64,000 bases of DNA from Oikopleura dioica (taxonomy: Eukaryota > Animalia > Chordata): NCBI GenBank assembly GCA_907165135.1, contig OU015566.1, positions 8,928,001 to 8,992,000 on the forward strand, given 5' to 3'. A program made the translations under genes and the position numbers. Shown in pieces: positions 1 through 64,000 of the stretch (positions are counted from its first letter, which is position 1; each line of letters begins with the position of its first letter). A model generated the notes under the pieces. It worked only from the letters and a program-made list of their open reading frames with translations, ran no database searches and was not told the origin of the DNA.

Positions 1-570
1 TCTCATAAAAAGAACTCTGCCAAGTTCAGATTGTGAACTTTTGTTTGAATCAATAAATAATATGTTAAAAATAACTGATATAAAAATTTTCGATCGATAC
101 TGTCGTTTGCCTGTAAAAAAAAAACTTAACTGAAATTTCAAAGAATCAAAGAAACGGTCTACTTTGGATAGTGCGCGGCTATAAATGTCAACCCTTATTT
201 TTGGTCTCTCATCCCACGATTGGCGTCTTGAAAGAGCGAAGTTGCCCTGGCGGCGTGCCCAGCGCTGTCGGCGACGTCCACCCTCCGTGTGATTGATAAC
301 TTTGATTGGGAAGGCTCTGGCTTTGTGGCGTGTGCCCGAAATCAGGCTGCCCGCTGCGAGCCCAGGGCGATTGTGCCCTTTTCACCACATTTTTAAACCT
401 CGGGCCGGCACATATTTCCACCAAAAACACAGCTCATAAGCCAGTTAGAGATTTGTACAGATCCGAATTAAGACAAACTTGATTTTTCATGCAGACTTGA
501 ACCTTTGCATTTATACTTTATGTAACCATTTCAAAGAGAGTGAGAGAACCTTGTTTGAAAATTTTAAATA

Positions 571-1336
571 CCGTGGTTTTCCATTTTAAGAGCGTTTTTT
601 AGATGACAGGGTTTGCTTAAAACGCTCTTAAATTGGAAATTTTTCTATCGATATAGGACGACAGTGGTTATTTTCATTTTTCAGGGAATTTCGAAAGTAT
701 GAAACAGAAAAGATCTAGAAGCAAAAGTAATTGTATATCAAGATGAGAACGTGAGTGATTTTTTCAGGATTTTGCTCGAGCGCTTTTTCTTAATCTGATC
801 TCTTTCATTCTTCAAAATTTAAACAACGAAAATGCCAGGAGAAGAAAAGAAAAACACATGTCTTTGGCTTAGAAGAAAAAATATGCGCAGATTCTGGTGA
901 AGGCTCAAAAAGAAAGGATGGGAGAAAGACTGTCATGGAGATCTAATAGATAATCCGAAGGAAAATGATGGGGAAGACATGCCTCAGGGTACATTTTCTA
1001 GCCTTTGTAGGAATAGGTAAATTAAATATCTAGGAATCAGATTAAAAGCAAAAGAGCTCCGACCCTGATGGTCCGTCGGCGATGGAGATTGAAGAAGAAC
1101 CTCAAGTTCAAATGACAGAAGGAGCCGACACTGCCAAACCATTGACTTTAAAATGGCCGGAAAAGCAGTCAGAGATTACACGTTTTAGTTAATGATTTAT
1201 TTGAGTCTAAAAATTTTTTGATTGCATAAAAATCTTCAAAAACGCTCTTAAATTGGAATTTTCGCAGATAACATAATTTGCAAAATGTTGGCGAAAACGC
1301 TCTTAAATTGGGCGCTCTTAAAATGGAAAACCACGG
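571..1336. mobile_element. Non-autonomous Tc1/mariner-type (Tc2/pogo-like CCGT end) TIR element
   Basis: Perfect 24-bp TIRs ccgtggttttccattttaagagcg (571-594) and its reverse complement (1313-1336), flanked by TA on both sides (569-570, 1337-1338). Subterminal motif aaaacgctcttaaattgg recurs at about 619, 1239 and 1294. No transposase ORF. Confidence 0.85.
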
Positions 1337-1901
1337 TAACTACGGAATTCAAAATTCTTTCTAGATAGGTAAGATTCCTTTGTGTTTGTTCTGCCGGGGT
1401 CAAAAAGCGCCCGGTCCCTTCGCGGCAAAGCTGACCATCCCAAGGGCAGTGAGTCCCCCTTGGGAGGGTTAGGGAGATATGAGCAAAACGAATCTTCTTC
1501 TAGGTAGATGTTAATTAAGTTTTCCCCTAAACGACTGAAGAGAACGCCGAGTAAACTGGTCAACTATGAGAGAGAATCTGAAATTTTGAAAATACGAGAG
1601 TGAAATGTTCGGTGATTGTCCAAACGCAATTAGTAGACGAAAGAGAAACAGATTGACGTTTGGCCAATCGGCCTAAATAACTCTAAACTCGACGATATGC
1701 TTCGTGAAGACATTATTCACAGTTTCAAGAAATGGTTGTTATTTATAGAAATTGTTACTCACGTGCTTTCGATAAAAATATTCTCCAAGTCATAAAATTG
1801 GCACTTTAGGTGTCTCATAGAAGACTGTCAAAACGTCTTCGTTAACGCACTTACTCATGTGATTTGACATTTTTTCTGACGCGAATGGATTTAAACTGCG
1901 C

Positions 1902-1937
1902 TATAAAACAAGGTTGCCCTATCCATTCGTTTCAGTT
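1902..1937 (+). promoter_or_regulatory. TATA box plus Inr-like core promoter of the 80-aa secreted ORF
   Basis: TATAAAA at 1902-1908 and TCAGTT at 1932-1937 (32 nt from TATA start to the Inr A), 16 nt before the ATG at 1953. Confidence 0.5.
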
Positions 1938-1952
1938 ACAAATAGTAAGTCA

Positions 1953-2195
1953 ATGAATTTTAAAGTCGTTTTTCTGGTTTTGCTCGAATCTGTCCTTGCG
2001 AGATCGCGAGGAAACAGTTTTGCTGAGTACAGACGAATGCTTACAAAAATGAACATGCCAATCAACGTCGTCAAGTATCCAGGCTCTTATCAGTCGACGG
2101 CAGGAGATGGGAGTTACGTACCGAAGGGAAACAACTTCGTCAGAAATTACCGCCTAAATGCATACCGCCAACGAATGTACAATGGATACAATTGA
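1953..2195 (+). CDS. Small secreted protein, 80 aa, Tyr/Asn/Arg-rich, single exon
   Basis: MNFKVVFLVLLESVLA reads as a signal peptide, followed by RSRGNSF...YRQRMYNGYN*; TATA/Inr immediately upstream. No recognised family. Confidence 0.6.
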   Translation: MNFKVVFLVLLESVLARSRGNSFAEYRRMLTKMNMPINVVKYPGSYQSTAGDGSYVPKGNNFVRNYRLNAYRQRMYNGYN

Positions 2196-2467
2196 AAATG
2201 ATTTCTTTATCAAAAGTTCTAAAGTTCAGTATACCATCTGTAGTTTGCATAAATCCATAGAATGTCCATACCACCATCTTCCCTAAATAAATACAAAAAC
2301 AAAACAACTTCACGTAGAAAAGCCTTTTTAAAAAGTCTGTCCTGGTCCTCAAGATTACACGAAAGTCCAACTGTGTGATGCTTGACTTTTTTCGGAAAGA
2401 GAGATTACTAGTAGTTTCTTCAAGACCAACGTGAAGTTATGAGTTACTGCTGAGAATAAAAGTTTAA

Positions 2468-2796
2468 GGACCCTCCCCCCCTCAAATTTTCCTCAAAAAG
2501 TCGAAAATTTCAAAAAAGCCAAATTTTGGCTTCTTAGTGTGCCTAGAACTTCAATTCATCATAAAAACTTTTTCGGTGCACTTTTTGACCAATAAAAATC
2601 TGTAATTTTAGCTAAATTGGGACTTTGGGACAATTTTAGTCAAAAAATCATATTTTCAAACGCGATTTTGAGGGTGTTAGAGCCGAGATAGACACCGTAA
2701 AAATAAAACCTCAAAATCGTTTTTGACCTGTAGAGTCCGGGGTCAAAATTTTGAAATTCCGAAAATAGATTTTTCGAAAATTGTTGACGGGGGTCC
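2468..2796. mobile_element. Putative MITE with TTAA target site and GGACCC termini (Kolobok-like signature)
   Basis: TTAA|GGACCC at 2464-2473 and GGGTCC|TTAA at 2791-2800, with further imperfect inverted match (aattttc). The perfect TIR is only 6 bp. Confidence 0.45.
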
Positions 2797-4313
2797 TTAA
2801 ATATGAATAAAATGATAGAAAACTTGTGACTAGTTCGCAACACGTTTGAGTTAGAAATATTGAGGCCAATTTTGACACTATCAGCTTATTCTAGCGCGAG
2901 CTTGCTCTCTAAAACCGATCGATCTGCCGGCTGATGCTTCCTGGGACAAGAATGATGACCGTTATTATCGAACACATAGACGTTTTTTAGTTAATTTGAA
3001 TCTATGTAGAAAAAACATAGTTTTTTAAAAAAAATTCTTTTCTTTTTTGGAAAAAAATTTTCAGTGATTGCTAGTGGGAAGAAACTAATTCTTTATATTT
3101 TGTAAAAGTTTTTTTGTAAAATTTGTTTGTCCAGGACTAGTAGGGAGAAGGAATTTCAGTAATTTCTATCTTTTAATCCGAAAAGCCTTTATATTTTGGT
3201 TTTCCATGCTTTTAATAACAACGAAACCCTTGGAAAAATCTCGAACGCGTTGCGCACAATCATGACTCCGCGCGCTTTCGGCGATAGCGCCGCCGCTCAG
3301 AGCGCCACCTCGCGATACGCGCCCCGTCCATGGAAGATTTCTCTCTTCGGAAGAGCAGAACGACGATTCTGATCCAGCTGCTAACGTAAGTACCCGGGAA
3401 TTCTGCTGCAGAAGAAAAGAGAGATGTCCTTTTTGAGAGATAAAACATGAGAGCTGAGAAACTGATTATTTTTAGTTTCGTTGATTTTAATATTTTTGTT
3501 TTTTTATTTTTGTTTCTTTAGTTTTTCTTCAAATCAAGCAATTTTTTTTTCGTTTTATAAATTATATTATTAATGATAATGATCCCTTTTGATATGATAC
3601 ATTACTTTTTGCATGAAACATATTTTTCAGCTGATTTTCTTCATAAAAGTTTCTAAGTAGTTTTAACTGACCGTTTTCTTCCTTTTAAGCACGAGTTTCG
3701 TAAATCAAAACTGAAATCTGATTGCTTTCGATGAGATTCCACCGACTGGCAGCAAATGTTACTCACGATTGTTGTTTCCACAACGGGCCAAGTCTATTAG
3801 ACTAATACTGGGCGTACCGGTTAATCCCAATCTGGGCCTACTAAAAACAATGTCCACCGGTTGATTCTAGGAAAAGGCTATTTCTGCGAAAATTACGTTA
3901 ATTTATTGCAACTAACATAACAAAATTTCGTAAATTTTCTCGGTCATAATTTTTCAGTTGTTTATTGAACTTTCGCTTCTTGTTTGCTTGTTTCGGGATT
4001 CAGACTTTTTCGTTCATTTTCAGAAACAAGAACGGAATTTTAATTTGGTGAAATTCGGGGTTTCACTGTAATAGATTGGTGATATAATGAGCACCGTAAA
4101 ACTGGGAGCTGTGCGTTACAAGATTTCGCGAAAGAAAGGAAGTAAGGCATTGTGGGTTACTGCTGGCATTTCCTTGCTTGGTTCAATTGTCATTCCGTAC
4201 CCGTTTGATAATGCACAGCAGAAATGTGAATCACAGCTAGTTAATTACTTCCGGTTCAACTACCTTTCGGAATCTACATGTCAACTCGCAACCCTTTTCA
4301 ATAGATAAGACTT

Positions 4314-4958
4314 GATAATTTCAAAAAAATTTTTGCGGGTCTGAAAATCGTAAAAATTCTGAAAGTGCAGTTTTCTTCAGCTTGTTGAGACGAGTCGAAT
4401 GGTGGGTCAAACTCTTGATAACTCCAAGGATTGACCGGTTAACCGGCTTGTTACCGGAAAATACGTTTCCGCTCGCCGTTTTTGTTCTAGAAATGCTAGG
4501 ATGATGAATGAACCCGGAAACTGATCCTTATGGTCAGTACTACTGTGGGCAAAAAGATATTGGTCAAATATATAGCGAAACTTTTTTTAACGATAAAAAT
4601 TCTAAATTTTGTATGTATTTCGTTGTTGCTGCACCTTCCTAATTTTCGGTCCCATTTTCATAAGAAAATAGAATTTTGGTGATAAGCATCTTATGGTTAG
4701 AGATATGATTCTCATTTTTTCACCCACAGAAAAACTAACTTCAAGGACCAGTTTCCCGCTTTTTTTGTCATTCTAGCATTTCTAGAACAAAAACGGCGAC
4801 CGGAAATGTATTTTCCGGGAAATTGCCGGCTAACCGGTTAATCATTGGAGTCATCAAAAATTTGACCCATCATTCGACTCGTCTCGACGAGCTCAAGAAA
4901 ACTGCACTTTCAGATTTTTTATGATTTCCGGACCCGCAAAAATTTTTTTGAAATTATC
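4314..4958. mobile_element. Long-TIR (foldback/MITE) element
   Basis: Inverted arms at about 4314-4529 and 4743-4958; the outer 28 bp (gataatttcaaaaaaatttttgcgggtc) are a perfect inverted match and the rest match with scattered mismatches. ACTT flanks both ends (4310-4313, 4959-4962) as a possible 4-bp TSD. Confidence 0.8.
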
Positions 4959-6898
4959 ACTTGACGAGATCTTCGACATTTTATTTTTGTAAAATGAAAA
5001 TTTTTGTAATTTTGAATTTTTTTGCTTTTATGTTAACCGGTTCGTTAATTGATGAATTCTTATATCAACACGAGTCTGTAGTCGATTTTCCAGCAATAGC
5101 GCTGCGTTGTAGGTGATTTGGCGTCGATTTGACACCACCAAACGCAATAATTTGGATAATGGCGCACGCTAAACTACAACCTTTTCTGGGTCTAAACTGA
5201 AATTATGACGAACTCGAGGAAAGGAGTGCTTTCTCACAGAGCTCTAAGCTCGTTAGCTGGAGCCTTCAAAGTAAGAATCGTGGACTCATGAGTAATTATC
5301 GAAACAGCTGAGTTTACATTTAGATACCCGCTTCTTCGTTGGACTCGTCAAAACCACAAAGCTTTTTCTTAATCGTTATCAGAAGAACCTCCAGCTATGA
5401 AGCATAAATAAACGCTTGCTTGGTATTCGAGGGTCATCCAATTTTGATAAACCAATCGAGTTTTTCAGAAACACCATTTAAAACGGACAATTTATGAGTT
5501 TATTTACTGAAAAGCTCATCCACATAAACCCCCTTCCTCGTTGCGTCAGAGGGACAAGAAAAAGTGAGCGATAACTTTTGAAACTTTGAAAATGACATTT
5601 GGACTGAGCTGTAAGCGCTTGTTACAGGGGACCGCTGCGTGTTCCTGCTGTGAGGGGCGGATAAAGAATGCGCTTGAAGCTTTCTTTTCAGTCCATTGAT
5701 CGCAATTTCTTTACCGCGTTTTCTTCATTAGCGTCGGATTCGAGGTTAAATTCAAACTCACTCTCTTTTTGACTAGCTTGCACTTTGTGAGCTTTCTTGA
5801 AGAAGAAACGGGAACACTTTTATTTGAATGACTTGAATGATTTAATCAGCACTTTTGGCGGATTTTGGAAAACAGCCGAGCGCAGTGTTCACGTTTGCCA
5901 GCTCACACGAGCGGGAAGCTTCCTAACTCTCGCACTATGGAACGGAAACGTGTTTCGGACGCGTCTCTTGTAGCCATCATAACATATCCAGTACCATATC
6001 TCGTACTCTCGGCCTTCTGACATCATTCAATCCCACATCATATACGATTTATATTCTTTGTTATTCTTTCTATGAGTTTTTATCAAGTTCTAGCTAGACT
6101 TTTTAGCGTTTTTAATCAGTTATTTTTTGCTTGATAGATTTTTACCAGACAATCTCTTTTCGGCTATCTGCCCCTCTAAAATAAAGTTAACTCCGTTCAA
6201 CTAAAGAAAATCAACATTTTTTCAAAAGTTCAACTCGCACTGATCTAACCGTTATTATTCTGACTAGTCTTCCATCCGGCTCAACCAGCGGCCTCTTATA
6301 AAGACTAAGGATAAACAGGTTAAGAAAGCATCCCATCGGGAAACGAAAACTTTCTAGTGATCTACCTGGTTTTGATATTTCGCGAATCTCTAAAGTGAAT
6401 TATTGTTGATTCTTGGGGCAAACAGTTTACATTGAAAAATTATCGCTATCGTGATTTTGCTTACCGCATTAATTGCATGCCGCCACGCAAAGCAAAATGA
6501 CTCAATTTTCAATCGACAATTAATTTCAACAAAACACAGTTTTGTTGGAATTTCTGAATGTATTCTGACTCGGAAACCATAAACAAACCGCATGCGTATT
6601 CGAAGAACCAAATAATTGAATAAATCACCCGCCAGATTTTAAGGGGATCCAGGTCAGCCGATACATTCAGCTCTTACTCGAAGTGCCATCTTGGTACCCT
6701 TTCGAAATTTGATTCAAAGCGTGCCTCCAAATCTAATTTTCTTCCACATGAGCATAAACACAAATGTATTTTTTTTTGTTGTGCGCGGGTTAAAAAAAAA
6801 CCGTATCTCGGGCTCAATCGAATTGAATGACCAGATGAGATTCAACTAAAATTGCATTTATTATGTTCATCAGTCGAATAATTGAGTGCTCTCATTGA

Positions 6899-8906
6899 TC
6901 AATTAACAGCGTCAGGCTGGACTGAGGGATGAGCAGCTTTGAGCTCTTCTAGTGATTCGAGACGGTCAGCGACCTCGCAGATCCTGGGAAAATTGCTCAT
7001 TTCAACCCCAAATCGCTTCGCATTGTAAACTTGTGGAACCAAGCACAAATCTAAAGTTACTTGTGAAATCGTGAACTACTAGAATGAAAAATAATTTTAA
7101 TAGTTTGGCATTAATCCAAGCGCTAGTGACGAGATGCTGCGTGTTTACAAGTTCGCAGTAGGTCATCATGATGATGGAACACTTTGAACTTTTTTGCATT
7201 GTTTCTAAAGTCGACGCTCAACCAAGTTTGGGATATGTAATTGGCCTACTTTGTAGTTGATAGCGATAACGAATCCGACCAAAGTTAGATAAGAAAAAAT
7301 CAGAATCACAAAATGCGGGGCACAAGTGCTCCCAAGCCCGTGATTAAACCTCTTTAGAAAACTTCTCTATTTTTAACGGAACGGACAGGCTGCGGACAGA
7401 TGATAAGCACTGAAAGCGATAAGAGTAGGCTAACACTAACCTGCCACGGTGATTGCATCACCCGCAGAGAATTTCCATTCTGAACATGATGATTTTCTTT
7501 TATCGCGTCTCGGAGTTCCATCAAACCTGGCTTCATGGCTTTTTCTACGGCTTTGAATCCTTCTGTAATTACTGTCCGGCCCCATTCTAGCTTGTCGGCT
7601 CTAAAATAAACCTTCAAGTTGAAACCAGTCATCGGATAATTACCCAAGAGCAATGACCTTCTTGAGAACAGCGAAATTTTGAACAGGCTGAATGCCAGAT
7701 CTTATTTCAGACTCAATTGATGCCATTAAAGACGTTGTAAATAATTTTCAGGTGCGATAATTTTGAGCCTTTTCAATCATGTTCGCGATCTCACGTGCTC
7801 TGAAGGCGTCCTCGGCGTCTTCTGGGATGAGTCTCGGAGCGTCTTGATATACTTTGATATGGTTTTTTGTCACGTGGATGTTCCGCATCTTTTCTTGAAA
7901 GAAACCGTTGCAGGGGAAGTACCTTATCCTAACGGAAGATTTACTTTTATTTCCATAACCATTTCTAAGCCAGCCTCATATACGTAAACAACTCCTCCGA
8001 TCTCCCGCCGAGAAGTACAAAAACCCTTATCGGCAGCGAAATAGCTCCTAATCCCACTTGAATCTAAAAAAGCCTAGCTGGTCAGTTTACTATTTCAGCG
8101 GGTGTTCAATCCCCTGAGAGGTCACTTGGAACGCGTCATTTTTAACCACAACTAGAAAACAGCCAAAATTTTTGCTTGATTGAGAGAACTTTGACTTTTT
8201 TGGTTAAACGGGATGAAAAGGTCAAAACAACCATGGCTTGGTCCAGATATTCGATGATTGCCAGACTTTGAGTTAGCTTTTTGGCGCTTTATATTTGTTG
8301 TTTATTGGTACTACCGCTGATACTGTTTTATAAAAAGAATTTCTCGTAGATTTCGTGGAAAATTTCAAACGTGACTCAAAACGTAACAATATCATCAGCC
8401 CAAAACTGGCCCGTTGCCCTAAATGACTATAAATAAAGGCGTGAGCGCTCAATCCTGAATTTTTCGACCATCCGATTTCTCAATGACCAGCGTCGGCACC
8501 TGCCCCATCCCGTTCAATTCGGCTTAAAATTCAAGTCAACCTTGTGTTTATGTGCGACTGTTTACATTTGTATTCGTCTTCCAACTGCTCCGATTTGAGG
8601 AGGTTCACGGCTTTGTAATCATAGTCCAAATTCTTGAGCGCTTTTAGTGGATTCCAGAAGAGCATTCCTAGGTGCACTAAATTGTCAAGCGGGAAGACAC
8701 TTAACAGCCGCTTTGAACACGTTTTTAAGGCATTCTTAATGCACCTAATTGAACTTTTTGGCATTTCTACGAAGTTTTTCGAAGAATTTTAGTTACCCAT
8801 TCTGCCGGTAGTCCCTTAACATTCTGGAATCCAACGCTAAAGCTATTCGAACTCGCCAAGAGCAACTGGATCTCCAATACGAGTAGAGCGTAAACTTGTC
8901 CGCCAT
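6899..8906 (-). CDS. GSTZ1: Glutathione S-transferase zeta / maleylacetoacetate isomerase, multi-exon
   Basis: Manual splicing gives MADKFTLYSYWRSSCSWRVRIALA, LDYDYKAVNLLK, LNGMGQVPTLVI, LTQSLAIIEYLD, PRLIPED, SGIQPVQNFAVL, KFSAGDAITVA and HPSVQPDAVN*. The SSCSWRVRIAL and QPD motifs are diagnostic of zeta-class GST. Several exon junctions are unresolved. Confidence 0.9.
8648..8833. repeat. 186-bp segment bounded by 12-bp perfect inverted repeats, filling GSTZ1 intron 1
   Basis: tggattccagaa (8648-8659) and ttctggaatcca (8822-8833). Confidence 0.65.
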
Positions 8907-10928
8907 TATCTCTCACTTTTTATATAAATATATACTTCTACACGTAACGTAATTTCGCCTGCCAGCGACCTTGTTTGAGTCGTTAAGGGGGTGGAGTCAA
9001 TTAAATTTATTGTACTTTTCGCAATCTCGATTTTCCTAATTCATAAAAAGCGGAAGATATGAAGGTTTATCTCTCAAATTTTGATTCGAAATGAACCTGA
9101 GGAAAAAATTCTAACTTTTGCTCCTTAATTATCAAAGTATTCAAAGATTTTTCCAATAAAAAATAAGGGTTTGCGATCAAAAATGAACTTGAAAAGTGAA
9201 ATGTCCAAAATAGGCGTAGTCGCTTATCTTACGCTAATGAAAACTAACAAATTAAAAAGCTGCCGTTTGAAACGAAAACGGATTATATTGAATCCAACTC
9301 GCCACTGGGATAACGCAAAACGAAAAACATACTTTTAGTTTAGACGCTATTTTGGGCCCGTTGCGGGGAAAGCCCGGCGTAGCGCTAAACCGGAATATAA
9401 AAATTATTTAAATTTTTAAGAAGCCCAACTCTCTTAAAAATCCTCTTGCTCTCTCTCTCTTCTCTCCTTTTGACTGTATTATAACATGATTATTTTTTAG
9501 GCACACACGAACCCGCACTTGAAAATCTCGATTTCTACGAACCCTCGTTTCGCGTATTTCAACCTCGCCAGATTTAAATTTCTTGATTCTTTCTTCTTCA
9601 ATTCGCCACTTGGCGATTCAAAAATTATAGACAGCTTTTGAATAAGTCCCTTTTCGTTAAAAGTCTAAGCACAGTTTGACAATAGAAATTCCTGGCGTGG
9701 AAGAAATTGTTTAGAAAAGAAATAGTGCCGTCCCTTTTTCGTCTTCGGTGCGAGTGAGATATCTCCGCCAAAAGCAAGCAGCTTGGATCAATTTTTTTTG
9801 ATATATTGATTCCTATTTTTGAGGATAAAAATTTATATTGGTTTCTATTCTTTGTAAATCTTTAATCGACGATACCCTTAAGCTCTCATTAGAGAGGGTA
9901 ATCCAACGCATCACAGGTTTTTATACAGTATATTTCGTGACAAACGTCGGTCATAGTTTTATATACAGTTTGGCCGGTTAGATAGGTTTAGTTTAATCAA
10001 AGTTTATACAGTCAGGTTAATTTGGACCACGTTTGTCATTTTGTCCAAGTCTTACAAATCACTTGAGTGATTTTTGACGGAACCTTGCGGTGGACAGTTA
10101 AAACCAGGAAACTCTCGTTTCTTGTTTTCAAATTTTCGCAACGTCAAATATTCCCCGCTTTCAAGAATAACGCCTTCTCATTTCAGTTCATAGGTAAAGT
10201 ATTTATCAAAGCAAATCTTTGTTTCCTCAAAAGTTTATTTTTGCCTGTTGGAAATTTTATTAACTGTTTTTAGTCACGGGTATCAACAATGCAATTAATT
10301 TGAGTAAGCTCAAAAATTTTTTGAATTTTGAATTCGAATTATTTTTATAAGCGTTGAAAAAAATAATTAACTCGTTTGAATACCCCTTAACATCCAGGAA
10401 GGGATTGAAAATTTTTAATGAAATGATAAATTTGATGATTCAATTTTGATGCATCAATATTGTAATAATATGATTTTCGGGTTATTATTACCAGGAAAGG
10501 GTTAATTCATCGCAAAGAGTTCCTTTTATATTTGTTCTATTTCCTTATAAAATATTGAAAACTCAAAGGAAACGGGTTAGAAGACTCTAAATTGCATCAG
10601 TTTTTTTTTGTATTTTTTCCGTATTCAACTGCGAAATTGATGATTCCGCAGAATCACAGGAAAGGTTCAAAATCGTGGATTACCGCTGTAACCTCGCTGA
10701 AAATAGCGGCACAGGTCTAAGACAAACTCGAAAAGCGCATATTGAACCTTGGTCTATTCTTCCTAACCACAACAGGTCCGGTTGACACATTTATATCACT
10801 TCAACTAAAACAAAGATCTTAAAAAAAGAGGGAGAGTGGCTAAGTAACCTAACTGTTGTCAACCAGAACAGCGTCAAAATGACCCCAGCATGGCCGTGTT
10901 TCCATCCCTTTTCATTCACAAACGAAAG

Positions 10929-13900
10929 ATGCAACTTCTACGATCCTTCCTTCTCCTCGCCGCGGCGCTGACAACTCCTGCTACTGCAGGTTTGATCCGG
11001 ATTCAATAAGAAAATCCGGAGACACAAGCAAAACGAGAAAAAACTATCCTATTTTTCCTTAACAAAAAAAAAAGATCAACGAACTATGTGGGAATGTTTT
11101 CCACGTTTTCTCGGGGACGAGGGCGAATTTGAATATTCGATTCAGTTGATCTGGGCTGAATTCCTTAGACACCGTTGGAGCTTAATTCATTCGTTTAGAT
11201 TGCCCGCCAGATGCCAAGATGGACCTCGTCTTCCTTGTCGACACTTCTTCCAGTATTCGAAAGGTTTCAGTAGTAGAGTAAAGATTATGTTGTTCACCCT
11301 CAAAATCGCTAGAATGGGCCATTCTGAATGGCCATTTAGAGATTGTTGGTATTTATTAAAAGTGAAAGCAACGGTCCAAAAGCCGACTGATCCACGGAGA
11401 CCACGGGTTCGACAAACACCGGAAGCTCAAGCATTAACCTCCATCCCCTTTTTTCTTAGGCCAGGCTTTATTGATGCAACATAAAGAAAAACTTGAACTG
11501 GAAGATTTACATAATACTCCTAGGCTGGACAAAAAGCGATAGAGTCCATCCGCTCGTTTGTATACAAGGTCGTCGATGGTTTCACAATGGGTCCAGATTT
11601 GACTTCGGTAAGTTTTGACGTTCTCACATAAATCAGCTTAGCCGCTAAGCCTAAGTTATTCCAATGAGTAAGAGTTGTTTAGAAGGCGTTTGTAGATAAG
11701 AAGTCTTATTCGCACTTTTGAACAAAAATTCGAGCCCAGTCGAGCTCCTTATCGTTAGGCGCGACTTTTGGATAAACGTAATTGCAGCCCTGTTCGATAA
11801 AGAAGGTTCCATTCAAGCATTTTTCAGGTTGAAAAATTTTTTGATTATCTCCTCTTTTTCTTTTTTGATTGACCATCCTTCTAAAGATTTGGATCTGCCC
11901 GTGCTCATGTAAATTCGCAAAAGCGTGAATGGGGCCTAGCTGATAAGACAAGCTCTTACTACGTTCTGGCAGCGATCGTACTCACCATCAGTGTATTTAG
12001 ATTGCCTCACTCGCTTCCTGACCACTCAACTAAAGCGATTCTTTTTTTCTTTCTTATCAGTTTTTTCAACAGGGTATTTTAAAGGGATGCTATTATTATT
12101 CGATTTGCTATGTAAGATAATTCACAAAGAAAAATAATCAGGCCAAAGGAAAGACTCTCTGGCAGAAAAATCAGTTAAAAATAAGGGTTAACAATGTCTA
12201 ACTCGAGACCGATGACCAGGTTCGTGAGGACTAGGCTCGTGTGACTAGGTTCGTGGGTGCCATGTCGGAAAAAATGCTTCGTGTGACTAGGTTCGTGAAA
12301 TTTGGATTTTTATATGTATTTTTTTGTATCTTCACTATTTTGGGGTAGTAAGGGAAATGAGTTGATGACTAGGTTCGTGAAGACTTAGTTCGTGAAGACT
12401 AGGTTCGTTAGACTATTTTCGTGAAGACTAGGTTCTTGAGACTAGATTCGTGGAATTTGGATTTTTATATGTATTTTTATTTATTTTATTTATATGTTAT
12501 TTTTATACTCATTTGGCAAATATAGTCCCACATTTTTTCATTTCTTAAATTTCACGAACCAAGTCATCAACCCATTTCCCTTACTGCCCCAAAATTTTTT
12601 CTATTTACAATTTCACGAACCTAGTCACACGAACCTAGTCATCAACCCGTTTCCTTTACTGCCCCAAAATTTTTTCTATTTAAAATTTCACGAACCTAGT
12701 CACACGAACCTAGTCATCAACCCATTTCCCTTACTGCCCCAAAATTTTTTCTATTTACAATTTCACGAACCTAGTCACACGAACCTAGTCATCAACCCAT
12801 TTCCCTTACTGCACCAAAAAATAGGCCGATTTCAATACTCTGGCAGAACCCACCACGAACCTAGTCACACGAACCTAGTCCTCGCGAACCTAGTCGTCAT
12901 TCCCTCTAACTCTGGTTTAAAAATGGACGGTTGAGCAGAGTTGCAAATTTGGCTTTATTTTTGCTGAGCTGAGCTGAGCTGCCCTGAGTGAGAAATTCTC
13001 TGAGCTGAGCTGAGCTGAGCTAGCCTATTTCGGAGCTCACTGAGCTGAGCTGAGCTGAGCTGGCCATTTTCAGAGGTCATTGAGCTGAGCTGAGCTGAGC
13101 AGACCTTTTTAAGGTAGTTGAGCTGAGCTGAGCTGAGCAGACCCTAATTAGAGCTGAGCTGAGCTGAGTGAGCTGGGTTGAGCTGTTTTTAATGTTTTTA
13201 GTAGTGAAATTGTGTTAAAATCATTGAGCTGAGCTGAATGATACTTATCTGAGCTGAGCTGAGCTGAGCAGAACAGATCATGTTCGAGAATAATTGAGCT
13301 GAGCTGAGCTGAGCTGAGTGATTATTGTCTGAGCTGAGCTGAGCTGAGCAGATAAATTCATTTTCGAAAATCAGTGAGCTGAGCTGAGCTGAGCGACTGC
13401 TCAGCTCACTCAGCCAGCTCAGCTCACTCAGCTCAGCAAATTTGCAACTCTGCGGTTGAGAGAGAAGTCTCTAAATTGCGCCAAGTGACATTATCATATA
13501 ATATGATTTATGAATATTTATCAGCAGAAACGCGCCAGTCACTTTATCACTCTCTCATGAGCGAAAATTCCGCACAAGTTGGAGAATTTGTATGTTCGAT
13601 TCTCTCATTCCCCCGGTATGCCCTCTTATAAATGAGTGAATCGGGAACTTCGGGGTCGAGTAGTATGATCAGACCGTTTCCGATTTTGAAGTGATCAAAA
13701 TGTAGTGCGGTTGATTTTAAACTCACTCAAGCGGTCGGCACTCATTAATTGGAGGAAGTTTTGCGTTTTTAACAGCCCAAAAAACGTGAGTGCCCGTGTC
13801 AAAGAAGGAGTCAAAGAATTTTTTTCTAAAAGAAGACTCCTCAATTATAAGTTACAATGAATCATGATCCCTTTTTTGGGTTTTCAAAATCCACGCGTTC

Positions 13901-16437
13901 AAAAATGGCAAAATCCTTTTCCACGCTGACCGCTCGATTCCGACGATGTGTTAACAGAGACCACGTGAGTCCTTTGCAGTCAATGATTTTTGTGAATAAT
14001 GGCCAGCAGCTGGCCACTTGGCTGACAGTTTATCTTATCCAACGGTCGGTCATCGTCGTTTTCTAAACGCGGCTGAACATGACGAGGCGGCTAAATTTGA
14101 TTTTCTTATCGTCGTTGGCTCGACAGGTTACTCCATCAGTCACCTTTTTTCTTTTGTAATCAATTTCAAGTTAACTGTTCTTTTCACTTGAAAATCAGAT
14201 GGAGCCGTTGATCTCTAAGATCAAGCTTGTAGCTCATGTTCAAAGGAATCTTATGTCCTCACAACCGCAGAATACGATTCATATATGACCCGAAACCTCT
14301 TGGCGTTTCTCAGTCATTTTTATTCAGGTTTATATTTCTTTTATTCGAATTCAAGGAAATACAGACCCAAAAGAATCTTAAAATGGATGAGTTTCGCAAC
14401 GTGAGCTGCTATGCCCTCAATAAGGTGCTTTTTCGCTGGTCCAAAACAAATTCGACAAATTGAGCCCTTATTTGGTTACGACATCTGGTCCGATTCATCC
14501 TCATCTAAACAAACGATAAATTTTTTAAATGGCAAAAGTGAGCTCTGAATTACATGCGCTTCGAAATGTTATGCGCGGCGCTGGGGTCAGTCGATGCGTA
14601 ACGCGGTAAAATGTATAATTTACGGGTCACATCAAAGCTCTTTCTGGGGATGTCTAAAAGTACATGAAAGGAAATTAAATCTTCATTGATATGTCTTGCA
14701 AAATATGAATCTAGCCTAAAAGTTTCGAAAAAGCAATCTGATCATTTGAGTTCTCAAAAGCCCTCCTGGGTTTTATCAAAAATGAACGATTCCGCGTTCA
14801 AAAGAAACTTATCAGCTATTCCGCCGAGCTAGACAAGAAAGGCATGTGTTCTAAATGGACGTGAAACGTCAAAACGAAGCAAACTCTTATCACTTTTCCG
14901 CTTTTCGAAACTCACTCTCACTCCTTGTCTTGTTACGTTTATCGGCGCTGGAGTTAACGTTTAACCTATAACAATGTTTTCATTTTTAGTTTGGAGCGAT
15001 CTCGTACAACAAAAATCCGCAAATTGAATTTTTCTTGGGAGATCATGACTCGAAGGAGAGCATCAAGACTTCAGTAGATCTGGCATGGATTTTTAAACAC
15101 CATAATACTCATTGTAAAAATATCCCATAATAATATTTCTAAATGAAAAAATTTTGTTCAACTTATCAAAAATTATCCAAAATTGACAGTACCCCTTCAT
15201 TAGTTCAAAAATTGTTTAATAAGTTTTATTTTCTGTCAAATCGAAAATTCTCAAAAAAAGATCGACTTCGAAACCGGAAAAGGAACGGAAACCGGCAAAG
15301 CGATGAACTTTATGGCTGAAATGATCGACATGGGTTTCGGGCAGCGGTAATTTTCTCGAAAAATTGATCAATCATAATCATTAATTATTTAGAAACGACT
15401 CTAAAGTTGTTGCAATTGTGATCACCGACGGACGTTCCAGCGAAAAACACGTGACATTTGAATTCAACTCTGTTTTTTTAAATTTTTGATTTTTAAGGAT
15501 TTTGTTGTTGAAGCGTCGAATAATTTGAAGAAAGTTGTGGACATTGTGATCGCTGTTGGGGTGAACATGAAAAAAGAGGTAAATTATTAGTCACAATTCG
15601 GGAAAAGAGAAATTTTTGATGAACTCTCGTCTCATCGAATTCATTTGAGCAACGCGTTCGCACGTTTAAGAACACGCTTTTTGACAGGCAACTCTTAAAG
15701 CTAGACGAATTTAATTTTCAACTTTTATCCCACCATGTATAGACGAAGCATCTCAAGTCGCAGCGCGCTTAGCTCGATGACTTTACTGTATATTCGTCGT
15801 CTTTGATCTTCATTGTTTTCAGAACGAGCTTTCACGTGAAATCAAAACTATTGCTTCTGAACCTGACGAGCATTACGCTATTGAAGCTGAGAGTTTCGAA
15901 TCTCTTTCCATGGTCCAGGACATTGTCAAGGTAAAACAACATATCTTCATCCCTTTTTCATCATCACTCCTAGAACTGCATCTGCATCGGTATCTCGAAA
16001 CAGCACTGCATGCTCCCCTCAATGTCCGCTGACGATTCTGGCTTCGACATGCGACGCGGGCAATTCTCAACCACCGCTGCCCCTCTCAAAGTTCGAGCTG
16101 GAGGACGAGCAGTCAACCGACGACCAATTGCTGGATCTGAGCCTGCTACAACCTCTTCTCCATTCCACGTCAAAGCTGATTCCTGCTGTGGGCAAATGTA
16201 AGTTCAATCAGCTCGGTTTACGCTTAGAGAGATCTTTTCAGTACCTTCAACTCTGGAATTCAATCCTGCTGCGCCACCCACGGAGACAAACGAGACGAGA
16301 ACAAGTTCCTGATCGATATTGGCAGCAAGTGCCCAGCTGGATCGAGCGAAGTTTGGAATGTTCAAGCTGCAATGAGCATTGATGATATGGACAGCATGCA
16401 TTTTGGTGATTTTGATATTGAAGGAAAGGTTGAATAA
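10929..16437 (+). CDS. Secreted single-VWA-domain protein with Cys-rich C-terminus (matrilin/collagen-VI-type VWA)
   Basis: Signal peptide MQLLRSFLLLAAALTTPATA; VWA motifs MDLVFLVDTSSS (MIDAS DxSxS), GTETGKAM, VAIVITDGRS, IAVGV, IASEPDEHY; C-terminal CCGQITFNSGIQSCC. Exons join in consistent phase; intron 3 is 11608-14989. Confidence 0.85.
12210..12904. mobile_element. Foldback-like element built from a gactaggttcgtga(a) unit, in VWA-gene intron 3
   Basis: Left half carries tandem gactaggttcgtg units and right half their reverse complement cacgaacctagtc; imperfect TIRs of about 50 bp; internal 78-bp tandem repeat at about 12560-12820. Confidence 0.8.
12936..13452. mobile_element. hAT-type MITE filled with (GAGCT)n pentamer blocks
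   Basis: Perfect 16-bp TIRs cagagttgcaaatttg (12936-12951) and caaatttgcaactctg (13437-13452), with an exact 8-bp TSD cggttgag (12928-12935, 13453-13460). CAG terminus plus 8-bp TSD is the hAT signature. Confidence 0.9.
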
Positions 16438-17964
16438 TTATCCAAAAATAACATTCACTAACAACTGAGAATCAATTCAAATATGACGAGGGTTCAATAA
16501 AAATAAGATATTTAACCTACAAAAAGCTTACCCAGAGCCACTTGACTTCGAACCGGAATTCGTCGACTACTCGAAATTGGGATAAATTTAAATGCATTCT
16601 ATCCGCCTGTCAGCAAACTTCCTGATGAAAAAAAAATCACCTGTAAATAACAACTGGCCCCTTCTTGAAAAGAAAACAGCTTATGCAGTCGCTCGCCATT
16701 TCTTCAACAACTCTATCGATAAGATAAAAACAAGAAAAAAATCGAAAATTTAAAAAAAAAAGTTGCTTTTACGCGCACAATACTGTGCCCGCTTTACTGT
16801 GAAAAAAGCATTTTTTCACTCGCGAGACCCTTATCAAAAATAGCCCTTAGATAAACATAAAATAACGCAAGATTAAAATAATATCAATCGGAATTTCAGA
16901 AACAAAACACCAAACAACATTTTGCTCCGCCAAATCCTCTATCAATAATTTCCCGCTAGAATGCCTTTCACGAAATTCTGAGCAATGAACAGAATAATAA
17001 TTATTGTGTAAATACTAACTTTGAGAAAATAACTTTCTTCTTGGCCTTTTTTTGAAACAATCATCGGGCCATATTTCCTTTTAATAAGTGTCTTGCGAGA
17101 GACTGTACATAACTTCAATAAAAAATTATATTAATTTCAACTCTTTGCATCCTTTCCTTGTTAGAAATAAGCATCACTCGAAATGGGCCCTTTAAGATTT
17201 GGAAATATTCACGAAAACTGGCAAGAACAAATGTGAGGAGCATAATTGGTTATCACGGAGTTTTGTGAACAGGTGAAATCTCACTGTGTGTGCGGTGTGA
17301 AAATGCGCCACAGCAAGGAAATGGGATTTCACCCGAAATGCACAGCCCCGCTGCCGCGTTTCCGTGATTCGTTTTTCTAAATTTCTAAATTGATCAAAAA
17401 ATAATAAATCAAAATACAGTTCACCCCAGAGTTCGACTGTGGCTGGGTTTCCGCTTGATTCAACAAAATAAAATAATCCCTGGCATCTTCAAAATCAACG
17501 ACAAGGCAAAATGAGAGTTTTTGCATTACTAAGCAAACCAATAATTGAATAGTAGTTTCGTTTTACGAAAGTGCGAAATTTTATAAGAAAAAAGCAAGTA
17601 AAGCTTTTGAACGGAAGCGAAGAATCAAGAGCTTTGACAGCTTTTGTCATAAACCTTGTCTTCAAGCGGTCGCCTCCGCCCTATTTACAAGATATTCAGA
17701 ATATCCAATGCACAATATCTTGGACTGGCAGTATTTAAATTGATTCTCCGCGGGCGGATGCAAATTCTGCAATTTCTCGAATCTACGCGGGGCTAGGCTG
17801 CTGTCCTTCCAATCCCTTTTCCCGGGAAAGAAGATTTTTTTTAAAGTTTTACTTGATTGAAAAGTTCGATATTTTTCACGTTGCTGGTTATAATGTTCCG
17901 CTAAAACAAAGAAGAGCCAGTAACTTTACATCGGGCGCAATTAACTTCGCTATTTAGCTCATTT

Positions 17965-18726
17965 AGCGAGTGTTAAATGCGCCAAGTGGAGAGCCGCCAA
18001 AGGTCAACTGCACGCACTGAAGTTCTTTCACTTCAATTAAGGAACTCTTCGAGAGACTAGCTCAAGAAATGACTTTGAGAATGAAATTATTTTTTAAAAA
18101 TTAGCGTTCTGATGTCAAAAAGAAACGTGTTTTCGCCAGCGTGCGCGTTTCTAAAGACAGGAGAAATCTCACCTGTGGTCCAACTCTCGTTACACAACTC
18201 AATAAGAAACATCTTCTGGACATATCTTTCATCCCTTTTTCTCGCGCTTTGCCACGTTGATAAAGCCATGAAATTTGAAAGAGCGTTCACAGAAATCGGC
18301 GAAACCGCGCTTCAACCGCGAAGTGACGACTTACAGTCAAATTATGGACTAACAATGGGCATGTACTTGCGTAACTCTTTCCTCCTTACGAATCCGCTCT
18401 ACAGTAATAAAGCTACAGAGTTGCGAAAGTTGTTTATCAAATTACGGGTCGCTAAAAATTGAACTTGTTGGCATTTGCGAACGTCAGGTAGATGATCACC
18501 AATTTGAGCCGTAACATCTATCACGTTTCACACTACGCAGTTGCGTCTAAAGCATACAAAGCTGAGAAGAATCTATCAAAACAAGCTATCGTTCTATGAA
18601 GAGTGTATCCATCAAGGGATGAAAATTGAAAGATTAAACTTTGTGGAAAAATTAAAAAAATATTTTTCTTTACAAAAACTTGACGACGGTAGTTATGGCT
18701 TCGAAAGAAAAATTGAGATCAAATAA
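17965..18726 (+). CDS. Unknown multi-exon gene convergent with neurexin; 5' end unresolved
   Basis: Short 40-50 nt introns (including GC..AG gcatgt...ctacag and GT..AG gtagat...acgcag) join open frames RVLNAPSGEPPK, ELFERLAQE, RSDVKKKRVF, MKFERAFTEIG, VIKLQSCESC, LRLKHTK...KIEIK*. No recognised domain. Confidence 0.4.
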
Positions 18727-18874
18727 TGAAAATTTATTAAACGAGGCTTTATCCTTGTGTGAGTTGGTTTTGATCAAGTGGCGCTGTCTTTGGAGCATTT
18801 CTTCGTTTTTGGCAGCAAGTGTGATTTGAAGCAGAGTTGTGCGATTCGGAATAAATAAGGGAAAAAGCTAATCT

Positions 18875-21800
18875 TTAGACGTAAAATTCAGAGTTCTTTC
18901 CAGGCGGTTGATTTCCTTTTTGAGGTTTTGGCTTTATTCCCGGCACGACGGCTGGGATGTCGTCTTTTGAATGCCTCCTGAACCTGATAGAGTTGCTTTT
19001 CGGTCTTTTTTTTCTTTTCTCTTTACCTGTAGAAGACAAGTCCCGCGACGATTAGGACGAGCAAGACTCCGGCTGCAAAGGCAACTGTGAAAAATGTTGT
19101 TGTTAGAGTAGACGAGTCCGGGTCTTTGGTCATCGTCGCGTTCGAAAATCCAGCAGAGTCGTTCATCGCCAGGCTATAACTCGTGATTTCTTGGACAAGC
19201 GCCGCCGTCGTTGTTGTTGGCGGCTGCGTAGTAGATGTTGGGATTCTAAAACAAAAGTTCAGCTGAAGATAAAATCGATAGAAGTCCTACTTTGGGTCGA
19301 AATTGCTCTCAATTGCAGAGACAGTTACGTCTCCAATTATCCGCGCGGCCTTTGATTCGCCTTTTTGGACGGCTTCGAGGACTTTGAATTTGTTGAAATT
19401 GACCCCGAGGATTTTTCCTTTGAACGGATCCAGGATCACATCATTGTCGGTGAGTCGCCCGCCGATCTGTATTTCGGACTGCGAATTGAAAACAGAGTAT
19501 CTAAGAGCGAATAAATCACATGAATTAAATCTCGTAGAATACTTGTTATTTCCTGACGATGTGACAGCAGGTAGATCATCGACAATCATTGTTGCATTTG
19601 ATTCAACTCTTTTGATTCGTATTTGATGATATTGCCCATCGTCGATTCTCCTGTCAATTGATAATAAAACAGACTTTCTGAAAATATCTTACTTCGGATA
19701 TTTCATGGTCGTTTCTCCGCCACCAATATCATAAACAAACTTAGGCCTTCCATCCTCCTACAATGAAATTAAAGCGAAGAGAAAAGAAATTCTCCAATCT
19801 GACTCTCGATGAAGGTTCACGAGAGGAGATTGAGTGTTTATCACTGTGTGTGCTATAAAAGTGATAGTAATAAGAAATGAAATGAACACTTACAAGCAGC
19901 AGAGCCATGGTGTCAGGTGACTTAGTTAGCATGGATGAGAGAACTCTGACAAAAGCTAGTCACGCTCCTGTCGTGTTAACGACTTCGTAACACGGCACGA
20001 TGGAAATATTTTGTGTTTAAAGTGCGTTAAAGTCCGGTACGTTTCTAAGTAAGTTAAGGATCCCTAGCTCAGGATAGTACCAGAAGGTTGCGAAGTGATA
20101 ACGTGAACGATAAACTGGTCCTCTGCGGTGGTGCCGTCGCGCTGCTCGTTCTTGTAGGGCGAAGGCACGTTCCCGAGTCCTCGAGGCGGAAAGAAACAAG
20201 CCCCGAGGCAGACGAGAAGTTCGCCACGCAAGTTAGACTATCATCTATCGACAATGCTGAACAAAGTGTAAAAATCCGCCTTTTCTTTCATTTTTTCGGC
20301 GTCGCAAAGTAAGCGAAAACAAGCCGAATCTCTTCCATGATTTCAAAATTTTGAAATCACTCTCAAAATTCGTTTTTTCTCGCTCACTCTAAGAGTAGTG
20401 TAGTTTAGTAATATAAATAGGCTGTTTATATCGCGTTGGTTACAACAGAGCTTAAAACAATATTCTTGTTGGAAAACCAGAGCCAGCATTGTCGAGAGCA
20501 AAATCTAAGAGGCTAATTGAGAGGCTAGTTTGGGCATGCGACAGAGTAGAAATATTATTCTCAATATAAAGGATGAGAAAACGATATAGACATAAAGCTA
20601 TATCGTTGTCATAATATTTCGTCAAATCAACACCAGAGGAGGGTGATTGTAACTGTAACCTGTCCTGAACTGTATATTGTTATTGAATATACTCACCGAA
20701 CTGCCTCTGGTGGTGATTTTTGGAATGTTTGTGAATGAGAGGTTACGGGTTAACTGGAGAAGGGGTGAGTTGATGAAGGCGATTTTGCTCGGGAATGCTG
20801 ACTTACGAGAGTGAGCTTGAGGGCGTCGTTAGTGCCACTTGATGCGACAGACAGAATTGTCTGCACGGTCGCCACGGTCCCGGTTTCGTTTTTTGGCGAA
20901 CGGAGTCCGGAGATCGGCTCGTTGTTAGTGACTTGGGCCGTGTCCTTATCGGGCACCTGGATCAGTACAGAGATCAGGTCCGTGGAGAGCGAATCCTCCG
21001 AAGGCAGCGGCACGAGCACGACTGCCCTGGAAAACTCGCCGCGCCCGCCAACCACTAAACATAGAAATCGTGTTTACCTCAGAAGAAAATTCAAAATGAT
21101 AGAATTTTAAATTTTCGTCGAAAGAAATAAAATGGCTGCACTTGGTGCGCGACTGTAGGTAAACTGCGGAGTGATTGATTTGATTTATTCAAGTTACTTT
21201 GTCAAATATGGATGAAAAAATGATGGCGCAAAATGGTCATACAATATTCAACAAAATAATATAAAAAATCAGGAAGATCGCCGGGAACTGCGCTCGCGCG
21301 CTGCCGCCTAAAATTCCGTAGTAATCAGATTTCTATTTTTTCGCGCTTTGGCGGAAGAAATAATATTTTCCCACTTTTAGGTTTGCCCATTTTCGAAAAG
21401 GTTTTCCAGTGAAAAAATATTGATTAATTAAATTTTACTATTTTTGCTTAAAATTTAGCAAAATTTCGTTCGAAATTGCTCATGCGGCGCACTTACTCTC
21501 CGCTCTAAGTTTTGAGTATTCTAAAAATTAACGAAATCGTAAATCGTCACTCGGAAATTTCGAGCTGAAAAAAGCAAGCTGATATTTACGTTTTGTGCAG
21601 GTATCACCAATAAAAGAAGTTCCAGAGCAATCGCATTTGGGCCCATCCCAGCCTTGTCTGCAAAGTCCACCATTTTTGCAGTAAAATGCACTGATCCGTG
21701 TTCGATTTTAGCTTTTAAATAACTTTTGTTTATTCTATCGATATTAGTCTAAATCCAAGCGATGAAATATGCATAGATTCCCTCTTGTAATAATAAAATA

Positions 21801-24800
21801 GACAAGTTGGCGGCTAATCGCGCTCATAATCTCCCATATGTCGTTTTTTGACAAGAGACATATGGCTTCTCTTGAAAAAATCTTATTGTCTTATTGATTA
21901 TTTTCCAGCATTCGAGCACTTCCTGCATGCGACCAGTGGCCCGCTGCATCCTTTTTCAATCTGTCGCGCTCGTCGTTCAAGGAACATCGTGTTCCCGTTG
22001 AGTTTTATTTTACCGACGCAGCCGAGGAAACCTTCTGTTGACGTTACAGGTGAGCCCGTGGTTCCCCAGAGGTATTTTGGCAGTCCACCGACGAGGACCG
22101 CACTGTTATCCAGAAAGCCTTCCCATTTTCCTTTTGGCCCAATGTTACGTAAAGGCAATTGCTCGGCTTGGCTGCGTCCTGGTAACTCGGTTAATTTTCG
22201 CCTGTATATACAGACAAACCCAAATGCATTAATAATTGGCTCGCTTTTAAGAACGAGTCTACTGTGCTAGTGAAACTTGTTAAAAATTGACCGTTCCTTT
22301 ATCAATATTGATATCCCACGCTGAAGAGCGGTCCCCAACAGAGCCTTCTAGATCAAAGTTCAAAAATTTGAAAATCAATGAAGGATTTCAGTTTGAAATC
22401 AAGGAAAAAACATTTTTGAACTTTTCCTGTTACGTCTATTTGAATCGAGTGCCACTCGTTGTCGCTTATGACTTTATTCGAAGTCATCACTTGCGGCGCT
22501 CTTCTTTTTAATTTCCAGATCCAATGAACTCTTCCATTCACGATTTCCAGGACGGCCCAGCTAACATTCGGGTCTTTTGCTGTCAAAAGGTTCAGCAAAT
22601 TAGGAGCGGACAGTGTCCAAATAGCCATGTTGCTAGAGAATCTGACTATGCGCGCGAATGTTGTATTCTGCAGTAAATATGCAGAGGATGTATAAATGCG
22701 CGACCTTTGCCTTTCTTATTGATCTGGTCGAGGATGAGCGTTCGTTCATCCTTATCAATAATTTAGCAAACTAAAATATATGTTGCATCAATACCTGATT
22801 AACAAGATCAGCTGGCCCCGCCCAAAATATTAATCCGTCTTCTTCTGTCGTTCTAAACAACAATCATTGTCTGTAAGAGAAATGACTTTTTTCGCGTCTG
22901 TACCTGAGCTCAATCTGGACTTGATATTTCCGCGAGCTTTTCCAAAGAATATCTGCGCGAATTTTGCTGTCAGTTCGTTGAAACGCTTCACGAGTCAGAA
23001 ACGTAAACGGATTTGACGGATTCGGCATCTTTGAAGGACCAACAAATGTAAGCAAGAATAAATATTTATTTGAATATGTCGGATTCCGGTCTTAAATAAT
23101 ACTAAATTTCTATTAGGCGACCGCATTTCGAGCATTCAATAATTGAATCAAGGAAAATCATTTATAATGAATCAAAACATCGCTCAAGAGCTGAAACAGC
23201 TCTGACAAGATGAGCTGAAAACATGGCGAAGTCCTTCTAGACTAACAACAGGCTTGTAGTGATTGGGGTAGTCTTTCACGTGGTCCGGAATTTTTAAAAT
23301 AGCCAGATTTGGTGAGAGGGATGACCAGGTTCGTGAGGACTAGGTTCGTGGGAGCCATGTTGGAAAAAATGGTTCGTTGGACTAGGTTCGTGGAATTCGG
23401 TTTTTATATGTATTTTTTGTATCTTCACCATTTTCGGTCAGTAAAGGAAATGGGTTGTTGACTAGGTTCGAGGGACAAGGTTCGTGACTTTTTTAATAGT
23501 AAAGATTTTTGGTAAGTAAAGGAAATGGCTTGCTGACTAGGCTCATGAGACTAGGTTCGTGAAGACTAGGTTCGTGAAGACTAGGTTCGTGAAGACTAGG
23601 TTCGTGAAGACTAGGTTCGTGAAGACTAGGTTCGTGGAATTTTACTCATTTGGGATATAAAATCCCACATTTTGCTTATTCAAAACCCACGAACCTAGTC
23701 CCACGAACTCTTTCCTTGTTAAATATTTACCATTAAAAAAGTCACGAACTTCGTCCCACGAACCAAGTCAACAACCCATTTCCTTTACTGACCGAAAATC
23801 TTTACTATTTAAAAACTCACGAACCTAGTCCCACGAACCTAGTCAGCAACCCATTTCCATAACTGCCCCAAAATAAAGCCCCATTTCAATACTCTGGCAG
23901 AACCTACCACGAACCTTGTCCCACGAACCTAGTCCTCACGAACCTTGTCGTCATTCCCGATTTTGTTTGAATTGAGCTTGTTTGAATTAAGTTTAGGAAA
24001 ATATTTGTCCATAAGGTTTCTAAGACATATCTTATATTGAAGAAAATAGCTTCATCAGTTGATCCATTCCTGAGTATTGATCTTTGGCCGGTTAGGCATC
24101 GAACAAGTAAAACCGTCCGGTAGCGACTTTTGTTGATCTTGCGCCGCTCGGCATTGTTCGATTAGTTCGTTTCCGTTGAATTTTAGCTTTTGGATCGTCC
24201 CATTAAATTGTGGCTTGGATTTGCCGGCTCCGATGACAAAGTTTTGAAGCTTCATCTTCTCCACCATCGTTGAGACCTCAACCTTGCTATCGCAGTTGGG
24301 CACCTTTTGGTCGTTGCTTGTCCGCAATTCAAGAGTGGCCACTCTTTTGTCACGCCTAGCGAAAGTCTCCATATGATTATTTCAACGCGCCCTAAGTACA
24401 TCCTTCTAATAAGCCGTGGCTTCGAGGGGCCTCATTTGTCAATCGGGCATATTATTTCAAACCCCGATTAACTGTTTAGATACAGTACTGATCGAATAAA
24501 CACCGAAGTATGAATATCGAGTGACATTTAAATGCCGAGTGAGACAAGCAAAAAACAGACATTCTTACTCAACCAAAATTGAGGTTTACAAATAAGGCAT
24601 TATAAATTGCATACATAAAAGGTTGGTGGAGACTTTTTCCTGATCATAATGGTCCGCCACTGGCCATCGTCCAAGTCCCTGCCGCACTCGATCGTTTTGG
24701 CGGCACCATCCATTCTGATCTCGAGTCGGAGACGGCCGTTGATAATTTCTTAGTGAATAATAAATTACATAAGATCAAAATTATCAATTTTCCAACCGCG

Positions 24801-27800
24801 AAGTTCATCGCGGTAAAAATCGGGATCAAGATGTTTTTGCAAAATTAAAATATCGTAGATAGAAATTACGAAATAATGAGTAAATATGAAAGATCTGTCG
24901 CTACTCGCGAATGAAAATACCTAGTCGGTAACCATATTGTCCGTTGTCTCCCGATGCAGAAATCAAAACTCCGTTCCCAGAATTGGAAGAGAATCGTAGT
25001 GATATAACATCTTCTAGTGTTTTATTTACGAACACCAAATGATTAAGATTCAATAAAAAATATTCTTCTATCATAAGAAATAAGAATAAAGTAGTTTTAG
25101 TTTGCGAATGAAACACTATCCTGTTTCTGACGTGATTCCCTCTCCAGGAAACAGCACCTTGACTTCGTTGTTTCTTCCAAATATCTCGTAATTAGCTAAA
25201 ATGCTCAGAATTGTCCAAACTCTCATTGTTCCTGTTTAAAATTCGATAATTGTATGCAGGCTCTTTGAAAATTGCAAGGGTCTTTTGTAAATCAGCGAGA
25301 GAAAAAAGGAGGACGCAAGCGCGCGTCGCCCTACGCGCTTTCCGAAGATGGATGCCCAGCGAACCTAGTGCGCCACCAATTTTTATTTTTTTTCTGCGAG
25401 GGGTTGAAATTCATTCCCCTGAGGGCCTGTCATAGTTAATAAGACTAACTGTATATTGAGGCAGCTTTGGGCAACCGTGTTTTGTCCGACAAAATAATCA
25501 AAACGTCACGACATGTTAATTTAACTGTTAATTATTATTCGCGTCAGAATCCTTCTCAGTAGAATGAACGCGTTGTTGTTAACAATGTTCAACAAAATAA
25601 ACGTTTTCTCATCAAATGAATTATCTATATGATTTATTAGTAACCATAATAATAATTTAACAATGATATGGTATAAATTTATTGGTTTTACATTCATTTT
25701 GAGATTAAAGACTAACCCTGCCACGAATTCCATAAAGTACCGTCAGCCGTAATTATTTAATGTACGAAAATCATGATAATCTACCTTTGAGTTCGCACCG
25801 GCGACCATTCCAATCCGCAGCTTCTCCCGAACAGCTGCAGGTGAACCCTGCGTAAGGCGAGGGCATGCACTTGGCCCTATTCAGACAAGGATCATTTGCA
25901 CAATCCGTAGATCGACAAGTCTGTGGTGGCTTCGCTTCACAGCATCCTTCTTCCGTTCCATAGGCCCGCTGAGCATATCTTGTGACTGAGAGAGTTCAGA
26001 ATTTCCGTAAGGGCGAAAGGCCTTGAAGAAAATCGTGAACTCTGACTTCGATCGCCTTCTCTCCAAAAGTGACATCTTTGATGCATCCCATAAAGCCTAT
26101 TTGCGCAAAAGCGAGACGCAATTCCGATGGAAAGATGAAGCTTGAAGGAACGACGGCAGTATCAAAACCTTTTAGTAATTGATTTTCAATCTTACAAGTT
26201 TTAATTCTACTCTTTAAAAACCATAAAATTATGTTCGTCTGTACATGTCTAGTTTTTCTTCCGCGCCAAGAATGAAACATTCAATCCAAAATTTTCTAAG
26301 AACCCAGATTAAATCAGAATCCCCTAAGATCTCGAATATATTTATAACAAAATAATGAAAACCGTGCCTCCCAAATAGACCTCTCCGATGCTACCAAGTC
26401 CGCCGATGTTCATCGTGCTAGTATCACCATCAATCGTTACTTTCGCACCAGAGTTATCAGCTAGGATCTTCAATAAGTGCCAGTCCCCGTCATGTAGCCT
26501 CGATGCTTTTGACTGGCTTATTTGGAGATTTCCTTTCGCATCTCTGAAAACGGCGCTAAGTCTTCCTTTGTAGAGTTCAACTGATGCAAATGATCCCTTG
26601 GGAGTATACGCTCCGGAAGTGATGAGAAGAAGGCCTTCGGATTTGAGTGTTCTTTGATGAGAAGCTTATCAATCGGCTTTGACCTGTTGAAATCAAGGAG
26701 GACTCACACTGGAGGCAAGAATGATAAATTTTAAATTTGAATGCTTCTTTCCTGAAAAAGAAGCTGATTGAGAATGAACCAGGGTTTTTGACGAGAACTT
26801 GGGACTGTAACTTCACGAAGCTCTCAGACGTCACAAACGACAAAGTCTTTGCCGTTGTTAGCCTGCAACCAATGGTCGGTTTTCCCTTTAGAACAAAGTT
26901 GCGTTCTTGGCGCTGGTCATTTAGAATCTCATCCGCCCATTTCGAAAGTGTTAGCGGAAGTCCTCCTTCTTTGGTGCTGTACTGGATGTTCTTGAGGCAT
27001 CCGACGAACCTATCTGTCACAGTATTGCCTGGCAGTTTTCTGATCACGTTTTCGGGAGCTCCCGCAACGTAAATCTTGTTGGCAATTTTCAAGTTTGCGC
27101 CATCGATGATTTTTGCATCCATTGTTTGGTTGATATTGTCGACTTGGATCATAACCTAAAGCGATGAAAATTCAAGAAATCCTCAATGAACGAATCAACA
27201 CGGCGATTATACCTGCATGATAACAGCCTGGCTTATCTACGCAAAGATTGGAAAAATGTTAGTAAAGCTTTGATTTTTGGGATGAGTACTTGGAGACATA
27301 GATGAGATCAAGATATTTGACAGCTTACCTCGTTCAGTTTCCGATTGACTCTGAGAGTATGCCAGTTTCCATCGGCGAATGATTTGATGCCAGTCTCAGA
27401 GCTGAGAGATACCGACAACAGATTTTGATAAACAAAGATGTTGAACCTTGAGGTTGGCTTAGAATTAATCGAAAGTTACTAGCACAAGTGTAGAACGAGT
27501 TCAAGCGCATTCGGAACGTTGTTCGTTAGATTAATAATAAAAATAAGCCATTCCGAAGATCACCGTCGATCAAAGCCAAGTTCAGGTAGTCTGTTCCCGT
27601 TCCTGCATGCAAGATAAGACCGGTCTGTGGTAGGATTTTTACATGATGATATTTTAAGGAAATTTTCTAGAGAACAAATAACCCGATCCTGTCGCTGAGT
27701 CTTGAATGAGACTAAAAGTGAGTCTCTGAAACTTGTAATCGGAGTGTCTCTCGCTAGTGAGTACTCCATCCAGTCGATTCCTGTGAAACTTTGTACGGCA

Positions 27801-29400
27801 TCGCCGTCAACTAGAACGCAGATTACAATAATTCAATGCTGTTAAACACAGATCAAGCTGATATTTATATGAAACAGAAATCATTCCATCATTTCGAGAG
27901 CATTACAAATAAATCTCAAATGATTGAGTGGTCGGTTAACTATCTGCGATATGTTTAGTACTGGGCTGGGTATATATAGATGAAGTAAATATCCGCATCA
28001 CAACTTTGGATATTTGAAGCAATCGGTACGAGGCTCGTACAACGAGCTAAAACTTTCGGTGCCTTACACTTTGATATTTGCCGTGCAAGACGAGCGGGAC
28101 GTCCTTAAAAAATTGGTGCAAAATCAAAAGAGTGATTAAGAAAAAAATAGTGCTAATAAGGTGGTTATATGAGTTGTGACTGATGCTACTAATTCTAAGT
28201 GAAAAATAGTAAATAGATTAGGAAGACAAGAATCGTAAATTTTTAATTTTAACCTGTTTCATCGTTTTCATCTTTGATCGTATTAATATTTAATTTCTGA
28301 GATCAATGCCAGAAATACCTTTTTGACAGTAATCACCGCTGTAGCCCACTGGACATGTGCATTTTGGCGGCGCACCTTGCTTACACACGCCTCGATTTTG
28401 GCATGGGTTGTAGAGACAGGCATCTTAAAGAAACTTTTGAGGACCATAAAACTGTTTATTGTTCTTATCGTTTGATGTTAGCAAATCAAAATGCACATAA
28501 GCCGCTAAGCAGCCGTTGCAGCATTAGAACAATTTTTTACCCCGACATGACGATCGGGTACTTTTATCAAAATTCTCACCAGTGATACTCAGTTTCTTGA
28601 CACAATTCGATGGACTCATCATGTCTGGAAAGACAGAAATACTTTTTCGGGTTCTCTAAAACCGTAATTTGACAGAAGGCTGTCCTCATTACGGTATGTC
28701 TATGCTATATTCTTACGCACCAGAGAATACCGTACGTATCAGTTGAATTTATTATGTGATGGGTTGAAAGGAAAGTCCATCCAAAATGTACATTATCTCG
28801 AGTCGAGTGAACCCTTCCTGTTGATCTGAAATTCCCTGAGGATGCCCGAGAAAGAGTCGCGCTTATATACTTTCGGGTAGACAGTATCTGACAATTTCTT
28901 TGTTTCTGGAAAGCCACCGAGGTAAACATCAGACTTTTTGGGCTGAGCTAAATGTACTGTGTGTATTTAATTTAAATCATGCATGGAAGTTTTAGGTGCG
29001 CCTTAAAAGGCCTGAATAATAAATTACGGGCGCGGTTAATCTACAGAGATTCTATGGTTAGTTTCTTACGGGGATAATATTGCATTATTTGATTTTTTCC
29101 CTTGATAATAAGCTATTCTATAATTCAAGAAAGGAAGGAAAATATTGTGTCGTTCAAGGTCGATCCTGAATGAAATAACAATTATGCATTCTTAGCTAGA
29201 ATCAGAATCAACAAGTGGTTTTGCCCAGCCATGCCTTGATATCAATAGGTCGGTCGGTGATGATGCTTTTTGAGTCGCCCTCATCGGTCGTCAACGAAAT
29301 GGAATTGTCATCGAAGGTGATGACAGCCACATGAACGGCCTTGTCCAGTACAAAGCCACCCTTGATCATTTGTATTCTCTTCTTGTCGGCTTTTGTTGCG
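18875..29400 (-). pseudogene. NRXN: 5'-truncated duplicate of the alpha-neurexin-like gene (second half of LNS1 to the PDZ tail)
   Basis: Same exons as 31046-41650, but it begins inside the LNS1 intron, 122 nt from the duplication junction, so it lacks the signal peptide and first LNS1 exon. It has a 1-nt deletion (CCC vs CCCC at 20172-20174) in one LNS6 exon. Pseudogene status is uncertain; it could be an allelic or assembly copy. Confidence 0.6.
23318..23958. mobile_element. Foldback-like gactaggttcgtgaa element in a neurexin intron (left copy)
   Basis: Same terminal, subterminal (ccatttcaatactctggcagaacc) and central (tttactcatttgg...tcccacatttt) sequences as 12210-12904; 15-bp unit tandem run at about 23550-23635. 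Confidence 0.8.
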
Positions 29401-30135
29401 CTTAGCAAATCATATGCACAAAAAATTGACGTCAAATAAATTTTAAGACGTCGTGCTCCTGTACTTTTTCGTATTATAGAGTCTGCTTCTTGAAAAGTTC
29501 AGTTGCGTAGAAAAGATTCGACTGCCGCGTTTCCGTGATTCGTTTTTCTAAATTTCTAAATTGATCAAAAAATAATAAATCAAAATACAGTTCACCCCAG
29601 AGTTCGACTGTGGCTGGGTTTCCGCTTGATTCAACAAAATAAAATAATCCCTGGCATCTTCAAAATCAACGACAAGGCAAAATGAGAGTTTTTGCATTAC
29701 TAAGCAAACCAATAATTGAATAGTAGTTTCGTTTTACGAAAGTGCGAAATTTTATAAGAAAAAAGCAAGTAAAGCTTTTGAACGGAAGCGAAGAATCAAG
29801 AGCTTTGACAGCTTTTGTCATAAACCTTGTCTTCAAGCGGTCGCCTCCGCCCTATTTACAAGATATTCAGAATATCCAATGCACAATATCTTGGACTGGC
29901 AGTATTTAAATTGATTCTCCGCGGGCGGATGCAAATTCTGCAATTTCTCGAATCTACGCGGGGCTAGGCTGCTGTCCTTCCAATCCCTTTTCCCGGGAAA
30001 GAAGATTTTTTTTAAAGTTTTACTTGATTGAAAAGTTCGATATTTTTCACGTTGCTGGTTATAATGTTCCGCTAAAACAAAGAAGAGCCAGTAACTTTAC
30101 ATCGGGCGCAATTAACTTCGCTATTTAGCTCATTT

Positions 30136-30897
30136 AGCGAGTGTTAAATGCGCCAAGTGGAGAGCCGCCAAAGGTCAACTGCACGCACTGAAGTTCTTTC
30201 ACTTCAATTAAGGAACTCTTCGAGAGACTAGCTCAAGAAATGACTTTGAGAATGAAATTATTTTTTAAAAATTAGCGTTCTGATGTCAAAAAGAAACGTG
30301 TTTTCGCCAGCGTGCGCGTTTCTAAAGACAGGAGAAATCTCACCTGTGGTCCAACTCTCGTTACACAACTCAATAAGAAACATCTTCTGGACATATCTTT
30401 CATCCCTTTTTCTCGCGCTTTGCCACGTTGATAAAGCCATGAGATTTGAAAGAGCGTTCACAGAAATCGGCGAAACCGCGCTTCAACCGCGAAGTGACGA
30501 CTTACAGTCAAATTATGGACTAACAATGGGCATGTACTTGCGTAACTCTTTCCTCCTTACGAATCCGCTCTACAGTAATAAAGCTACAGAGTTGCGAAAG
30601 TTGTTTATCAAATTACGGGTCGCTAAAAATTGAACTTGTTGGCATTTGCGAACGTCAGGTAGATGATCACCAATTTGAGCCGTAACATCTATCACGTTTC
30701 ACACTACGCAGTTGCGTCTAAAGCATACAAAGCTGAGAAGAATCTATCAAAACAAGCTATCGTTCTATGAAGAGTGTATCCATCAAGGGATGAAAATTGA
30801 AAGATTAAACTTTGTGGAAAAATTAAAAAAATATTTTTCTTTACAAAAACTTGACGACGGTAGTTATGGCTTCGAAAGAAAAATTGAGATCAAATAA
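30136..30897 (+). CDS. Duplicate of the unknown gene at 17965-18726
   Basis: Near-identical sequence at offset 12171; one visible codon change (MKF to MRF). Confidence 0.35.
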
Positions 30898-31045
30898 TGA
30901 AAATTTATTAAACGAGGCTTTATCCTTGTGTGAGTTGGTTTTGATCAAGTGGCGCTGTCTTTGGAGCATTTCTTCGTTTTTGGCAGCAAGTGTGATTTGA
31001 AGCAGAGTTGTGCGATTCGGAATAAATAAGGGAAAAAGCTAATCT

Positions 31046-34000
31046 TTAGACGTAAAATTCAGAGTTCTTTCCAGGCGGTTGATTTCCTTTTTGAGGTTTT
31101 GGCTTTATTCCCGGCACGACGGCTGGGATGTCGTCTTTTGAATGCCTCCTGAACCTGATAGAGTTGCTTTTCGGTCTTTTTTTTCTTTTCTCTTTACCTG
31201 TAGAAGACAAGTCCCGCGACGATTAGGACGAGCAAGACTCCGGCTGCAAAGGCAACTGTGAAAAATGTTGTTGTTAGAGTAGACGAGTCCGGGTCTTTGG
31301 TCATCGTCGCGTTCGAAAATCCAGCAGAGTCGTTCATCGCCAGGCTATAACTCGTGATTTCTTGGACAAGCGCCGCCGTCGTTGTTGTTGGCGGCTGCGT
31401 AGTAGATGTTGGGATTCTAAAACAAAAGTTCAGCTGAAGATAAAATCGATAGAAGTCCTACTTTGGGTCGAAATTGCTCTCAATTGCAGAGACAGTTACG
31501 TCTCCAATTATCCGCGCGGCCTTTGATTCGCCTTTTTGGACGGCTTCGAGGACTTTGAATTTGTTGAAATTGACCCCGAGGATTTTTCCTTTGAACGGAT
31601 CCAGGATCACATCATTGTCGGTGAGTCGCCCGCCGATCTGTATTTCGGACTGCGAATTGAAAACAGAGTATCTAAGAGCGAATAAATCACATGAATTAAA
31701 TCTCGTAGAATACTTGTTATTTCCTGACGATGTGACAGCAGGTAGATCATCGACAATCATTGTTGCATTTGATTCAACTCTTTTGATTCGTATTTGATGA
31801 TATTGCCCATCGTCGATTCTCCTGTCAATTGATAATAAAACAGACTTTCTGAAAATATCTTACTTCGGATATTTCATGGTCGTTTCTCCGCCACCAATAT
31901 CATAAACAAACTTAGGCCTTCCATCCTCCTACAATGAAATTAAAGCGAAGAGAAAAGAAATTCTCCAATCTGACTCTCGATGAAGGTTCACGAGAGGAGA
32001 TTGAGTGTTTATCACTGTGTGTGCTATAAAAGTGATAGTAATAAGAAATGAAATGAACACTTACAAGCAGCAGAGCCATGGTGTCAGGTGACTTAGTTAG
32101 CATGGATGAGAGAACTCTGACAAAAGCTAGTCACGCTCCTGTCGTGTTAACGACTTCGTAACACGGCACGATGGAAATATTTTGTGTTTAAAGTGCGTTA
32201 AAGTCCGGTACGTTTCTAAGTAAGTTAAGGATCCCTAGCTCAGGATAGTACCAGAAGGTTGCGAAGTGATAACGTGAACGATAAACTGGTCCTCTGCGGT
32301 GGTGCCGTCGCGCTGCTCGTTCTTGTAGGGCGAAGGCACGTTCCCCGAGTCCTCGAGGCGGAAAGAAACAAGCCCCGAGGCAGACGAGAAGTTCGCCACG
32401 CAAGTTAGACTATCATCTATCGACAATGCTGAACAAAGTGTAAAAATCCGCCTTTTCTTTCATTTTTTCGGCGTCGCAAAGTAAGCGAAAACAAGCCTAA
32501 TCTCTTCCATGATTTCAAAATTTTGAAATCACTCTCAAAATTCGTTTTTTTTCGCTCACTCTACGAGTAGTGTAGTTTAGTAATATAAATAGGCTGTTTA
32601 TATCGCGTTGGTTACAACAGAGCTTAAAACAATATTCTTGTTGGAAAACCAGAGCCAGCATTGTCGAGAGCAAAATCTAAGAGGCTAATTGAGAGGCTAG
32701 TTTGGGCATGCGACAGAGTTGAAATATTATTCTCAATATAAAGGATGAGAAAACGATATAGACATAAAGCTATATCGTTGTCATAATATTTCGTCAAATC
32801 AACACCAGAGGAGGGTGATTGTAACTGTAACCTGTCCTGAACTGTATATTGTTATTGAATATACTCACCGAACTGCCTCTGGTGGTGATTTTTGGAATGT
32901 TTGTGAATGAGAGGTTACGGGTTAACTGGAGAAGGGGTGAGTTGATGAAGGCGATTTTGCTCGGGAATGCTGACTTACGAGAGTGAGCTTGAGGGCGTCG
33001 TTAGTGCCACTTGATGCGACAGACAGAATGGTCTGCACGGTCGCCACGGTCCCGGTTTCGTTTTTTGGCGAACGGAGTCCGGAGATCGGCTCGGTGTTAG
33101 TGACTTGGGCCGTGTCCTTATCGGGCACCTGGATCAGTACAGAGATCAGGTCCGTGGAGAGCGAATCCTCCGAAGGCAGCGGCACGAGCACCACTGCCCT
33201 GGAAAACTCGCCGCGCCCGCCAACCACTAAACATAGAAATCGTGTTTACCTCAGAAGAAAATTCAAAATGTTAGAATTTTAAATTTTCGTCAAAAGAAAT
33301 ATAATGGCTGCACTTGGTGCGCGACTGTAGGTAAACTGCGGAGTGATTGATTTGATTTATTCAAGTTACTTTGTCAAATATGGATGAAAAAATGATGGCG
33401 CAAAATGGTCATACAATATTTAACAAAATAATATAAAAAATCAGGAAGATCGCCGGGAACTGCGCTCGCGCGCTGCCGCCTAAAATTCCGTAGTAATCAG
33501 ATTTCTATTTTTTTCGCGCTTTGGCGGAAGAAATAATATTTTCCCACTTTTAGGTTTGCCCATTTTCGAAAAGGTTTTCCAGTGACAAAATATTGATTAA
33601 TTAAATTTCACTATTTTTGCTTAAAATTTAGCAAAATTTCGTTCGAAATTGCTCATGCGGCGCACTTACTCTCCGCTCTAAGTTTTGAGTATTCTAAAAA
33701 TTAACGAAATCGTAAATCGTCACTCGGAAATTTCGAGCTGAAAAAAGCAAGCTGATATTTACGTTTTGTGCAGGTATCACCAATAAAAGAAGTTCCAGAG
33801 CAATCGCATTTTGGCCCATCCCAGCCTTGTCTGCAAAGTCCACCATTTTTGCAGTAAAATGCACTGATCCGTGTTCGATTTTAGCTTTTAAATAACTTTT
33901 GTTTATTCTATCGATATTAGTCTAAATCCAAGCGATAAAATATGCATAGATTCCCTCTTGTAATAATAAAATAGACAAGTTGGCGGCTAATCGCGCTCAT

Positions 34001-37000
34001 AATCTCCCATATGTCGTTTTTTGACAAGAGACATATGGCTTCTCTTGAAAAAAATCTTACTGTCTTATTGATTATTTTCCAGCATTCGAGCACTTCCTGC
34101 ATGCGACCAGTGGCCCGCTGCATCCTTTTTGAATCTGTCGCGCTCGTCGTTCAAGGAACATCGTGTTCCCGTTGAGTTGTATTTTACCGACGCAGCCGAG
34201 GAAACCTTCTGTTGACGTTACAGGTGAGCCCGTGGTTCCCCAGAGGTATTTTGGCAGTCCACCGACGAGGACCGCACTGTTGTCCAGAAAGCCTTCCCAT
34301 TTTCCTTTTGGCCCAATGTTTCGTAAAGGCAATTGCTCGGCTTGGCTGCGTCCTGGTATCTCGGTTAATTTTCGCCTGTATATATATTTACAGACATACA
34401 CAAATGCATTAATTATTGGCTCGTTTTTAAGAACGAGTCTACTGTGCTAGTGAAACTTGTTAAATTTTGACCGTTCCTTTATCAATATTGATATCCCAGG
34501 CTGAAGAGCGGTCCCCAACAGAGCCTTCTAGATCCGAATTCAAAAATTTGAAAATTCAAGGAGGATTTCAGTTTGAAATCAAGGAGGAGAAAACATTTTT
34601 GAACATTTCCTGTTACGTCTATTTGAATTGAGTGCCAATCGTTGTCGCTTATGACTTTATTTGAAGTCATCACTTGCGGCGCTCTTCTTTTTAATTTCCA
34701 AATCCAATGAACTCTTCCATTCACGATTTCCAGGATGGCCCAGCTAACATTCGGGTCTTTTGCTGTCAAAAGGTTCAGCGAATTAGCAGCGGACAGTGTC
34801 CAAATAGGCATGTTTTTAGAGAATCTGACTTTGCGCGCGAATGTTCTACAATGGTATTCTGCAGTAAATATGCAGAGGATATATAAATGCGCGACCTTTG
34901 CCTTTCTTATTGATCTGGTCGAGGATGAGCGTTCGTTCATCCTTATCAATTATTTAGCAAACTAAAATATATGTTGCATCAATACCTGATTAACAAGATC
35001 AGCTGGCCCCGCCCAAAATATTAATCCGTCTTCTTCTGTCGTTCTAAACAACAATCATTGTCTGTAAGAGAAATGACTTATCGCGTCTGTACCTGAGCTC
35101 AATCTGAACTTGATACTTCCGCGAGCTTTTCCAAAGAATATCTGCGCGGATTTTGCTGTCAGTTCGTTGAAATGCTTCACGAGTCAGAAACGTAAACGGA
35201 TTTGACGGATTTGGCATCTTTGAAGGACCAACAAATTTAAGCAAGTATAAATATTTATTTGAATATGTCAGATTCCGGTCTTAAATAATACTAAATTACT
35301 ATTAGGCGACCGCATTTCGAGCATTCAATAATTAAATCAAGGAAAATCATTTATAATGAATCAAAACATCGCTCAAGAGCTGAAACAGCTCTGACAAGAT
35401 GAGCTGAAAACACGGCGAAGTCCTTCTAGATAAACAACAGGCTTGTCCTGAATGGGGCAGTCTTTCACGTGGTCCGGAATTTTTAAAATAGCCAGATTTG
35501 GTGAGAGGGGTGACCAGTTTCTGAGGACTAGGTTCGTTAGATTAAGTTCGTGGATGCCATGTTGGAAAATATGCTTCGTTGGACTAGGTTCGTGGAATTT
35601 TGGTTTCATATGTTTTTTTTGTATCTTCACCATTTTCGACCAGTAAAGGAAATGGGCTGTTGACTTGGTTCGTGGGAATAGGTTCGTGAGTTTTTAAATA
35701 GTAAAGATTTTCGGTCAGTAAAGGAAATGGGTTGTTGACTAGGTTCGTGGGACTAGGTTCGTGACTTTTTAGTAGTAAATATTTTCGGTAAGTACAGGAA
35801 ATGGCTTGTTGACTAGGTTCGTGAGACTAGGTTCGTGTAGACTAGGTTCGTGAGACTAGGTTCGTGAGACTAGGTTTGTAGAGACTAGGTTTGTGAGACT
35901 AGGTTCGTGAAGACTAGGTTCGTGAAGACTAGGTTCGTGAGACTAGGTTTGTGAAATTTTACTCATTTGGGATATAAAATCCCACATTTTGCTTATTCAA
36001 AACCCACGAACCTAGTCCCACGAACTCTTTCCTTGTTAAATATTTACCATTAAAAAAGTCACGAACGTAGTCAATAACCTATTTCCATTACTGACCGAAA
36101 ATCTGTTCCATTTAAAAACTCACGAAGTTCGTGAGTCACGAACCTAGTCCAACGAACCTAGTCAACAACCCATTTCCTTTACTGCCCCAAAATATAGCCC
36201 CATTTCAATACTCTGGCAGAACCCACCACGAACATTGTCCCGCGAACCTAGTCCTCACGAACCTTGTCGTGATTCCCGATTTTGTTTGAATTGAGCTTGT
36301 TTGAATTTCGTTGAGGAAAATATTTGTCCATAACTTATGGACCATAAGGTTTCTAAGACATGTCTTATATTGAAGAAAATAGCTTCATCAGTTGATCCAT
36401 TCCTGAGTATTGATCTTTGGCCGGTTAGGCATCGAACAAGTGAAACCGTCCGGCAGCGACTTTTGTTGATCTTGCGCCGCTCGGCATTGTTCGATTAGCT
36501 CGTTTCCGTTGAATTTTAGCTTTTGGATCGTCCCATTAAATTGTGGCTTGGATTTGCCGGCTCCGATGACAAAGTTTTGAAGCTTCATCTTCTCCACCAT
36601 CGTTGAGACCTCAACCTTGCTATCGCAGTTGGGCACCTTTTGGTCGTTGCTTGTCCGCAATTCAAGAGTGGCCACTCTTTTGTCACGCCTAGCGAAAGTC
36701 TCCATATGATTATTTCAACGCGCCCTAAGTACATCCTTCTAATAAGCCGTGGCTTCGAGGGGCCTCATTTGTCAATCGGGCATATTATTTCAAACCCCGA
36801 TTAACTGTTTAGATACAGTACTGATCGAATAAACACCGAATAATGAATATCGAGTGACATTTAAATGCAGAGTGAGACAAGCAAAAAACAGACATTCTTA
36901 CTCAACCAAAATTGAGGTTTACAAATAAGGCATTATAAATTGCATACATAAAAGGTTGGTGGAGACTTTTTCCTGATCATAATGGTCCGCCACTGGCCAT

Positions 37001-40000
37001 CGTCCAAGTCCCTGCCGCACTCGATCGTTTTGGCGGCACCATCCATTCTGATCTCGAGTCGGAGACGGCCGTTGATAATTTCTTAGTGAATAATAAATTA
37101 CAAAAGAACAAAATTATCAATTTTCCAGCCACGAAGTTCATCGCGGTAACAAATCGGGATCAAGATGTTTTTTGCGAAGTTAAAATAGCGTAGATAGAAA
37201 TTACAAAGCAATGAGTAAATATGAAATATCTGTCGCGAATGAGAATACCTAGTCGATAACCATCTTGTCCGTTGTCTCCCGATGCAGAAATCAAAACTCC
37301 GTTCCCAGAATTGGAAGAGAATCGTAGTGATATAACATCTTCTTCGTGTTTTATTTACGAACACCAAATCATAAAGGTTCAATAAGAAAACATTCTTCTA
37401 TCATCAGAAATACGAATAAAGTAATTTAAATTTGTGAATAAAACACTATCCTGTTTCAGAAGTAATTCCCTCTCCAGGAAACAGCACCTTCACTTCATTG
37501 TTTCTTCCAAATATCTCGTAATTAGCTAAAATGCTCAGAATTGTCCAAACTCTCATTGTTCCTGTTTAAAATTCGATAATTCTATGCAGGCTCTTTGAAA
37601 ATTGCAAGGGTCTATTGTAAATCAGCGAGAAAAAAAAGGAGGACGCAAGCGCGCGTCGCCCTAAGCGCTTTCCGAAGATGGATGCCCAGCGAACCTAGTG
37701 CGCCACCAATTTTTATTTTTTTCTGCGAGGGGTTGAAATTCATTCCCCTGAGGGCCTGCCATAGTTAATAAGACTAACTGTATATTGAGGCAGCTTCGGG
37801 CAACCGTGTTTTAGTCCGACAAAATAATCAAAACGTCACGACATGTTAATTTAACTGTAAATTATTATTCGCGTCAGAATCCTTCTCTGTAGAATGAACG
37901 CGTTTCGTTCAGAGTTATCAATATGATTAACATTTTTTTTTATTTTTTCTCTCTAGCGTCTCATCTTTTTATTTTGAAAAAAAACATAATTACAATTTAA
38001 AATTGGCATCATATCAATTTATTTTTCTCCTAACTGTGTGAACTAATTGTTTAACCCTCTCACCCTGCCCAACGTGTACCGTCTATTTAATTTAAAACAT
38101 AAATATACCTTTGAGTTCACAGCGACGACCATTCCAGTCCGCCGCTTCTCCCGAACAACTGCAGGTGAACCCTGCGTAAGGCGAGGGCATGCACTTCGCC
38201 CTATTCAGACAAGGATCATTTGCACAATCTGTAGATCGACAAGTCTGTGGTGGCTTCGCTTCACAGCATCCTTCTTCAGTTCCATAGGCCCGTTGAGCAT
38301 ATCTTGTGACTAAGAGAGTTCAGAATTTCCGTAAGGGCAAAAGGCCTTGAAGAAAATCGTGAACTCTGACTTCGATCGCCTTCTCTCCGAGTGTGACATC
38401 CTTGATGCATCCCATGAAGCCTATTTGCGCAAAAGCGAGACGCAATTCCGATGGAAAGATGAAGCTTGACCTGACAACGGCAGTATCAAAACCTTTTAGT
38501 AATTGATTTTCAATCTAAGTTGTTTAAAGTCTATTTAAAATTAAAATAACAAGCAAAAATCTGTTTCTCCTAAGGTCTCGAATAATAACATAAAAGATCT
38601 CAAATTAAAGAAAACCGTGCCTCCCAGGTAGACCTCTCCGATGCTGCCAAGTCCGCCGATGTTCATCGTGCTAGTATCGCCATCAATCGTTACTTTCGCC
38701 CCAGAGTTATCAGCTAAGATCTTCAATAAGTGCCAGTCGCCATCATGTAGCCTCGACGCTTTTGACTGGCTAATTTGGAGATTTCCTTTCGCATCTCTGA
38801 AGACGGCGCTTAGTCTTCCTTTGTAGAGTTCGACTGATGCAAATGATCCCTTGGGAGTATACGCTCCGGAAGTGATGAGAAGAAGGCCTTCGGATTTGAG
38901 TGTTCTTTGATGAGAAGCTTATCAATCGACTTTGACCTGTGGAAATAAAGGAGGACTCACACTGGAGACAAGAATAATCAATTTTAAATTTCAAGGCTTC
39001 TTTCCTGAAAAAGAAGCTGATTGAGAATGAACCAGGGTTTTTGACGAGAACTTGGGACTGTAACTTCACAAAACTCTCAGGCGTCACAAATGACAAAGTC
39101 TTTGCCGTTGTAAGCCTGCAACCAATGGTCGGCTTTCCCTTGAGAACAAAGTTGCGTTCTTGGCGCTGGTCATTTAGAATCTCATCCGCCCATTTCGAAA
39201 GTGTTAGCGGAAGTCCTCCCTCTTTGGTGCTGTACTGGATGTTCTTGAGGCATCCGACGAACCTATCTGTCACGGTATTGCCTGGCAGTTTTCTGATCAC
39301 GTTTTCGGGAGCTCCCGCAACGTAAATCTTGTTGGCAATTTTCAAGTTTGCGCCATCGATGATCTTTGCATCCATAGTTTGGTTGATATTGTCGACTTGG
39401 ATCATAACCTTAAGTGATGAAAATTCAAGAAATCCCCAATCAACGAATCAACACGGCGATTATACCTGCATGATAACAGCCTGGCTTATCTACGCAAAGA
39501 TTGGAAAAAATGTTAGTAAAGCTTTGATTTTTGGGGTAAGTACTTAGAGACATAGATGAGATCAAGTTTATTTGGCAGCTTACCTCGTTTAGTTTCCGAT
39601 TGACTCTGAGAGTATGCCAGTTTCCATCGGCAAATGATTTGATGCCAGTCTCAGAGCTCAGAGATACCGACAACAGATTTTGATAAACAAAGATGTTGAA
39701 CCTTGAGGTTGGCTTAGAATTAATCGAAAGTTACTGGCACAAGTGTAGAACGGGTTCAAACGCACTCAGAACGTTGTTCGTTAGATTAATAATAAAATTA
39801 AGCCATTCCGAAGATCACCGTCTATCAAAGCCAAGTTCAGGTAGTCTGTTCCCGTTCCTGCATGCAAGATAAGACCGGTCTGCGATAGGATCTTTACATG
39901 ATGATATTTTTAGAAAATTTTCTAGAGAACAAATAACCCGATCCTGTCGCTGAGTCTTGAATGAGACTAAAAGTGAGTCTCTGAAACTTGTAATGGGACT

Positions 40001-42600
40001 GTCCCTCGCTAGTGAGTACTCCATCCAGTCGATTCCTGTGAAACTTTGTACGGCATCGCCGTCAACTAGAACGCAGATTACAATAATTCAATGCTGTTAA
40101 ACACAGATCAAGCTGATATTTATATGAAACAGAAATCATTCCATCATTTCGAGAGCATTACAAATAAATCTCAAATGATTGAGTGGTCGGTTAACTATCT
40201 ACGGTATGTTTAGTACAGGGCTGGGTATATATAGATGAAGTAAATATCCGCATCACAACTTTGGATATTTGAAGCAATCGGTACGAGGCTCGTACTACGA
40301 GCTGAAACTTTCGGTGCCTTACACTTTGATATTTGCCGTGCAAGACGAGCGGGACGTCCTTAAAAATTGGTGCAAAAGCAAAAGAGTGATTAAGAAAAAA
40401 ATAGTGCTAATAAGGTGGTTATATGAGTTGTGACTGATGCTACTAATTCTAAGTGAAAAATAGTAAATAGATTAGGAAGACAAGAATCGTAAATTTTTAA
40501 TTTTAACCTGTTTCATCGTTTTCATCTTTGATCGTATTAATATTTAAATTCTGAGATCAATGCCAGAAATACCTTTTTGACAGTAATCACCGCTGTAGCC
40601 CACTGGACATGTGCATTTTGGCGGCGCACCTTGCTTACACACGCCTCGATTTTGGCATGGGTTGTAGAGACAGGCATCTTAAAGAAACTTTTGAGGACCA
40701 TAAAACTGTTTATTGTTCTTATCGTTTGATGTTAGCAAATCAAAATGCACATAAGCCGCTAAGCAGCCGTTGCAGCATTAGAACAATTTTTTTACCCCGA
40801 CATGACGATCGGGTACTTTTATCAAAATTCTCACCAGTGATACTCAGTTTCTTGACACAATTCGATGGACTCATCATGTCTGGAAAGACAGAAATACTTT
40901 TTCGGGTTCTCTAAAACCGTAATTTGACAGAAGGCTGTCCTCATTACGGTATGTCTATGCTATATTCTTACGAGAGAATACCGTACGTATCAGTTGAATT
41001 TATTATGTGATGGGTTGAAAGGAAAGTCCATCCAAAATGTACATTATCTCGAGTCGAGTGAACCCTTCCTGTTGATCTGAAATTCCCTGAGGATGCCCGA
41101 GAATGAGTCGCGCTTATATACTTTTGGGTAGACAGTATCTGACAATTTCTTTGTTTCTGGAAAGCCACCGATGTAAACATCAGACTATTTGGGCTGAGCT
41201 AAATGTACTGTGTGTATTTATTTTAAATCATGCATGGAAGTTTTAGGTGCGCCTTAAAAAGGCCTGAATAATAAATTACGGGCGCGGTTAATCTACAGAG
41301 ATTCTATGGTTAGTTTCTTACGGGGATAATATTGCATTATTTGATTTTCTCCCTTGATAATAAGCTATTCTATAATTCAAGAAAGGAAGGAAAATATTGT
41401 GTCGTTCAAGGTCGATCCTGAATGAAATAACAATTATGCATTTTTAGCTAGAATCAGAATCAACAAGTGGCTTTACCCAGCCATGCCTTGATATCAATAG
41501 GTCGGTCAGTGATGATGCTTTTTGAGTCGCCCTCGTCGGTCGTCAACGAAATGGAATTGTCATCGAAGGTGATGACAGCCACATGAACGGCCTTGTCCAG
41601 TACAAAGCCACCCTTGATCATTTGTATTCTCTTCTTGTCGGCTTTTGTTGCGCTTAGCAAATCATATGCTCGAAAAATTGACGTCAAATAAATTTTAAGA
41701 CGTCGTGCTCCTGTACTTTTTCGTATTAAAGCGTCTGCTTCTTGAAAAGTTCAGTTGCGTAGAAAAGATTCGACAGTAAGTGGGCACTCGATATTTAAGT
41801 ATTCTTGAAGATTTATCGGAACTTTAAGAACGTGCAGAACTATCAAAATTGAATATTTATGGCACTACAGAAGACCTGATCCTGGATCAATGGTCTTGTC
41901 TGCTGCTTTTTACTGTGGATTTTGAAAATAATGGAGTATTATTTCAATTGAAATGAAGTACCGGTATTCTTGATAAGACTTTTTCGTCCCTTGAGAATAA
42001 AATGGATGTCCACAAGGCACTTGAATAATCGCCTTTACTGTAAAATATGTATGAAAACTTTTATTTATTTCAATGACTGAGAAACAATTTAGGGGGAATA
42101 CAAATTGTAGTTGATTAATGGCTTATTTTAAGCACTCAGACATCCCTTTCTGAATGCTCCTTACTTCCCCTACTCAAAGCAACATTTTGCTTAAATAAAA
42201 AAGAAATAGTAATGACGTTAATTATCATATAAGCGTGGCTTGAACTTCAAGAAGTAGCTGACCCGCAGAAATGATGAGGGAGACAAACTGGTCAACGGCA
42301 TTATCTATAAACGGAACCGTAAGCAAAATTTCCCTAAATCCCTATCTTACCAAAGTAAAGAAGAAATATTGAAGCTGAACTGGTCGATTTTCTTGGAAAT
42401 ACATTTGGAAGATCTACATATTGAAATTTCATTGTGATAGTTTTGAGCGAGTCGCTGTTGAATCTGTTCGTTGTGTAAGAAAGGGTTTGTTTTGAGCATC
42501 CTTCTTTCGATTTGAAATTGATGCGTTCAGGGTCATGCATCCTTGACAGATAAAATAAATTCTTTAGGCATTCAAATCCAGTTCCTTCTAGCTGCCATGA
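31046..42600 (-). CDS. NRXN: Alpha-neurexin-like protein (6 LNS/laminin-G + 3 EGF, TM, PDZ-binding tail); 5' end not located
   Basis: Domain order and motifs match alpha-neurexin: LNS1 (SIFLLYF.DQFVSLIISAGQL), EGF1 ACLYNPCQNRGVC, LNS2 (SFKTQRQ.TGLILHAGTGTDYLNLAL, FADGNWHTLRVNR, FVGCLKNIQY), LNS3 (LSFVTPESFVKL, GFMGCIKDV), EGF2, LNS4 (TEDVISLRF, LDDGQWRTIMI), LNS5 (EGFLGCVG), EGF3 CKNGGLCRQGWDGPKCDCSGTSF, LNS6 (IDDGQYHQIRI, VFNSQSEIQIGG, PFKGKILG), Thr-rich stalk, TM VAFAAGVLLVLIVAGLVFY, tail ending KNSEFYV*. Confidence 0.9.
35507..36277. mobile_element. Foldback-like gactaggttcgtga element in a neurexin intron (right copy)
   Basis: Paralogous position to 23318-23958 but longer, with more and more varied units. 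Confidence 0.8.
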
Positions 42601-45001
42601 GGTAAGTGCTTGCGCGAGTGAGGGCTGTTTCGTCGGGATCAATATTTGTGACAGGCTAGTTATTTATAATGGTTTACATTATCTGGCGATTGTGATCTCA
42701 CGCTTTTTAATGCTTAATTAGCACGCTTCTACTGTATATAGTGCCGAATTATCCATCCCTTTCCTGGATCGATAGTGTCAACAGAATTGGTGTAATGAGA
42801 CTTTTTGACATTTTAACTCAAACTTGCTTCCTTGAAATTTCGTCTATCGAGTTGGAGGCGGCTAAAATAGTCGTAAGATTTTCCATTTCTAAAATTCCCT
42901 CGCGAATTTTAATGTTTAGAATCTGCGCGGACGAGCCTGGACTAACAGACAAAGTTCGTTGGGGATAAAAAAAGTGCTAACTTTCTAAAATCTCTATTTT
43001 TCAAGCTATAAAACAATAGCTAGCCGCGGAAGAAATCATTTGATCAGGTTTGAATGCGCTGTGGCAGGCAATGAAAACTGTAGAAGAGCGTATAAAATAT
43101 GAATAGATGTGTCCCTTCATATGTACATAACTGACAAAAAAGTTATACCGTCAAAGAACCAGTAGATATATCATGTATCGGATATCAAAAAGTCATCTGT
43201 CAGTTCAGCAAGGAACGCATATTTCCATCTCTTTCAAAGCAAAATTAGAAGCTTGTTTAGTCAACAACGAAAAACGCCTCTTTCAAAATTAAATTATTCT
43301 GATTTTTTCTTACACTCATGTCTCAAGATCCCTCTGAGTGAACAATTAATAATTTGATTCAATGCATAAAGTCTGAATATCGACTGATGCAACTATATCT
43401 TTCTCTCGAGTGAACTTTCTAGTGGGCACATAAGGGACTGCATTTGGGCGAGCGACGCTTTAGAATTGATTCGCGGTCAGCTTCCTTGGCACGGACTTTT
43501 AATCCACGTTAAATAATTTTCCCGAGTTTACAAAGAATCAGCATTTAGAAACACGCAGACTACCTAATACTTGCTAGGCTCTACCTTAGCTGGGGTGGCT
43601 TATCCTCGGGACAATATGTCAATCGCGCCTAAGCGACTCTTGATTCGGTCTTACGCTGTTTATGTAAAGACTCGATATAGTTAGAATCTGCTTCCATCGT
43701 GAATTATTACCGAGCTAACATTGTTATTTCCAAGGGTAAATAGAAAACTCGCCCCTAAAATAACCTATTTGTTCGTCCCTTTTGAGTTCTGTGAAACATC
43801 TCCTTTATCAATTAACGAGAACCTTATTTCCTTGACGAAATTCAATTTTCGTCTATCAAAGACGGTCTATTTGACGACAACCTCCTCTCTTTTATAGTAC
43901 GGCCATTTTTCTGCGTCCGTTTTTGACAACCGATCTTTTCGCATGCAAAAAGCCAAAGTCTGAGTGCCAGCTCCATTTATTTTGGGAACGTGTTCGACCT
44001 TCCAAAACAGTACTTTTAGCCACATGCAAAAACAACTTCCATTGTTAAATAATTCCTTGACGTAGCTATCCTCCAGAAACAGACTCGTAATAAAAGATAA
44101 CCTAATGTATTCTTAGAAAAACCAAACATGGTTCCTTTATTAAAAAAGGACTTAAAAACTAACTTCAGCTGATAATGCTCAAGTGCTCAGTACTTGCTCG
44201 TACTGAAAAATGATAAAGGGTGCATTAATAGATAATATACGCCCAAAAACTCAGGAAGGGTCGTTCAAAGAAAACTAAGACCTCTGAAACAAGTTCATTA
44301 TCCTCTTTATTTAGGTTAAGCCTTTTATACAACAAATGATGGGTTCAAATTCTGTGATATGCAAAAGAAATTGGAAACTTATATTCAGAAAGAATTAAAT
44401 ATGTATCTGAAAATATTAACACGGAATCTTACGCGAGGTATACAAATTGGTTTTAAAAATTTAAACTTTAAATGTTATCGAATTAAATTTTGTTGAATAT
44501 CGGAGCTTAGGTTGAAAGAATCTTATCTTAAATAAAGCAATAAAAGTTTCAAATGAAAATTTTCGAAAGATTCTTTTGAGAAACAGTACCCGCTTGTCAA
44601 ACTTACAAGATTAAATTCTACTTGTAGAGATCTTCTTTGAGAGTACTAACAGGATCGTATCTATCTGATAGCTGATATATTCTCTACTGATGGATATTCA
44701 TCAATTCTTTGACGGAGTAAGGGACGCGCTTGCAGCTTTTTGACTCAGGCGCGCCATCATTCTTTTGTATTATCCATTTTTTTGGTATTTTTTACAATGA
44801 AGAATTGAATATTTAGGGGTTTATCTTTTTTCATCTGGTGAGAAAGGCATTAAACTTGAAATAATTATCCATACAAAAAGTTATTTTTCTTAGTTTATTA
44901 TCTCGGATAAGGGAAGAAGAACAGAATGAATAAATAAAGTCGAACATTTGACTTCAAAGCACGAGAAGAAATAATAGAGCTTGTGAATAAAAAGAAGATT
45001 C

Positions 45002-45922
45002 TTACGCGGTGTCGACGGATTCTTCGATAAGCTCTCGAGTTCCATCAGCGTTGACTCTCCAGGTTCGGAAGACAGTCTCGACCTGTGGCTCTGGTTGAAC
45101 AACAACGACTGGTTCAGGAGCTGGGACGTAGGCTGGCTCGCACTTGGTCTTGCCCTGGTTCATCATCATGAAGAAGAGAAGAGTTTCATTGTCGCCAGAG
45201 TCGTCCATGAGAAGAAGAGGGAGCATCATATCGGTACCAAAGGCGGAGCCGGGTGCCTGAGATTGCATAGCCATCATCAAAACGAGCATGTCAGACTGGC
45301 TATCATCGTTGTCTTCACCGTCGAGAAGGAGAAGAGGGAGCATCATGTTGAAGTTGTTGTCGAATCCTTGTTGAGAGTTCATGCCACCGGTCATCGAGTT
45401 GAGGAGGACCATGAGAAGAACAGAGTCGGTAGAGTTTCCTTCATCGTCGAGGAGGAAGAGAAGTGGGAAGATATTGTCCATACCGACTGGAGAATCACCC
45501 ATAGTCTGCATCATAAGCATAAGCATAAGATTGTCGCTATTGCCATCTTCGGAGTCCATAAGGAGAAGAGGAAGCATGGCGCCGAACTGATCGTCAGTAG
45601 CAGTTTCGCAGTTATTCTGGAGCATAGAAGAGTAAAGGAAGAAGGAAGTCATATCCAAAGTGCTGTTACTGTCATCGTCTGAGAAAAGAAGAAGTGGAAG
45701 GATGGAGTTCATATCGTTCATGTTTTCTCCTTGCATCATCATCATCATGAGCATCATTGAATTATCTGAGGAGTCGTCGGAATCAAGGAGAAGGAGCGGG
45801 AGTATGCTGTTCATCTGCGATGTCTGGCCAGGAGCAACTTGCTGTTGCTGTTGCATCATCATCATGAGAAGCATCTCATCAAGGGCGAAGGAGAAGGTGA
45901 AAAAAAGTGAGAAAACCTTCAT
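45002..45922 (-). CDS. Secreted Met/Leu/Asp-rich repeat protein, 306 aa, single exon
   Basis: Signal-like MKVFSLFFTFSFA from the ATG at 45922; six repeats of [M/I][L/F]PLL[L/F]x - acidic linker - Met/Leu-rich run. Confidence 0.85.
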   Translation of the reverse strand: MKVFSLFFTFSFALDEMLLMMMMQQQQQVAPGQTSQMNSILPLLLLDSDDSSDNSMMLMMMMMQGENMNDMNSILPLLLFSDDDSNSTLDMTSFFLYSSMLQNNCETATDDQFGAMLPLLLMDSEDGNSDNLMLMLMMQTMGDSPVGMDNIFPLLFLLDDEGNSTDSVLLMVLLNSMTGGMNSQQGFDNNFNMMLPLLLLDGEDNDDSQSDMLVLMMAMQSQAPGSAFGTDMMLPLLLMDDSGDNETLLFFMMMNQGKTKCEPAYVPAPEPVVVVQPEPQVETVFRTWRVNADGTRELIEESVDTA

Positions 45923-46001
45923 TTTGTTGATTTTCAAGTTTCACTTGCTGCTTGACTTTTTCTTTCTCTGTTTGTTATAAGAGGAGAAGATGAGTTTGAT
46001 G

Positions 46002-46029
46002 ACTGAAGCAGTCTCGCAATCATTTTATA
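46002..46029 (-). promoter_or_regulatory. TATA box plus Inr-like core promoter of the Met-rich gene
   Basis: Minus-strand TATAAAA (46023-46029) followed by TCAGT (46002-46006), about 80 nt before the ATG. Confidence 0.5.
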
Positions 46030-46463
46030 TGGAACATACGACTCAAGAAGCCATCTTGTGAGCAACGGTTGGTTCACTTTACGCTCTGGTAAAATTGCGA
46101 CTTATCGACCTTATCAGATGGCAGGTGGATAAGGGCACCTAAGCGCAGAGGCCCATGAAATTGACCGGGATTTATTGTCCCTCTATAACTCTCTGTTGAA
46201 ATGCCGTAGATTTTCATTGAATAGCGAATTTATTCAAACAGCTGATAAGTCCTGCTTACTTTTGTTGACCTGTTTATGTTGTCTCCTGCTATATATTTAT
46301 AGAATTGCGAGATAATTTTGACGCTGTTTGTTCAAAATTATTTCCTTGTTTTGAAAAATATTTGGTAGTGTATTAAATATAAAAATAAAAACAAAGATTG
46401 ATGTGAAAACATACGAAAATAAAAAATCATTGAAAACTGTACAGGAAAAATAATCTAGCAAAT

Positions 46464-49219
46464 TCAAGCAGTCATTGGATATTTGGCCTTGATGTCTTCC
46501 CAGGAGACGTCGATCTTTTGATTCATCTCGCGGAATTTTTCAATGTCTTCTTCCTTCTCATTTGATTTCAGGTAGTGCGAACGAAAGTAAAGTACAGTGT
46601 CAATGTGACTGCCTTTTTTGATGGCCAGATCCAGTGCTTCCTTCCATGCGCATTTAGCAAATAACAGCTAAACATTGTTGAATGAATGACGATAGAAACT
46701 AACTTACCGGAAGAGTATCTGTAAGCTCACTTCTTTTGGCAAGTACGTCCATTGTCTCTGGTTCATTTCCAAGCGCTTTGAGTTCAATAACTTGAAGAGT
46801 CTTGTCACTCTGAAATAATTCATCAATTGAATGTCTATCCGAACGATACTTACAGTTTCATTAGCTCTGTTAATTTGTCTAACTCTATCCACTTTTCCAA
46901 GCGCTTTGTAGCACTCGGCCAGCACTTCAGTTTGGTTATGCTCCAAAGCAAAACCACTCAATGTCTAAGAGAAAACTTATCAATTGTCATGCCGGGCAAA
47001 GATTTAGTACCATCCATAAAGACTTATCAGCAGCAAAGCGGCAAATAGAAAGTCCTTCGCTCAGCTTTCGATCTTTAACGGCTTTGATCAAAAGTGTTGC
47101 TAGTGGATTCAAGCTGCCACGGATAACGCTTCCGTCGTGATTTCTCAAACTGACTGTACCTTCGTTAAATGCTAAAGAAAAGTGAAAAAGTTGGTACAAT
47201 TCAAGTGGTTACCAAAAAGTCTTGGATTCCTTCCCAAATTAGTCGCCTCAATAGAAACAGTTGACTGCGCAACAAGTGCATTATCGACGAACGCAATGGC
47301 CGGATTGATGAGAGCCTCGACCTGCGAGCCTTTGAGAAAAGAAAGGACGGGAAGTGTCGAAGATGTCATAATCGCCGTGACATTGGACATAATCCGATGT
47401 GGGACGAGTTTTGGCGTGCCAAGCTTCATTATGTACAAGTCTTTTTGCTCGTCTACGAAGGAGAGTAGCTGCTGATCTGCTTGAAGCTCCACGTGGCGAA
47501 TATTATCCTAGAAAGAATGCTAGCTCAAGATAAATATTCAATTGAATACTTTATGAGTAAGGAGTGGACTTGATTCCAGCGATTTAACCGATCCGTTGAT
47601 GGCCTTTCCAGTCATGTTCTCAAATCCAATCAAGTTTCTTGCATCTCTAGGGTCCACAATGACACAAAATCGACTGTTCAACGCCACTTGTGCAAGATTC
47701 ATCGCTGTCAGACTAAAGTTGAACCGGTTCTCTGACTTAAAATACCGTCGACACTTGAGTATAATTTTAGGCAGGTACCTGTATTCTGCCTTCATAAGTT
47801 AGAATGATGATCGCTGTGGTACTGACGACAGCAAAGAGCTGGTCTGTTTGCTTTATGAGATTAGGCGTATGCTCTTTGAGTTCAACAAGCTGAGGCGTAT
47901 TAAGTCGACCCTTGACGAATATTTGGAGCTGTTCTGTCGTCCCGATTACGATATTTTTATATCCGGTCGATATTGAGGTTATTCTTTAATAACTTTGAAA
48001 GAACTTAACAGAAAACAAGCAAACCTTTCAGTTGTTTCAATCATATCTGTCGTTGCCGAGTCGATTTCCGTCACTTTGATCGCCTTCGAATTCATCTGCT
48101 CAAGCTGATGCGTGTCATCTTCAACCTTTACTCCGGCAATATCGAGCCTCAATAATTTCCCCGATCCGGTACCAGTCGCTGCGATGAGATTATCTTGGCT
48201 CCAGCAAAAACGGAAAGGCGATCCAAGATTCGTTTGTTGAACGGAAGAGATCGATTTGCCAGAAGGATCGCAGAATTTCACGATGCCAAAGGTTCCAACA
48301 AGTAGACTGTCGGCATTTGGAGAAAAGGAGATTGAAGTGATTGGGAATTGATGATCTGCTGATTGAAACAATAGACGTCCAAATAGATCCCAGATTTTAT
48401 ATTTTCCATCTTCACCTCCCGAAGCAATTGTATCGCCTGATCCCCACGTGACGCAGCTCACAACGGGTTCATGAGCGGTCCAGACTTCCCCAGTTTGTTT
48501 CATATTTCCAGTCAGCGTTTTGATCTCTATCTTACTCTGGCAAGCGTAAACGACTTTAGAACCATCAGGGGACCAGTCAAGCGCGTAAACAGCGTGACCG
48601 AGGTTGGTCAAGGTTGAACGTAGTAGACCTGATTTGGACCACACTTTGACGACGCCATCTTCGCCACAGGAAGCGAGCTCAGAGCCGCTGGGAGATGCAA
48701 CAACTTGGATTGCGGCGCCTTCGTGTGCTGGCCATTTTTCTCAAGTTTGAGGTGATAACTAAAATTATAAGTGTAAGTTCTGTTTTGAGAAACAACAGAT
48801 AAATGATTGCATGCAATTGGTAAGTGGATGATAAATGGCAACCTTTGTACCTAACGTCGATTTTATCATGTGATTCGTCCCTTTTAGAAAAAGATATGTT
48901 ATTTGTTATGAATCAAGTTGATAATCAACAATAAAATATTGAATGTTGTTCCTTACTTATTATAATTAATCATCGTTATACTCCCATCGGAGCAAGCGAC
49001 GCAGACTTGACAGCCTTTTCTATTCAAACTTGGCATTATCGTCAAATCGACAGGATATGCATCTGGTCCAAGATCGAATTCAGCGACATTTTCTTTTTTA
49101 TTTATTGTTATTACTGTCAACTTGTGGTTATCTGACGCGCTAAAGATGACTTCGCCAGGGCCAAAGCCGAGAGCGGAGCATATACTGTCGTGGATTTTGT
49201 ATTCATGCGATGTGATCAT
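46464..49219 (-). CDS. IFT80: Intraflagellar transport protein 80 (WD40 + TPR-like)
   Basis: WSKSGLLRSTL, VYALDWSPDGSKVVY, WTAHEPVV, IASGGEDGKYKIWDLFGRLLFQS.HQFPITSIS, SFVDEQKDLYI, WKEALDLAIKKGSHIDTVLYFR, DVSWEDIKAKY. One apparent 1-nt frameshift in the T5 run at 48735-48739. Confidence 0.93.
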
Positions 49220-49413
49220 TCTAAAACATGGAATTACAGTCAAAATACATCCGGACATTCCAGGGTACTACGAACTAGACAACTTTGGCCTTGAGTTCCA
49301 AGAGTCTCCGCCCAATAAGGTAAAAGCATGTACAAGAACGTCACTGCCCGCGGCGATTCTAGAGGTACCCAACTAGTAGCAACGCAAGCTCTCAGCAGGG
49401 TATCGGGTTGAAA

Positions 49414-50597
49414 ATGAAGTTTCAAATTTTAATCCACATTTATATAAACATACAAATAACACTCGGAGGCCTTATTAAGTCGGGCCCGAAGACGGTAGAG
49501 ATTAAAAGTGAGAAGACGGGAGAGGTGATAAAAGTACCGAAGAAGGAGGGTATTCAGCCGCCGACACTACTATCTTGTGATAACTCTGGAAAAGCAACTG
49601 GAGTAGCTACCTCTGAGATTCAGGTTTATATTTCTTTTAATTAAAAATCTGTCTAAATATTTATCGTTTCAGACATTTTTACGGAGTTTTTAGTATATCG
49701 GTACTTTTAACTGGCCAAAGCCGCTCAACAATCCCTTCCGCTGCAACTACAAGCTAGATATAAGGTACCCAATTTATTTTTCCTCAGAAGATCTAATTTT
49801 CTTTTAGCGCACATGAACCAGGCTCATTCCTCAAACTCTCCTTCATCGATTTCAAGACAGACTGTTCAGAACGCAGCCGCATGAAAGTCTTTGAATCAGG
49901 AGTAGAGCGGATATTCCGAATCTGCGGGAAAATGCCAATTGAAGATTATGTCGCGAAAACTGGCAGTGCTGAGATTCATTTGGACATTGGCCAGGTAAAT
50001 AATCACAGCTCTAGAGATTCTACTGATTATTTTGGACTCCCTTTTCATATGCAAATTTAGCGATAAACATTTATTTTTAGGACGCACAAGTTCTCATAAG
50101 TTTCCAGCTTATCCCAGGTCTTCCGCCTAAGCCGATCCCGGTTGCTTTACAGACAACACGAGAACCACCAGCTCTAATCAAGAACTTGCTTCAAAATTAT
50201 TATGCCCCAACTCAATCTACCGTTCCCGAGCCAAGAACAAAATACCACCCAGCTCCTCCTGTAATCATAAAATCAGTGCGCGATGAGAGTTATCAGCCTG
50301 ACACTACCATCGTCGGAAAAAGAAAACTCTTGCTCACAATGATTTTTTGTGCCCTTGGAGTTATCTCCCTCTGCGGGGCAATTTATCTCGTGAGAAAGTA
50401 TACCATGGAGGTACTGAAAATGAATGTCCCGAAATTTGTTTTCAACTAATTTTAAGGCCGAGGCAGAGGATAACTCCACCGCAAATTTACAAGAGCTTCA
50501 TCAAAACATGGCATACCAAGCTGAAATGCGTCGCCTAGAAGATACGAGGTTAAAATACGAGGGTCAAGTTTCGACGAAACTCCAGGCGCGTTACTAA
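49414..50597 (+). CDS. Single-pass membrane protein with a CUB-like domain
   Basis: Five exons: hydrophobic N-terminus; YIGTFNWPKP..FRCNYKLDISAHEPGSFLKLSFIDFKTDC...FRICG (CUB-like Cys pattern); Pro/Thr stalk; TM LLLTMIFCALGVISLCGAIYLV; short tail ending QARY*. Confidence 0.65.
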
Positions 50598-50735
50598 TAT
50601 TGCGCGTTTTCATATAAATATCGCTGTAAATAAACGAAAGAGAAAAATCAAATAGAAGATGTTACTAGGGAATTATTTATTCGAATAAATATGGTATCAG
50701 TAAGACACACAGGAGCAGGAGAGAGTGACAAGAGC

Positions 50736-50967
50736 TTACTTCCAGGACATGGAGATCATTCTCAAAGTCATAGCGCCACAGATCCAGATACCGTTCTGGA
50801 GGTACTGAACAGAGGTTCGACCCCACTGCTGGGTTCCGAAGCCGTTTCGGCCATGCTAAAATGTTAATTATAAAATTACTGATTCTTTGTGTTTATCTTA
50901 CGGGTGGGCCGAGGTACATCATGTTGATAGTCAGCGCAGTGCCGATAGTCTTGAGAGAGAAAACCAT
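50736..50967 (-). CDS. 61-aa two-exon small ORF of unknown function
   Basis: MVFSLKTIGTALTINMMYLGPP|HGRNGFGTQQWGRTSVQYLQNGIWICGAMTLRMISMSWK*; 46-nt GT..AG intron (50856-50901) in phase 0; TTTTAG acceptor 9 nt upstream of the ATG; AATAAA downstream. Confidence 0.6.
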
Positions 50968-51071
50968 TCCGAGTATCTAAAAAGCCACTCTTGAAATAGA
51001 GAAATGGACAAAATAACATGATATTGTGCTGGAGGCAGTTAGTGAGGATACGGAATTTGTGAGAAAATAAA

Positions 51072-51792
51072 TTAAAGACATCCGGTCTTGGAATCAAAAC
51101 AGCCATCGAGGAACGCGTATTCTTCTTCAGTTTGAAAGACAAATTTGACGTCATCTTTCTAAAACATAATCCTAGCCAACATATTTCAATGTTGAGGTTC
51201 TACCTTGACAGTTTTTCGCCGCCCAGTTTCCGCTATTTGATAGGATCGACGTGCAAGATTTTCAATGAACTGTTCTCCGGCCTAAAAACGCATTAAAAAC
51301 TGCCATAAACGGTCAAAATGTTACCAGAATAAGAGCAATAGCAGCATCAGCACTTTGACCTTTCCACTCAGGATCGAAGTTTTTGAGCATCGTTTTAATT
51401 CGCGAAAGTGGTAGCCGAGTAAGTCCCTGTCTAGCTGCTCGTTTCGCTGGAGGCTCGCCTGTATCTTCGGCGTCATCCTTTTCGACTTCCTCTGGCGTGT
51501 TTTGCTCGTCTTCATCGTCTTCTTCGTCTTTTTCTGGATTCGCTTGCTCGCTTGACTTTACGCGCATAAGCTCAAGAGCCGATGTTGCTCCATTTGTTGG
51601 CGAAAATAAGTCTCTTCCGTCTGTTTGCTCCTCTGTACCTTCATCTTCCTGTTGATGGTCTTTTCCAGCCCCAGGAGCACCCCAGATATCTGCAAGAACT
51701 GCTGCTTCACCTTCGTCTGGTGGAGTATCATTTTCCTCGATCTCTTCATTGTCAGGAATTGGGTCATAATCTGAGTTGTCCGACTCACTCAT
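51072..51792 (-). CDS. POLE4: H2A-type histone-fold protein, POLE4/CHRAC1 family (closer to POLE4)
   Basis: RLPLSRIKTMLK...IALIL|AGEQFIENLARRSYQIAETGRRKTVK|KDDVKFVFQTEEEYAFLDG matches the POLE4 pattern LPLARVK...ELFVETIAKDAY...KRKTL...DEFAFLEG. Confidence 0.7.
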
Positions 51793-51935
51793 ATTCAACG
51801 TTTATCTTTAAAAAATATTTGAAGAGAGGGTATCATTTTAGTTTATTTCGAATAATCAGAAGAAAAGCGACAGAAATGGAAAGATTCGTAAGTGAAGAGG
51901 AACTGCATGAACATTTATCATATATGAATTTTTAT

Positions 51936-54933
51936 CTATACAGAAATAACATTTTTGAGACCCCAAGTCATCACAACTGGTCCAAGATCAGCCAAGTAAG
52001 ACGCTATAAGTTAAATTAATAAGTGACACATAAAATTCTATCTTACCAGAGCCTTTTTCAGGCGATATGAAGCCCATACATGTATCGACAGTATTCGGCA
52101 ATTGAAGGAAAGTAACTCCAGTTTGACCCGACTTTTTTGACAGTATGAGCGAGTTTACCCAAGAAACATAATCGTCATCCATCAACTCGAGCTGATTATA
52201 TTCAACAGTGACTAGTACTAAGACTGCATTTATTCGCAGTTCCATGAAATAAGTCTTGAAAGATTTCTGGGCAGCTGTGACATCGGTTCCAGGAGCAACA
52301 GGGATGAAGATCCTTAGTTTAGCCGTGGGCTTCCAAGAGTGAGAGCGTGAAAGCAGGCAGCCAAGTTGCAGCAAAAACTGAGCATTGGCATCGGCTTTGA
52401 TGCTGTCTACTGTGCCGATCATAAATCCAGGGCTCGTTAAAGATGTTGGCCAGATATCGATAAAGTTGTCATTCTTGCCTTCAAGAAGATTGCGATTAAA
52501 TGAAGTCACATTTTTCATAAGCACAACATTTCTGTCAAGACGAATCGCATCTGTGATTATATCCTTCGTGCTTTCAGTTGGAGAGTCAATGTTCATAACT
52601 AGCGTGTTTGCCTTCATCCCGCCCAGGCCGGATAGTCGCAGAAGCTGTTCGGCACCCAGTCGTAGGTCTGGGCAAGTTGTATGCTCGACAAACGCCTTGA
52701 CTTGATTCTTTTGACGAAATCGTACCAGGCGTTGAGCTTCCTCTTCGAGCTTTCCATGTCCTCCTCGTCTATACTTCCGAGATTCACGTGACCTAGCACA
52801 AGGAGACCTGATTTCTTCAAGTCATTCACAAAGAGAAGGCCTTCGACTGAAGCGGTTATGTCTCTGACGAGATAGAGTATGCCAGGGCGCCAGGAGTCAA
52901 TTGATGAATCTTGGACATTCATTTTCAGCGCGTATTTACGAACTTGATGAAAAATAAGAGCCTGGGATATCGAGCCCCAAGCGACTTGAGGAGCGGTGTA
53001 ATGGCTAATTGCACTCAAAATGATCATGATAGCCATCGCTGCCAACGCCCAGATGTAGTTGACGAGGAACATAACGGCCATAGTCGAAATAACGCCGAGG
53101 AGAGCGGTATGCCAGGAAAAGTACTTGAATGTTGGGCGAAAGTTGGGTGCTGAAGCCCAGTCCAATCCGAGGCAAGCTAAATCACAAGCAGTATACGCAA
53201 GAAGGAAGAAAATAGTAACGAGGGGAGCAATTGCGTTAAGCTTTCCGATGAGAAGGACGACTTGGATGAGGAACCATGTCATAACAACTGCTACGTATGG
53301 ATTCCCTTTGCTGTTGGTCATTTTCACAAGGCGAAGAGCCGGTCCGAACATGCCATCTTTGGCCATTGCATGAAGAACGCGTGAAGCGCCGATCAGTGAT
53401 GACAGGGCAGCGGAAAAGGAAGAAAAGAAAATGCCGATAAAGACGATCGGTGGCCAGAAGTTAATGGCTTGAAGAAAAGTGTAGTTATTGTTGAGCAACG
53501 CTTTCGGGCAAGTAGCGGCGATGAACATCATCAGGAGAATGTAGGTAAAACATACGATGGAGCAGGCGGCAATGGTGCCGACAGGAATCGATTTGGAGGG
53601 ATTTTTCAGCTCTCCTGAAACATTTGATTAGAAAAGAGGAAGAGCGTGGGAATGACTCAGGTCGACCTTTGAACCTTCATTTTAAACCTGACATGTTAGC
53701 ACCGGCCATGATACCAGTGCAGCCGTTGAATAAAATCGCAAAAACATCAATAAAACCCATTATAGAGCCGTTAGGGATCGTGTAGTCATACGTGTAGTTT
53801 GCTGTAGTAGTAATTATTACCTTGAGCTGTTCGTTCAAGAATGTGGGTGATGGCAGTGAGGCAGGTATGCTTGTAGCAGAAAAGAAGCGCGAAGATTTCG
53901 GAAAATGAGTAGAGACCCTTTTTCAGGAAGTTAGGGAGCAGGTTGAGAGATCGGAAGTCCACATCTCAGAACAAGAAAGATCAGTAAATTTTCTGATCAA
54001 AAAGGCTGCTCTAACTCTTTCCTTGTCATGATGTTTATAATCAATTGTGTAATTTGCTATAAAAATTGGATGATAAATCAAGATATGGAAGATGTTTCAA
54101 AGAAATCGAAGAACTTACAGTACAAGTTAGCATGGAACGTTTGCGAGCTGAAGCCAGTATAAAGCTCCGTTCTATTTGGCCAGTCAGGATTGACAACAGG
54201 AACTTGCATCTCCTTTTCTACGAAGAACGAGACGATAACGCAAATGATTGCGCTTCCAACGACGATGAAGATGCCAAATACGGCTTTTGCATAAATGTCG
54301 GCTCCCACAAGGCAAATGACAGCAACAAGAAAGAGCAAGGCAGTTCCGTAGCCATATTCGATCCATTGGCTAGTTGGAATTCCAGTACTGTTGATGCTTG
54401 GAAGGAGTTGGCCACCCGGGCCGAAATCGTCAATGATCGTTTCGCACATACCGAAAATGTACATGGCTGAATAAAAATAAGGAGAAGTGGAACACTCAGT
54501 AAGAAACCTACCAACAGCGGCAGCATTAGCCAGATAAAACATCAGACCAATTGATGCGCCCATTTCCGGTCCAAGAGCTCTACTGATCATAAAATAAGCG
54601 CCTCCTGCTTCTACAGCTCCATTTGTTGAAATGGCACAAACAGACGTCACCGTCAACGCAATGATTATAAATGCTACAAACAGTAGACTGGAAAACTTGA
54701 TTTTCTATTAAAAAAATACCAATTACGAGCATAATCAATGCTTGAATGAGTCCTGCTTGGCCAATAATGAAGCCCATTCGCAGAAAGAGCACGACGGAAA
54801 ACATGGACAAGCAGCATGGCACGATGACGCCGAAGAAGGTGTTTAGTGTTCTCTGCGTTGAAGGAGCCTCTCCGAGGGCTCCGTTTCCATTTACATCATG
54901 GTCGATAAGAAGCTCTGTATCCGAGTCCGACAT
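51936..54933 (-). CDS. SLC12A9: Cation-chloride cotransporter family member SLC12A9
   Basis: [123 protein letters not shown]. One apparent 1-nt frameshift near 52701. Confidence 0.92.
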
Positions 54934-55339
54934 TATCGGTCCGATCGATTTGTCTGAAAAGAAAATGCGCGCGTTATTATCTTTACTCGTTCAAATTCGC
55001 CGCGTCCGAGGAAATATTTATCTTCGCACATTTGAAAACTAAATAACGTTAGATGCAGAACCGCCTTTGACCTGTTTCCTAAAGGTGTTCACCAAGAGCG
55101 AACTTCTTGGGCGGAGAAGAAATGTGCAGAATAAAAACAGACCGATATAAATCATGAAGTTCAAAGAGTGATAACAATCAACCCTGGCTCGCGTTCGAAA
55201 CGTATCGCGGCCAGCTGTATTACCGCGAACTAAAAGGAAATGGATACCAGCTGTATTCTCTAGCGCCGCCAGTTCTAGCCCCTATTTAATGATATCTAGC
55301 TCGACAATAAAACAGAAAATACTGAATCAGACAAACAAA

Positions 55340-55804
55340 ATGGGAGGCTGCGTTTCTACAAAAAAGCATGAAATCGCCGGAACTCTCCGAAGAAGCGAAA
55401 ACATCCAGCAAAAGATCACAGAAGCTACGATCGAGCTGAACATGGCGGAAAGTCAACTTCAGAAGAACTCATCCAAAGTCCTCATCCTTCACAACGAGCT
55501 GAAGGTTGCAAGAGAAGAGAGTCGAAAGCTCAAAAGTGCCGTTTTTCAAATGCGAGAGCAATATTCCAACACGACTTTGGATTTGAAAAGAAAACTGATG
55601 TTCGAGCAAGAGAACGCACGATACTACAAGGGGCAGTATCTCCTCGCGATGAGCAAGCTCGCCGATAGACAGCAGCTCAACCAGGAGCTGATGCAAAAAA
55701 TAACGAAGGTTCACGATTCTATGCCCAGAAAACAACGCGCTCGTCGCGAACAACCCCACTACTCTGACCACGCATCTACAATTTCATCCGCTTCTTTTTG
55801 CTAA
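55340..55804 (+). CDS. 154-aa coiled-coil protein with predicted N-myristoylation/palmitoylation motif, single exon
   Basis: ATG at 55340 gives MGGCVSTKK; heptad-rich helical body (KITEATIELNMAESQLQK...LKVAREESRKLK); acceptor-like AATCAG 9 nt upstream. Confidence 0.7.
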   Translation: MGGCVSTKKHEIAGTLRRSENIQQKITEATIELNMAESQLQKNSSKVLILHNELKVAREESRKLKSAVFQMREQYSNTTLDLKRKLMFEQENARYYKGQYLLAMSKLADRQQLNQELMQKITKVHDSMPRKQRARREQPHYSDHASTISSASFC

Positions 55805-55894
55805 AATATAAAGAAAAAATAAACTGAAAAAGAAAAGTCCTCTGATCATCGTTTTTTATTGAATGGCAGTTGTATTCCTCAATTTTCTAATCTG

Positions 55895-56432
55895 TTAGTC
55901 AACAAAGTCCACATCGGGCCCAGCAGCAGCAACTTGAGAGGCGAGATCAGCAGACCCCTTTAGTCTCTCTCGAATGAGTTCAGCAATCGCGCGCTCTGTT
56001 TTCTTATTAAGCCTGTCGAGGCGCGGCTGGATTGCACGCTTTAGATCCCAGTCTGGTTTCTTTGGAGCAAGTTGAATCAAGTCAAGCTCGTTTGTGTCTT
56101 CGCCAGGAACTGAGAGAGATAAAGTACGGTTGGCCTAGGAAAGTTGGTATACCTGGAGCGCTTGCTTCATTTTCGAGCTCTTCAACATGCTCATCAACGT
56201 GCTCAACGTCGGCGGGCTCGATCTCGTCTCTGGATATGTTCTCGTCAAGCGGCTTGTAGTTTCGGAGCTTCAGTGCGGGTTCTTCAGTTGAGTTTTCATT
56301 GCCGCCTTTTCTCTGATTTGAATCGTGTTAGAGAAAAAATATGCCCGGAAAACTTACCTTGGCTCTCATCGCCATCAGCTTTTCTCTGCGGCTTTTTGCG
56401 GCATCTTGAAGTTCTCCGATATCGGCAGGCAT
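55895..56432 (-). CDS. CCDC12: Spliceosome-associated coiled-coil protein CCDC12/Cwf18
   Basis: Three exons: MPADIGELQDAAKSRREKLMAMR, LKLRNYKP, LAPKKPDWDLKRAIQPRLDRLNKKTERAIAELIRERL. Confidence 0.9.
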
Positions 56433-56470
56433 TCTATAATTATAAAAGTTCAGAAAGCATCCCAAAGAAA

Positions 56471-57499
56471 CTATTTCGACTTCATATAAATCTGCTTCAG
56501 ACCCATACAGCTTTCATAACTGTGCGCATTCAGTGTCCATTTGAATTTTTGAAAGGAAAAGGCAGTGTCGTTTTTACACCTTACGACCATACGTTTGTTA
56601 TTCTTGCTTTTGTTCCATACATAGGGTTCTTTCGGTATCGCAGACTCCTCTCTTAGACCTAAACTGGCTTAAAACCATGATCAATTAACAATGCTACCTA
56701 TTGGATGAAGTTCTTTCCCGCAAAATTTCATCTTACAAGGAAAATGGTACGCCCGAGATTGCCGCAAAATCTCAGATGCAGTTTGATCTTTTGGGCTGAT
56801 CATAAGATCTGCCGGGGTCATTTTCCTAGTCATGGAAGGCTTTCCTTCTTGATCATTCAATTCCAATTTGGGCAACTCATCAAGAATGCTAGTAAGAAGC
56901 TCGGCGCCTATTTTTCCGGCCTCCATGCCAAGCGTCAATAAATTATAGCCTTCTGTGTCTACATCCTCGGACCGGGCCAATATCTGACCAGCGTCGAATT
57001 TAGGAGCAACTGTTTGAATGCAAACTCGTGTTTTCCGCTCTTCCGACAAGATTGCTGCTGTTAAAGGAGCAGCGCCTCGATGTAGGGGCAGGTCAGAGGG
57101 ATGTACGTTCCAGCAGTATTTAAAATTCTTTAAATACTCCCCAGGAATAAGCGAACCAAAAGAGGCGACGATGAGTATGTCTGCTTGATTTTGAGGACTG
57201 TATGTTTCTAACGGGATATTCAAATTATTACACACTTGCGGGAATACTTTTGTAGGGTTAAAATATCGATCAGCAGGCTATTTGTCGAGAAAAGTCGTTT
57301 TAAACCCATAACCTGCACTTCCGAAAATATACTTCTCATATGCGGGGAAGGTCTGACCGTTGACAAGTGGTGCTTTGTTCAGATTAAACATCGCGCTTTT
57401 TGAATAGGATCGAATGATCGGATAGTTTATTTGAAGACCAACACACCAGAAGAGAAGTTTTGTATGAATTATGTACAGCGTTTTCTGACTTTTTGACAA
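56471..57499 (-). CDS. MTFMT: Mitochondrial methionyl-tRNA formyltransferase; 5' end approximate
   Basis: ADILIVASFG, WNVHPSDLPLHRGAAP, FDAGQILA formyltransferase motifs; last exon ends KQIYMKSK* at 56471. Confidence 0.85.
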
Positions 57500-57668
57500 T
57501 GAAGTTTTAAAGAGTTACTAATAGTAACTGACTAATTTTTCTAGTGCAATGGAGATACACAAAGGTACAAGGTAGAGAACATGTGGAACATTTTAAGGGG
57601 ACAAACTTTGAATAGGAATACTTTGAACAGAAACATTAAGTGATTGAAGATATAAATATAACTGGGGA

Positions 57669-59484
57669 TCAAGTACGACGAAGGCGTAAATCGATTAGGT
57701 TTAAGTCGGCAGCTGGTTCGTTTTCTGACTCGGAATCGGGGTCGGGCTCATCCAACTGGCCGTCGAGTATGTTATCAGTCTAAGATAACATGTATAATAA
57801 GGCTCGATAATAACATCTGAATCTTACTGTGAGATCAATAGAGCCAGTACTTCGTAGATCCTCAAGTATTGCACGTCGAGATATGTGAGGGAATATCTTA
57901 AATTAATGTTGAATTGAAATGATGGAATTTTTACTTGTTGAAGCTCAGAAGCGGATTGCTGGAGACGCGTGTTGTTCATAGGCCGCGGTTGCAAATCATA
58001 ATTGACGGTGATATTCCAAGACGGAAGCCAGTTGGAGATCCTACGGAGATTGAAAGACCAGACGGGTTCTGCTGGCGCGATGGGAGCGGGCGGTTCTTCT
58101 TCGACTTCTTCTTCTTGGTTCAAGCGACAGCGACAAATTGGACACGAAGCGTCTTGCTCAAGCCACTGGCGGAGGCAGGAACTGTGGAAACAATGACCAC
58201 ATGTGAGCCGCCGAGCGGAGCTAAGAAAAGAGTTAAAAACCACGTGAGAACGCTAACGGAAGAACCTGAAGGTATCCCAGCAGATAAGACATTCACCCTT
58301 GGTCTGTACTTGGGGGTATTTGCATTCCATGTCGGAAATAACGCGATGATAAGTCAGGTGTTTGGTTCGTTGCTTTTGAAGCTCGTTTAGCAAGAATCGC
58401 ACATGCATACAGATTACTAAAGCCATAGATTACCGAGTTTGAGCGTGTAGGTGTTACCTAAAGATGCCATGGATAGCCAAAGATTGCCGCTTAGAAGCAT
58501 GTGTAAATGGTGAACAAGGTCGAGGATAAGAAATGAAGACGATAGAATAAGGTCGTTGTAGTGCAACCAACTAGTGAAAAGATCAGTTTTTGTTTAAATT
58601 CTGTAGAACAATTACCGGCCCTTGTATTCCCAAACTCCAGCGCGGCTAAGATCATACAGGTGGATTAGGTAGCGAGAAGTGACATGGGTTGCTCTGATTG
58701 TCAAAACGGCGATATCGGCAAGTAAGAAACAGAGAATGTGAAGCGTGAAAAAGTCGCGATTCCTGATAAACTAAAGAAATAGGTAAGAATGTCGTGAATG
58801 AGTCTGATAGCATACCAGAACGAAGATAAGAGAGGATGAAAATATGATTGTCCCAAGAAGGCCTAGTACTTTGCAATGAAGATTTCTAGCGGTATTTGGT
58901 GAGAAGGAAAGATGTTCAAATCTGAATAAAACTTTATCGCGGGAAGTCAAGGAAGAGGACCTACCGTAGCTTTGATATCTTCGTCATAACAACAAGCATA
59001 GCAAGAACAGAAAACCAAGCAGCCCAAAGAAGCACCTCTCCGGCTTGGTGAACGTTTATCACACCAAACACGAAAATAAACTTAAATCACTGATCAACAA
59101 CTAGTGTTGATGAAGGTGGCTCACCTTATAAAAAACATAATTCCAGAACTTGTCTTTCGCAGAGTTTTTCTCAGCGTTACGAAGTTCACCGAAGACGACA
59201 CGAATAACAGCCATGGAGAACAGAAGAAGCATACAAGCAGCCATGTTTATAATAATCAAGGAAACAACCCAATTTTCCTCAAGCCAGCTGTTTCTCATTT
59301 GAGCGCGTTCAAGGTCGACCTCTTCCTCGGTCAATAACTCAATCTCGGGCGAAGAAAGAAGCTCATTTTCAGGTAAAGAGGGCCAAAGATCCTTGTTGTA
59401 GGAAAGCGTGAGAGTAAGGCCGACGAAGGATGTAAGTGATAAAACTGTGTACCATTTGAGCGAAGGCAGCTTATTTAGGCTCAT
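57669..59484 (-). CDS. AMFR: E3 ubiquitin ligase AMFR/gp78 (TM + RING-H2 + CUE)
   Basis: AKDKFWNYVFYK|FIFVFGVINV; RING-H2 CGHCFHSSCLRQWLEQDASCPICR; CUE-like IFPHISRRAILEDLRSTGSIDLTTDNILDG. Confidence 0.9.
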
Positions 59485-60061
59485 AAAATTAGTTTTTCTC
59501 TCTTTCTATTTTAGAATAGACTATTCTGATACCTATCTATCTTATTGAGATAGAGACGGTTTTAATGAGCCGTAACAAAAGAAAGTCGCCTAACCCATTG
59601 TTGACCAACATAATTTCGTCACAACTGTCAGCGAAGAAAAACAACTGTACAGTGTTTACGATAATAAAAGCAGACACAGGTAAGTAGGTGTGTTTATGTG
59701 TGTTGGTCTCAGGAGGTTAGCGTATGAGTTTGGCGTGAGTTTTGTTTAATCCGGTCCTTTGGCTGCTGCGGTGATTCGCGCAATCTTACTGTGACGTGAC
59801 GCTGTCAAATGTCGCAGAACAGAAGCGGAAAACCAATCTGATCCCAGAAAGAGAATAGTGTACATTTCTTATCCCGATTTCATCTAAAAATGTACAGTTA
59901 CTTTAGAGAGTCAAATTTCAGAGCATATTTTTGACCGTTCAGAATGCGGCGCCACGTGGTAGCCGACAAGACGGTCAACCCCATCGCGGACAACTCCGAT
60001 TATGAACAAAAAATGCACAGAAATTAACGGACATAATGGACGGTAACTGTAGGCAGTGAGT

Positions 60062-60578
60062 TTATCGTCGATGTCGGGGGCCTCCTCGGCCTCGTGGACC
60101 ACCTCGTCCGCCACGGCCTCGTCCGCCACCTCGGGAAGGCTTTCCTCGGCCTCGTCCTCGGTCTCGAGTGGATCCACCTCCTCGAGCCTAATTGAATGAT
60201 ATGAACAAGTGCTTCAACAAGCAAGCTTACCTTTGGTCCATCATCAATCAGGAGGGTATCGAGGGGAACAGAGTCCGGCAAGATGTAGTATCGAATGTTA
60301 TTTCCTCTAATGGAAAGAGCATCAAGTTGTTGTGGCTCTCGTCCTTTGACAGTCAGGCGGACATTTTTCAAATGGGTGTTCATGCAAATGTCAACACCAG
60401 CGATGGTTCCAACGACCTGAATGCTCGAGCGTCAATAAAACAATGAAAGATCAATACGCCTTGATTATATACAGTAATAAAACAAGGGCAAGATGATGGA
60501 ATTTACCTGAGTGCCGTTTTTGAGTTCAATAGTCACAGTCTCGTGGGACAGCTTCATGAGGAATCGAGCCAACTTCAT
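60062..60578 (-). CDS. SNRPD1: Small nuclear ribonucleoprotein Sm D1
   Basis: [24 protein letters not shown]|[19 protein letters not shown]...[16 protein letters not shown]; RG-rich tail. Confidence 0.96.
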
Positions 60579-60895
60579 CTTGGCCTTACAAAATTTGTCA
60601 AACTGAAAAGAAAAGGTTATGTAGAATTATCTCTTTGAAGGAGGTGGTCTATCAGACTTCCAAACACCAGCAGACAGAAAAGTTAAAGTAAGAGCTTTAC
60701 TTTTTAAATATTATATAAAGTTTTCGTATATGAACTTTCGAGCACGACGAGTTTCAGGTAAAAAAGGCTGCTCTAGAGAGAAAGAGCACAGTGCAGAAGT
60801 TCTAGAGAGTCAGAAAGTATATTTGACAATACATATGGCAAGGTAAAACGTTTAGAGTTGCTAAACATTGTTTTTGGCTATTGATGTTAATAAAA

Positions 60896-62288
60896 TTAAG
60901 CGTCCATGACTTCCTTGACAGCCTGGATGAGCTTCCACTTGGTTGGCATGTAGAGAGGCTCGTGGACGTGGGGGAAAGGAGTGTCAAGTCCACAGACACG
61001 CTGTGGCGGAGCTTCAAGGTCGAAGAAGCACTCGCTTGTGATGGTAGCTTGGAGTTCAGCACCGAATCCACAGGTGATTGGAGCTTCGTGAGTGATAATG
61101 CATCGACCGGTCTTACTGACAGAGTTGCAAACGGTTTCGCGATCCCATGGAAGAATTGAGACAAGATCAATCACCTCGATGGAGATACCGAGCTCTTCTT
61201 CCACGATGCTAGCGACCTGAAACTCCGTTAGTCCCTGGATGAGCAGTGATTATTACCTCTCGAACGACGTGAATTTGAGTGCCCCAAGAGAGCATGGTCA
61301 TGTCAGTTCCTTCTCTGAGAACGTCTGCCTTTCCAAGAGGAATCTTGTAGTGTCCAACAGGGACTTGCTCCTCGGCAGCTCGGTAGAGGATTTTTGGTTC
61401 AAAAACAATGCATGGGTTGTCATCTTCGAAAGCAGAAAGGAGAAGACCCTAAAATAATATGATGAGCATTTCTTGCCCCGGAATGATCGAAGTACCTTAG
61501 CCTGAATTGGCGATCGAGGGACGCATACTTTGAGTCCGGGTGTATGAGCAAAGTAAGCTTCAGGAGACTGTGAGTGGTAGTGAGCACCGTGTCCGACAGC
61601 AGCGCATGGAGATCGGATAGTGAGCTTGCCACAGTCAAATTCATTTCCAGATCGGTATCGATATTTAGCAGCTTCGTTAACGATCTTCGTAATTACATTG
61701 AATAAAGAATACATTGAAAATTGTAGCAATACCTGGTCAAAAGCGGGGAAAATGTAGTCAGCAAACTGAATCTCTGCGATAGTGCAAGCTCCAGCGACGG
61801 CGGCACCAATGCCGAAGCCGGCGATTCCCTTGAAATGGATTAATTTAAAAAGTCAATCAATCGAAGGATGAAAGGAGCTGTAAATCGATTACCTGTTCGC
61901 AAAGAGGGCTGTTGAACACTCTGTCCGATCCATACTTGTCCATCAAGCCATCCTTTCAAAACGATATTAAAAAAATAGAGCGTGAGTTTAAGCTTACAGT
62001 GCAACGGAAGACGCCACCGAATTTAACATCTTCACCGAAAACGATAGTGGATTCATCCCGAGCGAGCTGGATATCTAGAGCAAGAGTTGACTCCTTGAAG
62101 AGTTGATGGAATGAATTACCGATAGCGCTTTTGATTGCGTTGCACATATTAGTCTTTTCCGTAGCTCCCAGCTCTGCTGGAGCATCGTCCGGCTGGAATT
62201 TAAAGTGCATGTGAGTTCGGACACTGGCAGTAGCATTGACTCCCCGGCTGAGCATCGCTCGTGCCGTCTTTCGGGTAACGCCAATCAT
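60896..62288 (-). CDS. BCKDHB: Branched-chain alpha-keto acid dehydrogenase E1 beta
   Basis: [103 protein letters not shown]. Confidence 0.96.
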
Positions 62289-62443
62289 TCTAGCAAAGAG
62301 ACACGGTTTGAATGAACTGTAGTTGTTTATTTTTTCTCATGTTTCATGTTATTTATAGTCGAATTCGCAGAACATGGGCGGTTCAATAAATAGGGGGTTT
62401 GGTTGGGTTGATTTCGCCGTTGTTTTGCCACAGAAATGTGAAT

Positions 62444-63147
62444 TTAGTGGCTGAGTGGGTGGAGTCGGTTGCCCTGCTTGTCGTATCGGCCGTGGAAATG
62501 CTTCTCGAGGATGTATTCGAATTCGGCGTCACCAATCTGGTGCTGGGCTCGGTATTCGGGGTCTGATTTATTCCTTTAATTTTCTGCGAAAGAATGAAAA
62601 TTCGTACCGAAGACTCCAGCGCCGGGTCGAGGACCAGGGAAACTACCCTCGAATGATCGCCAGAAGAAACCAGGGTGGGGGTAGAGATCGTACTATATTG
62701 ATGATTGATAAAGATTTTCATCAAGTTTTCTTACCTCGTTGTCACCGTCAACGTAGCCAGGACCAGCGGCGTTGAAGTGGTCGTTGTGGAAACCAGACTT
62801 CATGCCAGAAGAGAAGGGCATCTTGGTCTTTCGGCCGTTACCGTTTCCGAGGAGCTCGTGGAAGCTAAAGTTATGATTGAATGTATCTTCCAGAGAAGTT
62901 TTTTGTTCACTTACGCCTTGGTGTCGACCTTGGTTTCATAGGGGTTGACGGCGATTCGCTTGTCGCAGTTGAGGATGGCACCGATGACGAAGACGGTTCC
63001 GACGAAGAAGGAGGTCTAAATATTCATAAATCTTCTGGAGGTAAGTAGAAAGGTTACATCTCGCCAGAATCGGGCAGTAGTTTCGGTGAAGTAGTGACCG
63101 AATCGGACGGGGGCGGCGACAACGGGTCTTGCAAGCTTGGAAAGCAT
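62444..63147 (-). CDS. COX6A: Cytochrome c oxidase subunit 6A-like with C-terminal extension (about 174 aa, 5 exons)
   Basis: Mitochondrial presequence-like MLSKLARPVVAAPVRF; ARFWRDTSFFVGTVFVIGAILNC (TM) and KTKMPFSSG..GFHNDHFNAAGPGYVD align by eye with COX6A ARMWK.LT.FVA...MLN and RTKPFPWGDG..LFHN.H.NP.PTGYED. Confidence 0.7.
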
Positions 63148-63252
63148 TCTAGAATACTCTTGATTGAACCCTTTTTGTTTTCTATCATTATGCGTGTTTT
63201 TACAGGGGACTCGGCAGATCGGGCAGTTATAATTGAGCGAATAAAGAAATGG

Positions 63253-63701
63253 TTAGTTTGGCTTTTGCGGGCGACAACCGTCCGGGACTGGGAATTTGTC
63301 TGGATGAGTTATTTCCATGAGCTTTTTTATTCTCAGATTCGCTGATCCTTGAGCCGTCGCCATTTGCTCCATTTCTTTCAGCTGGCCGTAAACGGAGCCC
63401 TCGTGAGTTGTGCTGCAGGTGACCTAGAATCGGTGATGATTCCAATTGGACAAACGAGTTTAGAGCGAACCTGGCTGAGATAATGAATTTGGTTCGTCAA
63501 GGCACCTTCGACTTCGTCAATCTCCTTGAGAAACTTGTCGGTCAGTTTGACAGCATTCTTTTCCGATATCTTTTCAGTGCCAAGCTCGCCAATGACTTGT
63601 CCACAGTTCTTGATCGCACTGACAAGCTGCTTCTCAATTTGGTCAAGCGCTTTCAACTTGCCCTCTGTGTCAAGTGATGATATAGCTTCTCTCTTCGCCA
63701 T
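63253..63701 (-). CDS. MED11: Mediator subunit 11
   Basis: KLKALDQIEKQLVSAIKNCGQVIGEL...VEGALTNQIHYLSQ|VTCSTTHEGSVY matches the MED11 IRYLTQV..GQPHEGSSY motif. Confidence 0.85.
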
Positions 63702-63763
63702 TCTAGAAAATCCGCTCTGTATCAAAAAGGTTGAATATGAATTATCGAATTTGAGTATTGATG

Positions 63764-64000
63764 TCAAACATCAGAGAACATTTGAAGCTGAGTGTGAGGC
63801 ATGGCGATGTGAGATGATCCGATGTAAATATCGGAAGTAAATGAACAAGTATTTTTAGATGTAAACCAGCTCGAAGAAGCCTTGAAAGTTTGATTTGAAA
63901 GCTCGTATGCTGCGCGCATCTCAGAAGGAGCAACTCCTCCGAGGATAAAAACAACTGTCTTTCGCTTTTGAGTTCCAGATTTTAAACTAAATTTCAAAGT
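63764..64000 (-). CDS. STXBP1: Sec1/Munc18 family protein, 3' end only (runs off the window)
   Basis: VVFILGGVAPSEMRAAYELS...IYIGSSHIAMP matches the Munc18 C-terminal IFILGGVS.NEMRCAYEV...LIGSTHILTP. Exact paralogue is uncertain. Confidence 0.75.
   Translation of the reverse strand, partial: TLKFSLKSGTQKRKTVVFILGGVAPSEMRAAYELSNQTFKASSSWFTSKNTCSFTSDIYIGSSHIAMPHTQLQMFSDV

Follow-up and report, generated by a model that had tools for sequence, protein, structure and literature searches.

Neurexins are central synaptic organisers, and their last LNS domain, LNS6, binds neuroligins and several other partners. In vertebrates, this domain is varied at splice site 4 (SS4), where a 30-residue cassette is inserted into a loop within its C-terminal half. 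Extensive splicing appears to be exclusive to vertebrate neurexins, according to a review (PMC12665717). The locus described here resembles vertebrate SS4 in that alternative splicing would alter the ligand-binding rim of LNS6 in a member of the same protein family, but differs from it in that the whole N-terminal half of the domain would be exchanged.

A second system for comparison is Drosophila Neurexin IV, in which the alternative exons 3 and 4 are mutually exclusive and encode a discoidin domain. Here, too, two alternative homologous exons vary an extracellular binding domain, and their use is cell-type-specific. In contrast to the present locus, Neurexin IV belongs to the Caspr-type branch, the variable domain is discoidin and not LNS6, and control is exerted by an RNA-binding protein (HOW) acting at intron 3; we know of no shared docking element for exons 3 and 4. 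HOW-dependent splicing of this gene is cited in PMC3919595. Insect docking/selector clusters, such as those of Dscam1 exon 6, 14-3-3 xi and Mhc, share another feature with the present locus, namely an intronic element that is complementary to sequences beside each alternative exon. A search of the literature returned no report of a mutually exclusive exon pair in a neurexin.

The locus is a single alpha-neurexin gene of Oikopleura dioica, located on the minus strand of the window, i.e., the whole stretch of 64,000 nt that was analysed. Read exon by exon, its domain order is LNS1, EGF, LNS2, LNS3, EGF, LNS4, LNS5, EGF3 and LNS6, giving the six LNS and three EGF domains of an alpha-neurexin, and Pfam Laminin_G and EGF matches were obtained on those exon pieces that were tested. 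A single transmembrane segment (TTFFTVAFAAGVLLVLIVAGLVFYR) is followed by the C-terminus ...GKNSEFYV and a stop codon, where EFYV is a PDZ-binding-type motif like EYYV. When the last LNS domain was searched against the PDB, the top 18 matches were all neurexin-1/2 alpha or beta; the best were to neurexin-1 LNS6, and the best-matching stretch corresponds to LNS6 of 3r05 (residues 1148-1237). The exons and the intron around the variable half are the following:

33763..33863, minus strand: EGF3 exon, read directly and supported by a Pfam EGF match; the 5' end is approximate
32979..33226, minus strand: exon set A, a single exon of 248 nt running from phase 1 to phase 0 between AG and GTAAGT sites
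32242..32428, minus strand: exon B1, which opens set B, 187 nt, read directly
32117..32241, minus strand: GA-AG intron between B1 and B2, the sole junction keeping the frame in all lineages
32065..32116, minus strand: exon B2, 52 nt, ending in phase 0, read directly
31864..31928, minus strand: first common LNS6 exon (EDGRPKFVYDIGGGETTMKYP), read directly
31462..31821, minus strand: two more common LNS6 exons (31821-31714 and 31671-31462), covering Laminin_G_2 positions 42-125

The EGF3 exon ends at 33763 with ...GDTCTK plus one base, in phase 1, and its protein sequence is 100% identical across L001, L009 and L011. Set A, with a loop insert of about 25 amino acids and variable length, reads as an alternative N-terminal half of LNS6 and runs from phase 1 to phase 0. 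B1 and B2 do so jointly, and B2 contains the Asp equivalent to the calcium ligand. The common part begins at 31928 (EDGRPKFVYDIGG). The initial annotation had placed two exon sets after EGF3, each running from phase 1 to phase 0, and direct reading bore out all of its coordinates and phases. The combinations EGF3+A+common and EGF3+B+common are both open through LNS6. Joining A to B, which had been said to break the frame, leads to stop codons, and so does the omission of both sets; this frame-lock is present in four lineages. Because double inclusion and double skipping both break the frame, each mRNA must carry exactly one set. An SS4-type cassette is not found at the corresponding place, where the intron between the PAGRQ- and LTIFNSQ-equivalent positions in the window is only 42 nt long. 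This intron, located between the exons 31821-31714 and 31671-31462, occupies the position of vertebrate SS4; it is similar in L001 and L009, and absent in L007.

The donor of B1, a point absent from the initial annotation, lacks GT: the junction reads CT/GAGCTAGG, resulting in a GA-AG intron. In L007, the donor of this intron is AA. The usual context of GA-AG introns in O. dioica is AG/GAA (PMC7072748), compared with which the B1 donor is unusual, and this counts against the proposed reading. The ends of the intron can pair over 7 bp, with GAGCTAG at +1 to +7 facing CTAGCTT at -14 to -8. The energy of this clamp is -9.4 to -10.1 kcal/mol, versus -2.9 to -4.0 kcal/mol for five neighbouring GT introns, and a shuffle test on the clamp alone gave about 0.15, below significance. 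L007 keeps a 6-bp clamp of altered sequence (AAGCTA/TAGCTT). A GT-AG alternative, with donor and acceptor both moved upstream by 10 nt, keeps the frame in the O. dioica complex and was rejected, since it is out of frame or meets a stop in L007 and its acceptor has no pyrimidine tract. A U12-type intron was also rejected, as the donor motif does not fit.

Both sets are related to the same half-domain. In hhalign comparisons with 17 metazoan LNS6 N-terminal halves, family A scored an E-value of 4e-6 and family B one of 5.7e-6. The A and B sequences of L007 reached 23 and 30 bits against the LNS6 N-half profile, with a shuffle maximum of 8, and full-length composites of both types matched the LNS6 profile with E-values of 1e-39 to 1e-48. 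The calcium-binding Asp (D137 of neurexin-1beta) is aligned in all eight sequences, i.e., A and B of four lineages. These alignments agree with the earlier proposal that both sets correspond to the N-terminal half of neurexin LNS6, keep the Asp and carry loop inserts at different places. Pfam gave no match to A or B1 alone, and profile searches of the PDB, run with family A or family B1, returned chance matches only. B is closer to canonical neurexin than A is. The direct similarity between A and B is below significance (hhalign E-value of 0.15), and their common origin is thus argued from their shared position and their shared match to the half-domain. A and B1+B2 probably derive from an old tandem duplication that preceded the split between the O. 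dioica complex and the distant appendicularian. The swapped half corresponds to the region holding eight neuroligin-contact or calcium residues of neurexin-1beta, from N103 to D137 (PMC2570956). The products would be two neurexins with a common C-terminal half of LNS6, differing in the half where most counterparts of the neuroligin-contacting, calcium-binding rim residues lie. The gene thus probably makes two versions of the LNS6 binding surface.

An orthologue check in other appendicularians, proposed in the initial annotation, supports this arrangement. The order A, B1, B2 and common exon, including the phases, recurs in L001 and L009, two further lineages of the Oikopleura dioica complex, and in the TARA metagenome sequence of a distant appendicularian. 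Set A measures 248, 233, 245 and 200 nt by lineage, and B1 187, 190, 190 and 172 nt. Every indel in A has a length divisible by three, and the distant L007 keeps the frame of A, which comprises 66-82 codons across the lineages. The canonical splice sites of A (AG and GTAAGT) are conserved and phase-compatible in all of them, and the B2 donor is conserved in L007 together with 13 intron bases. Identity to the distant species in the common half is only about 50%, and the introns are saturated, yet splice sites and frame are kept. Orthologues of set A are 69-71% identical, while amino-acid identity among the close lineages is 87-92% for B1 and 100% for B2; A changes faster than B, chiefly in the variable-length loop. 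Rather than the dN/dS near 1 of a decayed duplicate, which the initial annotation had named as a finding that would speak against it, values of 0.21 (p = 6e-6) and 0.48 (p = 0.015) were obtained for A and of 0.05-0.12 for B (B1 together with B2), alongside 0.05-0.09 for the common half. In a second clade (L007 versus L012), dN/dS of B is 0.048. Judged from these substitution patterns, sets A and B are both under purifying selection.

Transcripts and proteins of the two forms were searched for as well. Four RNA runs labelled O. dioica yielded 16 partly matching, unspliced reads on the window and no joints; these runs come from a divergent lineage, that of L009 (NETSLIPLTVQ variant), and matched conserved islands only. 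In the protein database, exon A retrieved only genomic reading frames and B1 had no match. The common half retrieved genomic reading frames and one B-like "merc" fragment (P0044) from another species; P0044 is transcript-derived, and L006 and L013 are genomic. None of the junctions EGF3-A, EGF3-B1, A-common and B2-common was found in the divergent-lineage RNA runs or the protein database. The mutually exclusive half-domain swap advanced in the initial annotation is strongly backed by genomic evidence of homology, frame-lock, intact splice sites and selection, drawn from one distant species and no fewer than three close lineages, while the splicing itself was not observed in the reads and databases searched.

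These searches bear on a different reading, in which A, although conserved and coding, is used rarely or unproductively, e.g., in joint inclusion with B that triggers decay and controls dosage, so that effectively only the B protein is made. It would fit the greater proximity of B to canonical neurexin and its far stronger conservation, the B-like appearance of the transcript-derived fragment P0044 from another species, and the lack of an A-containing transcript in the divergent-lineage RNA runs and the protein database. A poison exon, however, needs no open frame, yet A keeps 66-82 codons and tolerates only in-frame indels; its dN/dS lies below 1, and it retains LNS-like sequence with the calcium-binding Asp in the distant species. 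This explanation is therefore considered unlikely, though the best placed of the alternatives.

Synonymous positions provide a further signal. The synonymous divergence of A and B is about three-fold below that of constitutive exons, and the proportion of synonymous changes is significantly lower (p = 1e-3 to 2e-6). Between L001 and L009, dS of A is 0.05 versus 0.5 in constitutive exons. Lowered synonymous divergence is frequent in regulated alternative exons. The low dS of A, along with the participation of its flank in a conserved helix, could also be expected if the chief reason for the conservation of A were a regulatory role of its RNA in the intron preceding B, with its coding signal being secondary. 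This is improbable, as substitutions are biased towards synonymous sites only when read in the frame of A, the A sequence of L007 matches the LNS N-half profile with 23 bits versus a shuffle maximum of 5.7, and consensus AG and GTAAGT sites occur at phase-compatible positions in all lineages.

The helix just mentioned involves an element in the intron between A and B1. Three features are relevant:

32953..32972, minus strand: flank of the A donor, intron positions +7 to +26 (CAGCATTCCCGAGCAAAATC), complementary to the 32-nt element
32646..32677, minus strand: conserved 32-nt element in the A-B1 intron (GATTTTGCTCTCGACAATGCTGGCTCTGGTTT), a candidate docking site
32420..32431, minus strand: 3' splice site of B1 with the first 9 exon bases (CAG/CATTGTCGA)

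The element is conserved in 7/7 loci; these include L007 and L012, which are distant and have introns that cannot be aligned elsewhere. With the A donor flank it forms a predicted 10-bp helix with a pairing probability of about 1 in three lineages. The counterpart of this helix in L007, at the same place, has 11 bp with two compensatory pairs. The B1 acceptor site is a perfect 12-bp complement to the 3' half of the element, and the resulting helix has a pairing probability of 0.82-1.0 in the window, L001 and L009. For the element of L007, a bipartite complementary site lies inside B1. Between the two clades, the A-flank helix displays two compensatory pairs, one wobble-preserving change and two mismatch-to-pair changes; the covariation for the element helices comes from only two independent clades, and the helix energies are unexceptional against shuffles over long introns. 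An Rfam search of 31800-34200 found nothing relevant. The complementarity of one element to both the A donor flank and the B1 acceptor suggests an RNA-structure switch. As the two pairings share some bases, they can compete, as in the insect docking/selector clusters; in contrast to those clusters, the neurexin has only two variants, with the element between them. Moreover, its predicted pairing partners are the flank of the A donor and the B1 acceptor itself, and this points to masking and not activation.

The introns around A were also considered as sites of promoters. In vertebrates, the beta-neurexin promoter sits in the intron before LNS6, and several conserved islands are present in the EGF3-A intron, so that A and B could in principle represent separate transcript classes from alpha-like and beta-like promoters, with no alternative splicing of one pre-mRNA. 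Against this, the acceptors of A and B1 are both conserved and in the phase left by EGF3, and a simple scan of the EGF3-A and A-B1 introns found no exon that starts with ATG, encodes a signal-peptide-like stretch and ends in a phase-1 donor. The 32-nt element itself was rejected as a beta-like first exon, since its ATG is not conserved in L007 and L012. Separate promoters are accordingly regarded as highly improbable.

The window contains a second, left copy of the arrangement:

19894..21054, minus strand: left copy, with A at 21054-20807, B1 at 20256-20071 and B2 at 19945-19894

The same arrangement is indeed present there, as the initial annotation had pointed out. B1 of this copy, however, is 186 nt long, as one G has been lost from a GGGG run (32346-32343 in the right copy, GGG at 20173-20171 in the left), and this loss shifts the frame of the left B path. 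The underlying 12.2-kb tandem duplication, with its junction at 29522, is absent from L001 and L009. Since it is missing from these two related lineages, the left copy is lineage-specific and does not constitute independent evidence. That one set is a decaying duplicate, a pseudo-exon, as this frameshift and the variable-length loop in A might indicate, can be dismissed almost entirely, because both sets have dN/dS values well under 1 and retain their splice sites and frame in lineages with saturated introns, and the frameshift affects only the lineage-specific extra copy, inside a G homopolymer.

Taken together, it is likely that the first half of LNS6 is encoded twice in one alpha-neurexin, with one set used per mRNA and the choice governed by RNA structure. 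This choice would probably be set by the 32-nt element, which would pair with the flank following the A donor and with the B1 acceptor. We infer from the genomic comparison the splicing of both sets in vivo, its exclusivity, the direction of the RNA switch and a difference in ligand binding. A more far-reaching proposal, in which appendicularians exchange the whole N-terminal half of LNS6 in place of using the vertebrate SS4 cassette, via a bistable RNA switch whose 32-nt element, shared across the group, pairs with either the flank of the A donor or the acceptor or body of B1, and in which the two forms are made in different neurons and meet different postsynaptic partners, is put forward tentatively and is rather less probable. 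The half-domain swap may act as a code for synaptic ligand specificity.

The 32-nt intron element is a compact, mutable candidate for enforcing the exclusive choice. The nervous system of Oikopleura has about a hundred neurons, a number small enough for cell-by-cell mapping of isoforms. Splice diversity of neurexins is usually viewed as a vertebrate speciality built on small cassettes (PMC12665717). If the proposed reading is true, it would represent a second and structurally more drastic route to vary the LNS6 surface, long kept in the sister group of the vertebrates.

The minus strand of the window carries an alpha-neurexin gene, whose exons, read directly, encode LNS1, EGF, LNS2, LNS3, EGF, LNS4, LNS5, EGF3, LNS6, a transmembrane segment and a tail with terminal EFYV, in that order. 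Laminin_G and EGF were matched by Pfam in the pieces tested, and the best solved-structure match for the C-terminal half of the last LNS domain is neurexin-1 LNS6. Ahead of this common half lie two putatively alternative versions of the N-terminal half, encoded by a single exon (A) and by two exons (B1 and B2). Nearly the whole gene is present twice, in a head-to-tail duplication of 12.2 kb with copies that are 94-98% identical; the half-domain exon finding concerns the right copy.

Features of the two neurexin copies and of LNS6 in the right copy
29522-41774: right copy
17351-29522: left copy
33763, minus strand: end of the EGF3 exon, with one extra base (phase 1)
33226-32979, minus strand: exon A, 248 nt, consensus acceptor and GTAAGT donor, phase 1 to 0
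32428-32242, minus strand: exon B1, 187 nt, with B2 running from phase 1 to 0
32116-32065, minus strand: exon B2, 52 nt, with B1 running from phase 1 to 0
31928-31864, minus strand: first common exon, starting in phase 0

Translation yields an open frame through LNS6 when EGF3 is followed by either A or B and the common exons, and several stop codons when A and B are joined or both sets are skipped. The exon anatomy is thereby confirmed: direct reading upheld the coordinates and phases of the initial annotation, and the stop codons bear out its claim that joining A to B breaks the frame. One correction applies to set B, as the B1 donor reads CT|GAGCTAGG and not GT.

A protein search with exon A retrieved a 71%-identical reading frame from JGI metagenomes, and the contigs of that match led to locus L001. 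A search with the common half added four sets of loci, namely L009 (NCBI GCA_977009715.1), L007, L010 with L011, and L012. L001 and L009 represent two other lineages of the O. dioica complex. L007, a 12.8-kb TARA scaffold, represents a much more distant appendicularian (~47-57% identity in the common half), and L012 is its relative. The order and phases of A, B1, B2 and the common exons are the same in all loci found except L012, which has B1, B2 and the common exons on a contig that begins downstream of the expected position of A; the L010 sequence starts within A. Other appendicularians had been named as the place to look for orthologues, and the arrangement was found in L001, L009 and L007. 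In the lineages compared, A measures 248, 233, 245 and 200 nt, B1 187, 190, 190 and 172 nt, and B2 52 nt. All indels in A are multiples of three, and the four-way frame test gives an identical outcome in every lineage.

A decayed duplicate, with dN/dS near 1, had been considered as an alternative. Nei-Gojobori comparisons of the window with L001 and with L009 place dN/dS below 1 for both sets, at 0.21 (p 6e-6) and 0.48 (p 0.015) for A and at 0.055 and 0.089 for B, with 0.05 for the common half. Over the deep distance to L007, conservation of A (35% identity) is no lower than that of B1 (33%). Regulated alternative exons are usually marked by lower synonymous divergence. Here, dS is 0.44-0.54 in A, 0.52 in B and 1.3-1.7 in EGF3 and the common half, and the proportion of synonymous change in each of the two sets lies significantly below that of the constitutive exons. 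The second clade (L007 versus L012) repeats the pattern, with dS 0.26 in B and 2.2 in the common half.

Composites of either type match a profile of 17 metazoan neurexin LNS6 domains over nearly the full length (E 1e-39 to 1e-48). With a profile of the N-terminal half only, A and B of L007 score 23 and 30 bits, those of the window 3.4 and 13.9 bits, and the shuffle maximum is 8. Using hhalign, both families align end to end with the canonical N-terminal half (A, E 4e-6; B, E 5.7e-6), as the initial annotation had proposed by eye. Its description of the sets as very divergent also holds, with no significant similarity between the A and B families compared directly by hhalign (E 0.15). The loop inserts also differ in place, that of A separating the third conserved strand from the fourth and that of B lying one loop earlier. 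The canonical sequence is nearer to B than to A (B TAEDQFIVHVITS versus canonical TRADRLAIGFST). The neuroligin interface of neurexin-1beta includes N103, P106, S107, T108, R109, S132, L135 and the calcium ligand D137 (PMC2570956). All eight positions lie in the half-domain that A or B supplies, and the Asp equivalent to D137, noted earlier as kept in both sets, is present in 8/8 sequences.

The B1-B2 intron is likely a GA-AG intron, judging by its sequence. CT|GA...CAG|A is the only B1-B2 junction in frame across all lineages; in L007 the donor dinucleotide is AA. O. dioica has an unusually high frequency of GA-AG introns, typically in the context AG|GAA, which is not that of the B1 donor (PMC7072748). 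The intron ends pair, +1 to +7 (GAGCTAG) with -14 to -8 (CTAGCTT), at about -10 kcal/mol, compared with -3 to -4 kcal/mol for five neighbouring GT introns. L007 retains this clamp with an altered sequence (AAGCTA/TAGCTT), and the clamp would account for the perfectly conserved 22-nt block around the B1 donor.

Conserved islands occur in the introns flanking A and B; further downstream, constitutive introns measure 42 nt. Exons aside, only two intronic sequences are common to the window and L007. One comprises the 13 bases after the B2 donor (32064-32052, GTAAGTGTTCATT; identical at L007:7874-7886), the other, 32 nt long, is an element within the A-B1 intron (32677-32646). In the window, L001 and L009, element bases 1-10 are the perfect complement of +17 to +26 after the A donor, and bases 11-22 that of the B1 acceptor with the nine first exon bases (CAG|CATTGTCGA). 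When the whole segment is folded as an ensemble, both helices have a probability of 0.82-1.0, and bases 16-22 can alternatively pair with +7 to +13 after the A donor. Three positions of the element are changed in L007, where it forms an uninterrupted 11-bp helix with a changed sequence after the A donor; the changes comprise two compensatory pairs, a wobble and two former mismatches that now pair. The L007 element also matches a bipartite site within B1 that is identical in L012. An RNA-structure switch is hypothesised, in which the A donor and the B1 acceptor would be tied to one element whose pairing might prevent the frame-breaking A-B1 splice or put the two exon sets in competition. It is graded as a hypothesis because helix energies by themselves do not stand out over long introns and the comparison covers two independent clades only.

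Further upstream, about 290 nt of the EGF3-A intron (33700-33411) share 85-90% identity with L001 and L009, exceeding the conservation of synonymous sites in the flanking exons. Within it, a micro-exon-like stretch of 25 nt (33694-33670) lies between TTTTTAG and GTAAGT; since its inclusion would break the frame, a role as a decoy exon, a poison exon or a regulatory site is possible. The LNS5-EGF3 intron contains a 79-nt island (34029-33951) that is ~90% identical to L001.

RNA runs from 2026 under the species label derive from the L009 lineage, with reads carrying the NETSLIPLTVQ variant of exon A. Mapping at 93% likeness placed 16 reads on the stretch, all partial; none of the 16 contains a splice joint, and the B2 reads extend into both flanking introns. 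Protein searches for spliced products returned genomic reading frames only, with the exception of the 'merc' fragment, 115 residues from another species with B-like sequence ahead of EDGRPKL. Neither A nor B was thus identified in mature RNA in these data, and the proposed mutual exclusivity has the frame-lock as its basis.

The left copy lacks its own upstream region. Both exon sets are present there, as the initial annotation stated, and its B path is frameshifted by the loss of one G from a GGGG run in B1 (GGG at 20173-20171), while the A path remains open. This deletion may be a sequencing error or may mark a real A-only paralogue. In L001 and L009, the 3' end of the gene directly joins sequence matching window positions 17338-17072, left of the left copy, so the duplication is either specific to the lineage of the window or a (haplotype) assembly artefact. 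A tandem repeat of HEPS/HEPSL units in one frame in the LNS4-LNS5 intron (35300-35900; 23250-23650) differs in length between the copies.

Vertebrate neurexins vary LNS6 through the splice site 4 (SS4) cassette and beta promoters. Here, in contrast, the intron at the SS4 position has 42 nt (31713-31672) and lacks a cassette. It is in frame and stop-free in the window, L001 and L009, and contains a stop in L010, which makes it unlikely that retaining this intron yields a conserved coding variant. A simple scan of the EGF3-A and A-B1 introns found no beta-type first exon. Honeybee neurexin has cassette-type and truncating variants without an exclusive pair (PMC2570956), and the arrangement was not found described in literature on mutually exclusive exons in neurexin or Oikopleura, or on Oikopleura neurexin. 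It is most closely paralleled by the Drosophila Neurexin IV alternative exons, whose splicing is controlled by HOW (PMC3919595), and by insect exon clusters with docking/selector systems. Neurexin is an important gene, and the sequence evidence partly supports a half-domain swap in LNS6 that may act as a code for synaptic ligand specificity.
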